NCBI GenBank assembly: GCA_963847445.1 | Contig: CAWJZV010000046.1 | Coordinates: forward strand, 384,001-448,000 | Reading direction: 5' to 3' | From: an uncultured delta proteobacterium | GTDB lineage: Bacteria > Desulfobacterota > Binatia > UBA9968 | DNA: 64,000 nt | Part shown: piece after piece, positions 1-64,000 of the stretch | Position numbering within the stretch: position 1 is the first letter of the stretch | Layout: each line of letters begins with the position of its first letter | Program-made: the position numbers and the translations under genes | Notes under the pieces: model-generated | What the model was told of the DNA's origin: nothing | Database searches by the model: none | The model's input: only the letters and a program-made list of their open reading frames with translations

Positions 1-194
1 GTTCAAAAGGCATCGCGTTGATCCGGTCTGATTGACCTCCTCAGGCGGCTTCGGCTCTGGAATTCGAAATATGTTCTTGCGATCTAGTGGATTCTCGGGC
101 TGATCTGGCGCGAAAGTCCTCGACTGATACGATTCGTGGTGACGCTAGAATAATTCTGTGCGTTGTTCTGCGCTGAGACGGCGGCGTTAGTTAG

Positions 195-602
195 ATGGCG
201 AAATTATTTCTCGCAACTCTATGCGACGATGTCCGCGAGGAGAAGAGCGGCAAATTCAGTCTCATGGGGCTGTTCGACCGCTTTATCGTCGGCGATTTCC
301 GCGCGCCGTTGCCGGTCTTTTGGCTGTTCGTGCAAATCGGTTGCGACACCGAGGGCGAGCATGAACTGACCGTGGAGTTTCGCCAGATTGGCGGCGCGTC
401 AGTACTTCGCGCCGATCTCAAGCATGGCATCGCCGGCAAAAGCAGCATCACTGGCCTATGCCATGCCAATGTCAATCTGCGCTTGGAGCATGTGACCGTG
501 CCGGGCGCCGGCATTTACGAATTTACGTTAAGCAGCGATGGCCTTGAGATTGGTGCGTTGCCTGTTGAAGTGGCCCAAGCGCAATCACGGGTTGTCCATT
601 GA
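195..602 (+). CDS. DUF6941-like hypothetical protein
   Basis: 135-aa ORF with N-terminal 'LCDDVREEKSGKFSLMGLFD' and C-terminal 'VPGAGIYEF' pattern resembling DUF6941. Confidence 0.6.
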   Translation: MAKLFLATLCDDVREEKSGKFSLMGLFDRFIVGDFRAPLPVFWLFVQIGCDTEGEHELTVEFRQIGGASVLRADLKHGIAGKSSITGLCHANVNLRLEHVTVPGAGIYEFTLSSDGLEIGALPVEVAQAQSRVVH

Positions 603-1410
603 GACCGGGCGAGGAGTTGCGGCACTACTTGGCGCGAAGAATCCGATGCCCAGTTGCTGCCTTCGGAAGCAAAAAATCGCGCCAAACCGGAGGAGACGGG
701 GAGTACCCGTGGTTACGAAGGAGTCGGTGGCCAGGCGCTTGAGGTCGGCCGGCCTGGCAATCTAACCGCCCGTTGAACCAACGGCAGATTGCGCTTGTCA
801 CCGCATCGCGTGGTCAATCCCACTGGCCCCGCTGCTATCAATCAACGCTACCCCTTTTGCTGTTCCACAGCGCCAATCCCGCTGCGGTCGTCTCTTGCTT
901 GGAACCTTGCCAAGGTCACGGGAATCCGCCGCAGTTCGCACCGATCACCGCTGCCGAGCCTTTGCGCGCGGGCGGAAGCGAGCCGAAGGCATGGGTACTG
1001 AACTGCTCTCTCCTTTGGCGATCGGCGGTGGCGGCTATGAGTACTCGGCTGCGCGTGGCATTTTCGCTATTGCAGCCGGGTGGTTGGCAGAATCGGCGGT
1101 TATCAGATTTCATCTGACTCTTGCATCGCCTCGAACGGCATTGTGATTGCTTCAAGCACTGGGTCTAAGATTCACAATTTAGGATGGGAAATGCGGTTTT
1201 TGGACCGACTGCGCCAAGTGTAGACCCGTATCCTTGTTATCACTGATGTTAAGCACCCCTAGGTGGAGCTTATTAGTGCGTCGATCGCGGATTTTTGAGT
1301 ATTAAAATGGGCGATCCCGAGTTAACCGAAGCGGCATCGAGGTCGGCCGACGCGACAAAGCCTCTGCCGACTGAAGAAATTGCGCCAAAGCGCGAGGAAA
1401 ACTGACAAAA

Positions 1411-2277
1411 ATGTCAAATCCACTGGAGAACCTGCAGCCGGAGCAGGCAGTGGTCCCAGATAGCGCTTTTCGTCCGACGGAGATCTTCGCCGAGGTTGCA
1501 AAAGATCAGATCGACCAGTCGACTCCCGCCTGTTTTGAGAAGATCGTGCGGATGTACCCGAATCGGCTAGCGCTCAAGGTGGGCGACCATGCGCTTACTT
1601 GCCACTGACCAAAGGTAAATTGGACCGAACCGCATTGCCTCGAGCCGATCACCAACGACCTAACTTGGAGCAAATCTACGTTCCGCCTCGGGATGAGTTT
1701 GAAATAGAGCTAGCTAGGATATGGACTGAGGTTTTAGGCATTGACACGGTCGGTCTCCATGATAATTTCTTCGATCTCGGCGGCCATTCCCTGGCAGCAT
1801 CACGGGTGATCTGCGGGTCATTCAAACATTTCAGCTGGAACTGCCGGTTAAAGCGCTCTTCGATGCGCCGACGGTGGCCGAGATGGCGAAAGTTATTTTG
1901 CAACACCAAGCCGAAAAGGCGGGCGAAAAGAAACTGGCGTCGATCCGACGACGGAAGTTGAGAGTAAACTAGCTGCGATTTGGGAGGATGTGTTATCACT
2001 TGATCGAGTCGGCGTTAACGACAACTTTTTCGATCTAGGCGGTCATTCGCTGGCAGCGACTCGGGTGGTTTCTCAGGTCATTAAGCAATTCCAATTAGTG
2101 CTGCCGCTTCTCTCATTGTTCCAGTCGCCCACGGTTGCCGAGATGGCGACGGTAGTTACCGAGCATCAGGGAAACCTGTTAGGTAAGGAAGAGCTTGAGC
2201 GCTTGTTGGGCGAATTAGAGTCGATGTCGGACGAGGAAGCGCAACAGTTGGTGGCCAAGGAAACGGTTAAGGGATGA
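1411..2277 (+). pseudogene. NRPS A-T-T remnant with nearly the whole A-domain core deleted
   Basis: The N-terminus (PEQ...FEKIVRMYPNRLALKVGDHALT) is paralogous to the 9198 ORF. It jumps at ~1600 straight to the A10 motif 'LPLTKGKLDRTALP', followed by two PCP motifs (FFDLGGHSL x2) and an acidic tail. Confidence 0.75.
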
Positions 2278-2373
2278 GCGAGCAAAAGCTTTTGCCGATG
2301 TCACTCAATCGTTGTCGTATGGGTGCTTCGAAACAAACGACCGACTACGGCTCGTACTAGCCAAGTAAAAAGC

Positions 2374-4172
2374 ATGAATGACCGAAAAGCCGACACGATC
2401 TATGAACTGCTCAAAGCACGGGCTGAGCACGCTCCTGAAGCTGTAGCTATTCTCGCGCCTGGTCGGAGCGCTCTTACTTACCTCGGACTGCTCGTCAGGT
2501 CGAGCGAGGTTGCGCGATGCGTTGCATGGCAGAGGCGTGCAACATAGCGACTCGGTCGCCATCGTACTGCCCAACGGTCCCGAGATGGCGGTGACTTTTG
2601 TTGGGGTTGCCGCTAACGCCATATGTGCACCGCTGAATCCAGCCTACAGCCGTCGCGAGTTTGAGTTCTATCTCTCCGATCTCAAGCCAAAAGCGTTGAT
2701 TGTGCAATCGGGCATGAACTCCGCGGCCGTTGCCGTCGCTGAAGAGCGCGCGATTGCAATCATTGAGCTATCGTCAAAACCTGGGGCAGCCGATGGTGTC
2801 CTCGATTTGGGCGATAATCAACAGCGGGCGCCTTCTACTTTTAGTTTGCCCCAAGCAAACGATATTGCGCTGATTCTCCATACCTCAGGGACAACTTCCC
2901 GACCCAAGATGGTTCCGTTGACCCATGCCAATCTCATAGCCTCAGCCGGGAACATTGCCGCCACTTTGCGGCTGAGCGAAGCGGATCGCTGCCTCAACGT
3001 CATGCCGCTGTTTCACATCCACGGGCTGGTGGGCGCGCTGCTTTCATCGGTGATGGCGGGTGCCAGCGTGGTCTGCGCTTCGGGGTTCGATGAGCGAGCA
3101 GTTCTTCTCATGGCTCGAGGCTTTTCGTCCGACCTGGTACACGGCGGTGCCGACGATTCATCACGCTGTTGTCGATTACGCGCAAGCGGAGCCGATGGCG
3201 TTCAGCAATCACTCGCTCAGATTCATCCGATCTTCGTCTGCCGCGCTACCTGCACGGGTGATGCAGGGCTTAGAGGAATCGTTCCAGGTTCCTGTGATTG
3301 AGTCCTATGGCATGACCGAGGCGGCGCATCAGATGGCCAGCAGCCCGTTGCCGCCCGGTCAGCGCAAGGCCGGTTCGGTTGGACCGGCGGCGGGACCGGA
3401 AGTGTCGATTATGGATGAGACCGGCAATTTATTAACCGGCGGTGAAATTGGCGAAGTCGTGATTCGCGGTGCCAATGTCATGTCCGGCTATGGCAACAGC
3501 GAAGCCAACGCCGAAGCGTTTACACGGGGTTGGTTTAGGACGGGGGACCAGGGCTATCTCGACAAAGACGGTTATCTGTTCATTAGCGGGCGTCTCAAGG
3601 AAATCATTAACCGTGGAGGAGAAAAGATCTCGCCACGGGAAGTCGACGACGCGCTGTTGGCGCATTTCGCCGTCGCACAAGCGGTGACGTTTGGCGTGCC
3701 TCATCCGACTCTTGGCGAGGAAGTCGCGGCGGCGGTGGTACTGCGCCCGCAAGCGCGGGCGAGTGTGAATGAACTTAGACAATTTGTCGCGACCACACTG
3801 GCCGACTTCAAAGTGCCACGACAGATCGTTTTCGTCGACGCCATCCCACTGGGTGCCACCGGTAAAATTGCCCGCAACGGTTTGTCTGAGCAACTTGCCG
3901 ACCAGCTTAAATCCGAAAGCGGGGCGCCGCAGACTGATCTCCAACATGCGGTGGCGACTATTTTCGCCGAAGTTGTCGGTGTGGAACAAGTGGGCGCGAC
4001 CGATGACTTCTTCGATCTCGGCGGCGATTCGTTGCGCGCATTTCAAGTGATTAGCCGCATCCGAGCCAGGTTCGACGTCAATCTTTCCATTGCGACTGTC
4101 TTCGCCAAATCGACCGTCGCGGAGTTGGCTGATGAAATCGTCCGGGCACTGGGGGACACGGACAGCGGCTAG
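2374..4172 (+). CDS. Acyl-adenylating enzyme (oxalate-CoA ligase/AAE3/PCS60-like) fused to a C-terminal carrier domain; frameshifted
   Basis: ORFs 2323-2547, 2510-3301 and 3060-4172. Motifs LHTSGTTSRPK, MPLFHIHGL, TWYTAVPTIH, RFIRSSSAAL, ESYGMTEAAHQM, GEKISPREVD; carrier motif FFDLGGDSL. Confidence 0.8.
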
Positions 4173-4207
4173 ACCAAACCGCAGCATTTGCTCGGCGGGG
4201 AATAATC

Positions 4208-5904
4208 ATGATTGAAGAACCGTCGAAGAAATTCGAAGCGCACGGCGAACGGAACGCCAAGCTGACGAAAACCGATGGCCATTCGCTGGTGGCGCAGAGT
4301 TTGAAAAGTCTTGGCGTCACGCATGTATACTGCATCGCGGGCACGCCGATCCGGGAAACGTTCGCCAAATGCGCTACGCTCGGCATTCGTCCCATCGGTG
4401 TGCGCCACCAACAGTCCGGCGTGTTGATGGCGCTCGCCCAGAACTACGTAACCGGAGGACTCCCGGCAGTGGCGCTGTTCTCCGCCGGACCGGCGATCAC
4501 TAACGCTGTGACCGGTATTCTTGTCGCCAAGGATAACTGTTGGCCATTGGTGGTCTTGGGCGGCAGACGGCCATTTGAACATGCGCGGCATGGGTTCTTT
4601 TCAAGAACTGGACGCGGTGACGATTTTTCAGTCGATCACCAAGTGGTCGGCGGTAGTCGAAAAAACTTCGGAGATTCCAGGTTATTTGGCACGGGCGTTC
4701 CAAATCGCCCGACAGTGGACGACCCGGCCCTGTGTATCTCGATTTGCCTGAGGATGTTCTATGGCGCAACCCAAATGTCGTCCGCTGCCGTCCAATCGCC
4801 CCGGCGATCTTGCCACAACTCGCGACGACAGCGAGATTGAGCAGGCGGCCGATCTATTACTTGTCCGCACAGCGGCCAGCGCTGATCATCGGTAAAGGAG
4901 TTCGTTGGTCCGCGCCCTATGCCGAAATGCGACGGCTCGTTGAGGAGTTTGATATCCCGTTCATCACGTCGCCCATGGGGCGGGGCTTTTTGCCAGACGA
5001 TCATCCGCTATGTGCGAACCATGCCGCGCGGTACCCTGCAGAGAAGGGCGGACGTGATTTTATTGTTGGGGGCCCGGCTTGATTGGACCTTTCGTTTCGG
5101 CAGACAATTTGCCCGCGATGCGAAATTGATCCAGATCGATATTCATGAGCCAGAGATTGGCACCAATCGCGCCGGCGACGGTGGGGATCGTTGGGGACGT
5201 AAAGTTGGTTCTACAAAAAATCCTCGATTGTATGACGCGCAAGGTAAGTACGGCGCCGCGAGCGAGCTTGGCGCCGTGGCGCGCGCATGCTGGAGGCCGA
5301 ACGGAGATTCGAGAGCTCCAAGCTGGACAGCCAAATGCGCAGCGCCACGCTGCCCATGTCGCCTCAGCGGATGTTTAAGGAGATCAAAGACTTTCTACCC
5401 CGCGATGCGATTTGTATTCTTGACGGCAACATTTCCATGGCCGCCGGTCAGCGCGTCTTGCCCGCTTACTTGCCGGCTTCGCGTTTTACCGCCGGAACCA
5501 ACGGCTGTATGGGCGTCGGCGTCCCGTACGCCGTCGGCGCTAAAATCGCTCAGCCTGACCGGCTGGTTATTGCCGTCTGCGGTGACATGGGTTTTGCTTT
5601 GAGCGCCATGGATATGGAAACCGCGGTGCGGCACAAAGTTCCTATCCTGGTCGTTGTGGCTAACAACGACGGGGGAACTGGCGCGATCACCCAGAGCACT
5701 TTTTTCCCGAACTCTGAAGAACGGATCACCATGTTCCAACCCGACATTCACTATGACAATATCATGCTCGCCTTCGGCGGTCATGGGGAATACGTGGACC
5801 GTCCGGAGCAATTAAGACCGGCGTTGGAACGATCTGTTGCGTCAGGTAAAGCGGCCTGCATCAATGTCAAGATCGATCCGTTCGCCGCTTATCCGCAGGA
5901 TTAA
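4208..5904 (+). CDS. ThDP-dependent enzyme, oxalyl-CoA decarboxylase / 2-hydroxyacyl-CoA lyase-like; frameshifted
   Basis: Joined ORFs 4208-, 4521-, 4732-, 4919-, 5145- and 5287-. Motifs GIRPIGVRHQQ, NCWPLVVLGG, FQELD, IIGKG, LLGARLDW and the ThDP motif GDMGFALSAMDMETAVR...VVANN. Confidence 0.8.
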
Positions 5905-5929
5905 GGACGCTGTCGCGGAACAATTAGTC

Positions 5930-8900
5930 ATGCAAAAGCAATTCATTCCCAAAAGAAAAGATCGCCAATCCGCGCCGCTATCTTTTGCCCAACAGCGACT
6001 GTGGTTTTTGGATCAACTCGAGCCCAACAGCCCGCGTTACAATGTCTCACGCGCGCTCAGGCTCCGAGGCGAACTAAACCTTACAAGTATTGCAAGAAGC
6101 GCTCGACGCCATTGTGAGTCGGCATGAAACTCTACGCAGCAACTTTCGCGAGGTCGATGGCTTGCCCATACTCATAATCAGGCCGTCCGTGAAGTCTCCC
6201 GTGACATTCGTTGATCTGAGCGATCAACCGATAGATTGCCGCGAGGACACGCTGATCGCTACATTAAATGAGACTAGTTCTGCGGCCGTATAATCTGTCG
6301 ACGGATGCCATGCTGCGGGCGAGTTTGGTGCGGGTAACCCCACACGATCACGTCCTGCTCTTAGTCTTGCCGCACATTACCTCGGACGGCTGGTCCATGG
6401 TCATATTATGCCAGGAACTGATGGCTCTCTACGATTCTTTGTTACACGGTCAGCCTTGCCCATTACCCGATCTACCGATCCAATACGCCGATTACGCAGT
6501 TTGGCAACGCGAATGGTTACAGGGCGAGTTGCTGGACAGACAACTCTCTTACTGGAGTCGAACACCTCGCGGAGATTTCCGATCTCAATTTACCCACTGA
6601 CCGCAGCCGACCGGCACTGCCAAGCTGCCGCAACGGGGCGCAATCCGCGAAGTATCCGCAGCATCTTACCAATCAACTCAATGACCTAGCGCGGACCGAA
6701 CGAGCAACGCTGTTCATCACGTTGCTCGCGGCGTTCAATGCGCTGCTTTACAGGTACACCGGTCAAAATGACATTGCCGTAGGTTGCCCGATCGCGAATC
6801 GTCGATATGTGGAACTCGAGGGTTTGATAGGTTTCTTTGCAAATACGCTGGTCTTCAGAAACAGTCTGTCCGGCAATCCAACTTTTCGCGAGCTAATGGC
6901 GCGGGTACGTGAAGTCGCTCTTGGGGCCTACGAACATCAAGATGTTCCATTTGAAAAATTGGTGGACGAGCTGCAACCGGATCGTGACCTCAGCCGTAAC
7001 CCACTTTTTCAGGTCACCTTTCAGCTAAGAAACTATCCTCGCCAGCTCGTTCAGCCAACAGAAATAACAGTCGAGCCGTTCGAACTGCGTTCAGGAATAG
7101 CTAAGTTCGATTTGTCTTTGGCAATGACCGACGAAGAGGATGGCCTAAAGGCGGAGATCGAATATAATCCGGATCTTTTTGAGTCAGCGACAATCACCCG
7201 AATGCTGGGTCACTTTCGGACATTGCTTGCAGGAATAGTAGCGAATCCTGATCAACCGATCAGCGAATTACCCTTACTCACCGAGGCGGAAAAACATCAA
7301 CTCTTGGTCGAGTGGAACGACACCAAGACCGACTACCCCCAAGACAAGTGCATCCATCAATTGTTCGAAGCTCAGGTCGAGAAAACTCCAGACGCCATCG
7401 CAGTGGTCTTTGCAGAGCGGCAGTTGACCTATCGAGAACTGAATCGCCGCGCCAACCAACTCGCTCATTTTTTACGAAAACTCGGCGTCGGCCCGGAGAC
7501 TCTTGTGGCTCTCTGTGTCGAACGGTCCCTCGAAATGGTTGTCGGACTACTCGCGATCCTCAAAGCCGGTGGCGCCTATGTGCCGATGGACCCCGACTAT
7601 CCAAGCGACCGGCTGGAGTTCATGCTGCGCGACACTCAAGCGGCGGTCTTGTTGACCCAGGAGCGGCTGTATCGCCGGCTGCCGGTGTACCCGGGGCAAC
7701 GAGTTTGTTTCGACCAGGATCGGGAAACGGTCAGTCGGGAAAGCGGCGAGAATCTTGGTCAGAATACAGCACCCAAAGTCTTGCTTACGTGATTTACACC
7801 TCCGGCTCAACCGGCAAACCTAAGGGAGTAATGATCGAACATCGTAGCGCCGTCGCATTCCTTAGGTGGGCGCACGATGTATTCACGGACGAAGATTTGG
7901 CCGGTGTATTGGCGTCGACATCGATCTGTTTCGATCTGTCCGTTTTCGAATTGTTTGCGCCGCTGACATCCGGTGGCCGAGTAATCCTGCTTGAAAATGC
8001 CCTTGCGTTGGGTCAATTGGATCACGCTGTGGAGCCGACACTGATTAACACGGTGCCTTCGGTCATGGCGGAATTGTTGCGGCTCAGAAAATTGCCACCA
8101 TCGATTCGTACGGTGAACTTGGCGGGCGAACCGCTAAAGGCCAGCTTGGTCGAGGCGATCTTCCAGCATACTTCCGCGTTGCAGGTCTATGATCTCTACG
8201 GCCCGTCGGAAACGACGACGTACTCGACCTATGCACGCAGAACTGTCGGCGGGATTCAAACGATTGGGCGGCCGATAACGAACACCCAGATCTACATTCT
8301 CGATTCTTACCTCAACGCCGTACCGGTAGGCGTATCAGGAGAGCTTTACATCGGCGGCGCAGGTTTGGCGCGCGGATATCTCAATCGGCCAGACCTGACC
8401 GCGGAGAAATTTGTTCCGCATCCATTCAGCGATAAAGCGGGAGCTAGGCTCTATCGGACTGGAGATCGCGCGCGCTATTTGCCCGATGGCAGCATCGAGT
8501 ATCTGGGCCGCATGGACAACCAGGTAAAGATCCGCGGTTATCGGATCGAGTTAGGGGAGATCGAAGTCGGTGCTCGGTCAACATCCGTCGGTGAGAGAAT
8601 CCGTCATACTCGCTCGCGAAGATATTCCCGGAGACCGCCGGCTGGTGGGATATGTGGTAGCGAGACCGGAAGCGTCGTTCGACGCTGCAGAAGTGAGAAA
8701 GTATCTCAAGCAGAAACTACCTGAGCACATGATTCCGTCGGCCTTGGTGCTATTGGATGAATTGCCGTTGACTCCGAATGGCAAGGTAGACCGCAGAGGA
8801 TTGCCGGCGACGGGTCAAAATCGAGCCGAAAGCGACAAAACATTCACCGCCCCTCGGACTCCGGTCGAAGAAGTCCTCGCAAGCGACTGGTCAGAAGTGC

Positions 8901-9169
8901 TGAAAGTCGACAAGGTCGGCACTCACGACAACTTCTTTGATCTCGGTGGCAACTCGCTGTTAGCTGTGCAAATCGTATCGCGAATCCGTAGTGCTTTTTC
9001 TATCGAGTTTCCGTTGCGCAGCTTATTTGAAATACCCACCATTGCCGAGATCGCGGCAATGATTGAGCAGAACCAAGCGAAGCGGGCAAGCGACCCGGAG
9101 CTAGCGCAAATATTGCGCGAAGTGGAGGCGATGACGGAGGAAGAGGCGCAGAAAATAGTCGCAAAGTAG
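5930..9169 (+). CDS. NRPS module C-A-T; A domain predicted to activate Ala; frameshifted
   Basis: [63 protein letters not shown]. Pocket residues read by eye as DLFNNALTYK, the Ala-type code. Confidence 0.9.
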
Positions 9170-9197
9170 CGGGATTGGCGACGAAGGAGAGACGGAC

Positions 9198-11246
9198 ATG
9201 GATGATTCGCCCATACATAGCTTCAATCTTCCACCGGAGCAGCAAAGGATCCGCGACAAATGCCTGCATCCATCGGGGACATTTGTCGAGTTTCCGATGG
9301 CAGACGTCGAGAGCTCGATCCCAGCGCGTTTCGAGAAGGTCGTGCGACAGTATCCGAATTACACCGCGATAAAAGCCGGTGACGAGGTGGTCACCTATGC
9401 AGAGCTTAACGCCTTGGCCAATCGAGTGGCTCGAGTCATCGCCGAGCGCGCGGGAAACAACGCGGTGCCTATCGCTGTGCTTATAGACAAAGGCATAAAG
9501 CAAATCGCCGCGATGATGGGTGTCCTAAAAGCTGGGCGTTCCTTTATGCTGCTTGACGGATCCCTGCCCAAAACACGGCTCGAAGTCATGCTAGAAGATT
9601 GCTCGCCGGAACTGACAGTTACCGACGGACAAAGCAACTCGTTGGCCGATGAACTTATGCCGGCAGACCAGCCGGTAATTAAGTTCGACTCAATCGATCC
9701 CAACGTCCCAAGCGAGAATCCCGACATCAAGATTGCCCCAGACGCTCTCGCATACGTTGTTCATACTTCGGGCTCCACGGGACGGCCTAAGGGGGTCATC
9801 TATAATCACAACACGTTGTTGCATCACGTCATGTTGCGCACGAATGCGGACGGATTTTGTCCACAGGATCGAATTTCACATTTTTCATCCGGCACGGCAA
9901 ATGCCATTACCAACCCTTTTTTCGCATTGTTGAATGGAGCCGCGCTCTTGCCGTTCGACGTTAAGAAAGAGGGAATTCGTCGCCTCAGCACTTGGCTCTC
10001 GCAGGAGAAAGTCACGGTCTGTCTGATTGCAGCTCCCTTATTTCGGAACCTGTGCGAAGATTTGACGGCACCGGACGGATTCCCCGATATGCGATTGCTC
10101 AGGTTGAGAAGTGAAACGGTTTGCAAGTCCGACGTCGATCTCTACAAACGCTATTTCTCCGAATACAGCATCTTAGCTAACGGCTTATCTTCCAGCGAAA
10201 CGCACATGTTGACTGAGTATTATATCGACTCCGCTACGAAACTTCCGGGTGCAGACGTTCCGGTTGGTTATGCCGTTCAAGAGAAGGAGATCTTACTGTT
10301 GAACGAACAAGGCGAATCGGTCGGTTACAATGAAATCGGTGAGATCGTCGTGCGCAGCAAGCATCTATCGCCAGGTTACTGGCGCAACCCGGAATTAACC
10401 TCCGCTAAGTTCAAGAACGACCCGGCACGCCCCGAGGAATGCATCTATCATACTGGGGACCTTGGCCTCATGCTTCCCGATGGCTGCCTGATTCACAAAG
10501 GCCGCAAGGATTTCCGCATCAAGATTCGTGGCTACGGAGTGGAGATTGGCGAAGTTGAACAAGCTCTGCGCGAGCAGTCGGAGATTCAAGACACTGTGGT
10601 GGTGGCGAAAGAGACCGAATCGGGGGAAGTTCGATTGGTTGCTTATCTCACATCGCCAGTTCAGCCCAGACCCGACATCCGACAAGTACGCACTATGCTG
10701 AAGACGAAGTTACCCGACTATATGATTCCATCGTCTTTTGTGCTCCTCGATGCGTTGCCGTTAACAGCGAATGGAAAATTAGACCGCCGGGCGCTGCCTG
10801 ATCCAGGAAACACTCGCCCCGACCTAAGTAACTCGTATGCACCACCGTCAACCACGACGCAAGCGCAGCTCATATCGATATGGTCAGAGGTGTTGTCACT
10901 GGATCAAATTGGCGTCCACGATAGTTTCTTCGACCTAGGCGGCCATTCGCTGGCCGCGTTTCGGGTGGTCTCTCGGGTGATCCAAACATTTGCACTGGAG
11001 CTGCCCATCAAGGCTCTATTCGACGCACCGACGGTCGCCGAGATGGCGGCTATCATCGTGCAGAACCAAGCCAAGCGGGCAAGCGACGAAGATCTAGCGC
11101 AGATGCTGCGTGAGGTAGAAGCGATGACCGAGGATGAAGCGCGGAAACAGATTGCCGATGAATACCTGCGCAAAACCGACGGAAGTTTGAAATGGTCGAT
11201 TCTTTCTGTCGTGGGGTACGAAACGGCCATGGTATCGGCCCCGTAA
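9198..11246 (+). CDS. Stand-alone NRPS-like A-T didomain with a non-amino-acid-type pocket
   Basis: Intact 682-aa [55 protein letters not shown]. The A4 motif lacks FD (reads SHFSSGTANA). Confidence 0.85.
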   Translation: MDDSPIHSFNLPPEQQRIRDKCLHPSGTFVEFPMADVESSIPARFEKVVRQYPNYTAIKAGDEVVTYAELNALANRVARVIAERAGNNAVPIAVLIDKGIKQIAAMMGVLKAGRSFMLLDGSLPKTRLEVMLEDCSPELTVTDGQSNSLADELMPADQPVIKFDSIDPNVPSENPDIKIAPDALAYVVHTSGSTGRPKGVIYNHNTLLHHVMLRTNADGFCPQDRISHFSSGTANAITNPFFALLNGAALLPFDVKKEGIRRLSTWLSQEKVTVCLIAAPLFRNLCEDLTAPDGFPDMRLLRLRSETVCKSDVDLYKRYFSEYSILANGLSSSETHMLTEYYIDSATKLPGADVPVGYAVQEKEILLLNEQGESVGYNEIGEIVVRSKHLSPGYWRNPELTSAKFKNDPARPEECIYHTGDLGLMLPDGCLIHKGRKDFRIKIRGYGVEIGEVEQALREQSEIQDTVVVAKETESGEVRLVAYLTSPVQPRPDIRQVRTMLKTKLPDYMIPSSFVLLDALPLTANGKLDRRALPDPGNTRPDLSNSYAPPSTTTQAQLISIWSEVLSLDQIGVHDSFFDLGGHSLAAFRVVSRVIQTFALELPIKALFDAPTVAEMAAIIVQNQAKRASDEDLAQMLREVEAMTEDEARKQIADEYLRKTDGSLKWSILSVVGYETAMVSAP

Positions 11247-11590
11247 TGGCGCGGCTATCTCAACGAGCAATCCACCGGAAATCATAAGAGAAAATAGCGG
11301 ATTCTGTGGTGGCCTCGTCCGGCGGTGCGTATGGACGCTCTACGGTAAAGCCTAGTGACAAGCTGGACCGCAGCAGGTTATCATCTGTTTGTGGCCGCTG
11401 ATATTTCGGTCGTGCACGCCGTGATGAATCGTTTTCCGAGACTAGGTTGATTGGTAATGTCATAGTGCGGTCTATATTGAAGCTTGGTCAGTGAGTCTAG
11501 GATGGATAAATTTGTGGCCGATGTCGAAACGATGTTTAGCGCGATTGCTGACTCGATCTACAAGGGGCAACTACCCAAGTTGGAGTCTTG

Positions 11591-14500
11591 ATGGAGAGCG
11601 AAAAGTTAATCGAGCGTCTTGCGACTCTTTCTCCCGCGAAGCGGGCCTTACTTGAGTTAAAACTGCAGCAAGGCCGCGGTCGCACGGCTGCGCAGATGAC
11701 CATTCCACGGCGAGCCCAGCGGGAGCTTGGCGCCGCTGTCGTTCGCGCAGCAGCGGCTGTGGGTGCTCGACCAGCTGGAACCTGAAAGTTTCGCTTACAA
11801 TGAGCGATCGGCGGTCCGTTTGGACGGGCCGCTAGACATCGGCGCGCTGCGTAGTGCGTTGAGTGCTGATAGTCGAGCGCCATGAAGTGCTGCGCACGAC
11901 CTACGGCCTAACCAATGGCGGTGAGCCGGTACAGCAAATCGGCGCAGCCGTGGGCATCGATTTGCCGGTCATTGACATCAGTGAAGTTGCTGAGAGTCAA
12001 CGCGATGATGCGGTGCAAAGGATAGCCGCGGAGCTGAGAGAGCGTTCTTTCGATCTGCGGAACGATTTGCCGCTACGGCTGTGCGCTGGTCAGACTCGGT
12101 GCCAATTCCCATGTATTGGTCGAGGTGAAACATCATATCGCTTCCGATGGTTGGTCGAGCGGTATCTTTCTCCCGCGAGCTCGCCGCTATTTACACTGCG
12201 TTGAGCCAAGGCCGGCCTAACCCGCTTGGCGAATTGCCGGTTCAGTACGCCGATTATTCGTTGTGGCAGCGAGAATGGCTCCAGGGCGAAGTATTGGAAA
12301 AACAGCTCGCCTACTGGAAAGAGCAACTGAAAGATATTCCGGTTCTTGAGTTGGCGATGGACCGGCCGCGCGGCGGTTCGCTGAACCGCGCCGGCGCGAA
12401 ACAAAGTGTGACCTTGTCAAAGTCATTGGCCGATCGGTTAAAGGCGCTGAGCCGTCAAGAGGGCGCCACGTTGTTCATGACGTTACTCACGGCGTTCCAA
12501 GTCTTGCTGCATCGCTACACGGGACAAGACGACATCGCTGTGGGCTCACCGATTGCTGGACGGACACGGTCGGAGACGGAAGGACTGATCGGATTTTTCG
12601 TCAACACCTTGGTGCTGCGAAGCAAGCTGTCCGGCAACCCGACGTTTAAAGAACTATTGGCACAGGTACGGGAAACCGCGTTGCAAGCGTACGAGCACCA
12701 AGACGTGCCCTTCGAGAAGTTGGTCGAAGAGCTCAGGCCCGAGCGCGATCAAAATCACACGCCATTTTTTCAAGTCATGTTCGCGTTGCAAAATATTCCG
12801 CGGGGGAATCTTGAATTGGCGGGACTCCAGGCGACTCCCGTCGAGGTCGCTTCTTCGGGGGCGAAGTTCGATATCTTCGCGGCATTTATCGAACGCGAAG
12901 GCGAGATGATGCTTGCGCGTAGAGTACAGCACGGAGCTATTTGCAGCGGCGTGGATCGAGCGTATGTTGGGCCATTTTCAGACATTGCTTGAAGGCATTG
13001 TCGCCAAACCAGAACGATCGATCGACACCTACCCGATCCTTTCCGAAGCCGAGCAGCAACGGTTGCTGATCGATTGGAACGATACCCAGCGAGACTCTCC
13101 CGCATGGCCGGTGCGTTCACGAATTATTCGAAGCACGCGTTAATCAAAATCCCGAAGCCGTTGCGCTGGTTTTTGAAAATGAGAGCTGGAGCTACCGAAA
13201 ACTAAACTGCCGGGCAAATCAACTGGCGCGCTATCTGCGCGGACTCGGCGTGGGGCGGGACACTCTGGTGGCGCTTTGTGTCGATCGATCCATGGAAATG
13301 GTTGTCGCTTTGCTTGCCATTCTCAAGGCCGGTGGCGCCTACGTGCCAATGGACCCTGAGTATCCCAAAGACCGTCTCGAGTTTATGCTGCGCGACACCC
13401 AGGCACCGGTACTATTGACCCAGAAGCGGATAAGTCAAATCCTGCCAGATTACCCGGGACAATGCGTTTGTCTAGACGGGGATCGTGAGAGGATTGCTCG
13501 CGAAAGCGATGAGAATTTTGCTCACGAGGCGACGGCTGACAGCCTCGCTTATGTAATCTACACTTCCGGCTCGACCGGAACGCCCAAGGGTGTAATGATT
13601 CGGCATGGCAGCGTCTGCAACTTCTTGGCCTCCATGGCTGCCGAACCCGGATTGTGTAGTAAGGATACGCTGCTTGCCGTTACGACGCTGTCATTCGATA
13701 TTGCGGGATTAGAGATTTATTTGCCGCTCTCAGTAGGCGCTCGAATTGTTTTGGCGAGCCGCGATGTCGCCGTCGATGGATTTCGGTTAGCAGCGCAATT
13801 ATCAGATTGTGGTGCGACGATGATGCAAGCCACGCCCTTTACATGGCGCATGCTCTTGGCGAGCGGTTGGCAGGGTAGTCGAGAATTGAAGATTCTCTGT
13901 GGTGGTGAAGCGCTTTCCGAGGATCTAGCCAGCCAGCTCGCGCCTCGCTGTGCCTCGCTGTGGAACATGTATGGTCCCACGGAAACCACTATCTGGTCGT
14001 CGATCCAAAGAGTACCAGAGAATATTGGCAAGATTTCTTTGGGTCGGCCGATTGCCAACACGCAATATTATGTTCTTGATGGGCATTTGAATCCCGTTCC
14101 GGTCGGGGTTGCGGGCGAGCTCCACATTGGGGGTGCAGGTTTAGCGCGAGGATATCTGAACCGGCCGGAACTCAGTATCCGAAAAATTTATTTCGAATCC
14201 CTTTAGCAACAATCCGAGGCAGCGGTTGTACAAGACCGGAGATCGGGTGCGATACTTACCTGGGGGTGAGATCGAGTTTCTCGGTCGAATCGACGATCAG
14301 GTCAAGATTCGCGGTTATCGCATCGAACTCGGTGAGATCGAGGCGATGCTCGGTCAACATGCCGGAATCCAACAAGCAGTCGTGCTCGCACGAGAAGACA
14401 TTCCGGGAGACCGACGGCTGGTGGCCTATGCTGTTGCTACTCCAGGCTTCACCCCTTCGGCAAGCGACCTGCGCACCTTTCTGCTGCAGGAGCTCCCCGA

Positions 14501-15792
14501 GTACATGGTGCCTTCGATTTTCGTGTCATTGGAATCATTGCCACTGACTGCCAATGGTAAGCTTGATCGTAAGGCGCTACCAGCTCCAGACCAAACTAGG
14601 TCCCGAACTGAGCGAAACCATTACCCCGCCTCGGACCCCTGTCGAGGAGATACTCGCAAGTATCTGGTCTGAAGTTCTCAAACTCGACAAAGTCGGCATC
14701 CATGACAACTTCTTTGATCTGGGCGGGCACTCACTGCTAGCCATCCAGGTCATCTCACGATTGCGACGAAGTTCAGGATGGATTTGCCTGTGCGCACTTT
14801 GTTTGAAGCGCCGACAATCGCGCAATTGGCGGCCCGTCTTGAACATCAAACCAAGCCGGTGGTCAGTTCAAACGGGAAGGCTACTTATTCCCATCTCATT
14901 GAGCTTCGTAGCGGACCGAACCAAAAGCCGATATTCTGCTTTCCCTATCGCTGCGGTGTCCAGGGCGAATACACACACTTCCTGCGGCTCGCGAAGTACA
15001 TGGAGGAATATTCATTCTATGGGCTCCAGGCAAAAGCCGCCGACAGCCATACGCCGCCGCACGCATCGGTTGAAGAATTGGCATCAAACTATGTCCGCGA
15101 GATAGAAGATTTTCACCCCAACGGTCCTTACTACTTAATCGGGGACTGCGCAGGCGCGCCAGAAGCCTATGAAACGGCCCGGCAATTGTCGATGCGAGGC
15201 GAGAAGGTGGGATTGCTCGTGCTCTTGGATGCCAAGGGCCCATATATGCCGGGCAGGTATTGGCGCCTGGGACCCTATTCGATAAAGGATTTGGATCTCC
15301 TACGCAGCCGGTTACTGAGTTCACGATTCTGGATGTGGTGCAGGAATTTGGATGCAGCGTCAAGTTTCCATTGGCAGGAGAGCAGGAAGCTTCCGAATGG
15401 AGAACGTTGGCGTTATTTAGGTCGGAAAGTTTTTGGCGGGCTAAAAACTCAAATAAGGGGCGTCGCAGAAGTACACCTCGGAGCCGTCCCAGGAATCTGA
15501 AGAGGTGTTCAGCGCAAGTGAGGAAGAGCTTCTGCAACACGTCGCTCGCGCTCGAAGTCAGTATCGGAGCAACTGGCCGAGCGACTATCCTGGCCGGCTT
15601 GCTGTTATCATCAATGAACAATGGTACGGGTTCGATCGCACGTTTGGCTGGGCAGAAATGGCTGCCGGAGGTGTCGAGACCTATGCTATTCGTGGGGACC
15701 ATATTTCTTACATGCTTGAGAATGTGCCGATGGTCGCCGACCGGTTACGCGCATGTCTAGAAAAGGCCCGTAAATCCCACCGGAGAGTTTAG
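11591..15792 (+). CDS. Terminal NRPS module C-A-T-TE; A domain predicted to activate Gly; frameshifted
   Basis: N-terminal [13 protein letters not shown]; HHIASDGWS; [21 protein letters not shown] and [12 protein letters not shown] give code DILQLGMIWK (Gly-type); FFDLGGHSL; TE-like domain with [11 protein letters not shown] and GDH. Confidence 0.9.
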
Positions 15793-16079
15793 CTGAAAGA
15801 TTCACGCTGTTAGGTCTGCCCATACCCTTGTCTACGCGAGGCCGTATATCTTGGGGAACCATCGAAAAGCCCCGCAGCGCTACGCACCACGGCTATTTCA
15901 GGGGAACTTAGTCATTTTTGGCGATGATGAACATCTCGAGCTCCTATGTCGATTTGCGCGGCCATTTGCAGGAGAGACGTCTCGACCAGTTTCGATCTTG
16001 GCGCGGCTGTGGACTCGCAAATTGGTCCGTCAGCTGGTACAACGAACCAAGCCTGCCGTAAGTAATCAATCTTGTCATC

Positions 16080-16168
16080 GGAGGGGTGGGAGAGCGGTTT
16101 AATCCACCGGTCTTGAAAACCGGCGCCCACTTCGTGGGCCGCGAGTTCAAATCTCGCCCCCTCCGCCA
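16080..16168 (+). tRNA. tRNA-Ser(TGA)
   Basis: GGAGGGG/CCCCTCC acceptor stem, anticodon arm CCGGT-CT-TGA-AA-ACCGG, long variable arm, GTTCAAATC T-loop, encoded CCA. Confidence 0.95.
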
Positions 16169-16297
16169 TCACTTCAAGCTATCGCGATGCGTTGAGGACG
16201 GAGAATCGCCGATCGCATATCGTTAAACCTTCGACGCTTGCGCATCCGATATTGCTCTGTATAGCTATCAGCATCAGCTTTGGAGAGGATGGATTCC

Positions 16298-17699
16298 ATG
16301 GCTAATTCTGCTGCACCGACTTTACAGTTCCTGGGCGCCGCCGGCGGTGTCACCGGATCGAAGTTTCTATTCTCAAACAATTCGGACCAAGTCTTAATCG
16401 ATTGCGGTTTGTTCCAGGGACTGAAAGAGCTGCGCCTGAGAAATTGGGCGCCGTTGCCCATCGATCTCGCCCAGTTGCGCTCTGTCGTTCTCACCCATGC
16501 CCATATCGATCACTCGGGCTATCTGCCGCGAATCGTTGCCAAAGGTTTTCGCGGACCGGTTTATGCGACACCGGGAACTTGCGATCTGTTGGGTGTGATG
16601 TTGCCGGACGCGGCGCACTTGCAGGAAGAGGAGGCGCGCTACGCCAATCGCAAGGGCTACTCGAAGCATTCTCCTGCGTTGCCGCTGTACACTTGGAAGA
16701 TGCCGAGGCGGCTTTGAAGTTACTGCGGCCGGTGCGCGTCGGTGAAAAAGTCGAAGTAGCCAAAGGCGTTGTGCTCGACTTCGGCCGGGTCGGTCATATT
16801 CTCGGCGCTGGTTCGGCGCGCTTTAGCTTTGAGATCAACGGCCAAAAGAAAACCTTGGTCGACTCGGGTGATCTGGGTCGCTACGACCGGCCGATCTTGA
16901 AAGATCCCGAGCCGGGCGGCAGCGCGGATTGGCTGATGATCGAGTCGACTTACGGCAATCGCATTCATCCAAAGGATTCCGAAGCGGCGTTGCGCGCGTT
17001 GATTAAGGAGACCGCGGAACAACGGCGTTGTCTAATCATCCCTGCGTTCGCCATCGGCCGGACCCAAGACTTGGTCTATACGATTCGCAAGATGGAGGAT
17101 GAAGGGGAGATCCCGGCGATTCCGGTGTACGTCGATAGCCCGATGGGCATCGAAGCGACCGAGATTTATTCGCGCCACACCGATGAGCATGATTTTGCAA
17201 TGGCGCAGCTGAGCAGTCACGAGCGCAACCCGTTGCGCTCGCGCCATATGATCGTGGCGAAGAGCCCGGAGCAATCGAAAGCGATCAACGATGCCAAGGG
17301 CGCGTTGATTATCATTTCGGCGAGCGGCATGGCGACGGGTGGCCGGGTGCTGCACCATTTGAAGCATCGATTGCCCAATCCGGATACGACGGTCTTGCTC
17401 GCCGGCTACCAGGCCGAGGGCACCCGCGGTCGTCGCTTCAAGACGGCGCCAAGGAAATCAAAATGCTCGGTGAAGTGATTCCGGTGCGCGCCAAGGTGAG
17501 AGTCCTCGACGGCTTTTCCGCCCACGCGGATCAAGGCGAGATCCTCCGCTGGCTCGCCACGTTTACCAAGCCGCCGAAGATGACCTATGTCGTCCATGGT
17601 GAGAAAGCCGGCGCGACGGCACTGGCTGAGGCGATTCGCGAACGGCTCAAGTGGAACGTCGAGATCGCCAGGTTTCAGCAGAAAGGTGAACTGGCGTAG
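16298..17699 (+). CDS. MBL-fold/beta-CASP metallo-hydrolase (RNA-processing family); frameshifted
   Basis: [68 protein letters not shown]. Confidence 0.9.
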
Positions 17700-17767
17700 A
17701 ATGGAGGTGGGACCGGGCGGCCTTCGGTGCGCACTGGCGCAAAGGGTCGATGAAGGGCGAAAACAAA

Positions 17768-18378
17768 ATGCTCGATCCGATCTGTGACATGACTGTCGAT
17801 CCGGCGAAGGCTGCCGGGAAATTCGACTTCGATGGTACGACTTATTATTTCTGCAGCGTCCATTGTCAGAATATTCCAAACCGATCCTGCCAAATATCTC
17901 GCTGCCGCTAAGGTGCGCCAGAGTTCGCAACCATCGGCGCCGGAGGCGCACCCGCTTGAATCGAAACCGGAGATTGCCGGCGCTATCTACACCTGTCCGA
18001 TGGACCCCGAGGTGCGCCAACAGGGTGCCGGCGCCAAGTGCGGCATGGCGCTGGAGCCGCTCGACATCGGCGCGGCGCTGACCAAAACGGAATATACCTG
18101 CCCGATGCATCCCGAAGTCGTCAGCGATGCGCCGGGCTCTTGTCCGAAATGCGGCATGGCGCTGGAGGCGCGGACAGAATCTGTGGGCACGGCGGTGAAG
18201 CCGGTGTTTACTTTGAAGCAGCGGCAGTGATTACCATGTTGGTCTTACTCGGCCAGGTGCTCGAACTGCGCGCACGCAGCAGGACCAGCGGTGCGATCCG
18301 TAGTCCCATGATCGCCAGCGCGGCATGACTTCAGTCAGGTCGGTGATTTCAAATGCGCTGCGATAAGTTGAGCTTAAC
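17768..18378 (+). pseudogene. Collapsed Cu-transporting P1B ATPase (CopA-like) remnant: YHS domain, two heavy-metal-binding repeats and fragments
   Basis: [28 protein letters not shown] (YHS), two YTCPMxPEV...KCGMALE repeats, then [31 protein letters not shown] joined directly to the C-terminal PMIASAA...VISNALR. Confidence 0.8.
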
Positions 18379-18594
18379 TTATCTTCCGCCCAATTTGCCG
18401 GCAGCGATTGCTTAGGAATACATCAAAGTGATGAATCTGATCGTCATTGAGTATTGGCAAGGATTCGTCCGCCAGTGCCGGATCGCGAATTTCTCCAGCG
18501 AACTTGTTTAATTTCACTGATGTTTAGAGTAATAGTGGCTACGCCGTGCAGCCGCGGTGTTGGTTTTGCATTAAGCTGCAGCTTGGATAAATCA

Positions 18595-19743
18595 ATGGCA
18601 ATTCTAAAAGTCGAAGGCGTCACTAAACTTTATAAAGACCTAAAGGCGCTCGACAACGTCAGTTTCGAGTTCGAGAAGGGGATTCTGTCGTTTCTCGGGC
18701 CCTCGGGTTGTGGCAAGACAACGTTGTTGCGTTCGATCGCTGGGCTGGAAATTCCCGATGCGGGATCGATTTCGATCGCCGACAAGGTCCAGACCTCCAT
18801 CGAAGGCGGGGTTCTGATTCCGCCTTATTCCCGCGAGATCGGCTTTGTCTTTCAAAACTACGCGCTCTGGCCGCATATGACGGTGTTTAAAAACGTCGCC
18901 TTTTCATTGAATCTTCGCAAGTTCCCGGCGGATGAAATCAGACGGCGCGTGTTGGCTTGCTTGGATCTCGTCGGGCTCGGCGGGCGCGAGGAGCGTTATC
19001 CGTCGCAGTTGAGCGGCGGCCAACAGCAGCGGGTCGCCTTGGCACGCAGCATCGTCCTTGAGCCGCGCTTGATCTTGCTCGACGAGCCGCTCAGCAATCT
19101 CGACGCCAAACTGCGCGAAGAGATGCGCGTCGAACTGAAGAAGCTGATCAAGAAAGTCGGCATCAGCGCGCTCTACGTGACCCACGACCAGGAAGAGGCG
19201 TTCGTCATTTCCGACAAGGTCATTGTCATGAACGCCGGGAAAATTTTGCAGTATGACACGCCGGACGAGCTCTACAGCCATCCGTCCGATCCGTTTGTCG
19301 CGTCGTTTATCGGCCATTCGACTTTGGTCGAAGGCAACGTGATCAAGACTGTCGGTGGCGAATGCGTGGTGCAGGTTCCCGAGTTCGACAATGCGACGCT
19401 GATTTGCGCCGCTCCTAAGATCGGTATTGCCAGCGGGCCGTGCAGCGTGGTGATCAAGAACGGCGATTTGCGCTTGAGCCATGAAAAGTTCGCCGCCGAT
19501 GCCATCAACGTTCTCGAAGGCACCATGATGAGCCGGGAGTACCGCGGCGGTTTAACCGATCACCGCGTGCAGATCGGTGCCAAAGAAGTGGTCGTCACCT
19601 CACACCGGCTATGCCCGATGATTAGCGTCAACGGCGAGAGCGGTAAAGTGTTTCTCTGCATCGAAAAATCGGCCATCAGCCTCATCCCCCAACGCGCCTC
19701 CGCTGTAGCGTCTAAGCAACCCCGAGGAGAATTGCCAGCGTGA
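18595..19743 (+). CDS. ABC transporter ATP-binding protein (Fe3+/polyamine family)
   Basis: GPSGCGKTT, VFQNYALWPHM, LSGGQQQRVALAR, LLDEPLSNLD. Confidence 0.92.
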   Translation: MAILKVEGVTKLYKDLKALDNVSFEFEKGILSFLGPSGCGKTTLLRSIAGLEIPDAGSISIADKVQTSIEGGVLIPPYSREIGFVFQNYALWPHMTVFKNVAFSLNLRKFPADEIRRRVLACLDLVGLGGREERYPSQLSGGQQQRVALARSIVLEPRLILLDEPLSNLDAKLREEMRVELKKLIKKVGISALYVTHDQEEAFVISDKVIVMNAGKILQYDTPDELYSHPSDPFVASFIGHSTLVEGNVIKTVGGECVVQVPEFDNATLICAAPKIGIASGPCSVVIKNGDLRLSHEKFAADAINVLEGTMMSREYRGGLTDHRVQIGAKEVVVTSHRLCPMISVNGESGKVFLCIEKSAISLIPQRASAVASKQPRGELPA

Positions 19744-19761
19744 CTTGGAAAGCAAATCGGC

Positions 19762-21438
19762 TTGCCCTGCGGCAGGGAAGTCTTATTCCCGCTCTGCGCC
19801 AGTACCGTCGCCGGTGTCGTGATCATCACGCCCGTCCTGGTGGTTTTGTGGCGCAGTTTCACCAGCGGCAAGTTGGGCTTCACCGTCGGCCTTAACGTCA
19901 CCAACTATCTGCGCGTGTTTGCCGACAAAGATATTTGGCCGATGCTCAGCAATTCGCTGGTCTACGCCGGCGGGTCGGCGCTTCTCGGGACGGGCCTCGG
20001 CGCACTCTTGGCGTGGATCGTGGCGCGGACCAACACCCCGGGTAAAGGCTTGGTCGAGCTGATGCCGCTCTACCCGCTGCTGATGCCGCCGATCATGAAA
20101 AACATCGCGTGGATACTGCTGCTGGCGCCGAAATCCGGCATCTTAAATGGCCTGCTCGACCAGTTTCTCGGTATCACCTATCCGGTCTTCAACGCATTCA
20201 GTATGGCGGGGATGATTTGGACCTTCGGCATCGCCTGCGTGCCGTTAGGCTATTTGTTCCTGCTGCCGGTGTTCTTATCTTTCGATCCATCGTTAGAAGA
20301 GAGCGCCTATATCGCCGGCAGCCGGCCGGTGCATACCATGCTGAAAATTACCTTTCCCTTGGCGATGCCGGCGTTTATCTCGGCCTTTGTGCTGAACTTT
20401 CTACGCGCGTTGCGTTCCTTCGAGACGCCGGTGTTGCAGGGGACGCCGGGCAATATCAAAGTATTTGTCAGCCGGGTTTACGACTCCATGGCTCTGGAGT
20501 TCAACACCGGGCTGGCCACGGCGTATAGTGTCGTGCTGGTCGTCTTGTCGGTCATAACGCTTTATTTCTACGTGCGCGCGACACGCTTCTCCGAGCGCTA
20601 CGCGACCATCACCGGCAAAGGCTATCGCGTCCGCGTCATCGACATCGGCCCGTGGAAATATGTTACCTTCGCGGCGGTCTGTCTATATTTTCTCGCCGGC
20701 ATCGCCATCCCGTTCGTGGTGCTGATCGTCGTGTCGATCATTCCGTACTTCGATTACGAGACGTTCATGAGCTTTCCGTCGCACATGGGGCTGAACAATT
20801 ACCGCACCGTGCTGCGCCACGCGAGCTTCCTGAATGGGCTGCGCAACTCAGTGCTGTTGTCCGTCGTGATCGCCTTGGTCACGGTATTCGCCGCCATCGT
20901 CATGGCGTTTACGATTCATCGCACCCGCGCGGTGGGCACCAAGATTTTTGAGTTCATCGGCACCTTGCCGCTGGCCTTTCCGCCGCTGGTTCTGTCCGTC
21001 GGGCTGGTGATCATTTTTATCGGCACGCCGCTGTATAACAGCCTGTGGGCGCTCGGATTGGGCTTGTTCGTTGCCTACTTTCCCTACGCGTTTCGCAACG
21101 CTTCGGGAGCCATCGTCAATATTCATAAGGAACTTGACGAAGCGGCATGGGTGCATGGCGCGAAGTGGCGCCATGTATTCTTCAAAGTCACCCTGCCGAT
21201 CTTGAAACCCGCGGTCGGCGGCGCGCTCTTCTACATTTTCATTGAGGCGATTCGCAACGTCGACGTCGCCGTGCTATTGACCGCGCCAGGTCTGGAATAT
21301 GGACCGGTGACGTTATTCGAGTATTTTCGTGTCGGCCAGTGGGCCGAGGCGGCCGCCGGCGGTGTGATCTACTTAATTATCTTGATTGTTGCCGTGTCTG
21401 TGGCTAAATTCGCTTTCAAAATGAAGTTCAGTCTGTGA
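19762..21438 (+). CDS. ABC transporter permease (FbpB-like, duplicated TM domain)
   Basis: 558-aa hydrophobic ORF with two EAA loops (LEESAYIAGS, LDEAAWVHGA). Confidence 0.9.
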   Translation: MPCGREVLFPLCASTVAGVVIITPVLVVLWRSFTSGKLGFTVGLNVTNYLRVFADKDIWPMLSNSLVYAGGSALLGTGLGALLAWIVARTNTPGKGLVELMPLYPLLMPPIMKNIAWILLLAPKSGILNGLLDQFLGITYPVFNAFSMAGMIWTFGIACVPLGYLFLLPVFLSFDPSLEESAYIAGSRPVHTMLKITFPLAMPAFISAFVLNFLRALRSFETPVLQGTPGNIKVFVSRVYDSMALEFNTGLATAYSVVLVVLSVITLYFYVRATRFSERYATITGKGYRVRVIDIGPWKYVTFAAVCLYFLAGIAIPFVVLIVVSIIPYFDYETFMSFPSHMGLNNYRTVLRHASFLNGLRNSVLLSVVIALVTVFAAIVMAFTIHRTRAVGTKIFEFIGTLPLAFPPLVLSVGLVIIFIGTPLYNSLWALGLGLFVAYFPYAFRNASGAIVNIHKELDEAAWVHGAKWRHVFFKVTLPILKPAVGGALFYIFIEAIRNVDVAVLLTAPGLEYGPVTLFEYFRVGQWAEAAAGGVIYLIILIVAVSVAKFAFKMKFSL

Positions 21439-21441
21439 CGG

Positions 21442-22647
21442 TTGGTCATATCAACGAATTCAAACCAGGGGAGGGTAGCATGCAAAGGAATCCGAGGATG
21501 GTTATGGCTCATCGCGTTGTCAGCGAGCCTGTTTTTTGGCCCGGCGTTCGGCGCCGAGAAAACGCCCGCTAAAGAAACCGTGAAAGACGCCGCGAAGGCG
21601 CCCGCTGCGGCCAAGAAGACCGGCGGCCAACAGGTAAAGAGCGAAACCGCGAGTGCGACGGCCACCGCCAAAGCCGCCAAGGCGTTTGCCCAAGTGAGCG
21701 CCGAGCTATATCCAAAGGCCAAGCAGGAAGGAAATCTAGTGGTCTACTCGGTTTGGGATGTCGAGCATCTCAGAGTGATCACCGAGGCGTTCATGAAACG
21801 CTATCCGGGAATCAAGGCGACCTTTTGGCAAGGCAGAAATCCCGAAATCGTCACCCGCGCGCTAACCGAATTCCAAGGCGGGCAGGCGAGCTTCGATGTC
21901 GTGCTTTCCGACAATGCGCCGGCGGTGATTCGTGCCGCCGGGGCGATCATGGATTACAACACGGTGCAGCGCGATGTCTTGTATCTGCACGATCCCAACA
22001 TGGCGACAGTGAGTTTGCAGATCCAGGCGCTGGCTTACAACACCAAGAAAATCAAGCCGGCGGATTTGCCGAAGAGTTGGGAAGAGGTGGCAACTCCCAA
22101 GTACAAGGGCATGATCGCCCTTGACGATCCGATGCGCGCCGGGCCGCTGAGCTCGATGCTCGCCGGCTTGAAAACCCAATGGAAGGATGACGCGCGCTTG
22201 AATAATTTCATCCGCAATCTAAAAGCGCTCGGCGTGCCGGTACACAAGAGCACCAGCGCAATGTTTCGCCTGGTGATCTCCGGCGAATACGCGATCTGCA
22301 TGCCGGCGCTGCTTCACGATGTCATGGAAGAGATGCACAAGGGGACGCCTGTGGGCTACGTCAAAACGGTGCCGCCCGTGGTGTTCCCCCGCCAAGCAGC
22401 TATTTATGCCAAAGCGCCCAATCCAAATACGGCGAAACTTTTCGCCGAGTGGTTGATTTCCGACGAGGGGCAAAAAACCACCGATTCGATTGGCCGCGAG
22501 ACTTCGCGTAACGATTTCAAATCCAAGACTTCGATCGAATCGGCCTATGGCAAGAACATGAAGCCGCTGCCGGTGATCGATCAACAGTTTCTCGAAGATC
22601 CCAAGAGCTGGCTCGATAAGTTCGTGAAGCCGATCTGGGAAGGGTAG
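21442..22647 (+). CDS. ABC transporter substrate-binding protein
   Basis: Signal peptide, Ala/Lys-rich linker, AKQEGNLVVYS, LAYNTKKI, PKSWEE, APNPNTAKLFAEWLISDEGQ. Confidence 0.85.
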   Translation: MVISTNSNQGRVACKGIRGWLWLIALSASLFFGPAFGAEKTPAKETVKDAAKAPAAAKKTGGQQVKSETASATATAKAAKAFAQVSAELYPKAKQEGNLVVYSVWDVEHLRVITEAFMKRYPGIKATFWQGRNPEIVTRALTEFQGGQASFDVVLSDNAPAVIRAAGAIMDYNTVQRDVLYLHDPNMATVSLQIQALAYNTKKIKPADLPKSWEEVATPKYKGMIALDDPMRAGPLSSMLAGLKTQWKDDARLNNFIRNLKALGVPVHKSTSAMFRLVISGEYAICMPALLHDVMEEMHKGTPVGYVKTVPPVVFPRQAAIYAKAPNPNTAKLFAEWLISDEGQKTTDSIGRETSRNDFKSKTSIESAYGKNMKPLPVIDQQFLEDPKSWLDKFVKPIWEG

Positions 22648-22676
22648 TTGCGCTGTTCAGTCAATCGCGTCTTGGC

Positions 22677-22718
22677 AAAAGGGGAAGCCGGCGGATGATC
22701 GCACCCGCCGGCTTCCCC
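22677..22718. terminator. GC-rich hairpin after the ABC operon
   Basis: Perfect 14-bp stem GGGGAAGCCGGCGG / CCGCCGGCTTCCCC, preceded by AAAA (U-tract on the minus strand). Confidence 0.55.
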
Positions 22719-22910
22719 GTGTGTCGTAATACTATCGATAATTCGCCGCGCGGTGTTCGGGCCATTCTCTAGAAATACGCGATATCGGTGTGGTAATTTC
22801 ACCGGACTCGTTAGAGCGTTTGGCTCCATGCGTCAACTCCGTTAAGCGATCCATCTCGAGATGCATGATTTTCTGGCGGCGATCGCCAGAGCTTGAACTT
22901 AGACCGATAC

Positions 22911-23002
22911 GGAGAGATGGCCGAGTGGTCTAAGGCGCACGCCTGCTAAGCGTGTTTACGGTTAAATCCGTAACGAGGGTTCAAATCCCTCTCTCTCCGC
23001 CA
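22911..23002 (+). tRNA. tRNA-Ser(GCT)
   Basis: GGAGAGA/TCTCTCC stem, CACGC-CT-GCT-AA-GCGTG, long variable arm, GGTTCAAATCC, CCA. Confidence 0.95.
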
Positions 23003-23024
23003 CTTTGCCTTGCGGCATTCCGGA

Positions 23025-23080
23025 TTCAAATTACAGATTCCAGATCTCAAATATCTGGAATTTGCAATCTGTAATTTGAA
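23025..23080. repeat. AT-rich inverted repeat in the tRNA spacer
   Basis: TTCAAATTACAGATT (23025-23039) pairs perfectly with AATCTGTAATTTGAA (23066-23080); inner TTCCAGAT/ATCTGGAA. Confidence 0.8.
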
Positions 23081-23089
23081 ATTTAGCAG

Positions 23090-23166
23090 GCGCCCGTAGC
23101 TCAATTGGACAGAGCACCAGACTACGAATCTGGGGGTTGGCGGTTCAACTCCGTCCGGGCGCGCCA
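23090..23166 (+). tRNA. tRNA-Arg(ACG)
   Basis: GCGCCCG/CGGGCGC stem, CCAGA-CT-ACG-AA-TCTGG, GGTTCAACTCC, CCA. Confidence 0.95.
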
Positions 23167-23198
23167 TCTGTTACTGATCAATTTTTCGCAACTAAAGA

Positions 23199-23495
23199 AT
23201 GAGGCGCAAACGATGTTACGCTATAGGTTTCCGCTTCGGCGGGCGGTTTGTCTGGCTTTTTGTTCTAGCCACAACTCTCGGCGGTTGTACTACGACTTCG
23301 GAACAGGTGCCGGCGTTTCATTCGGTCCGCCAAGAGCGACCCTCTGGCTTTGTCGATCGACTTCTGGATACTTTTTCCGAGCGCGAGTGTAACGTTGGCC
23401 GGTTTACCTGTTCCTACGGCTTGGGTTCCGCCGGGGAGCCTTGTGATTGTGTCGGCCCCGGCAACGTGGTTTTCAAGGGTTACACGATCAAATGA
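23199..23495 (+). CDS. Small Cys-rich putative lipoprotein
   Basis: Basic N-terminus, hydrophobic stretch, lipobox-like LGGC, C-terminal C-x6-C...C-x-C. Confidence 0.55.
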   Translation: MRRKRCYAIGFRFGGRFVWLFVLATTLGGCTTTSEQVPAFHSVRQERPSGFVDRLLDTFSERECNVGRFTCSYGLGSAGEPCDCVGPGNVVFKGYTIK

Positions 23496-23711
23496 ACCAG
23501 CATCACAAATTTGTCGTTATCGACAAAAAACATTTATGCGCTGTACAAGTTTCGCTCCGGCGTTGCGATGTGATTTAAGGCAATTCCTCGCCATCCAGCG
23601 CCCAGGCGACGCCGTCAATTTTATCGGAGATTCCCTGCTTCGTGCTGAAGCTAACCGCCAGCCAAGGCATGCTTGTTGCTTTCTAAGCATTTCTTCGGGT
23701 GTCTAGGAACC

Positions 23712-24117
23712 ATGGTTAACGGTCAAGACAAGAAGATTCTAATCGTCGAAAAGCAGCCCAACTACACGCAGCAGCTGGTCAAGCAAGTCATGTTTGCCGG
23801 GCTGTCGCCGGTGGTCGCGGTGACCGGTGAGGGCGGGATTCGCAAGGCTATCGAGCACCATCCGGATTTGATTTTGCTTGAGCTCGATCTCACCGACATG
23901 GATGGGCTGCGCTTTGTCTCGTTATTGAAGAGAACGCGAGAGCGTGCAGAAAATTCCGATCGTCGCCATGAGCATCGTCGGCCAAATGAAAGCCGCGGCG
24001 CTCAAGGGAGGCTGCAACGACTTCATTAGTAAGCCGGTGAAGATGATCGAACTGATGGCCCATATCCGGCAGTTTATCTATGGGCTCTCGCGCGCGCCAA
24101 TGAAGTCACTAGGCTGA
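23712..24117 (+). CDS. Single-domain response-regulator receiver, atypical; frameshifted
   Basis: KKILIVEK..., HPDLILLELDLTDMDG; after the frameshift IPIVAMS...GCNDFISKP. Confidence 0.7.
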
Positions 24118-24645
24118 GTCTGGCGGCGGTCCACACTGCCATGAAACGCTCTAGCACTCTTCAGCGACGTTCAACTCGCGAAGATCGATCTTCTAGTCAA
24201 CAACCCCGCAATCTGTTTCCGCTGTGACCGCTGCAAGAGCGTGTTCCGGTCGGAGACCTCGAGCGCGACCATTGGTTGCTACTTCAGTCGTGAACGCCGA
24301 GTTCATCGATCCAGCAAGCACGCAGCGCTTGTCGGCGACGAGCGCAGCGGCTCCAGTTCGACGTGCTGATCGACGCAGATTCTGTGCTATTACGCGACTC
24401 ATAGTTTTGCTTTCGGCGCTAGCCGCTTATCCGAGCCGTTCCGGCAAGCCCTCTCATATGCTCTCGCGGGTTAGACGGACTTTCGGCGCTCTAGCCTTCA
24501 AATGAAGTATGAGGCGATCGATTCCAGGGCTTGTCGCCGGCATTAGAAAGCGGTAGTTAGTCCGCTAAGAGATTTGCCTTGTGTCAGTTCGTCAGTTTGC
24601 GGTTGGGTCGCTAGGAAAAATTGTCGACCGAAAGGAGTAGCGATT

Positions 24646-25467
24646 ATGTCGATCATAACCATCGCTCACGGGGCCTATAGCGGCGGCAATGCGATCGCCG
24701 ACTACCGTCGCCCAAGACTCTCGGTTACAAATCCATCGATCGGGAGGTGTTGATCGAGGCGAGCAAGCGTTACGGGATTCCGGAGGCAAAGTATGTCGAA
24801 GTGCTCGAGGCTGAAAGCCGCTGGTGGGAACGCTGGCGCGAGAGTTTGACGACTCTACCGGATCACCTTGCAGGCGGCGATGTGTGAGGTCGCTCAAGGG
24901 CGGCCAATTGGTTTATCACGGCCGAGCGGGACAACAGCTGCTACCCGGCATCAGTCATGTCTTACGCGTGCTGATCGTCGCGCCGATGGACTATCGCATC
25001 GGTGTCGTTCGTGCCCAGAAGGGCATGGATGAGCAGAATGCCCGGCAGTTTATTCATGAACTCGATCGCGTGCGCGGCCGGCGCTTTCGCGCCTTGTTCA
25101 ACGACGATTGGCAAGACCCAGTGGGTTACGATCTCGTGCTCAATAGCGGGCGGGTGAGCGCTGAGACTGCGGCATCGATCGTTGTTGCATTGTCCGACGC
25201 AGCGAGTTTCAATCGACTGCCGCTTCCAAGGCGGCGTTCGACGATCTGACCACGACGGCACGTGTGCAGGCGGCGCTGATCACGTCGCAAAAAACCCGCA
25301 ACGTGGTTCTGAACGTGCGCAGCGAGGCCGGTCGTGTCAGTATCTCGGGTATCCTCGCCGATCCGGAATTGGAAAAAGAGGTCGTACGGGTTGCCCAGAC
25401 CGTGCCCGGCGTCACTGAGGTCGTCACCGACATCGAACCGCCGCCGATGGAGTATATGCACCCGTGA
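24646..25467 (+). CDS. Cytidylate-kinase-like family protein with C-terminal BON domain; frameshifted
   Basis: MSIITIAHGAYSGG start, VYHGRAGQQLL, LRVLIVAP, DWQDPVGYDLVLN, BON-like end GRVSISG...VPGVTEV. Confidence 0.75.
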
Positions 25468-25533
25468 CGGATCAGTGCTTTCGGTAGTGAAAAGTCCATG
25501 TTGCCAACGAGGTTTGAGCGAATCTATCGATCG

Positions 25534-26032
25534 ATGAGTGCTGCCGACGAAGAATTCATGCGCTTGGCCTTGGCTCAGGCCGTCGCAGCGGCGCGCCAAG
25601 ACGAGGTACCGGTCGGTGCGGTGATGGTTGGCCAATGGGAAAGTCGTTGGCAGCGGCTTCAATCAACGTGAGTCCCGGCAGAATCCGCTGTGCCACGCCG
25701 AGATCGCCGCCATCGACGCGGCGGCCAAACAATTGGGCAGTTGGCGGCTAAGCGACTGCACGATTTACGTTACACTCGAACCCTGCATCATGTGTGTCGG
25801 AGCGATATTACAGGCTCGTGTCGGCAAGCTCGTGTTCGGTTGCCTCGATGCCAAGGCCGGTGCGGTTGAATCTCTTTATCGTTTATGTGAGGATCGGCGC
25901 CTGAATCACCAACTCCCAGTAGTTGGTGGCGTACTGGCGAACGAAGCCGGCGCGCTTTTATCGGAGTTTTTTACCCGTCTGCGCGCGCGCAAGCGCGAGT
26001 CCAAAATTGGGGAGAGGTGGCCGAGCGGTTGA
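25534..26032 (+). CDS. tadA: tRNA adenosine(34) deaminase; frameshift near 25630
   Basis: DEEFMRLAL, EVPVGAV, HAEIAAI, WRLSDCTIYVTLEPCIMC, DAKAGA, RLNH; the stop codon lies inside the following tRNA. Confidence 0.92.
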
Positions 26033-26100
26033 AGGCGCTTGACTCGAAATCAAGTGTACGGGGAACCGTACCGGGGGTTCAAATCCCTCCCTCTCCGCCA
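26011..26100 (+). tRNA. tRNA-Ser(CGA)
   Basis: GGAGAGG/CCTCTCC stem, CTTGA-CT-CGA-AA-TCAAG, long variable arm, GGTTCAAATCC, CCA. Confidence 0.95.
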
Positions 26101-26412
26101 AACCTTTCTTGATCAATATTCAGCGGTTTGACCCTACTCATTGCGTAGGGTGCCGACGATTTAGAAATTCAGCGTTACTCGCTCAAAAATATGGCAACCC
26201 ATTTCGCACGGATCAGTTCGATCCCAGAGGGTACAGCTGGCTTAGCCAAGATAAAGACCGTTGCAAATTAGATTGCTAGGCGAGCGCTATAAATCTCGGT
26301 CCTGCTCGTGGTCTACGAAGAAGATAATTGCAGAGGCTTTGACGGAGCGGCCGCAGTAGCAAACGCGCCAAACTAGATGCCAGCGCGAAGTCAACACCAA
26401 AGGAGCAAGTCG

Positions 26413-27474
26413 ATGGGAGCGATTGACGCTGACGCTCATGTGATAGAGACGGTACAGACGTGGAGTTATCTGGAAGAAAATGAGCGGCGTTTCACACCGC
26501 AACTGATGTCGCAGACATCTGGAGCGGCACTTCTCAGCAATGAAGGCATCGTCGTGCGTGACTTCTGGGTGATCGAAGGCCGGGCGCACGGCAAAGACCG
26601 CAACGTCGGCACCGACACCCCTCAGGAATCCCGTGAGATGCTCAGCGTCGAGGCTCGCCTCGCTCATATGGATAAGCTCGGCATCGAGACACAGGTGCTT
26701 TATCCGACGCTCTTTCTCCGCCCGATCGTGCAGGAAGCCGAGCGTGAGCAGGCTCTGTGCAAATCCTATAATCGCTGGATGGCCGACCTTTGGCGACAGG
26801 GTAAGGGGCGCTTGCGTTGGGTGGCGAAGCCGCCGCTGCGCCTCCTGGAAAAAACGCGGGCAGCAGTAAAAGACGAACTCGATCGAGCCAAGGACAACGG
26901 CGCCTGCGGTATCTTCATGCGGGGACTCGAATGCGAGCGAGCGCTCGGCTCGCCTTATTTCTATCCGCTTTGGGAGATGTCCGGCGATCTCGATCTACCG
27001 GTCTGCGTCCATTCCGCCAACGGTAGCTTCGTTCATCACGACTTCTTTGCCGACGATACGACTTTTACCAAATTTAAGCTGGCCGTCGTGGGCGCGTGTC
27101 ATACGCTTGTCGAAAAGGAGATCCCGAAAAAGTTTCCCAAGGTCCGTTGGGGTTTCGTTGAGGTAAGCGCGCAGTGGGTGCCTTATGTTCTTAACGATCT
27201 GGCCGACCGCTTCCGGCGACAGGGCAGGACCCTCCCGACAGGCGCGCTCGCCGCCAACAACATGTGGGTGGCCTGCGAGAACACGGATGATCTGTCCTAT
27301 ATCTTGAGTTATACCGGTGAGGATCGCCTGATGATCGGGACCGACTACGGTCACCATGATCCATCATCCGAGCTCAATGCCATTAATCTGCTGCGTAACG
27401 ATAATCGGCTGACATCCGAAGTCGTAAGAAGAATTCTTGAAAGTAATCCGCGAAACTTTTACGGCCTTGATTGA
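26413..27474 (+). CDS. Amidohydrolase-2 family protein
   Basis: IDADAHVIE, QVLYPT, YNRW, PVCVH, GTDYGHHD. Confidence 0.88.
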   Translation: MGAIDADAHVIETVQTWSYLEENERRFTPQLMSQTSGAALLSNEGIVVRDFWVIEGRAHGKDRNVGTDTPQESREMLSVEARLAHMDKLGIETQVLYPTLFLRPIVQEAEREQALCKSYNRWMADLWRQGKGRLRWVAKPPLRLLEKTRAAVKDELDRAKDNGACGIFMRGLECERALGSPYFYPLWEMSGDLDLPVCVHSANGSFVHHDFFADDTTFTKFKLAVVGACHTLVEKEIPKKFPKVRWGFVEVSAQWVPYVLNDLADRFRRQGRTLPTGALAANNMWVACENTDDLSYILSYTGEDRLMIGTDYGHHDPSSELNAINLLRNDNRLTSEVVRRILESNPRNFYGLD

Positions 27475-27691
27475 GTTGACTGATTCATATCCAAATACGC
27501 CGCCAATTTTGACGTGACCCCAAGCCATCGAAGATGTTCGGCGCTTGAACCGGGTTCTGGGAGCAAGACTCAGCGGCCTTATAGCCATTTGCCTCCGACC
27601 AACTCGGACCATCAGCGTGCGGCGGGCAATCTTAGGCCTTCAGTACTTTTTGTCGAAGTCGGTCTAATGGTGACCTTAGATGGATTGGTTT

Positions 27692-27735
27692 GGAGAGGTG
27701 GTCGAGCGGTTGCAGGCGCACGACTGGAATCGTGT
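27692..27735 (+). repeat. Degenerate copy of the 5' half of tRNA-Ser(GGA)
   Basis: GGAGAGGTGGTCGAGCGGTTGCAGGCGCACGACTGGAATCGTGT matches 28436-28480 with 2 substitutions and 1 deletion; no T-arm or 3' stem follows. Confidence 0.85.
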
Positions 27736-27808
27736 AACTCGCAACAATTTCGCATTTCGTCTTTGCCGCTGAAAATTTTCTGTGGTAGGTGAGGCGCGGA
27801 GGCCCCGA

Positions 27809-28246
27809 ATGAATAAATGCCTTCCCGTCCTATGGGCAATAGGGGTGCTCTGGTTGGTTCTTGTCAGTGTGGGCTGTTATATCCCAGACCCGCACTTGGA
27901 AGCCATTCTGCGCGATGCATCCAGTCGAAAGCAAAATGCAGCAAGCCAAAACGCGCCTACCCCTCGTACCCCTCTTAACCTTCCCACCCATCCCACAGTT
28001 GCAGGCACTGCCATGACTTGGACAAACGGACCGCAGACCTGGGCTGGAAATCCATTCTGCGCGATGTCAGGCAATCTCCCGTCAGCAAATAGCCCTACGG
28101 TGGATCGTGGCAGCCTAACCCCAGGGTTTCATTGCCCAAAGCCCGGCTCGGCTCTCGATCAGCCACGAAAAAGCAACGGCGACTATTGCCAAGAGTGGTA
28201 TGGGAGTTCACCCGATCTCGGGGCCTGTGAGTATGTGCCACAATGA
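27809..28246 (+). CDS. Hypothetical Pro/Asn-rich lipoprotein
   Basis: MNKCLPVLWAIGVLWLVLVSVGC signal peptide with lipobox; four further Cys. Confidence 0.55.
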   Translation: MNKCLPVLWAIGVLWLVLVSVGCYIPDPHLEAILRDASSRKQNAASQNAPTPRTPLNLPTHPTVAGTAMTWTNGPQTWAGNPFCAMSGNLPSANSPTVDRGSLTPGFHCPKPGSALDQPRKSNGDYCQEWYGSSPDLGACEYVPQ

Positions 28247-28435
28247 GCGCTTCTTTCATCTCATGGTTTAAAATCCCGTGTCTCGCATTCTGTCTTTGCT
28301 ACCGCGAAAGCTTGTGTTAACTTCTGAAAACAACAGCTCAGCAAAACGACCCAAAAAAAGCTCCGTGGAGACATTTTGCAGACATTGACAGTCGAACCAG
28401 CGGAGCAGGGGCGTAAGTTCGCAATATGCCAATAG

Positions 28436-28527
<92 letters not shown>

Positions 28528-28662
28528 GGTTCCTGAATCTGGCGGGCTCATCGGCCGCTTTCGATTAAGTCGGCCGCGGCAAGCAGGAAATCTTGAAACC
28601 GCCCAGTGATCAAGGTACTGTTTTTCAAGAAGCATCGGATTAGGCGATATTTCGTTGCGTGC

Positions 28663-28791
<129 letters not shown>

Positions 28792-28889
28792 TCATCTCGT
28801 GGCTCTCTAATTGTATAATCGCCGATCGCCGCTCTTGTGCAGTTCGCTGAGAGTCGGCGGCTTTTAGTTTGAGATTACCCAAGGAATTT

Positions 28890-30576
28890 ATGTCTTACCT
28901 GGTTTTGGCGCGGAAATGGCGGCCGCAAAATTTCGAGGATGTCGCCGGCCAAGAACCGATCACCCGCACACTCAAGAATGCCATCAAGGCCAACCGCATC
29001 GCTCATGCCTACCTGTTCACCGGCGTGCGCGGTGTCGGTAAAACCACCGCGGCGCGGATCCTTGCCAAAGCGTTAAATTGTCGAGAAGGGGCCCACCGCG
29101 ACGCCGTGCAACCAATGCAGCCATTGTGAAGAGATCACCAGCGGCAGCTCGATAGACGTGCTTGAGATCGACGGCGCGTCGAACCGTGGCATCGACGAGA
29201 TCCGCCAAATCATCGAAAACGTCCGCTACCAGCCGGCCAAGTGCCGTTTCAAGATCTATATCATCGACGAAGTGCATCAGGTTACCAAGGATGCTTTCAA
29301 CGCCTTGCTGAAAACCTTGGAAGAGCCGCCGCCGTCGGTCAAGTTTATCCTTGCGACCACTGAGCCGCAGCGTCTGCCCGAAACGATTTTGTCGCGTTGC
29401 CAGCGCTACGATTTTCGCCGCATCAGCCTGCGCGAGATCGTCGAGCGGTTGGCCGCCATCGGTAAAAGCGAAGGTCTGCGCATCACCGACGAAGCGCTGG
29501 TGTTGCTGGCACGGGAAGCGGACGGCAGCATGCGCGACGCCCAGTCGCTGTTGGAACAGGTGCTCGCCTGCGCCATGCCGGCGGCTGGCGACGAGCAGCA
29601 GACGACGGTGGACGCTACCTTGTTGCAAGAAATTCTTGGCTTGGCCGAGCGTAAGTGTCTCTACGACTTGTCCCAGGCGGTGCTCGACGGCGACCCGCGC
29701 CGGTGCGTCGAACTGATCGCCGAGGTGATGAATCAGGGGCGGGATTTGAGCCGGTTGTGCCGCGATCTGGTGGAGCATTTTAGGAATTTGCTAGTCGCTC
29801 GCTTGTCCGCCAGCCCGGTGGGCGCAGCGCGCGTCGGTGGCGCCGACATGGCGCAACTACTCGATCTCCCTGACCAGGAGATTGCCGATTTAATCCGCCA
29901 GAGCAGTCCGGTGTCGGTTGAGTCGCTGCTCGATTACCTCGATTTTATCGCTGCCGGCGATGACGAGGTGGCGCGCTCGACGACGCCACGCTTCGCCCTC
30001 GAAGCGGTGCTGATCCGCATGGCGAGTCTGCCGCAGTCGTTGCCGGTCACGGAAATTCTCACCCGGCTCGAAGGTTTAGAGGGGCGGGTATCTGGCGAAG
30101 TACGGTCCCAAGTTGCGACGCAGCGACCCAAGTCTGTCACGATAGCCGCGCCGGTAACGAAGCCAGGTGTCACGGCGGCGCTGGAAACCGTCCCACCGGC
30201 GGGTGACGATGCTTCGATATGGCGCGAGTTTGTGACCTTTGTCGGCAAGGAGAAAAAGTTTTTAGCGTCGCAATTGGCCGCCAGTGCGGCGCTCTCGTTG
30301 CCGCCGGCGCCGCTTAAAATCAGTGTCGCCGAGCGGCATCAATTGGGCTTTCTCAATGACGCCGATAATCTTGCGGCGCTGCGGGAGTTGGCCAAGAGGT
30401 TTTTCGGTGTCGATGTCACGATTCAGTTGGTCGCTGCGGCTGTCGACGCCGCGCCACTGGCCGGTTCGGACACCGCCCGCACCGAGGGAGCGGTGGAGGA
30501 CCGTAGCGAAATGGTCAAGGAAGCGTTGCGCATTTTTGGCGGTTCAGTGCGTTCGGTGCGGCGAGAAAATCCCTAA
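28890..30576 (+). CDS. dnaX: DNA polymerase III subunit gamma/tau; frameshift near 29085
   Basis: [56 protein letters not shown]. Confidence 0.95.
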
Positions 30577-30621
30577 GCCGATCAGCCAGCGCGGCTCAGA
30601 GCTGAAGGTAGGAGGCAAAAC

Positions 30622-30945
30622 ATGGCGAGCATTCCGGGAATGGGTAATCTGCTCAAGCAAGCGCAGGATATGCAGGCGCGCATGGCCAAGGTTCAGGAGG
30701 ATCTGGCGCATAAGACCGTCGACGGTTCCGCCGGCGGCGGCATGGTTCAGGTGACGGTGAACGGCCAGTTCAACCTGACCGCTGTAAAGATCGAACCGTC
30801 GGTGATCAGCGTTGAAGAAAAGAGCATGCTCGAAGATCTAGTTCTCGCCGCCGTCAATGACGGCATGCGTAAAGCTCGCGAGATGGCATCGGCGGAGATG
30901 GCCAAGCTCACCGGCGGTTTTAAGATTCCCGGGCTGATGCCGTAG
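30622..30945 (+). CDS. ybaB: YbaB/EbfC nucleoid-associated protein
   Basis: LLKQAQDMQ, GSAGGGMVQV, MLEDLVLAAVND; dnaX-ybaB-recR synteny. Confidence 0.95.
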   Translation: MASIPGMGNLLKQAQDMQARMAKVQEDLAHKTVDGSAGGGMVQVTVNGQFNLTAVKIEPSVISVEEKSMLEDLVLAAVNDGMRKAREMASAEMAKLTGGFKIPGLMP

Positions 30946-31034
30946 TTTTTTCAGAGACTTGTGCCCAAGACAGATAAGTCAACAGCGAGCATGAAAATAT
31001 TGAACATCGCTGCCTCGCCAAGCGAGGCCCGCTC

Positions 31035-31655
31035 ATGAGCATGTATCCCGCGCCTTTGGCCCGCTTGATTCAAGAACTCTCCAAGTTGCCGGGTGTCGGT
31101 GAAAAATCTGCGGCGCGTTTAGCGTTTCACATGTTGAAGGGCAAACGGGACGACGTCTTTCGTCTCGCCGACAGCATCGGCCGGTTGCGTCAGGAAATGG
31201 GGCTGTGCGACCGCTGTTTCGGCTTCAGCGAAGTCCATGCGCACAATGAAGATGGCACGCAGTGCGACGTTTGCCGTAACTCGGATCGCGAGGACGACAA
31301 AATTTGCGTGGTCGAAGAGCCGGCGGACATGATCGCGGTGGAAAAGTCTCAAGAGTACCGCGGCCAGTATCATGTGCTGCATGGCACGATCTCGCCGCTC
31401 GATGGCGTCGGCCCGGACGCCCTGCGCATCAAAGAATTGCTCGAGCGGCTGCGCGACAATGTCGTTAAGGAAGTCATCGTCGCCACTAACCCGACCATGG
31501 ATGGCGAAGCGACGGCGCTTTATCTGTCGAAGTTGATCAAGCCCCTCGGCGTTTCCGTCACCCGCATCGCCCGCGGTTTGCCGATGGGCGGTGATCTCGA
31601 ATACACCGACGCCGTCACCTTGGGCAAAGCCTTGGAAGGGCGTCGGGAGATTTAG
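31035..31655 (+). CDS. recR: Recombination mediator RecR
   Basis: LPGVGEKSAARLA, C4 zinc finger, ICVVE, YHVLHG, EVIVATNPTMDGEATA, RIARGLPMGGDLEY. Confidence 0.97.
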   Translation: MSMYPAPLARLIQELSKLPGVGEKSAARLAFHMLKGKRDDVFRLADSIGRLRQEMGLCDRCFGFSEVHAHNEDGTQCDVCRNSDREDDKICVVEEPADMIAVEKSQEYRGQYHVLHGTISPLDGVGPDALRIKELLERLRDNVVKEVIVATNPTMDGEATALYLSKLIKPLGVSVTRIARGLPMGGDLEYTDAVTLGKALEGRREI

Positions 31656-31849
31656 CGCGTTCTTTGCAACAGCGAGCCTACCGTTCCCCAGTTTCCCCTC
31701 GATAAATACCGATTGAAGTTGCCGCGAGATCTAGACGCGATCTCCTCGATGTGTCGTAGCTCATGAACGATGCCGGCGTGGCTCCGCCGGGCTTGAAGCC
31801 CATCCAGAAGCCGATGAAATTAATGTCATGAGGCAACGGGAATTGCGGC

Positions 31850-31890
31850 TTGACAAAAAACCGCGAAGTCCGCTAGAACTGGTCAGACCA
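31850..31890 (+). promoter_or_regulatory. Putative sigma70 promoter with FadR-family operator
   Basis: TTGACA at 31850, weak -10 (TAGAAC at 31874), then palindrome TGGTCAGACCA (31880-31890) matching the TGGT-N3-ACCA core of PdhR/LldR/GlcC-type sites, just upstream of the GntR gene. Confidence 0.55.
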
Positions 31891-31909
31891 CCAGACCGCT
31901 GGACACTCT

Positions 31910-32650
31910 ATGCTACGCGCGATCAAGAAGACTAGGATTCATGAGGAAGTATTTAGCCAGATTCATGAGCTGATCAAGGAAGGCAGATTCAAAGCGCGCG
32001 ATCAGCTGCCGTCGGAGCGCGAGCTGGCCGAGATTTTTAAAGTGAGTCGAACCTCTGTGCGGGAGGCGCTTCGGGCGTTGGAGAGCCAAGGACTGATCGT
32101 CAGCCGAACCGGCATGGGAAATTTTATCGTGGATCTGCCGGTGGAAGCACTGGTCGGGCCGCTGGCGTACTTGCTGATTGACGAAAAGAAGGCGCTGGCG
32201 GACGTGTTTGAAATGCGCAAGCTGATCGAGCCGCAGATTGCCGCGTTGGCCGCGGAACGAGCCACAAGGAAAGATGTGGCGCAGTTGAAAAGGATTGTTG
32301 CGAAGCAGACCGAGGCGGTAAGCAGCGGCACGACGGGAGTCGAAGCGGATGCGGAGTTTCATTTTACGATTGGGCGAGCCACGCGGAACCAGGCGCTGCA
32401 AAAACTGGTTTCCGGTTTGATGGAGCTTTTAAGTCGAAGCCGTGAGGATTCGCTGCAAACCGATGTGCGTAGGAAGGCCTCCGTCGACGCTCATCGCCGG
32501 ATTATCGGCGCGATCGAAATGCACGACAAAACTCGCGCGCGGGGCGAAATGCTGCGCCACATCGAGGAGGTCGAAAAAAGTGTCGGTGGAATACACCGCG
32601 GGTTTGGAGGCAACAAGAAACGGTTCCATCCTCCCGGAAGAGCCGCGTGA
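31910..32650 (+). CDS. GntR/FadR-family transcriptional regulator
   Basis: LPSERELAEIFKVSRTSVREAL wHTH; FCD domain (DAEFH, H..I). Confidence 0.92.
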   Translation: MLRAIKKTRIHEEVFSQIHELIKEGRFKARDQLPSERELAEIFKVSRTSVREALRALESQGLIVSRTGMGNFIVDLPVEALVGPLAYLLIDEKKALADVFEMRKLIEPQIAALAAERATRKDVAQLKRIVAKQTEAVSSGTTGVEADAEFHFTIGRATRNQALQKLVSGLMELLSRSREDSLQTDVRRKASVDAHRRIIGAIEMHDKTRARGEMLRHIEEVEKSVGGIHRGFGGNKKRFHPPGRAA

Positions 32651-32816
32651 TAGGGCAATCCGCCTGAGAAAAATTATCCGGCGCGTAATCGACCGCTAGC
32701 CATTGGCCGGCGTGGCGCTGACTGGGTCAAATTTCGTCAAGCTATATTGCAGTGCGACAATGCGGAACTCAAGGCGCCGATTCGCTCGACTGAACTAATT
32801 CAAGAAAGAGGAAACC

Positions 32817-34533
32817 ATGGCGACGATAACAAATAGCGACAAAAAGGAAGCGACTGGGCCGGTGATCTCAGGCGGTCACTTGGTCGCCAAAGCGCTCAAG
32901 AACGAGGGCGTCGACGTGATCTGGACGCTGTGTGGCGGCCATATCATCGACATTTACGATGGCTGTCTCGACGAGGGTATTAAAATCATCGACGTGCGCC
33001 ATGAGCAGGTCGCGGCCCATGCGGCGGACGGTTATTCGCGCCAGAGCGGCAAGATCGGCTGCGTGGTGACGACGGCGGGGCCGGGCACGACCAACGCCAT
33101 GACCGGCATCGCCAATGCGTTTCGCGCCGAGAGTCCGCTGGTGATGATCGGCGGCCAGGGCGCGCTGTCGCAGCACAAGATGGGTTCGCTGCAAGATTTG
33201 CCCCACGTTGACATCATGGCGCCGATCACCAAATTCGCCGCCAGCGTGCCGCACACCGAACGGGTCGCCGACATGGTGTCGATGGCGTTTCGCGAAGCGG
33301 TGAACGGCGCGCCGGGACCGAGCTATCTGGAAATTCCCCGCGACGTGCTCGACGCCAAGGTGCCGCTGGAGCGCGCGCGCATTCCGAAAGCCGGCGCTTA
33401 TCGCGCGTCGACAAAATCGGTCGGCGATCCCGCCGACATCGAAAAGCTCGCCGACATTCTGGTCAACTCGGAAAGACCTTGCGCTTTGTTTGGCACGCAA
33501 GTGTGGACCTCGCGCGGCCACGACGACGCGGTATCACTCTGCCGCGCGCTCAACATGCCCGGTTACATGAACGGTTCGAGCCGCGGCATCTTCGCGCCGG
33601 GCGATCCGCATGGATTTAACCGCACGCGCCGCGCGGCTTTCGACAAAGCCGACGTGATTCTCATCGTCGGCTGTCCGTTCGATTTCCGTTTGGGTTATGG
33701 CCGGCGGCTGCGCGCCGATGCGACCGTGGTGCAGATCGATCTTGACTACCGCAACGTCGGCAAGAACCGCGACATCTCGCTTGGACTCGTCGGCGATTGC
33801 GGCGCGATTCTCAAAGCGGTCGAGCAAGCGGCGAGCGGCCGCGTGTCCAAAGGTAACAGCCAGCGCGCCGAGTGGATGAAAGAACTGCGCGCCGGTGAAA
33901 CCAAGGCCTACGAAAAACTTGCTGCCATCGTTCAAATCGGAATCGATGCCGATCAACCCTTATCGCGTCGCTTACGAGATCAATGAATTCCTGACCGACA
34001 ACACGGTCTATATCGGCGACGGCGGCGACGTGGTGACGATTACCGCGACCGCTGTCGAGCCGCGCAAGGCCGGTAATTGGATGGACCCGGGGCCGCTCGG
34101 CACTTTGGGCGTCGGCACTTCGTTCTCGATGGCGACCAAGTTCGTCCATCCGCAAAAAGAAGTGCTGTGCTACTACGGCGACGGTTCCTTCGGCATGACC
34201 GCTTGGGACATGGAAACCGCGCAGCGCTTCAAGCTGCCCTACATGGCGGTGATCGGCAACAACTCGGCGATGAACCAAATCCGCTGCGGCCAGATCGGCA
34301 AATACGGACCGGAGCGCGGCGGTGTCGGCAACAAGCTGGGCGATGTCGATTTCGAAAAGTTCGCCGAATGCTTCGGCGGCTGGGGCATCGCCGTGCGCGA
34401 GCCGAGCCAGATCCGTCCGGCGCTGGAAAAAGCCCGCGAGCGCGTCGCCGGCGGCCAATGCGCCATCGTCAATATCTGGGTCGACATCAATGAATACGCG
34501 CCCGGCACCAAGGCGCAGACGATGTATAAGTAA
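32817..34533 (+). CDS. ThDP-dependent enzyme, putative oxalyl-CoA decarboxylase (frc-linked type); frameshift near 33920
   Basis: TLCGGHII, DVRHEQ, TAGPGTTN, GSLQDL, WMDPGPLGTLGVG, GDGSFG...GNN; adjacent to frc. Confidence 0.8.
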
Positions 34534-34676
34534 GCAACAGTGAATTAGATAATGGAGAATGGAAAATTGATAATGCTCGGAGACGATCCGAATCTTCGGA
34601 TCTTCTATTCTCCGACCTTCGTGGGCTTCGTGCCTTCGTGGTGAGAGTGAATTTTCTTAAGGAGACAACATGATCG

Positions 34677-35921
34677 ATGGCAAAAGCGCTCGATGGAATT
34701 CGAATATTGGATATGACCCATGTGCAGTCGGGGCCGACTTGCACGCAGATACTCGCTTGGTTCGGCGCCGACGTGATCAAGGTCGAGCTGCCGGGGCGCG
34801 GCGACATCACCCGCGGCCAGCTGCGCGACAAGCCCAATGTCGACAGCCTTTATTTCACCATGCTCAACAGCAACAAGCGCAGCATCACGATCAACACCAA
34901 GCATGAAAAAGGCAAGGAAGTGTTTCGCAAGCTGATCAAGGCCTGCGACGTGATGGTCGAGAACTTCGCGCCCGGCGCGCTCGATCGCCAAGGTTTTACC
35001 TGGGAAGTGATTCACGAGCTCAACCCGCGCCTGATCTACGCTTCGGTCAAAGGTTTCGGCCCCGGCCCCTACGAAGATTGCAAAGTCTACGAAAACATCG
35101 CCCAGTGCACCGGCGGCTCGGCGAGCACCACGGGATTCGACGACGGCCCGCCGCTGGTCACCGGCTGCGCAGATCGGCGATTCGGGCACCGGCATTCATC
35201 TCGTCGCGGGAATTCTCGCGGCGCTGTTTCAGCGCGAGAAGAAGCGGCCAAGGCCAGCGCGTCACCTGCGCCATGCAAGACACCGTGCTCAATCTTTGCC
35301 GCGTCAAATTGCGCGATCAGCAGCGCTTGGCCGCTGGACCGCTGACGGAATATCCGCAGTATCCCAACGGCGTCTTCGGCGACGCCGTGCCGCGCGCGGG
35401 CAACGCTTCGGGCGGCGGGCAGCCGGGTTGGGCGGTGAAGACCAAGGGCGGCGGGCCCGAACGATTATATTTACGTGATCATTCAGCCGCCGGGCTGGGA
35501 GCCGTTGATGAAGCTGTGCGGCCGCCCTGAATTGATCACCGATCCCGAGTGGGCGACGCCGGAAAAACGTTTGCCCAAGCTCGACAAGTGCTTCGACATC
35601 GTCGAACAGTGGGCGATGACGTTCGACAAGTTGGCAGTCATGCGCGAGCTCAACAAGTTCGACATTCCCTGCGGGCCGATCTTGGACATGCGCGAGATCG
35701 CCGAAGAACAGTCGCTGCGCGAAACCGGCACGGTGGTCGAAGTCGATCATCCCAAGCGCGGCAAGTTTTTGACCGTCGGCAATCCGATCAAGCTTTCCGA
35801 TTCGCCGACGGATGTGACACCGTCGCCGCTGTTGGGCGAGCATACCGATGAGATTCTCAAATCCATCGTCGGCTGGAGCGACGCGGAGATCGCCGCGGCG
35901 CGCAAAGATGGCGCGGTCTGA
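34677..35921 (+). CDS. frc: Formyl-CoA transferase (CoA-transferase family III); frameshifted
   Basis: [45 protein letters not shown], (A)QIGDSGTG with the catalytic Asp, [24 protein letters not shown]. Confidence 0.92.
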
Positions 35922-36136
35922 CGAGCAAGAGGTTAACCACAGGGTGACGCAGAGATTACGTAGGGGGATTCGGGTCGGCAATTTAGTCGGCAGAGAACGC
36001 AAAGTGCGCAAAGAAATTGAGAATTGTAGGGGCGAGTTTAAACCCCGTCCTCTTGGTTTTCAGCGAAAGTTTACCCGGCCGAATAACTACTACCAGTATC
36101 GCAAAGCAGCGGAGGGATTGATGGACAAGAGAGGCT

Positions 36137-38245
36137 GTGCGTACCCTCATCGACTCAGTCCGGAAGTCCGGCCGGCGCGCTCTGAGCGCGCCTGAAGCCC
36201 AGCAGTTGTGCGATGCCTACGGCATTCCTACGCCGAAGCAGGCGCTGGCCAAGAGCGCGGCTGAGGCAGTCAAAATCGCCGCGCGTTTACGTTTCCCGGT
36301 TGTCCTCAAAATCGTCTCGGACGATATCCTCCATAAAACCGAAGCCGGCGGCGTGATCGTCGGTCTCAAGAGCGCCGGCGAAGTGCGCCGCGCTTTCGAT
36401 CGCCTCGTCAAAAGCGCCAAGGCTTATAAGAAAAACGCCGCGATCCAAGGGGTTCAGGTGCAGCAGATGCTTGGCGGCGGCCGCGAGGTGATGGTCGGTG
36501 CGGTGACCGATCCATCGTTCGGCAAGTTGGTCGCCTTCGGCTTAGGCGGCGTCCTCGTCGAAGTGATGAAGGACATCACGTTTCGACTGGCACCGGTGAG
36601 CAAGAAAGACGCGCTGTCGATGCTCGACGGCGTCAGCGGCGCGGAAATTCTCCGCGGCGTGCGCGGCGCTAAAGGCGTCGATCGCGCGCGCTGGCCGACA
36701 TCTTGCAAAAAGTTTCGCAGCTGGTCAACGACTTTCCCGAAATCCTCGAAGTCGATTTGAATCCGATCTTTGCCACCGACAAAGGGCGCGCACGGCGGTG
36801 GACGTGCGCATCGTCGTCGGCGAGCCGTTGCCGCAACGCCAACGATTTAGTCAGCCCGACATCTTGAGCGCCATGCAGCGGATCATGAATCCGCGCGCGG
36901 TCGCGGTGATCGGCGCGTCGGCGGAGGACGGCAAGATCGGCAACTCGGTGATGAAGAATCTCATCAACGGCGGCTACGCCGGCAAGATTTATCCGATTCA
37001 TCCGAAGGCCGATGAAATCCTCGGGCGCAAGGCGTATGCGAGCGTGCTCAACGTGCCGGAGGAAATCGACGTTGCGGTGTTCGCGATCCCGGCGAAATTT
37101 TGTGCCGGCGCGATGGAGGAAGTGGGGCGAAAACAAATTCGCCGGCGCGGTGATGATTCCCTCCGGTTTCGCCGAGGTCGGCGAGCAGGGGTTGCAGGAC
37201 GAATTGCTCGCCGTCGCCCAGCGCCACAACGTGCGCATTATGGGGCCGAATATCTATGGATTCTACTACACGCCGCAAAATCTTTGCGCGACTTTCTGCA
37301 CGCCCTACGATGTCAAAGGCAAGGTGGCGCTTGAGCTCGCAGTCCGGCGGCGTCGGCATGTCGATCGTCGGCTTCTCGCGCACCACGCGCATGGGCGTGT
37401 CGGCGATCGTCGGACTGGGCAACAAATCGGATCTCGACGAAGACGATCTGCTGACCTACTTCGAGCAGGACGACAACACCCAGGTGATCGCCATGCACTG
37501 CGAAGATCTGAAAGACGGCCGGTCGTTCGCCCAAGTGGCGAGCCGGGTGTCGAAGAAGAAGCCGGTGGTCATGCTCAAGGCCGGCCGCACCGCTCTCGGC
37601 GCGCGTGCCGCCGCCTCGCACACCGGCGCGCTGGCCGGCAACGATAAAATTTACGACGACGTGCTGCGCCAGTGCGGCGTGATTCGCGCCAAGAGTTTAA
37701 ATGACTTGTTGCAGTTCGCCCGCGGCCTGCAGGTGCTGCCGACGCCAAAGGGCGAAAATATTATTATCATCACCGGCGCCGGCGGTTCGGGAGTTTTGCT
37801 TTCGGACGCTTGCGTCGACAACGGCCTGTCATTGATGAAGATGCCGCCGGACCTCGACGCCGGGTTTCGCAAATTTATCCCGCCCTTCGGCGCCGCCGGC
37901 AATCCGGTGGACATCACCGGCGGCGAACCGCCGACCACTTACGCCAACACGATTCGCTACGCCCTCGCCGAGCCGCGCATTCATGCGCTGATCTTGGGCT
38001 ACTGGCACACGATCATCACGCCGCCGATGGTGTTCGCCAAACTCTGCGCCGAAGTGGTCGAGGAGGCGCGCGCCAAGGGGATCGACAAGCCGGTGGTGGC
38101 TTCGCTGGTCGGCGATGTCGAGGTCGAACAAGCCTGCGACTATCTCTACGAGCGCGGCATCGTCGCTTATCCGTACACGACGGAACTGCCGGTCGCCGTG
38201 CTCGGCGCCAAGTACAAATGGGCGCGCGGCGCGGGTGTGCTTTAA
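36137..38245 (+). CDS. ADP-forming acyl-CoA synthetase (acetate-CoA ligase family), ATP-grasp domain first; frameshifted
   Basis: PVVLKIVSDDILHKTEAGGV, DPSFGKLVAFGLGG, VAVIGAS, GPNIYG, SQSGG, GLGNKSD, AAASHTGALAG, NPVDITG. Confidence 0.88.
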
Positions 38246-38455
38246 TCGCAGAGCTGGCTTATCCCACGCGCCAATTTCAATTAAGCATAAGACACTGTCG
38301 AGCCGTCTCGCCGTTAACTGTCTGTTAACTGACCTGAGCCCATTTCTAACCAGACTGCACGCTTCCCAAAGCCTCGGCTGATGGAGTAATACTCAGGGTG
38401 ACTTTCGCACACTTGGGCTATTGCGAAGTTGTGAAGTCAAAGAACGGAGACACCC

Positions 38456-39556
38456 ATGGCAGAACAAACCCTAACCGCGGTGGTGACCGACAAACGCAAG
38501 ATCGAGATGCGTTACTTTCCGGTGCCTAAGCCGTCTTCGGACGATGCCATCTTGAAGGTCGAGCTGTGCGGTATCTGCGGCAGCGATTATCATTACTACG
38601 TCGAGGGCCACCATTGGCCGTACCAGCCGCCGCCGCAGATTCTCGGTCATGAGGTGGTCGGGCGCATCAGCGATATTTCTAGCGAGGCCGCCAAACATTG
38701 GAAGGTGAAAGAAGGCGATCTGGTCATTGTCGAGTCGGCGGTCACTTGCCACCGCTGCCGCTATTGCACCACCGGCAATTCTTCGCTGTGCTCGACCAAA
38801 CGGAGCTACGGCATGAGCGCGAGCATGAACGAGCCGCCGTACTTATGGGGCGGCTATTCGCAGTACATGTATCTTCATCCCGATGCGATTCTTCACGTCG
38901 TGCCGGCCGGAGTTTCTGAGCATGAGGCGGTGCTGTTCAGTGGGCTGGCCAACGGCGTCAAGTGGGCGCAGCGGATTCCGGCGTTGAGCCTCGGCGATGC
39001 CATCGTCATTCTCGGTCCGGGCCAGCAGGGTTTGGGATGCGTGCTGGCGAGTTCGATGACCGGCGCCAATCCGATCATCGTCGCCGGCCTGGAGCGTGAC
39101 GCCAAGCGCTTGGAAATTGCCAAAACATTGGGTGCCACGCATACGATCTTTTCCGACCAAGCGCCGCTGCTGGAACAGATTCGAAACATTACCGGCCCAG
39201 AGCTGGCCGATGTGGTGGTCGATGTCACCGGCAGCACCGCCGCTCAGGAAGTCGCCGTCGATCTGGTCCGGCGCGGCGGCACGGTAGTGCTCGCCGGACG
39301 GACGCCGAAAAAAACCATTCCCTTCGTCATGGACAAACTCACCAGCCGCGGCATCAAAATGATCGGCGTGCGCGCCCACGACTCGGAAGACGTGCGCAAG
39401 GCGGTGGCGGTCATCAGCGCGCGCCGGCATCAGCTGGCCAATCTGCTCACCCATGAAGTGTCGCTTAAAGAGGCCGATCTTGCCTTGCGGCTGATCGGCC
39501 AGGAAGTTCCGGGCGAGGAAGCGATTCACGTCGCGATCAATCCATGGCGTGACTGA
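38456..39556 (+). CDS. Zinc-binding medium-chain dehydrogenase (paralog 1)
   Basis: CGICGSD, GHEVVG, CHRCRYC..C, GPGQQG. Confidence 0.9.
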   Translation: MAEQTLTAVVTDKRKIEMRYFPVPKPSSDDAILKVELCGICGSDYHYYVEGHHWPYQPPPQILGHEVVGRISDISSEAAKHWKVKEGDLVIVESAVTCHRCRYCTTGNSSLCSTKRSYGMSASMNEPPYLWGGYSQYMYLHPDAILHVVPAGVSEHEAVLFSGLANGVKWAQRIPALSLGDAIVILGPGQQGLGCVLASSMTGANPIIVAGLERDAKRLEIAKTLGATHTIFSDQAPLLEQIRNITGPELADVVVDVTGSTAAQEVAVDLVRRGGTVVLAGRTPKKTIPFVMDKLTSRGIKMIGVRAHDSEDVRKAVAVISARRHQLANLLTHEVSLKEADLALRLIGQEVPGEEAIHVAINPWRD

Positions 39557-39602
39557 GTCCGGATGACCGCCATCGCTACATAACCCAACCAAGGAGTTCA
39601 CA

Positions 39603-40703
39603 ATGGATAAGAAATCTCTCGCTGCCGTCATCGTCGACAAACGGCGCATGGAGATGCGCGAGTTCGCCGTGCCCGACCCCGGCGCCGATGACGCGGTTCT
39701 GAGAGTGGAAGCCTGCGGCATCTGCGGCAGCGATTATCACTACTACAAGGAACTCGATCACTGGCCCTATCTGCAGCCGCCGCATATCATGGGCCACGAA
39801 GTAGTCGGCCGCATCGGCGCCATCGGCCGCGACGCCAGCCGGCAGTGGAAACTCAAAGAGGGCGATCTGGTCGCCGTCGAAGCGCCGGTGACCTGCCAGC
39901 GCTGCCGCTATTGTCTCACCGGCAACGCGACGTTGTGCGCCGACAAGCGCAGCTACGGCATCAGCGCCAGCATGGCCGATCCGCCGCACCTATGGGGCGG
40001 CTACGCGCAGTACATGTATCTCCATCCCAATTCGATTCTGCACCCGGTGCCCGCCGGCGTGACGCCGCAGGCGGCGGTGCTCTACACCTGCGTGTCGAAC
40101 GGTTTGAAATGGGCGCAGCGCGTGCCGGCGCTCAGCCCCGGCGACTCCATCGTCATTCTCGGCCCCGGCCAGCAAGGTCTCGGCTGTGTCTTGGCCGCGG
40201 CGATGGCCGGCGCGGCACCGATCGTTGTCGCCGGTCTGGAAGCGGATGCGCAGCGGCTCGCCGTGGCCAAAGAGTTGGGAGCGACACACTTGATCTATTC
40301 CGAGCGTGGGCCGCTCGCCGAGCAGGTAAAAAATATTCTCGGTTCCGAGATGGCGGATGTGGTCGTCGACGTCACCGGCAGTGTGTCGGCCCAACAAGCA
40401 ACCGTCGATCTGGTTCGTCGCGGCGGCACGATCGTATTGGCCGGCCGCACACCCAATCAATCCGTGCAGTTCGAAATGGACAAAGTCGCCAGCCGCGGCA
40501 TAACCATGATCGGCGTGCGCGGCCATGAGTCCGACGACATCCGGCGCGCCCTGAGCGTCATCGCCGCGCGGCCCGACGCCGCAGCGCGACTGACGACTCA
40601 TGAAGTGCCATTGAAAGACGCCGATTATGCGCTCCGGCTGATCGGCCAGGAAGTGCCCGGCGAGAATGCGATTCATGTTTCGCTCAATCCGTGGATGTCG
40701 TAA
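39603..40703 (+). CDS. Zinc-binding medium-chain dehydrogenase (paralog 2)
   Basis: Same motifs and same length (366 aa) as the upstream gene. Confidence 0.9.
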   Translation: MDKKSLAAVIVDKRRMEMREFAVPDPGADDAVLRVEACGICGSDYHYYKELDHWPYLQPPHIMGHEVVGRIGAIGRDASRQWKLKEGDLVAVEAPVTCQRCRYCLTGNATLCADKRSYGISASMADPPHLWGGYAQYMYLHPNSILHPVPAGVTPQAAVLYTCVSNGLKWAQRVPALSPGDSIVILGPGQQGLGCVLAAAMAGAAPIVVAGLEADAQRLAVAKELGATHLIYSERGPLAEQVKNILGSEMADVVVDVTGSVSAQQATVDLVRRGGTIVLAGRTPNQSVQFEMDKVASRGITMIGVRGHESDDIRRALSVIAARPDAAARLTTHEVPLKDADYALRLIGQEVPGENAIHVSLNPWMS

Positions 40704-40893
40704 GTGTCAGGACTCAGCAATTTGCAAATCGCGGGAATCCAGGTTCTGACGCTTCCACCTCACCGCAGCTTGGACCAGCGGTCCAAAATTGATGGTGATA
40801 GTGTTCAAAGCGAAAGAAGGATGGACGTTAATTCTCCGAGCGCCGCCTGATCCCAAATGACAGGTGCCGCGCGAGTAACAATTTGCACATAAA

Positions 40894-41553
40894 ATGGAGG
40901 CGATCTTGAAAACCAGCGTCAAAAAAGTCGATGTGCCGGCGGAGCACTATGATCGATTATTTATTCCGGTCGCCTGCGTCGTGTCGATCACCACTGTAGA
41001 TACGGCCGGTCGGGTCAACGGCGCATCGTTTGCGACCTGCGTGAGAGTGCATCATGAGCCCACCTGCATCGCGTTCTGCGTCGACTCGCATAAGGACACT
41101 TACAAAAACGTGCTCGCGACCAAGCAGTTTGTCGTCAACATACCGTCTTTCGATCGGGAGATTTTGGAAAAAGTCCGGACTCTGGGATTGCCCTTCGCGC
41201 CTGGTGTGAACGAGCTGGAAAAAGCCGGGCTGACGGCGCTGCCGTCGAAGGTGGTCAAGCCGCCGCGCATCGCCGAGTACAAAAGTCATTTCGAATGCCA
41301 GGTCGAATGGACCAAGGAATGGTTTGGCACGCGGCTCATGGTGGTCGGCCGAGTGGTCGCTGCGTCGGTCGATGAAGACTGTATCGATGAAAAAGGCTGG
41401 GCGATTCTCGACAAGCTGCGGCCGGCGCACTACTGTGGCCAGGCCTACTCGGGGGACAATAAATACCGCTTCGTCGCGTCCTATGAAATGATGGAGATCG
41501 ACACCGTCTATGATGGCCCCGAAGCGAGCGGCAAAGACACGCGCAAACCATAG
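40894..41553 (+). CDS. Flavin reductase-like family protein
   Basis: ITTVDTAGRVNGASF, KDTYKNVLATKQFVVNIP, GVNELEKAGLT, VKPPRIAE...FEC. Confidence 0.85.
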   Translation: MEAILKTSVKKVDVPAEHYDRLFIPVACVVSITTVDTAGRVNGASFATCVRVHHEPTCIAFCVDSHKDTYKNVLATKQFVVNIPSFDREILEKVRTLGLPFAPGVNELEKAGLTALPSKVVKPPRIAEYKSHFECQVEWTKEWFGTRLMVVGRVVAASVDEDCIDEKGWAILDKLRPAHYCGQAYSGDNKYRFVASYEMMEIDTVYDGPEASGKDTRKP

Positions 41554-41559
41554 GAGAGA

Positions 41560-41730
41560 TGACGTCGTGAAGCCCCGGTATTCTCTTTCACTGTATCGAT
41601 CGCTTGGCCTGTCCGCGGAGCTCTGGCTCGGTCGGCTTACGTGAAGAGCTGCAATCGTTAGCTGACCGCCTGATGGTGCAGCCCGCCGAGGTGGTCAATC
41701 AGGTCAAGAAGATTTTGCGCCGAAATAAGC
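41560..41730 (+). pseudogene. Short remnant resembling the C-terminus of a TctC-like substrate-binding protein
   Basis: 'EELQSLADRLMVQPAEVVNQVKKIL' directly after an RBS/start-like segment; the body is missing. Family assignment from memory only. Confidence 0.35.
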
Positions 41731-41830
41731 GAGGTGATGAGAGCATGCGCTGCTGGTTCGGTTGCCATCTAGGTATCAGCGAGAGGCTTTGCTACTTTAC
41801 CGGTGAATGCATCAAAGTTGGAGGCTCTCC

Positions 41831-42212
41831 ATGCCAACTGTCCGGTACCTAACGATCTTGTTCGCCTTGTTTCTCTCAATGCCGGCGGCGGCGCAGATAC
41901 AGTATCAATTTCAGGACCAGCCCCGGCCTGAAGCCGACGTGGTCGTGGTAAACCATACGCTTCAAGTGCGCGGCTCGGCTGACGTTGTGGATGGTCGGCC
42001 GCGTGTTCAATCGCGGGCTCAAACCGGCGCGTAACGTCCGCGTAGTGCCGCTGCTGACGAACCTTTACGGCTCCCGGTTGCCAACCAATACCATCTATCT
42101 CAACCCGTCGGACGTGCTGCCGACGAGCTTCGCAAACTTTGAGGCGCGCGTGGGATCGTCGATGGATGTTCGCGATGTGATTTCGCATGCAACGGCCGAG
42201 TGGGATCCATGA
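41831..42212 (+). CDS. Small exported protein (FxLYD-like Ig-type domain); frameshifted
   Basis: Signal peptide; 'MVGRVFNRGLKPARNVRVV...LYG...LNPSDVLPTSFANFEA'. Confidence 0.5.
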
Positions 42213-42362
42213 TCGGATTGAGAACACAATCGGCAAATTGTCAATGGTTGAGGCGGACAACCTGACCCCGGCAATTGGCGGTGCGGAATACAGCGCAGAT
42301 CGCCGCAATCCAGCACGACAATTCATGCGCAGGATCTACACGGACCATGCCCGCCTCGATCG

Positions 42363-42680
42363 TTATAACGCTTCGGCGTGTAAACGAACGCCAAGGGCCT
42401 TGGCAACTCTCAGGACTGTGGCAAAGCTTGGATTACCTTTATTGCTCAGCGCCTTGTATAAGCTTTCGCGACTAAGGCCCGCATCGCGTGCCACACTCGA
42501 CATTCCTTTGGCACGAGCGATATCGCCGAGCGCTCTAGCGATACCGGCCGGGTCATCTGGCGCTTCGTTCAGCCACGCGTCGAGATACGCAGCCCTTTCA
42601 TCCGGTGTGCGCAGCTGTGCTGCTACATCATAAGGCACAGTCTTTGTTTTTCCGGTGGATTTAGATAACTTTTTGCGCAT
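42363..42680 (-). CDS. Addiction-module antidote protein (HI1420-like HTH antitoxin)
   Basis: YDVAAQL, ARALGDIARAKGMSSVARDAGLSRESLYKALS..GNPSFATVLRV. Confidence 0.9.
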   Translation of the reverse strand: MRKKLSKSTGKTKTVPYDVAAQLRTPDERAAYLDAWLNEAPDDPAGIARALGDIARAKGMSSVARDAGLSRESLYKALSNKGNPSFATVLRVAKALGVRLHAEAL

Positions 42681-42690
42681 GATTGTTCTC

Positions 42691-42978
42691 CTACAGATTT
42701 TGCGCCAGCGAAATGGCTTTTTGTATGTCTCGCTGTTGAGTTGATTTGTCCCCACCTGCTAGCAGAATGATGATTTCGTCTCCGCGTTCCATGTAGTAGA
42801 CCCGATACCCGGGACCAAAATCGATCTTAAGCTCGCAGACACCTTCGGTGAGCCGCCGATATTGCCCGGGGTTTCCGTGCACGAGTCGATCGACCCGCAC
42901 CTGAATGCGCGCGCGGCCTGTACGGTCTTTGAGAGAGTTGATCCAGTCCCGATAGACCTCGGTCATCCCCACTCGCAT
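42691..42978 (-). CDS. RelE/ParE-family toxin (HI1419-like), toxin-first TA pair
   Basis: WINSLKD, ARIQVRVDRL, GVCELKIDFGPGYRVYY, LLAGGDKSTQQRDI. Confidence 0.9.
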   Translation of the reverse strand: MRVGMTEVYRDWINSLKDRTGRARIQVRVDRLVHGNPGQYRRLTEGVCELKIDFGPGYRVYYMERGDEIIILLAGGDKSTQQRDIQKAISLAQNL

Positions 42979-43152
42979 AGTTGCATTGTAACCTATAGGC
43001 TACATGCGTCAAGGGAGAAGTTGTTGATTCTAGGGAGAAGACCGCGATCACAGTCAGGAACTCTGTGCTAGCTCGATGAAATCCAGGAAGGGTTCAGCGT
43101 TTGCCATTGCGGTTGCCGATTACGTGGAATCGGCTGGTTACTCTGTGACATT

Positions 43153-44458
43153 TTACTGTTTGATATCTCGCGGCGCGGTCTTTTTTAGCAACAAGGCGAG
43201 AAGCTCGAGGCGCTCCTTAGAAAGATTCTTGAGCGCGGATGACGAACCATCGCTCTCGCGGGCATACGCCTCTTGCTTCACCGCAGGCACAGCAGCCAGA
43301 TTTTCCAGATATTCCTCAACCGGCGCGATCGAAAGCTTCGAAACGTAATTCTCTGCGGCCTCCCGGGAGGCTGTGGATAGCTCGTCATAATGCTGCCGAT
43401 CAGAGAGAAGTCGCTTCAACGCGTCGAGCCAAGGCCGAATATCTTGATCGGGGACGAACGGGACTGGAAGCATCTGGTCATCTCGGCGCGTCTGGTAGCG
43501 CGCGATGGGCTCAACCGGCAAGAGATAGTCCACGCCTAGTTTTGCTTCGGGTAGGCCGCCAAGATTGCTAGCCAAGACCGGGATTCCTCTGAGCATCGAC
43601 TCGACGACGATCTTGCCAAAGGCTTCCCCCCACAGCGATGGCACCAGCATAATGCGGGTCCGGGCGAAAATCTGATCTATATCCTCGGTCGGCTGAAGCA
43701 GCTCCACATTAGGAAATTGTTTTAGGGCAACCCGGTCTGCAGCGGTAGTGGCCCAAGTCGGCACTGCGGCAAACCTTTCCGCAGGTAAAGCGCGCGCCAG
43801 CTCTAAAAAAATGGCAATGCCTTTGATCGCCGACGGGTTGACCATCGTAATGAAGGCGTTATCCAATGATCCGGAGTGGGGCCACGGTGGGCTCCCGTAA
43901 GCCGGCAAGGAAATGGCGACCGAGTCCAGGCCGCCCCATTTATAAATATAACTCTTCAGGTAATTGCTGACCGCTATGATTCCAGCCGTCCGCTGTAGCA
44001 TTTGTGTCCTTCAACGGATCCGGCGAAAAACACTCGGGACCGAAAGGCAGAGTCGCCTGGCTGTGCGATAGATAAACAACACGTCCCGGCATGCTCTCCA
44101 GGGCAGCCGCCAGGGCAAGATAACTAGGATCCTCGGATATCAAAATCCAATCCGGCGAAAACTCTCCGACCTGCTTCAGAAGCTGGCCGCAAAATTGACT
44201 GGTGTCGGCGAGTTGGTGAACCTGAACGCCCTGGAGATCAAATCTCTCGGTGCAAGGCGAGAATCCCGCTTCGGTCGGATTCAATGACTCGTTGCGCGAT
44301 CCGCGGCGCGACGCGAAATGCGTTGCGGTGTGCGCCAACGCGAGGACTCTGCACAGGTGGCCTCTTCGGCTAAGATATTGCAGCAGCTCGCGGTTTGATT
44401 TTGCCGCCCCGGTCCAGCTCGGCGAATACGATAATTTCTGCGCCAGAAATATTTTCAC
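43153..44458 (-). CDS. GT4 (GT-B) glycosyltransferase; frameshift near 44005
   Basis: ORFs 43940-44458 and 43153-44001. LSRRGH, IAVSNY, NPSAIKG, LVPSLWGEAFGKIVVESMLRGIPVLASNLGGLPE. Confidence 0.88.
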
Positions 44459-44471
44459 GAAATCGCCAAAC

Positions 44472-46670
44472 TCAGTCCTGGCTCTGATCTCTTCTGGCTA
44501 GCAAGGATTCAACCTGATCATCGGATAGTCCTTCGATTTTCTTCAAAACCGCATCAAGTTCATCGACGCTGGCTGCATCGGCTTGTGCCATTAGAATCTC
44601 TCGGCAGAGTCCGCCAATAGTAAGTTTAGTCGTAAAGAATAGTCTCACTGGGAGCTCAACGCCCAAATCTTTTCGGATGCGGGAGAGAACCTGCATACCG
44701 AGAAGGGAGTGACCTCCCAAATCGAAAAAGTTGTCATCGACGCCAATACGCTCCAATCCCAGCAACTCCGACCACATGTGAGCCAGACGGTACTCGAGCG
44801 GAGAACGCGGAGGCACGAACGGCACGACGTCCCGCGGCAGAGGACGGCGCGTTTGTAAAACCACCTGGTGGATTCGCTCGGCGTCATTAAGTTCAATGGC
44901 AATAGAACTTAACAGCGACGCCTTTTCTCGGGCATCTCCCGAATCGGCGGAAATGACCGAAGGAGCCTCGTTCTCGGCGCTCGTCGCGGTGATTGTCGCC
45001 GCCTCCGGCGGCCGGTATTCGATGGCCGCCGCATACACGGCGGGAAATCTGAAAAGAAAACCTCCGTCAATTGTTTCCTTCAAATCCGCGCCGACAATCT
45101 CCAAAAACTCCAAGGCGGGGCGATTTTTCTTGGTTTGGAGATAGCGCACTTCGACTCGGTTTAAACCTCGCTGCATGGCAATTTCGCCTAGTCTCGACAG
45201 CAGGCGATGCTCGACGCCTTTGCCGAGCGCGCGACAGCTCAGCAGGAAGGTGTCCACGAGAATGCCATCAACGGCGGTAAAAATTATCACGCCAACGAGG
45301 CCATAGTCGCCAAACCGGTCTCTCAGGTTTACGATGAGACACTCCGCGTCGTGTCCTTGACAGAGGCGCTGAATGTCGCTCTCGGAACGTCGCTGGGTCG
45401 TAAAGTTAAACTGATTGGTTCTCTGGGTTAATTCCGCCACGCGGGGAATTTGCTGCGGAACTAATGGCGAAATCTCAATTTTCAGATCGAGACCCGCTAG
45501 AAAATCCCTGAAACTAAGCGATGCATTGTGAAAGCTCGTCCGCTCTGAGCTCTGTTTGTAGGCTAGATTGCGTTGTTGCCCCTCGGCGGTGACCTTGAGA
45601 TGATCAAAGATCCACAGATGTGATAAAAACCGCCCCGCCTGTTCCGGGTCCCGCGGAACTTGGAAGGTTAACACTTCAGGGCAGTGCGATTGCACTTCCG
45701 CGCACTCGACAGGATCGTCATCGAGAAAGATGAAACTGTCGCTGCCGAGGTTCAACTCCTGCGCTAAAGCTCTGATGTTTTCCGATTTTTGCCGCCAATT
45801 GATTCGCCGGGCGACAAAATGTTCGAGTTTCAAAGGCATATCGGAACGATTTGCAAACACCTCGACGACATCCGCTTCATTGTTTTTGCTGCACAAACAA
45901 AGAAGCATTCCGGCATGATATTGTTCGAGCAGGAACTCTTGGATTTTTTTCCACGGCGGAGTTATCGCTATGCCAGCCGCGCCTTCTTCGCCGCATACCC
46001 CGCCCCAGAGCGTCTGATCGCAATCCAACACGATTACCTTATAGGGGTTGCTCGTAAGGCTGTAAATCTTCCGCGCGAGCATTGTCGCCAAGGCGCTGAA
46101 GAATAATGGCGTGTACGGGATATGGGCTAAACTGTCAGTGTGAGGATCATGATATTCCGCTACCGGATAGCAGGCGAATAGTTCAGCTGGCGAAATGACG
46201 TGGACTCCAGGTATTTCTTGCAATTCGGCCTGCAGCGACGCTGCTATATCTTCGAAAAATCGTTTTCTGTCCGGGTCCATCACAACCGCCGGTGACGCCG
46301 GACACAAACAGACGATCTGCGGCGTCGCCGAGCGCTCGGCGGCGGTTGTAACGGCGCGCGCAAAGTCGCGCGCGTCACGTTCGAGCGCCGGAAACGACAG
46401 TTCGGCAGCTTGCCGCCCTGCGGCACTCTTTTGCCAGTCTTCAAAGCATACCAGAATAATATTGACACCCGTGCGGTTGGTGCCGAGCAAGCTAGACGGA
46501 TCCACGAGCTGTTGAAATACCTGGTTGTACGGCGCAAAAGTGATCCGCGCCGGTATCTGGAGTTCCTCCAGCCAGAACGTCAGCGGTCGCTCGAGGGGCT
46601 CCGCCGTAAAGGTAGCAGTGATCGCAATCGTTCGCTCTGCGTTCCTAGGATCCAATTCATCATTCAACAT
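44472..46670 (-). CDS. FkbH-like HAD-IIIC glyceryl transferase fused to a C-terminal carrier protein
   Basis: KVIVLDCDQTLWGG, CSKNN, INW..KSENI, FIFLDDDP, ELTQRTNQFN, DRFGDYGLVG, FLLSCRALG; carrier motif FFDLGGHSL. Confidence 0.92.
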   Translation of the reverse strand: MLNDELDPRNAERTIAITATFTAEPLERPLTFWLEELQIPARITFAPYNQVFQQLVDPSSLLGTNRTGVNIILVCFEDWQKSAAGRQAAELSFPALERDARDFARAVTTAAERSATPQIVCLCPASPAVVMDPDRKRFFEDIAASLQAELQEIPGVHVISPAELFACYPVAEYHDPHTDSLAHIPYTPLFFSALATMLARKIYSLTSNPYKVIVLDCDQTLWGGVCGEEGAAGIAITPPWKKIQEFLLEQYHAGMLLCLCSKNNEADVVEVFANRSDMPLKLEHFVARRINWRQKSENIRALAQELNLGSDSFIFLDDDPVECAEVQSHCPEVLTFQVPRDPEQAGRFLSHLWIFDHLKVTAEGQQRNLAYKQSSERTSFHNASLSFRDFLAGLDLKIEISPLVPQQIPRVAELTQRTNQFNFTTQRRSESDIQRLCQGHDAECLIVNLRDRFGDYGLVGVIIFTAVDGILVDTFLLSCRALGKGVEHRLLSRLGEIAMQRGLNRVEVRYLQTKKNRPALEFLEIVGADLKETIDGGFLFRFPAVYAAAIEYRPPEAATITATSAENEAPSVISADSGDAREKASLLSSIAIELNDAERIHQVVLQTRRPLPRDVVPFVPPRSPLEYRLAHMWSELLGLERIGVDDNFFDLGGHSLLGMQVLSRIRKDLGVELPVRLFFTTKLTIGGLCREILMAQADAASVDELDAVLKKIEGLSDDQVESLLARRDQSQD

Positions 46671-46691
46671 TGTGTCTATTGCTCCATCGAT

Positions 46692-48192
46692 TTAGGCGAT
46701 GTGACCTGACCATAAATGTGCAGCAGCCTTACTGCTCTCGAGCTGGTGCACCGTCACGAGGCGTCCGACAACGGCTTCGGCGAGCGCGACGCGCGGATAG
46801 CGGCCCTGTGGCCCGCCCCCGGAAGCATCGATGTTTTTAGCGCCGGCGAGGTTGACCCAAAAGGGATCATCTTCGGTCCTCGGCTTATCTGGGCCGACCA
46901 TACGGCGCAGCGCGGCCGCGCTGCGCCAGCTTGCGGCTCCAACGGCAATCCAGCATTGGTAGCGGTCCGGACTAGTCGTTAAAGTCAAAAACGCGTGAGG
47001 TCGCACCGCTTCGGCTGCCTGAGAATCGAGTTGATCGACCATTACCATCAAGGGTTCGCCCGGCCGGTCATTGGTCAGAGGCCGGATCATAACGTTTAAG
47101 TTTCCGATCGTCTGCAGCTTGCAAATGCGCTGGCAATCTCTCGAATAGTTGGTCGGGATCTAAAGCAGCCTCGGAAACAAGCAACTCGCCGGAATCAGTC
47201 GTCAGCAACAAGTCAAACCGATCCTTATCGACAGACAAAAATAGCGCAATGATGAGCTGCGCCTGCTCCAAGCAGGAGCGGGAATCAGTCGGTCCAGTTT
47301 CGCGGACGTCGAGACCGGTCATCAGGCGACGGTGCCCTCGGGCCCAGCGTGAAGTTGTGTGATCCGCTTCAGGTGCAGTCTTGTCTGTAAAGAAGCGCAC
47401 GGTCGCGACGTTCCACTTTTGATTAAAATGCTGGACTGTCCTCAGGTTCCAAGCTTCACTCCAGCGCAACATGAAATAGGGTAGATCCGACTCTTCACAA
47501 GGAGGCGGCGGAACGTAGCTGGTGACCGCCGTCGGCTCGATGTATACCGCTCCTCCGGCCTTTTGCACTTCCAAACACAGGTCAATGTGCTCCTGGTGGC
47601 TCAATAACTTTTCATCCAGCGGGCCGAGTTTCGCGAACACGTCCGTGCGAACCAACATGCAATGGAATTCCGCGTAGTCCCAAGCGCTTCTTTGGAGCGG
47701 CACTTCTAGGTTAGCCATGGGAGTATCGAAAAGATATTGCTCGTCGTAAAGCACTCTTTGCCCTTGTTGCTCGGTGAATTTTAAAATTCCCCCCGCCATG
47801 TGGATCTTCTGGCGCTCGATCTCACCAAAAAGATAAAGCGGTCCGACAATCCATGCTCCTGTTTCTTCGGCGCATTGCACTAAGGCCTCGAGCCAACCGC
47901 GCGTGACCAGCGCATCATTGTCCACGAAGACGATGTATTCGGTGCTGATCTCGCTGGCGCCGAGATTTCGCGCTTGGTTAGGCGACAAAAATTGGTCCGT
48001 GTGGATAAGTTTGAAGCCCTTTGATTCCGCCTTCGCTGCGATCCGACGGTACATAGGTTCGGGGGTGCCGGCGCTGACGTAAATCAGTTTGAAAGGAAGT
48101 GTCGTTTCCTGGTAAACGTTTTCGAGGGTGCGCTCACTATGGCTGAAACGCTCCCTCGGTACTATCACGACGGTGACTTGTGGTTCTGACAT
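46692..48192 (-). CDS. GT2 glycosyltransferase with C-terminal RepB'-primase-like domain; one frameshift near 47096
   Basis: GT2: VVIVPRERF, SPNQARNLG, VFVDND, EFHCML, EHIDLC. Removing one A gives ...DDRKL-NVMIRP... in frame with ORF 46692-47090 (MVDQLD, TTSPDRYQCW, LAGAKN). Confidence 0.75.
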
Positions 48193-48582
48193 AATAAAAG
48201 ACTCAGGTATCGGCCGATCCCGTTGCAGATCATTCCAGCTTCTAACTTCCTTTTGCGGAATCTGACCGGCCGCATGCGGTCCTGACTTCTTGCTCCTTTT
48301 TGTCCATCACCGGCATTATCGTACATTATCCACGTATCCGCCAAGCGAATACATTATCGGCAGTCGATCGAGCTTCGGCGGTCTGAGCTGCAATATGACG
48401 GAGTTCGCTCTAGCGGTTAAAATCAGTCAGAGTCTTCGGGTCGGAAGTCTCAGGGCGGGTTCAGACTTCGTGACAAACTAAGCCTAGTCGCGCCTGCCGG
48501 TCGGTAGTGCAAAGCTCAAAATGAAATCCACGGGGGTTCGGTTTTTACCTTATCAGTTACCGCTGGCAAAACCCGAAAATGA

Positions 48583-49605
48583 TTAAGCTGATTGGGGCTT
48601 GGTTTTTCCCATTCCAAACGACTCCGCCAGCAGTTCGTAGGAGCGATGGCGCGGCGCGGGATCGTAAGTCCATGTGACCACGACCAGCTCGTCGAGGTCG
48701 AGACCTTTCGCGAGTTCTTTCAATCGCGTGGTGACCTGGTCTGAAGACCCGACAATCGCTTTCCGGTGTAACTTTTCCGCAATCGCCAATTCAGCGGGCG
48801 AATACGGGCGGGTGGCTTCCTCCGGCGACATCAGCGGCTGGCGGATGCCTAGTTTGCGATCGATCATGGCGCGCTCGCGCGATTTGAACTGGAACAGGGC
48901 TTCTGCTTCGGTATCGGCGGCCAGCGCCCAGACGCATATCGTGCAGATCGGCTTGGGATTATTTTCGCTCGGGCGATAGTTCTTGCGGTAAAGATCCAGT
49001 GCTTGCTCGACACCAAAGCCGTCGCTGAAGAAGTAGGCGAAGGCGTAGGGCAAACCAAAATAGGCCGCGAGTTGGGCGCCGTAGTCTGAGCTGCCGAGAA
49101 TCCACATCTCCGGACTCGTCGGTCCCGTCGGTTGGGCAACGATTTTCTGAAACGGGTGGCCTTCGGGCAGCGGTTTCCCGGACACCCAGTGTTGCAGCTC
49201 CTGGACTTGCCGGGGAAATTGATCATGGACATTCTGCGGGTTCGGATTGAGCGCGTAGGACGTCAATTGATCCGATCCGGGGGCGCGGCCGATACCCAGG
49301 TCGATGCGTCCCGGCGCGATGGCCTCCAGGACGCGGAACTGCTCGGCGACTTTCAGCGCCGAATAGTGCGGCAGCATGACGCCGGCGCTGCCGATACGGA
49401 TGCGCGGCGTGGTGGCGGCGATCGCCGCCATGAGGATCTCGGGCGCGGTGCCGACGATATTACCGGAGTTGTGATGCTCCGAGACCCAGTAGCGATGATA
49501 ACCCAGCGCGTCGCAATGGCGCGCGAGCTCGAGGGTCTCACGGATCGCATTGTCCTGCGCTCGGCCCTTGGCCGCCGTCGATTGATCGAGTACTGACAAT
49601 TTCAT
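48583..49605 (-). CDS. LLM-class flavin-dependent oxidoreductase (luciferase-like, group 1)
   Basis: MKLSVLDQS, RYWVSEHH, RIGSAGVMLPHYS, PGRIDLGIGRAPG, WILGSS. Confidence 0.92.
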   Translation of the reverse strand: MKLSVLDQSTAAKGRAQDNAIRETLELARHCDALGYHRYWVSEHHNSGNIVGTAPEILMAAIAATTPRIRIGSAGVMLPHYSALKVAEQFRVLEAIAPGRIDLGIGRAPGSDQLTSYALNPNPQNVHDQFPRQVQELQHWVSGKPLPEGHPFQKIVAQPTGPTSPEMWILGSSDYGAQLAAYFGLPYAFAYFFSDGFGVEQALDLYRKNYRPSENNPKPICTICVWALAADTEAEALFQFKSRERAMIDRKLGIRQPLMSPEEATRPYSPAELAIAEKLHRKAIVGSSDQVTTRLKELAKGLDLDELVVVTWTYDPAPRHRSYELLAESFGMGKTKPQSA

Positions 49606-49813
49606 GGATGACCTGCGTGTCGGGCACAGTTCATTGTCGAGTTTGTTGGGAAGAGCATTCATCACGAATAATACAGTGCGGCAAGGCCGCAACCAAACAC
49701 CGGAATATCTCGCGCCAAGCTCGCAAAGACCACCAAGTTGTGAGATCAAATCTCCTTGGGGCCGGGGTTGGGAGGCGTTCGCGTGCGCGCACTTGGCGCG
49801 AGAAACGCCTCGG

Positions 49814-50730
49814 TTAACCGAGCCGATCGCCGACGTTTAATCCCGCCTGTTTGGCAAATTCCGCAGCCGCTGACTCTTGGCGCCTGCGCCGCGGGCTTTT
49901 TTCACGGTTAGAGTGCCACCGTTGAGGGCGATGGTGATTTCTGCTCCACCGATGCCGGTCACCTGTCCGGCTGGCGCGGCATTATTGCCAGTCTGCAGCC
50001 GCGCGTCGAAGATGCGCACCAGCTTGCCGTTGTAGGTCGTGTGCGCGCCGGGTTGGGGGTCGCAGCCGCGGATTAGGTTATAAACTTCCTGCGCCGGTTT
50101 GGACCAGTCGATCTTGGCATGGGCGTCGTCGCAGATGGGGTCGTAATTGGCTTTGGATTCGTCTTGGACGATGCGCGGCGGGTTGCCGGCTTTGATGAGG
50201 TCGACCGCTTCGCCGATCGCTTCGATGCCCAGGGGAAAGATTTTGTTGAAGTACAACGATCCGGTGGTGTCGTCCGGCTCGATCTTCACTTCCTTTTGCA
50301 AGAGGATCGGCCCGGTGTCGATGCCTTTGTCGACCCAAAATAGCGAAAGTCCGGTGACCGATTCGCCTTTGATCAAGGCCCAGTTGATGGCGCTGGCGCC
50401 GCGATACTTGGGCAAAAGCGACGGATGAAAGCAGATGCTGCCGAGTTTTGGCACGCTGAAAACTTGCTGCGGGACGATCTGGGTGACGAACGCGAGAATC
50501 GCTAGATCGGCGTTCAACGCGACGAATTCGTCACACACTTCCGGCGCTTTGAAGGATTTAGGCTGGCGCACCTCGATGTGGAGATCGATGGCTTTCTGTT
50601 TTACCGGGTCGAATTTGCCGTTGGGCGGATCGGGCGGGCAATAGACCGCGACCACTTTCTCGCCTTTGCCGACGAGTTTTTCCAGAGTCTTTTCGGCAAA
50701 CGCCGCTTGTCCGATCAATATTATTCGCAT
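49814..50730 (-). CDS. Fmt-like formyltransferase / 10-formyl-THF hydrolase-domain protein; frameshift near the 3' end
   Basis: MRIILIGQAAF, GSICFHPSLLPKYRGASAINW, DKGIDTGPILLQ, NLIRGCDPQPGA. Confidence 0.82.
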
Positions 50731-50795
50731 TTGGTGAAACTCCGAAATTGTAGAGCTAGCGCGTTACGAAGACGAGCCACGATCACGATTTCTCG

Positions 50796-51323
50796 TTAGC
50801 CGATGATTTTAAAGTCGCCGCCCTTGTAGCTCCGGCATAGATTGACGTAGGTGGTTGAGCCCATCTTGATCCAGTGCAGCGCTTCGCCGGTAATTTCCTT
50901 CTTGACCTTGGCGGGCGCGCCGGCAGCGAGCACTCGAGGCGGGATGATCGTGTGCGGCGTTACCACGCTGCCGGCGCCGATCAGGGCTTCTTCGCCGATC
51001 TCGACATGTTCGAGCAGGGTGACGTTCATGCCGATGATCGCGCCGCGCTTGACCAGCGGACCTTCCATGATTGCGCCGTGGCCGATGGTGCAATCTTCTT
51101 CGATGATCGTCGGTGCTTCGCCGGAATGAATCACGCAGTTGTCTTGCACGCTGGTGCGGGCGCCGATGACGATGGGATTGGCGTTTTGATCCGAGCGCAA
51201 GACCGCGCCCCACCAGATGCTCGCTTCATCGCCGATGGTGACATCGCCGATGATCACTGCGGTGGGCGCGATGAACGCCGTGGGAGAAACATGGGGCCGT
51301 TTGCCTTTGTATTCGATGAGCAT
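50796..51323 (-). CDS. Gamma carbonic anhydrase family hexapeptide-repeat protein
   Basis: AFIAPTAVIIGDVTIG, VQDNCVIH, TIGHGA, AGAPAKV. Confidence 0.9.
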   Translation of the reverse strand: MLIEYKGKRPHVSPTAFIAPTAVIIGDVTIGDEASIWWGAVLRSDQNANPIVIGARTSVQDNCVIHSGEAPTIIEEDCTIGHGAIMEGPLVKRGAIIGMNVTLLEHVEIGEEALIGAGSVVTPHTIIPPRVLAAGAPAKVKKEITGEALHWIKMGSTTYVNLCRSYKGGDFKIIG

Positions 51324-51533
51324 GAAGAGCGAACCTCCGTAGATAAGTCACGATATTGGACGTGCCCGGGGAAATCAAGATTGTTGGTGCAATGTCGCGA
51401 GTGTGGATTGACTCGATTGGTAAAATTGTTAATGCTTTGCCAACTTTGCAGACCCTCAACCTAGCCCTCTCCCGCATGCCCGGGCGAGGGGAAAAGATTA
51501 GGAGAGCGGTCGATACCTATTGGAGGTTAGATT

Positions 51534-52601
51534 GTGAGATATTTTGCTGTCTTTGCGGTTTCGCTTTGGCCACTCATCGGTGCAGTGGACGTCGCGCTCG
51601 CGCAGACCCGCGAGGCGACTCTCGCGGCGCTGGGAAAACTTCCCGCCGCGGAGCGCCAGGCGCGTTTGGTCGAGGGGGCGAAGAAGGAGAACGGACTGGT
51701 TTGGTACTCGAGCACGACGGCGGAAGATGCGCTGGCGCTGAGCAAAAAGTTCAATGAGCAGCATCCGGCGATCAAGATCAATCACTTCCGTTCGTCCAGT
51801 GAGAAGTTGCTCGAACGGATTCTCGCCGAATCCCGCGCCAATGCTTTCAAAGCCGACATCGTTACCTTGCCCGAGCTGGAACTGTCGCTGATGATCCGGC
51901 GCAAACTGTTGCTGCGCTACGAAGCGGTAGAGAATTCTTTCTATCCCGCCGAGACCAAGGATCCGCGTGGTTTCTGGACCGGGCTGTACACCTCGGCGTG
52001 GGTGCCGGGCTACAACACCAAGCAGGTGGCCAAGGATCAGGCGCCGCGGACTTACAAAGATCTGCTCAACCCCAGGTGGAAGGGCAACATGGCGATGGAT
52101 AACGAGCCTTTCAACTGGTACGTGATCTCGCTCAATTATCTAGAAAAGCGCGACGGCAAGGAGGCCGCGGCCAACTACATGAAGCAACTGGCGGCGCAGC
52201 AGTTGCAATGGCGCAAAGGCCATTCGTTGATCGGCCAACTGATGGCGGCGGGCGAGTTTCCCCTCGCCGCCGAGCTGCAAGTGCACACCGTGGAGCGCGC
52301 CAAAGCGACCGGCGCACCGGTCGAATGGTCGGTGCTCGACGGCGTGATTCCGATTTCTAAAGTCGGCGCGGCGGTCACCAGTACCGGGAACAGTATTTAC
52401 ACTTCGGCGCTGTTTTTTGATTTTCTCTTGTCGCGCGGCGGCATGGAGACGATCCGCGCGAGCCGGCGGATCCCGACGCGGCCGGATGTCACGGCGCCGT
52501 ACTTAAAGCCGTACAAGCTCATCCCATTCGAGCCCCAGGCGATCGACGATTTCGACAAATACGTGACGTTGTTCCGCGATACCTTCAAGCCGGGAAATTA
52601 A
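51534..52601 (+). CDS. Orphan ABC substrate-binding protein (Fe3+/thiamine-like family)
   Basis: Signal peptide, GAKKENGLVWYSS, GYNTKQV, PRTYKDLLNPRWKG. Confidence 0.82.
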   Translation: MRYFAVFAVSLWPLIGAVDVALAQTREATLAALGKLPAAERQARLVEGAKKENGLVWYSSTTAEDALALSKKFNEQHPAIKINHFRSSSEKLLERILAESRANAFKADIVTLPELELSLMIRRKLLLRYEAVENSFYPAETKDPRGFWTGLYTSAWVPGYNTKQVAKDQAPRTYKDLLNPRWKGNMAMDNEPFNWYVISLNYLEKRDGKEAAANYMKQLAAQQLQWRKGHSLIGQLMAAGEFPLAAELQVHTVERAKATGAPVEWSVLDGVIPISKVGAAVTSTGNSIYTSALFFDFLLSRGGMETIRASRRIPTRPDVTAPYLKPYKLIPFEPQAIDDFDKYVTLFRDTFKPGN

Positions 52602-52740
52602 AATACTGGACACTGGAGAATGCAAAATTGACAACGCCGGTCGGAGTTAAGCGCGTGAGTGACTCTTGGCGTTGAGCTGGTCTCAATTCCTTCTACGGCG
52701 TGGCGCGGGTAGAAAGCCTTTCGTTGCTGTGGTTTAACTA

Positions 52741-54199
52741 TTGCGCCGCTCTGCATTTTGCCGCTACCGACCCGTGATTTCACCGTCATCGACTCATAAC
52801 AGCGAAACCATTCGCCGTCTGGTTCTGATCAATTCCATCTTGGGTGTGACCATCGCGGGAGCTTCCGCGCGGGTCTTCATGATCTCGGTGCCGACGCTGG
52901 CAACGGCGCTCGATACCGACATGTTGGGCATCTCTTGGGCGCTGATTGTTTACCAGATGGCAGGTATCGGCCTGGGCGTGATCTGCGGCCGGCTGGGAGA
53001 TATTCACGGCCACCACAAGACCTACGGGATCGGTATGTGGGTGATGGCGCTGGCTTCACTGCTCTGCGGCTTTTCACAAAATATCTGGCAGTTGATACTG
53101 TTCCGCTTTCTCCAGGGTATCGGCGGCGCGATAATTCAATCTTCGGGACGCACGCTGGCTTTTAAAGCGATGCCCGCCGGCGTCCGAAGGAAAAGCCCAG
53201 GGGTTGATGGCGATGTCCCATCAATTGGGCTTCTTTATCGGTCCCCCTATCGGCGGGCTGATCATCGATCTGGTGCATTGGCGCGGGGTTTTTTTTCTCC
53301 TGTTTGTCCCGAGTCTGGCGGGCGCGGCTTTGTGCATGATGACGGGGCGCGCCGCGGCTGCCGCACCAATGCGCCGGCAGGCGATCGATTACCGCGGCGC
53401 CTTGCTGCTCTTCGCCTTGACGGTACTCGCGACGTTGTTGCTTGATCAAAAAGTCGCCCAGGCGGTGGGCACCGGCAGCGAGCTGTTGTTGGGGTCGGTA
53501 TTTCTCGCCGCGCTGTGGCTTTTTCTTGTCCACGAAAAGCGCGCGCCCAGTCCGCTAGTCGATCTATCGATTTTCTCGGTTAAAGTTTTTGGCTATGGCT
53601 CGGTGGGGCTGTTGTTCTGCAACATCAACCAGGGCCTGTCCACCTTCATCACGCCTTTTTACCTGCAACAGGTGCTCAACTTATCGCCGACGTTCATGGG
53701 CGCGATTTTTCTCGTGCCGTCGTTGTTGAGCATGGTGTTGTCGCCGGTGAGCGGCGCTCTCACCGACCGCATCGGTTCGCGCTTGCTGTTGATTGTCGGC
53801 GTGCTGGTGCTGATGGCGAGCTTTATCATCGGCGCCTACCTGCGCAGCGATTCTCACTGGCTGCTGCCGACGATTTTGTTAGCTCTTACCGGTATCGGTT
53901 CGGCATTTTTCAACACGGCATCGCAGGCGGCGATGATCCGCGCCTTGCCCAAGGAAAATTGGGGCACGGCGATCGGCATCATCAACGGGGTTTTCGGTCT
54001 TGGCCATATGCTCGGCATTTCCTTGAGCGGCATCTTCTTGACCCTGGCGTTTCGCTACTACACCGGCGATGCCGGCGCGACGCCCGACCCGGCGAATAGC
54101 TCTTTGTTCGTGGCGGCGATGAATTTGACCTACGTCTTTGCTTTGGCGCTCGCCGTCATCCCTTTGTTTACCTCGACTAAGATCAAGGGCAGGGAATAG
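52741..54199 (+). CDS. MFS transporter (DHA2-like); frameshift near 53180
   Basis: GRLGDIHG and GALTDRIGSR motif-A copies; many TM segments. Confidence 0.85.
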
Positions 54200-54209
54200 C
54201 GCGGCGCCA

Positions 54210-54237
54210 GTGTCGTCAGCAACGTGTCGTCAGCAAC
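54210..54237. repeat. Perfect 14-bp tandem duplication
   Basis: GTGTCGTCAGCAAC x2. Confidence 0.8.
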
Positions 54238-54393
54238 CGTAAATTTAGGCGCGCGACTCTTGTCATAGAGCTGAAATTTTTATTTTGGACTGCGCCCCTC
54301 CGACTGCAGAGATTTCACCAAGAATTGAAGGGGAGCCTGATCGGTTCAGTTCTGGTTGAGTGTGGGTCACGAATAAGCGTTAGAACCGGCGCG

Positions 54394-55625
54394 CTACTTC
54401 AAGGCAAAATTTTTCTCAGCCATGGCGCAAATGCTTTGGCCGATGGCGAGGGACGCGGTGGCGCCGGGGGATGGCGCGTTCAAGACATGAATCGCGTTCT
54501 GGCTCTCTTTGATGACGAAGTCGTCGACCAAGGCGCCGCTGGCGGAGACCGCTTGGGCGCGCACGCCGGCGCCGCCGGGAACGAGATCGTCCGCGCCAAT
54601 CTCCGGCAGCAGTTTTTGCAGGGCACGCACGAAGGCTTTTTTACTCAACGAGCGGTAGAGCTCGCCAAAACCGGTCTGCCAATATTTCGCCGGTGATCGC
54701 CCAGAAGCCTTTGAATGAGACGGTGCGCCATAGGTCGCTCAAATTGATGTCGCTATGGCTGTAACCTTCGCGGGCGTAGGCGAACACGGCGTTGGGGCCG
54801 GCTTCGACGCCGCCGCGCGCCATGCGCGTGAAATGCACGCCCAAAAACGGAAAAGTCGGGTCGGGCACCGGGTAAATCAGATTTTTCACCAGATGTTCGC
54901 GCGCCGGGCGCGATTTTGTAATACTCGCCGCGAAACGGGATGATGCGGTGCTCCTCGCCTTGGCTGTCGTGATTCTTGCCGCCCATCATTTGCGCGACGA
55001 TGTCGGATTGCAGGCCGCCGCAGTTGATCAAATTTTTCGTCCGGTAGTCGCCGCCGGAAGTTTGCAGGATGATCTCTGCGCCGCGATCGAGAATGCCGAC
55101 CACTCTTTGCGACAGGCGAATATCGCCGTTGGCGTCGCGCACCTTCTCGCCGTAGGCGGCGGCGACTTTGCGGTAGTCGACGATGCCGGTTTCGGGCACG
55201 TAGAGCGCTTTGATGCCGGTGGCGTGGGGTTCGATCTCTTTCAATCTTTCCGGGCCGATGATCTCCATGCCTTTGAGGCCGTTGGCGACGCCGCGGCGGT
55301 GTAGTTCCTCCAGGCGCGGCAGTTCGGCCTCGCTGGTGGCGACGACGACCTTGCCGCAGATTTCATAGGGGATGTTGTTGGCGTCGCAAAAGGCGATCAG
55401 CTCGGTGCGGCCGCCGACGCAGCTCTGGGCTTTCAACGATCCCGGCCGGTAGTATAGCCCGGAATGAATCACGCCGCTGTTGTTGCCGGTCTGATGGCGC
55501 GCAAGTTGGGCTTCTTTCTCGAGCAGCAATAGCCGGATGTTGGGATGGGCCGCGGTGATTTTCAGCGCCGTCGCCAGGCCGAGGATGCCGCCGCCGATGA
55601 TGGTGAGATCGTATTGTGAAGCCAT
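54394..55625 (-). CDS. lhgO: L-2-hydroxyglutarate oxidase; frameshifted
   Basis: [69 protein letters not shown]. Confidence 0.9.
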
Positions 55626-55706
55626 AGTGAAGTTCAACGTTCAAGGTTCAAAAGTTCAAGGTCGGAAGCCGAATCGTTCAGCTACGCCGTACCTTGAGCT
55701 GAATGA

Positions 55707-56643
55707 TTATAGGTGCAGCAGGCGGCGTGAATTTTTTTCCGTAAAGCTCTTAAAATGCGCTGGATCAGCCAGCCCGTTGACCGCGTTGAAGGCTTTGCTG
55801 AGCGGTCCCAAGCCGCCGCAGTAGTCCGAGCCGAAGACGATATTGTTCTCGCCCATCTTGTGCACCAGAAACGCCAGCGTCGTGGCGTCCGAACTGGCGC
55901 AGTCGATGAGAAAGTGTTCGAGAAAGATTTCCGCATATTTCTTCTCTCCGTGCGGTCCTTTGTGCTTCCAGAAAGAAGCGGTGCATCAACAGCGGAATGC
56001 CGCCGCCGGAGCTGCGGATGACGATTTGCAGATTAGGATGGCGGTCGAAGACTCCGCTGGCGATCATGCGCAGGCAGCATTCGGCCACTTCGCCGTCGGA
56101 CAAGACGGCGTAGGCGACGCCGGCGCCGCCGTCTTCGAGCTTTTTCAGCGACGGGCTCTGCGCCGTGCCGGCGCCATGGAGAAAGATCGGCAAGTTAAGC
56201 GCGTTGATCTTGGCGTAGAGCGGTTCCATGGCCGGGGTGTCGACCAACATTTCGCCGTCGACATGGGGATACATGAGCACGGCGCGAAACCCCTGCTGGG
56301 CCATGCGGTCGATTTCGTTTATCGACTCGGCAATGTTTTTCAGCGACAGCGCAATGATGCCGCCCAGGCGGTCTTGGTGCGGCGCGATGCGCTGGGCCAG
56401 GACATCGTTGGACTGGTGCATCACCTCCAGCGCCTGCGCGGCGGTCAATTGATCGGCGTAGATGCCGGCGCCCTGGCAAATCAGCTGCATGTCGATGCCG
56501 GCCTCGTCCATTTCTTTGACGCGCTTGGCCAGATCCGGGGAGTCGTAGGCGTCGATATGCGGCTTCTTGCCGGTCAATTGGCCGATGCGCTCGGCGACTT
56601 CCGGCGCGGTGTGATGGGCGTGCCAGTCGATTACGGTAGCCAT
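55707..56643 (-). CDS. Amidohydrolase-2 family protein; frameshifted
   Basis: VIDWHAH, MDEAGID, PIFLHG, GVFDRHPNL, GSDY. Confidence 0.8.
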
Positions 56644-56878
56644 GGCGAGTCTCCTTCGTACTTGTCGGTTGAGTTGGCAATACTGCGTCTGACTTATCAC
56701 AGTCAAGCGCGCTTTGGTAAGTTCGTGCTTGCCGAGAATGAATGTAGTTGGGTTTCTACCGGGATCGCCGAGCCGAAAAGATTTCTCGCACGGCTCGAAA
56801 TGACCGATTGTCTAGAGCGCAACCAGGATGAGGTGCCGAGAGCGCTATCTGCGAACGATCTTGAAATGAGCCAGCGGC

Positions 56879-57512
56879 CTATTTCTTCGGCGCGCCGGCG
56901 AATTCGTTCTTGTCTTTGAGGCGGCGCACCAGCTCTTCGTAGGAGGATTTGGCGATCACGCGGTTGAACTGGGAACGATAGTTGTTGACCAGGCTGATGT
57001 TCTCGGCAACGACATCGTAAACCTTCCACTCGTTGCCGACCAATTGAGCGCGGTAGTTGATCGAGTATTCTTCGCCCTTGCTGGTGACAATTTTGCTGTT
57101 CACGTCGGCGTAGCCGCCGTCGACTTTTTCGGTCAAGTAGACGATTTTTTCGTCGATATAGGACTCGATGATATCGGCGTAGGCACGTTCCAGTACCTCG
57201 GTGAACAGGCGGACAAATTCTTCCTGTTCCTGAGGCGTGCGCCGGGTCCAGTTGGGGCCGAGAGAACGCTTGGCCATTTCGGCAAAATTGAACCGGCTAA
57301 ATAGCACCTGTTTTAGTTGTTCGCGTCGTTCGGACTGCTTGGTCGGCGGCTTCAAGCGCGGGATCTCTGAGCACCACTAAGGCCTTGTCGACGGTCGCCT
57401 TGATCTGGTCCGTGGGCAGGCCGGCGCGGGCCTGGGAGGCGGTCAGGGTGACTGCTGCAAACCATAGGGCTATTAGAAGCTTCACTGGATTATTTAGACT
57501 TAGGGGTCTCAT
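56879..57512 (-). CDS. mlaC: MlaC/Ttg2D phospholipid-binding protein; frameshifted
   Basis: FNFAEMAKRSLG, WKVYDVVAENISLVNNYRSQF. Confidence 0.88.
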
Positions 57513-57972
57513 CTTTTTTTTCACCTTTAGACGTCAGATCGCCGCCAACAATTTTACCGATCAAATCGGGAATATCCGGCGGGGAGTCGGTTTCGCGAAT
57601 TTTCCCGCCGGCAGGGATGATTTTATCCGATGCGCCGGGCGATACCAAGACAAATTTATCGCCGATCAAGCCGCGCGCCCGAACTGAGGCGATGACATCT
57701 TCCTGGAGCTTGACGCCGTCGTTAAGCCGCAGGGTCAAGCGGGCCTTATCTTCGGCCAAGGTCATGCCTTCGACCCGGCCGACTTTGACACCGGCGATCT
57801 CCACGGGATCCCCGAGCTTTAGACCGGCAACTGAGGCAAAATCGGCGAAAAGCACGTAACCCTGGGCGCCGAACACTTCAAGCTTGCCGAGACGGATGGC
57901 GAGATAGCCCAGGCAGGTAATGCCGACCAGGACAAAGATGCCGACTAATATATCAGTGCGTGTATGATTCAC
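57490..57972 (-). CDS. mlaD: MlaD MCE-domain protein
   Basis: N-terminal TM, FASVAGLKLGDPVEIAGVKVGRV, GLIGDKFV. Confidence 0.92.
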   Translation of the reverse strand: MNHTRTDILVGIFVLVGITCLGYLAIRLGKLEVFGAQGYVLFADFASVAGLKLGDPVEIAGVKVGRVEGMTLAEDKARLTLRLNDGVKLQEDVIASVRARGLIGDKFVLVSPGASDKIIPAGGKIRETDSPPDIPDLIGKIVGGDLTSKGEKKDETPKSK

Positions 57973-57983
57973 TGTCGCAACTC

Positions 57984-58732
57984 CTAGAGGACTTGGATCG
58001 GTCCTTCGGTTTTCCCATGGATGAATTGCTGTACCACTGGATTCGCCGATGCACAGAACTCCGCCGGCGGCGAAATGTTTTCGATGATGCCGCCGGCGAG
58101 CATAGCAATGTAGTCTGAGATTTCAAAGACTTGCGGAATGGTATGACTGACGATGATGCCGGTATAACCAAACTCGTTCTGAGTGCGGGCGATCAGTTGG
58201 TGAATGCTGGTGGCCAACACCGGGTCCAAGCCGGTGGTCGGTTCGTCGAACAGGACGATTTCCGGGTCCATGATCAGCGCCCGCGCCAATCCGGCGCGCT
58301 TTCTCATGCCGCCGCTCAGCTCGGCGGGAAATTTGCCGCCCATCTTGCCCAGGCCGACCTGCTCCAAGCGGCTATCGACCTTCTTCTTGATGTCGCTTTC
58401 GCTGGCATGCTGGTTTTTTCGCGCAGGGGAAAGGCGACGTTGTCGAATACACTCAGCGAGTCCAGCAGGGCGGCGCCTTGAAACAGCACGCCGAATTTGG
58501 CGCGCACTTCGTAGAGTTCTTTCTGGCGCAGTTTGGTAATGTCGACGCCGTCGACGAAAACTTCGCCGGCATCGGGCAGATAGAGGGCGTTCAAATGTTT
58601 CAGCAAGACGGTTTTGCCGCAGCCGCTGGTGCCGACGATGGTGGTGATCTTGCCGGTGGCGAACTCTAGGTTCACGCCGCGCAGGACCTGTTGGCCGCGA
58701 AAGCTCTTGTGTAGATTGGCGACTTGGATCAT
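57984..58732 (-). CDS. mlaF: MlaF ABC ATPase; frameshifted
   Basis: GTSGCGKT, LFQGAALLDSL, PAELSGGMRKRAGLARA, FDEPTTGLDP. Confidence 0.9.
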
Positions 58733-58737
58733 GGCGC

Positions 58738-59508
58738 TCAGAGCATGATGGAAGTCAGGAAGTAGTCCCAGACCAGAATGAAGACGAACGACAAGACCAC
58801 CGACTCGGTGGTCGCTTGGCTGACACCGGTGGCCATGGGCGGGGCGTGAAAACCCTTGTAACAACAGATCCAGGTGATGATCAGGCCGAAGGAAATCGAT
58901 TTGACGAAGCCGCTGTAGACATCGTGGAACACCACGCTGTTTTCGATGCCGGCAAAAAAACTGCCGGAACTAACCCCCAACATGGAGACCCCGACTAAGT
59001 AGGAGCCGAAGATGCCGATGACGTCGAAGATGGCGGTCAGCAGCGGCATGGCGATCAGACTGGCGATGATGCGCGGCGAAACCAGAACTTGATCGGGTTG
59101 ATCGCCATGGAGTCGAGCGCGTCGATCTGTTCGGTGGCGCGCATGGTGCCCAGCTCGGCGGCCATGGCGGAGCCGGTTCTGCCGGTGACCATGAAGGCGG
59201 ACAGCACCGGCCCCAATTCACGCAACAGACTCAGGGCGGCGGCCGAACCGAGATAGCTTTCGGCGCTGAATTTGCGCAGGCTATAGTAACCCTGGAAGCC
59301 CATCACCATGCCGGTGAAAAATCCCGACAGCGCGACCACGGACAGCGAATCCACGCCGATGGTTTTGATGTGGTAGACGATCAGGTTAAGCTTGGCCGGA
59401 CGGCGGAACACCAGCATGATCGCCGACAGGAGAAAGTTAAACATTTTCCCCATGCCGGCGATGCGTTCGATGTGAGCGTTGGCCGATGTGGCCTAAGAAA
59501 GAAATCAT
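58738..59508 (-). CDS. mlaE: MlaE permease; frameshifted
   Basis: LLRELGPVL, GRTGSAMAAELGTMRATEQIDAL, GVSQATTESVV. Confidence 0.9.
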
Positions 59509-59689
59509 CAGTGTTTACGGTAAAACAGAATGAAATTTGATTTTCGAAGTAAATATAGAAATCCGCCAATCATTGCAAGGTTTAGCGACAATTACGCCGC
59601 GTTCGCAGCGCATGCGTGAGAGGAATTTATTCGGAACATTCGCTGCGGCAACGACACGAGACGCGTGGTCACTCGAGCAAATTAGCAAC

Positions 59690-60455
59690 ATGAGCGAAGA
59701 TACGTTGGACACGCTGATCGACGGCAAGCTGCGGCTTTACCAGAGCCGCACGGGCTACCGGTTCTCTCTCGACGCGTTGTTACTCGCGCATTTTGTCACG
59801 GTCAAGCGCGGCGACCGGATCTGTCGATCTTGGCACCGGCAATGGTCCGATCGCGCTGTTGTTGAGTCATTTGCATCCCTCGGCAGCGCTCGCCGGTTTG
59901 GAAGTGCAACCGGAGATGGCAGCGCGGGCCAAGCGCAGCGTCGCTCTCAACCGGCTCGACGATCGGGTGGAAATTGTTACCGGCGATCTGCGCGAGATCG
60001 GCTCAATATTCACGCCATCGTCGTTCCATGTCGTCGTCAGCAATCCGCCCTTTCGTCCGGCCAGCAGCGGCCGGATCAGCCCTAATCGGGAGAAACAGTG
60101 GGCACGCCATGAGATCAAAGGCGGATTGACAGATTTTCTCGCTGCCGCGGTTTATCTGCTTCGACCAAAAGGGCGGCTGGCGTTGATCTACTCAGCCGAG
60201 CGGGCGGTTGAGTTGCTCGTCAGCCTGCGCCGCGCCGGTCTCGAGCCCAAACGGCTGCGCTGGGTCCATTCCTTCGCCGCGGACGGAGCACTGCTGGTAT
60301 TGGCCGAAGCGGTCAAGGGCGGTCGAAGCGGCATCGAAGTCGAGCCGCCGCTGGTGATTTATCGCAAGGGCAAGGAATACACAGCGGAAGTCGCCAATAT
60401 TGTCGCCGGTATCGCCAAGCCGAGCGCTAGAACGGCGCTGCCCGATGACGAGTAG
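59690..60455 (+). CDS. tRNA1(Val) m6A37-type SAM methyltransferase; frameshifted
   Basis: YQSRTGYRFSLDALLL, DLGTGNG, VVSNPPF, ARHE. Confidence 0.85.
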
Positions 60456-60472
60456 AACCGGTTGTAGCAATT

Positions 60473-60935
60473 TCATTCGGGCTTGGTTGGACGGCGGGCG
60501 AAACTATTTAAGAGTTTTTTAAAGGCGTCGCGGATTTCCGGATCTTCGATGGTTTCAATGAACCCGGCATCGACCAGCCGTGGCGGCGTCGCAGCTGGCT
60601 GATCGGTGCTTGCCTCGGGCGGCAGGTCGATCCGGCCGACGATGAAAAAAATATTTTTGACGACGTTGCTTTTCAGTTGCTCGTTGAGCTTAGCGGTGAT
60701 CATTTCCTTCATGAACTGGAGTTGCTGCATCCACACCGGGCTGGATACTTTGACGATCAGGGTGCCGTTACGGATCTTTTCCGGTTGGGCGTTACGGGCG
60801 ATGGCGCTGCCGACCGCTTGATTCCAGATCGTCCAAACGCCGTAGTCTGCCAGGCGCGAGTCCAAGTCGAGGCGCTTGAGCGAGGTGTCCAGCAACTCGC
60901 CCAAGCCGTTCGATCTGTGGGTATTTTCGCGCCAT
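60473..60935 (-). CDS. DUF721 / DciA-family protein
   Basis: WNQAVGSAIARNAQP...GTLIVKVSSPVWMQQLQFMK. Confidence 0.8.
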
Positions 60936-61095
60936 GAATCAGACTTTCGCCCCTGTAACTACCAGATCGGCGCCGTCCATGCTAGCCGCTGCGATGCTGC
61001 CGCAAGTTTAGTAATTTCCGCAAAAGTGGCGAAAAGTCACAACAAATTCCGCTGCCGAAAATTTTTATTGACAACCAAGGGAATAGTCTCTAAAA

Positions 61096-61142
61096 ATACA
61101 AAATCTAGTGTAGATCTGACTGTTTCACACCATATATTGGGC
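61096..61142 (+). promoter_or_regulatory. Tandem NrdR boxes
   Basis: ATACAAAATCTAGTGT (61096) and ACACCATATATTGGGC (61127), 31 bp apart, resembling acaCwAtATaTwGtgt, directly upstream of nrdJ. Confidence 0.8.
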
Positions 61143-61171
61143 GTTACCAGGGAGAAGGGAGAGATGGACCG

Positions 61172-63942
<2,771 letters not shown>

Positions 63943-64000
63943 GTTGTTGAAGTACATACGCTGGAAGAAAACGGGCCGGTCGAAGGTATTCGGTCGGCCC

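Follow-up and report, generated by a model that had tools for sequence, protein, structure and literature searches.

What is a primase fold doing behind a glycosyltransferase in a bacterial biosynthetic gene cluster? The question arises from two overlapping open reading frames in the window, the whole 64,000-nucleotide stretch of DNA that was analyzed, which belongs to an uncultured delta proteobacterium of the Desulfobacterota (Binatia; UBA9968; contig CAWJZV010000046.1). Any answer depends first on whether these reading frames are one gene, then on what the second part of that gene is and whether it could still act as a primase, and finally on the company that the gene keeps.

One gene split by a single surplus base

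The glycosyltransferase piece is an ORF of 374 aa at positions 47068–48192 and the C-terminal piece is an ORF of 132 aa at 46692–47090, both on the minus strand, and the two share 23 nt while lying in different frames. Removal of one base near 47096–47103 joins them into a protein of ~499 aa. An earlier reading of this DNA from sequence only had joined them by deleting one A at ~47096; the single surplus base and the length of ~499 aa stand, but the position shifts, as alignment with the intact copy in the related locus L001 (90% identical to the window locus) places the surplus base in the AAA run 47101–47103 and not in the run 47095–47097. The joined reading with the base removed there is ...DDRNLNVMIRP, not ...DDRKLNVMIRP. 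The frameshift site (47095–47103, minus strand, most likely the AAA run 47101–47103) is thus located by the gap relative to L001, by the overlap of the ORFs and by contigs of related strains (runs X1, X10 and X9) that have one base fewer at 47100, 47101 and 47106. Among the 120 top-ranked database homologues, 118 have both parts in a single chain of ~480–520 aa, which indicates that the arrangement is not due to chance. The two ORFs are therefore a single gene that one surplus base has cut in two, rather than two independent ORFs whose fusion is not conserved, and the peptides on which the sequence-only reading was built (ALFLSVDKDRFDLLLT, LPAHLQAADD, NVMIRP, VMVDQLD, VRPHAFLTLTTSPDRYQCWIAV, VGPD, VNLAGAKN and YPRVALAEAVVGRLVT) were all found. 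Programmed frameshifting was rejected because the protein of relatives is encoded in one frame.

Is the split an artefact of assembly or a real mutation? Comparison with the intact proteins of L001 reveals frame changes in five window genes, with at least seven shifts over ~11 kb, and the NRPS at window positions 1–15 kb is broken into many ORFs. This density of frame changes argues for assembly indel errors rather than a pseudogene, and such an error is the most likely cause of the split, as judged from contigs of relatives. One might instead suppose that the frameshift is genuine in the source strain and that an intact paralogue on contig C42 of the same genome (7.19 Mb in 48 contigs; G000:C42:28469-29929) is functional in place of a decayed window copy. 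The presence of that second copy and the similarly broken GT4 gene next door would fit this explanation, and none of the public sequencing runs searched contains the exact window sequence (best word share 0.51), so that the extra base could be a real mutation of the source strain. However, frame changes also affect unrelated neighbors and the NRPS at 1–15 kb, a spread that suits assembly errors better than the decay of a single cluster, and the coding sequence apart from the single indel is 98% identical to the intact protein P0001 and free of stop codons. For these reasons a genuine pseudogene is improbable.

A GT-A glycosyltransferase joined to a RepB'-type primase domain

Residues 1 to ~265 of the joined protein (47398–48192, minus strand) form a GT-A (GT2) catalytic core, as assigned by Pfam, by the invariant columns of the family alignment and by the structural model. 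The GT2 ORF scores 47 bits with PF00535, for which the cut-off is 23.3 (E 3.5e-12), and the same Pfam family is matched by all 86 family members scanned. The DND motif D91-N92-D93 is present in the window protein (FVDNDA), as are the family-invariant residues, and N92 and D93 are invariant across the alignment. The full-length model of P0001 (98% identical) has a pLDDT of 90.4 and a pTM of 0.90, and the nearest solved structures to its GT-A part are the ppGalNAc-transferases (Foldseek E ~1e-13), a likeness of fold class and not of family given identities of 12–19%. These GT27 enzymes likewise combine a GT-A catalytic domain with a C-terminal non-catalytic module, which in their case is a lectin guiding substrate choice, whereas the accessory domain here has a primase fold. 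The top NCBIfam match of the GT part is the mycofactocin glycosyltransferase MftF (TIGR03965, E 1.6e-17), but the fusion protein is not a member of that family, as it scores 63.5 bits against a 280-bit cut-off and aligns over residues 3–118 only. Linker helices follow at residues ~266–302 (47287–47397, minus strand); they include the RFARGHRRLMTGL motif and are specific to the fused clade, with columns R285, R288, R289 and G293 nearly invariant, and the GT2-only sister clade can be aligned only as far as HMM position ~263–274.

The remainder of the protein, residues ~303–499 (46695–47286, minus strand), is a degenerate homologue of the RepB'-type AEP catalytic domain and is the part cut by the frameshift. 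Searched against the PDB, the family profile matches RepB' structures at E values of 1e-7 to 1e-8 (3h25_A, 1.2e-8; 3h20_A, 3.3e-8). The AlphaFold model of the C-terminal domain has a pLDDT of 91.6, and Foldseek matches it to 3h20 with an E value of 9.3e-9 and a TM score of 0.62. VIA comparison with 3h20_A yields a Z score of 14.4 (rmsd 3.2 Å over 158 residues), while the next non-AEP match has a Z score of 7.6. At the level of Pfam, PF16793 is matched by 15 of the 86 members at E ≤ 0.01 (best E 1e-7) and is carried by 21 of 30 Atlas feature matches; the C-terminal ORF of the window alone scores 12.6 bits (E 0.13), below the gathering cut-off of 24.3, and a scan of intact P0001 against PF16793 returns no match at E ≤ 0.01. 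A profile of the domain in turn recovers classical RepB'-like proteins at E values of 1e-29 to 1e-17. The C-terminal ~195 aa are thus truly homologous to the RepB' catalytic domain from plasmid RSF1010, and the assignment that had been made from motif order is upheld by sequence profile and structure alike.

The shared fold corresponds to RepB' residues ~16–186 (PDB 3H20 and 3H25; PF16793; PrimPol-PV1 supergroup), and the motifs IRP, (D)DL, ETSPxxYQxW and LAGxxN are common to RepB' and the fused domain. According to the available text of PMC5862659, a Gln in motif II is typical of the RepB' family, and its architectures include primase with PriCT-1 and relaxase with primase; the word glycosyltransferase has no occurrence in that text. 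The fused domain differs from RepB' in that it lacks the helix bundle (PriCT-1/RepB_primase_C), does not conserve the equivalents of D78, D134 and R145, and stands behind a glycosyltransferase in a chromosomal biosynthetic cluster rather than in a plasmid replication or mobilization module. Our literature searches, which also covered FkbH neighborhoods, found no description of a GT2-RepB' fusion in print, in agreement with the sequence-only reading.

The closest relatives without GT2 are the P0247-type RepB'-like proteins (572–604 aa, metagenomic). They are the top non-GT match of the domain profile (E 1e-51), and their catalytic domain, including the N-terminal helix, is 42% identical over 197 aa to the fused domain of family member P0014 (E 2e-40). 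Unlike the fused domain, these proteins retain LDDLD, GAD, RLAGSLN and the RepB_primase_C helix bundle and for this reason look like active primases; their N-terminal 285 aa lack a Pfam match and do not correspond to a GT2. Some domain-profile matches are only 150–200 aa long and might represent stand-alone domains. Five of six checked lie on contigs of 923–1255 bp and are probably fragments; the sixth, P0249, is on a contig of 15 kb and could be either. When the C-terminal region was used by itself in a word-indexed search, only 11 proteins were returned, a number that reflects the word index and not the size of the family.

Loss of primase catalytic residues

Could the fused domain still make primers? 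The roles of D77, D78, D134 and R145 were taken from the available text of PMC8567376, which reports that RepB' carrying D77A, D78A or D134A yields no primer and that the isolated catalytic domain is inactive; the C-terminal helix-bundle domain of RepB' is described as required for dinucleotide formation. Among 125 classical RepB'-like proteins, D77 is kept in 120, D78 in 116, R145 in 113 and N151 in 110, and the Asp of the motif-III GAD is aligned in at least 81. In the window copy, as in P0001, the positions of D77, D78 and R145 are occupied by D, Q and N. Across 118 fused proteins, the position equivalent to D77 is acidic (D or E) in ~105 and the motif-II Gln is present in 110; the D78 equivalent is Asp in ~56, R145 is Arg in 41, DDLD is found in 33 and the GAD of motif III is gone. 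A possible counterpart of D134 (VGPD) is confined to the subclade of the window protein. The degenerate catalytic residues first described for the window copy are therefore also a property of most of the family. Moreover, the window protein stops ~25 residues past the catalytic domain, and RepB_primase_C is matched by none of the 86 family members; it occurs in 7 of the 26 domain-profile matches scanned with Pfam, 23 of which lack GT2. Because residues for metal and nucleotide binding are lost and the helix-bundle partner domain is absent, the fused domain is, as judged from its residues, no working primase and would not synthesize primers. Residual activity may persist in a subset of the family, since 31 of the 118 fused proteins retain an acid-acid pair at motif I together with the Arg of motif IV. 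A role in replication or mobilization was rejected, given the missing helix bundle and the lack of relaxase or plasmid genes nearby.

Gene neighborhood and spread of the fusion

The gene that follows begins 21 nt past the stop codon of the fusion gene and encodes a 732-aa protein of the FkbH-like, glycerate-loading type whose C-terminal part is a carrier domain (PCP/ACP; 44472–46670, minus strand). It matches TIGR01686 with 307 bits (cut-off 146.65) and PP-binding with an E value of 1.1e-15, and its carrier domain bears a GGHS motif in which G652, G653 and S655 do not vary and H654 hardly does. In suomilide-type NRPS pathways, according to the available text of PMC13122637, FkbH domains take glycerate from 1,3-bisphosphoglycerate and load it on a PCP. 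The BslA loading module of suomilide and banyaside likewise pairs FkbH with a carrier, and C, A, T and TE domains are encoded in the loci of relatives of the fusion; in the FkbH-pathway precedents the glycosyltransferase is late-acting and of an ordinary kind. Further downstream, a GT4 glycosyltransferase (43153–44458, minus strand) is split into two ORFs in frames −1 and −2 by a second frameshift near 44001–44010; both pieces have Pfam GT4/GT1-group matches and L001 has a single 434-aa ORF. Upstream of the fusion (48583–51323, minus strand) lie genes for an MsnO8-type luciferase-like oxidoreductase, an Fmt-like formyltransferase and a gamma-carbonic-anhydrase-like hexapeptide protein, which are syntenic only in L001, one of ten fusion loci, and are lineage-specific.

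An FkbH-carrier gene immediately follows the fusion gene in all ten fusion loci, whereas none of the 70 GT2-only sister-clade loci has one in that place. A second glycosyltransferase is found in eight of the ten, and genes of the C-A-T-TE, C-T-TE, A-T or GT4-C-A-T type occur in five (L002, L003, L005, L006 and L009). Of the conserved FkbH/GT4 neighborhood that had been suggested for homologues, the FkbH part thus holds throughout, and the GT4 part holds in four loci, with an EryCIII-like GT1 instead in four others. In the GT2-only clade, the setting in four of the six loci examined is a cluster of the polysaccharide type that contains GT4, GT2 and Wzt ABC genes. Contig sizes common to the list of fusion homologues and a second match list (24 in number) suggest that the same contigs were retrieved in both.

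In a quick tree the ten fusion loci fall on one side of a branch with SH-aLRT support of 97, so that their shared link to FkbH represents one event kept over time and not ten independent ones. Since most of the GT2-only loci examined are polysaccharide-type clusters, gain of the domain coincides with a change of pathway. Identity to P0001 is 31–45% in the primase-derived domain and 44–56% in the GT part for most members, from which the domain is judged to evolve faster than the GT part. Motifs outside the hydrophobic core of the domain, such as SVDRDxFDL and LAGS, are kept. Soil and sediment metagenomes commonly contain the fusion, which spans several phyla.

A model for the function of the fusion protein

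We hypothesize, with a probability of roughly 0.6, that the locus encodes, in one gene of ~499 aa, a GT-A enzyme of natural-product biosynthesis to which a pseudo-primase has been exapted as an adaptor, and that its split in the window is artefactual. The protein would be soluble; it consists of a GT-A (GT2) domain, a short linker of helices and a domain derived from the catalytic part of a RepB'-type plasmid primase, the last having retained its fold and core motifs (IRP, ETxPxxYQCW, LAGS) and lost its metal- and nucleotide-binding residues. It would partner the downstream FkbH-carrier protein, whose phosphopantetheine arm would carry a glyceryl unit, in the setting of small NRPS-like clusters with a second glycosyltransferase. 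The GT-A domain may glycosylate the glycerate-derived intermediate, and the likely product would be a glycosylated, glycerate-primed small molecule. The pseudo-primase domain, which is packed rigidly on GT-A in the model, could serve as a non-catalytic adaptor for the acceptor or the carrier, much as C-terminal accessory modules may do in other GT-A enzymes. A more specific and tentative version is that the captured domain is a docking module, such that GT-A acts on the glyceryl unit while it is still on the FkbH carrier ("on-line" glycosylation); complex predictions of the full FkbH-PCP protein with the pseudo-primase domain, run without controls, gave scores of 0.23 and 0.31 where the mark is 0.32 and are neutral as to binding.

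Does the domain need a partner at all? It could merely serve GT-A as a structural scaffold or oligomerization module and itself bind neither ligand nor partner, and both the rigidity of the full-length model (pTM 0.90) and the faster evolution of the domain are consistent with such a role. However, the sister clade functions without the domain, its gain coincides with the move beside FkbH-PCP, and such motifs as SVDRDxFDL and LAGS are conserved outside its hydrophobic core, so that this explanation is unlikely. The sequence-only reading had proposed another role for the domain, that of a nucleic-acid or nucleotide-binding module which could direct glycosylation to DNA or RNA or sense nucleotides. 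The retained fold and several core motifs, the acidic residue at the D77 position and the motif-II Gln are in its favor, and specific binding of ssDNA by the catalytic domain in RepB' is reported in the available text of PMC8567376. Yet the residues lost (the D78, D134 and R145 equivalents) are those of the nucleotide pocket, RepB' W50 has no counterpart in the profile alignment, and the neighbors are FkbH-PCP, NRPS modules and glycosyltransferases, with nucleic-acid enzymes absent. The proposal does not survive this decay of the pocket and this biosynthetic context well, and we regard it as quite unlikely. Nucleotidyl transfer of a new type, neither priming nor DNA-dependent, is very improbable even for the 31 proteins with the motif I and IV residues, in which an acidic residue often lies 3–5 positions ahead of the Arg, given that GAD motif III is gone, that these positions are conserved far less than in classical RepB'-like proteins and that the window lineage lacks the D78 and R145 equivalents.

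Implications

As regards annotation, such fusions should not be named primases, and PF16793 matches in them are no sign of plasmids. The family offers a clear case of a replication-enzyme fold reused outside nucleic-acid metabolism, in which a single capture made a RepB'-type primase domain a conserved part of a biosynthetic glycosyltransferase. The fusion also marks an uncharacterized class of small clusters that combine an FkbH-carrier protein, two glycosyltransferases and one or two NRPS modules and presumably make glycosylated products derived from glycerate. If the domain does recognize the carrier or acceptor, it would represent a new kind of recruitment domain in assembly-line biosynthesis, and if the docking model is true, it would be the first primase-fold adaptor in secondary metabolism.

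Results

The fusion gene lies on the minus strand of the window as two open reading frames in different frames that overlap by 23 nt, ORF1 at 47068-48192 (374 aa) and ORF2 at 46692-47090 (132 aa), whose translations contain every peptide string quoted in the sequence-only reading. ORF1 encodes a GT2 glycosyltransferase (PF00535, 47 bits against a cut-off of 23.3), and ORF2 alone matches the RepB_primase family PF16793 weakly (12.6 bits, E 0.13). That reading had joined the two frames into one protein by removing a base, and the relatives bear this out. A database search with ORF1 returned 2851 proteins at E ≤ 0.001, and 118 of the best 120, which were examined, carry both parts in one chain, mostly of 480-520 aa; the source databases give these fused proteins no name beyond 'GT2 family glycosyltransferase' or 'hypothetical protein'. 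The best homologue, P0001 (499 aa, 98% identical), reads through the junction uninterrupted. Alignment with the intact, 90%-identical locus L001 places the surplus base in an AAA run at 47101-47103, and contigs of three public sequencing runs, holding relatives 95-99% identical, omit one base at 47100, 47101 or 47106 (the site is covered in three of four runs). The window sequence itself was found in no public run (best word share 0.51).

Is the extra base an assembly error, or is the gene decaying? Alignment of the L001 proteins onto the window revealed at least seven frame shifts in ~11 kb, affecting five genes: one each in the fusion gene, the gene at 53035-54196, the luciferase-like oxidoreductase gene (shift at 49643-49647) and the GT4 gene (43153-44458, minus strand), and three in the gene at 51392-52417. 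The GT4 gene is present as two ORFs with a break near 44001-44010 and is a single 434-aa ORF in L001. Farther away, window positions 1-15000 (plus strand) hold a TPP-enzyme gene and an NRPS region in many short ORFs, each encoding a portion of an A, C or carrier domain, including six separate carrier-domain matches at 1677-14778; this region resembles a large synthetase gene that numerous frame errors have interrupted. Frame shifts spread over several genes fit assembly indel errors better than the decay of one gene, and the extra base is therefore likely to be an artefact of the assembly, which comprises 7.19 Mb in 48 contigs. Another gene that is probably split lies at 57984-58864 (minus strand), where two ORFs overlap and each matches a portion of an ABC-transporter ATPase.

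The same genome encodes a second, intact fusion protein of 499 aa (G000:C42:28469-29929; locus L085, 9946-11436). Downstream lie an FkbH-PCP gene (glycerate-loading FkbH domain plus carrier domain), a 395-aa gene whose place in the gene order is that of the EryCIII-like GT1 in fusion loci L005, L008 and L010, and two genes that correspond in position and length to the NMT1-like and DUF5924 genes there; these neighbours are named by collinearity with the three loci alone. The cluster type of this paralogue differs from that of the window. A 100-aa open frame at G000:C14:67452-67721 (loci L084/L086) matches only profile positions 266-356, a stretch comprising the linker and the first part of the primase-like domain, and may be a gene fragment.

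All tests of domain homology were run on intact homologues. Of the 86 family members scanned with Pfam, 15 match PF16793 at E ≤ 0.01, the best at 1e-7. Searched against PDB sequences, the full-length profile finds RepB' chains 3h25_A (E 1.4e-7) and 3h20_A (3.9e-7), aligning profile positions 320-473 with RepB' residues 16-186; TagF chains, matched by the GT2 part, stand just ahead (1.1e-7) and all other GT2 structures behind. With a profile of the C-terminal domain only, the same two chains reach E 1.2e-8 and 3.3e-8, and the next match has E 0.26. The AlphaFold model of P0001 residues 302-499 (mean pLDDT 91.6, pTM 0.87) has three Foldseek matches in the PDB at E ≤ 0.001, namely 3h20 (9.3e-9, TM 0.62), 3h25_A (3.1e-8) and the AEP domain of the cyanophage S-2L PrimPol (9.7e-4). 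VIA-align against 48,161 chains returns the same proteins, 3h20_A at Z 14.4 (rmsd 3.2 Å over 158 residues), 3h25_A at Z 14.0 and S-2L PrimPol at Z 10.1, followed by a row at Z 7.6 with only 76 residues aligned. In the ESM Atlas, PF16793 clusters account for 21 of 30 feature neighbours (top score 0.96). Among 1.84 billion representatives the domain profile matches 701 proteins at E ≤ 0.001, of which 352 reach ≤ 1e-10 and 21 reach ≤ 1e-30, and outside the fused family it finds classical RepB'-like proteins, with E values between 1e-29 and 1e-17; in 26 of 150 listed matches, picked by length and domain position, Pfam detects PF16793 in 21 and the RepB_primase_C helix bundle also in seven. The RepB'-type fold proposed from sequence alone is thus recovered by profile and by structure: in fold and sequence the domain is a member of the RepB' branch within the AEP superfamily, and we put the probability of homology to the RepB' primase catalytic domain at about 0.95.

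Could it still work as a primase? In RepB', the catalytic residues are D77, D78 and D134, and the dNTP is positioned by R145; replacing any one of these aspartates by alanine (D77A, D78A, D134A) abolishes primer synthesis, and the catalytic domain is inactive without its helix-bundle domain (PMC8567376). Residues were mapped by profile alignment, with xDDLx as D77-D78, the Arg before LAG as R145, and D134 in an insertion without a family column, and 125 classical RepB'-like representatives were compared with 118 fused proteins. The D77 position is Asp in 120/125 classical proteins and Asp or Glu in ~105/118 fused ones, whereas Asp at D78 falls from 116/125 to ~56/118 and Arg at R145 from 113/125 to 41/118. 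Asn at the N151 position is present in 110/125 classical proteins and in 40 of the best 120 homologues; the motif-II Gln is kept (121/125 against 110/118). Motif III (GAD) is absent from the fused proteins; in the classical set its Asp aligns in 81/125, and further copies can be seen at offset positions. A full DDLD occurs in 33/118 fused proteins, and a possible D134 counterpart (VGPD) only in the window copy's own subclade. The window copy, like its close relatives, reads D at the D77 position, Q at D78 and N at R145, which agrees with the catalytic degeneration first read from the sequence. Fused proteins end ~25 residues past the domain, and no helix-bundle match was found in the 86 family members scanned with Pfam. 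Because catalytic residues and helix bundle are missing, we class this as a RepB'-derived pseudo-enzyme domain, which is very unlikely to be a working primase, although some members may conceivably retain residual activity, as 31/118 still combine the acid-acid pair with the Arg.

Among the matches listed, the closest without a GT2 is P0247 (42% identical to fused protein P0014 over 197 aa, E 2e-40), which keeps LDDLD, GAD, RLAGSLN and the helix bundle and, from its sequence, plausibly resembles the donor lineage. P0247, P0258 and P0259, metagenomic proteins of 572-604 aa, are the nearest GT2-lacking relatives in that list; all have intact catalytic motifs, a helix bundle and an N-terminal ~285-330 aa without a Pfam match.

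The family alignment was used to scan 185,579 species genomes; it matched at least 618 stretches, at least 565 of them encoding a relative, and the best 80 loci were kept. The C-terminal-domain HMM matches ten (L001-L010); the other 70, mostly cyanobacterial, are GT2-only, 68 of them between 323 and 412 aa long and the remaining two 541 and 652 aa, with tails of 39-100 aa past the GT core except in the 652-aa L058 protein (336 aa). Directly downstream, 10/10 fusion loci have an FkbH-carrier gene, against 0/70 GT2-only loci, one of which has a weak carrier-domain match only. Of the FkbH/GT4 neighbourhood anticipated earlier, the FkbH part is therefore conserved throughout; the GT4 part stands in L001, L002, L006 and L009, and in L004, L005, L008 and L010 the second glycosyltransferase is an EryCIII-like GT1. 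In a quick GT-domain tree, a single branch (SH-aLRT 97) separates the ten fusion loci from the rest, which argues that the domain was gained once and that the FkbH link was one event, since kept. The link persists over GT-domain identities of ~45-57% to P0001 (L002-L010). The fusion-homologue and FkbH-homologue lists have 24 identical 'longest contig' values in common, which suggests that in many metagenomes both genes stand on the same contigs.

Pfam places the fusion genes in small assembly-line clusters, with C-A-T-TE (L002, L005), C-T-TE (L006) and A-T proteins (L002, two in L003, L009) and a phosphopantetheinyl transferase (L002). In L009, from a Gammaproteobacteria MAG, FkbH-PCP is followed by one 1515-aa GT4-C-A-T protein (13758-18302), a physical tie between glycosyltransferases and assembly line. 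DUF6817 occurs in three of the ten loci (L003, L004, L006), between the fusion and FkbH genes in L003 and L004. The window and L001 share genes for a gamma-carbonic-anhydrase-like protein, an Fmt-like formyltransferase, an MsnO8-type luciferase-like oxidoreductase, the fusion protein, FkbH-PCP and, downstream of FkbH, GT4. Just past GT4, where L001 alone has two ABC exporters, the window has an addiction-module antidote gene (42363-42755, minus strand; TIGR02684, HI1420-downstream type). The window's FkbH protein has as best named relative a 'Candidatus Binatia' HAD-IIIC phosphatase (93% identity), and some of its homologues carry fused C or TE domains. Six GT2-only loci were examined (five cyanobacterial, one Pirellulales), and four (L047, L054, L057, L075) have a polysaccharide-type context of GT4, GT2, Wzt-type ABC and sugar-epimerase genes. 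The fusion loci come from MAGs labelled Acidobacteriota, Chloroflexota, Gammaproteobacteria and 'delta proteobacterium'; in the window's class 13/150 sampled genomes have a relative, all GT2-only, and in the phylum sample 0/200 have one at E ≤ 1e-60. Such patchiness is as expected of a mobile biosynthetic cluster.

Discussion

FkbH domains supply the starter of NRPS/PKS assembly by transferring a glyceryl unit from 1,3-bisphosphoglycerate to the thiol of a carrier protein (PMC13122637). The GT-A domain of the fused enzyme is intact, with its DND motif, and the full-length two-domain model is rigid (pTM 0.90). The enzyme probably acts in an FkbH-primed pathway, where it would glycosylate the glycerate-derived unit, on the carrier or after condensation, and the second glycosyltransferase would extend the sugar. 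The pseudo-primase domain might recognise the acceptor or its carrier. The domain is under purifying selection (mean column identity 52% in its alignment) at positions other than the old catalytic ones. On these indirect grounds we tentatively propose a role as adaptor: because the sister clade without the domain works in polysaccharide clusters, because the gain of the domain coincided with that of the new FkbH-carrier partner, and because purifying selection acts on non-catalytic positions; the proposal is held less firmly than the pathway assignment.

Kazlauskas et al. (2018) described three domain organisations among 11 RepB' family representatives, including primase with PriCT-1 and relaxase with primase (PMC5862659). 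The word glycosyltransferase does not occur in the text of that article. Full-text searches, judged from their listings, found no fusion of a glycosyltransferase to a RepB'/AEP primase, nor such a fusion with FkbH, so the initial remark that no described GT2-RepB' fusion was known holds within those searches. GT-A enzymes with an accessory domain are a known kind; what is new here is a GT-A enzyme whose accessory domain has an unprecedented origin, in a primase, and which marks an uncharacterised cluster type.
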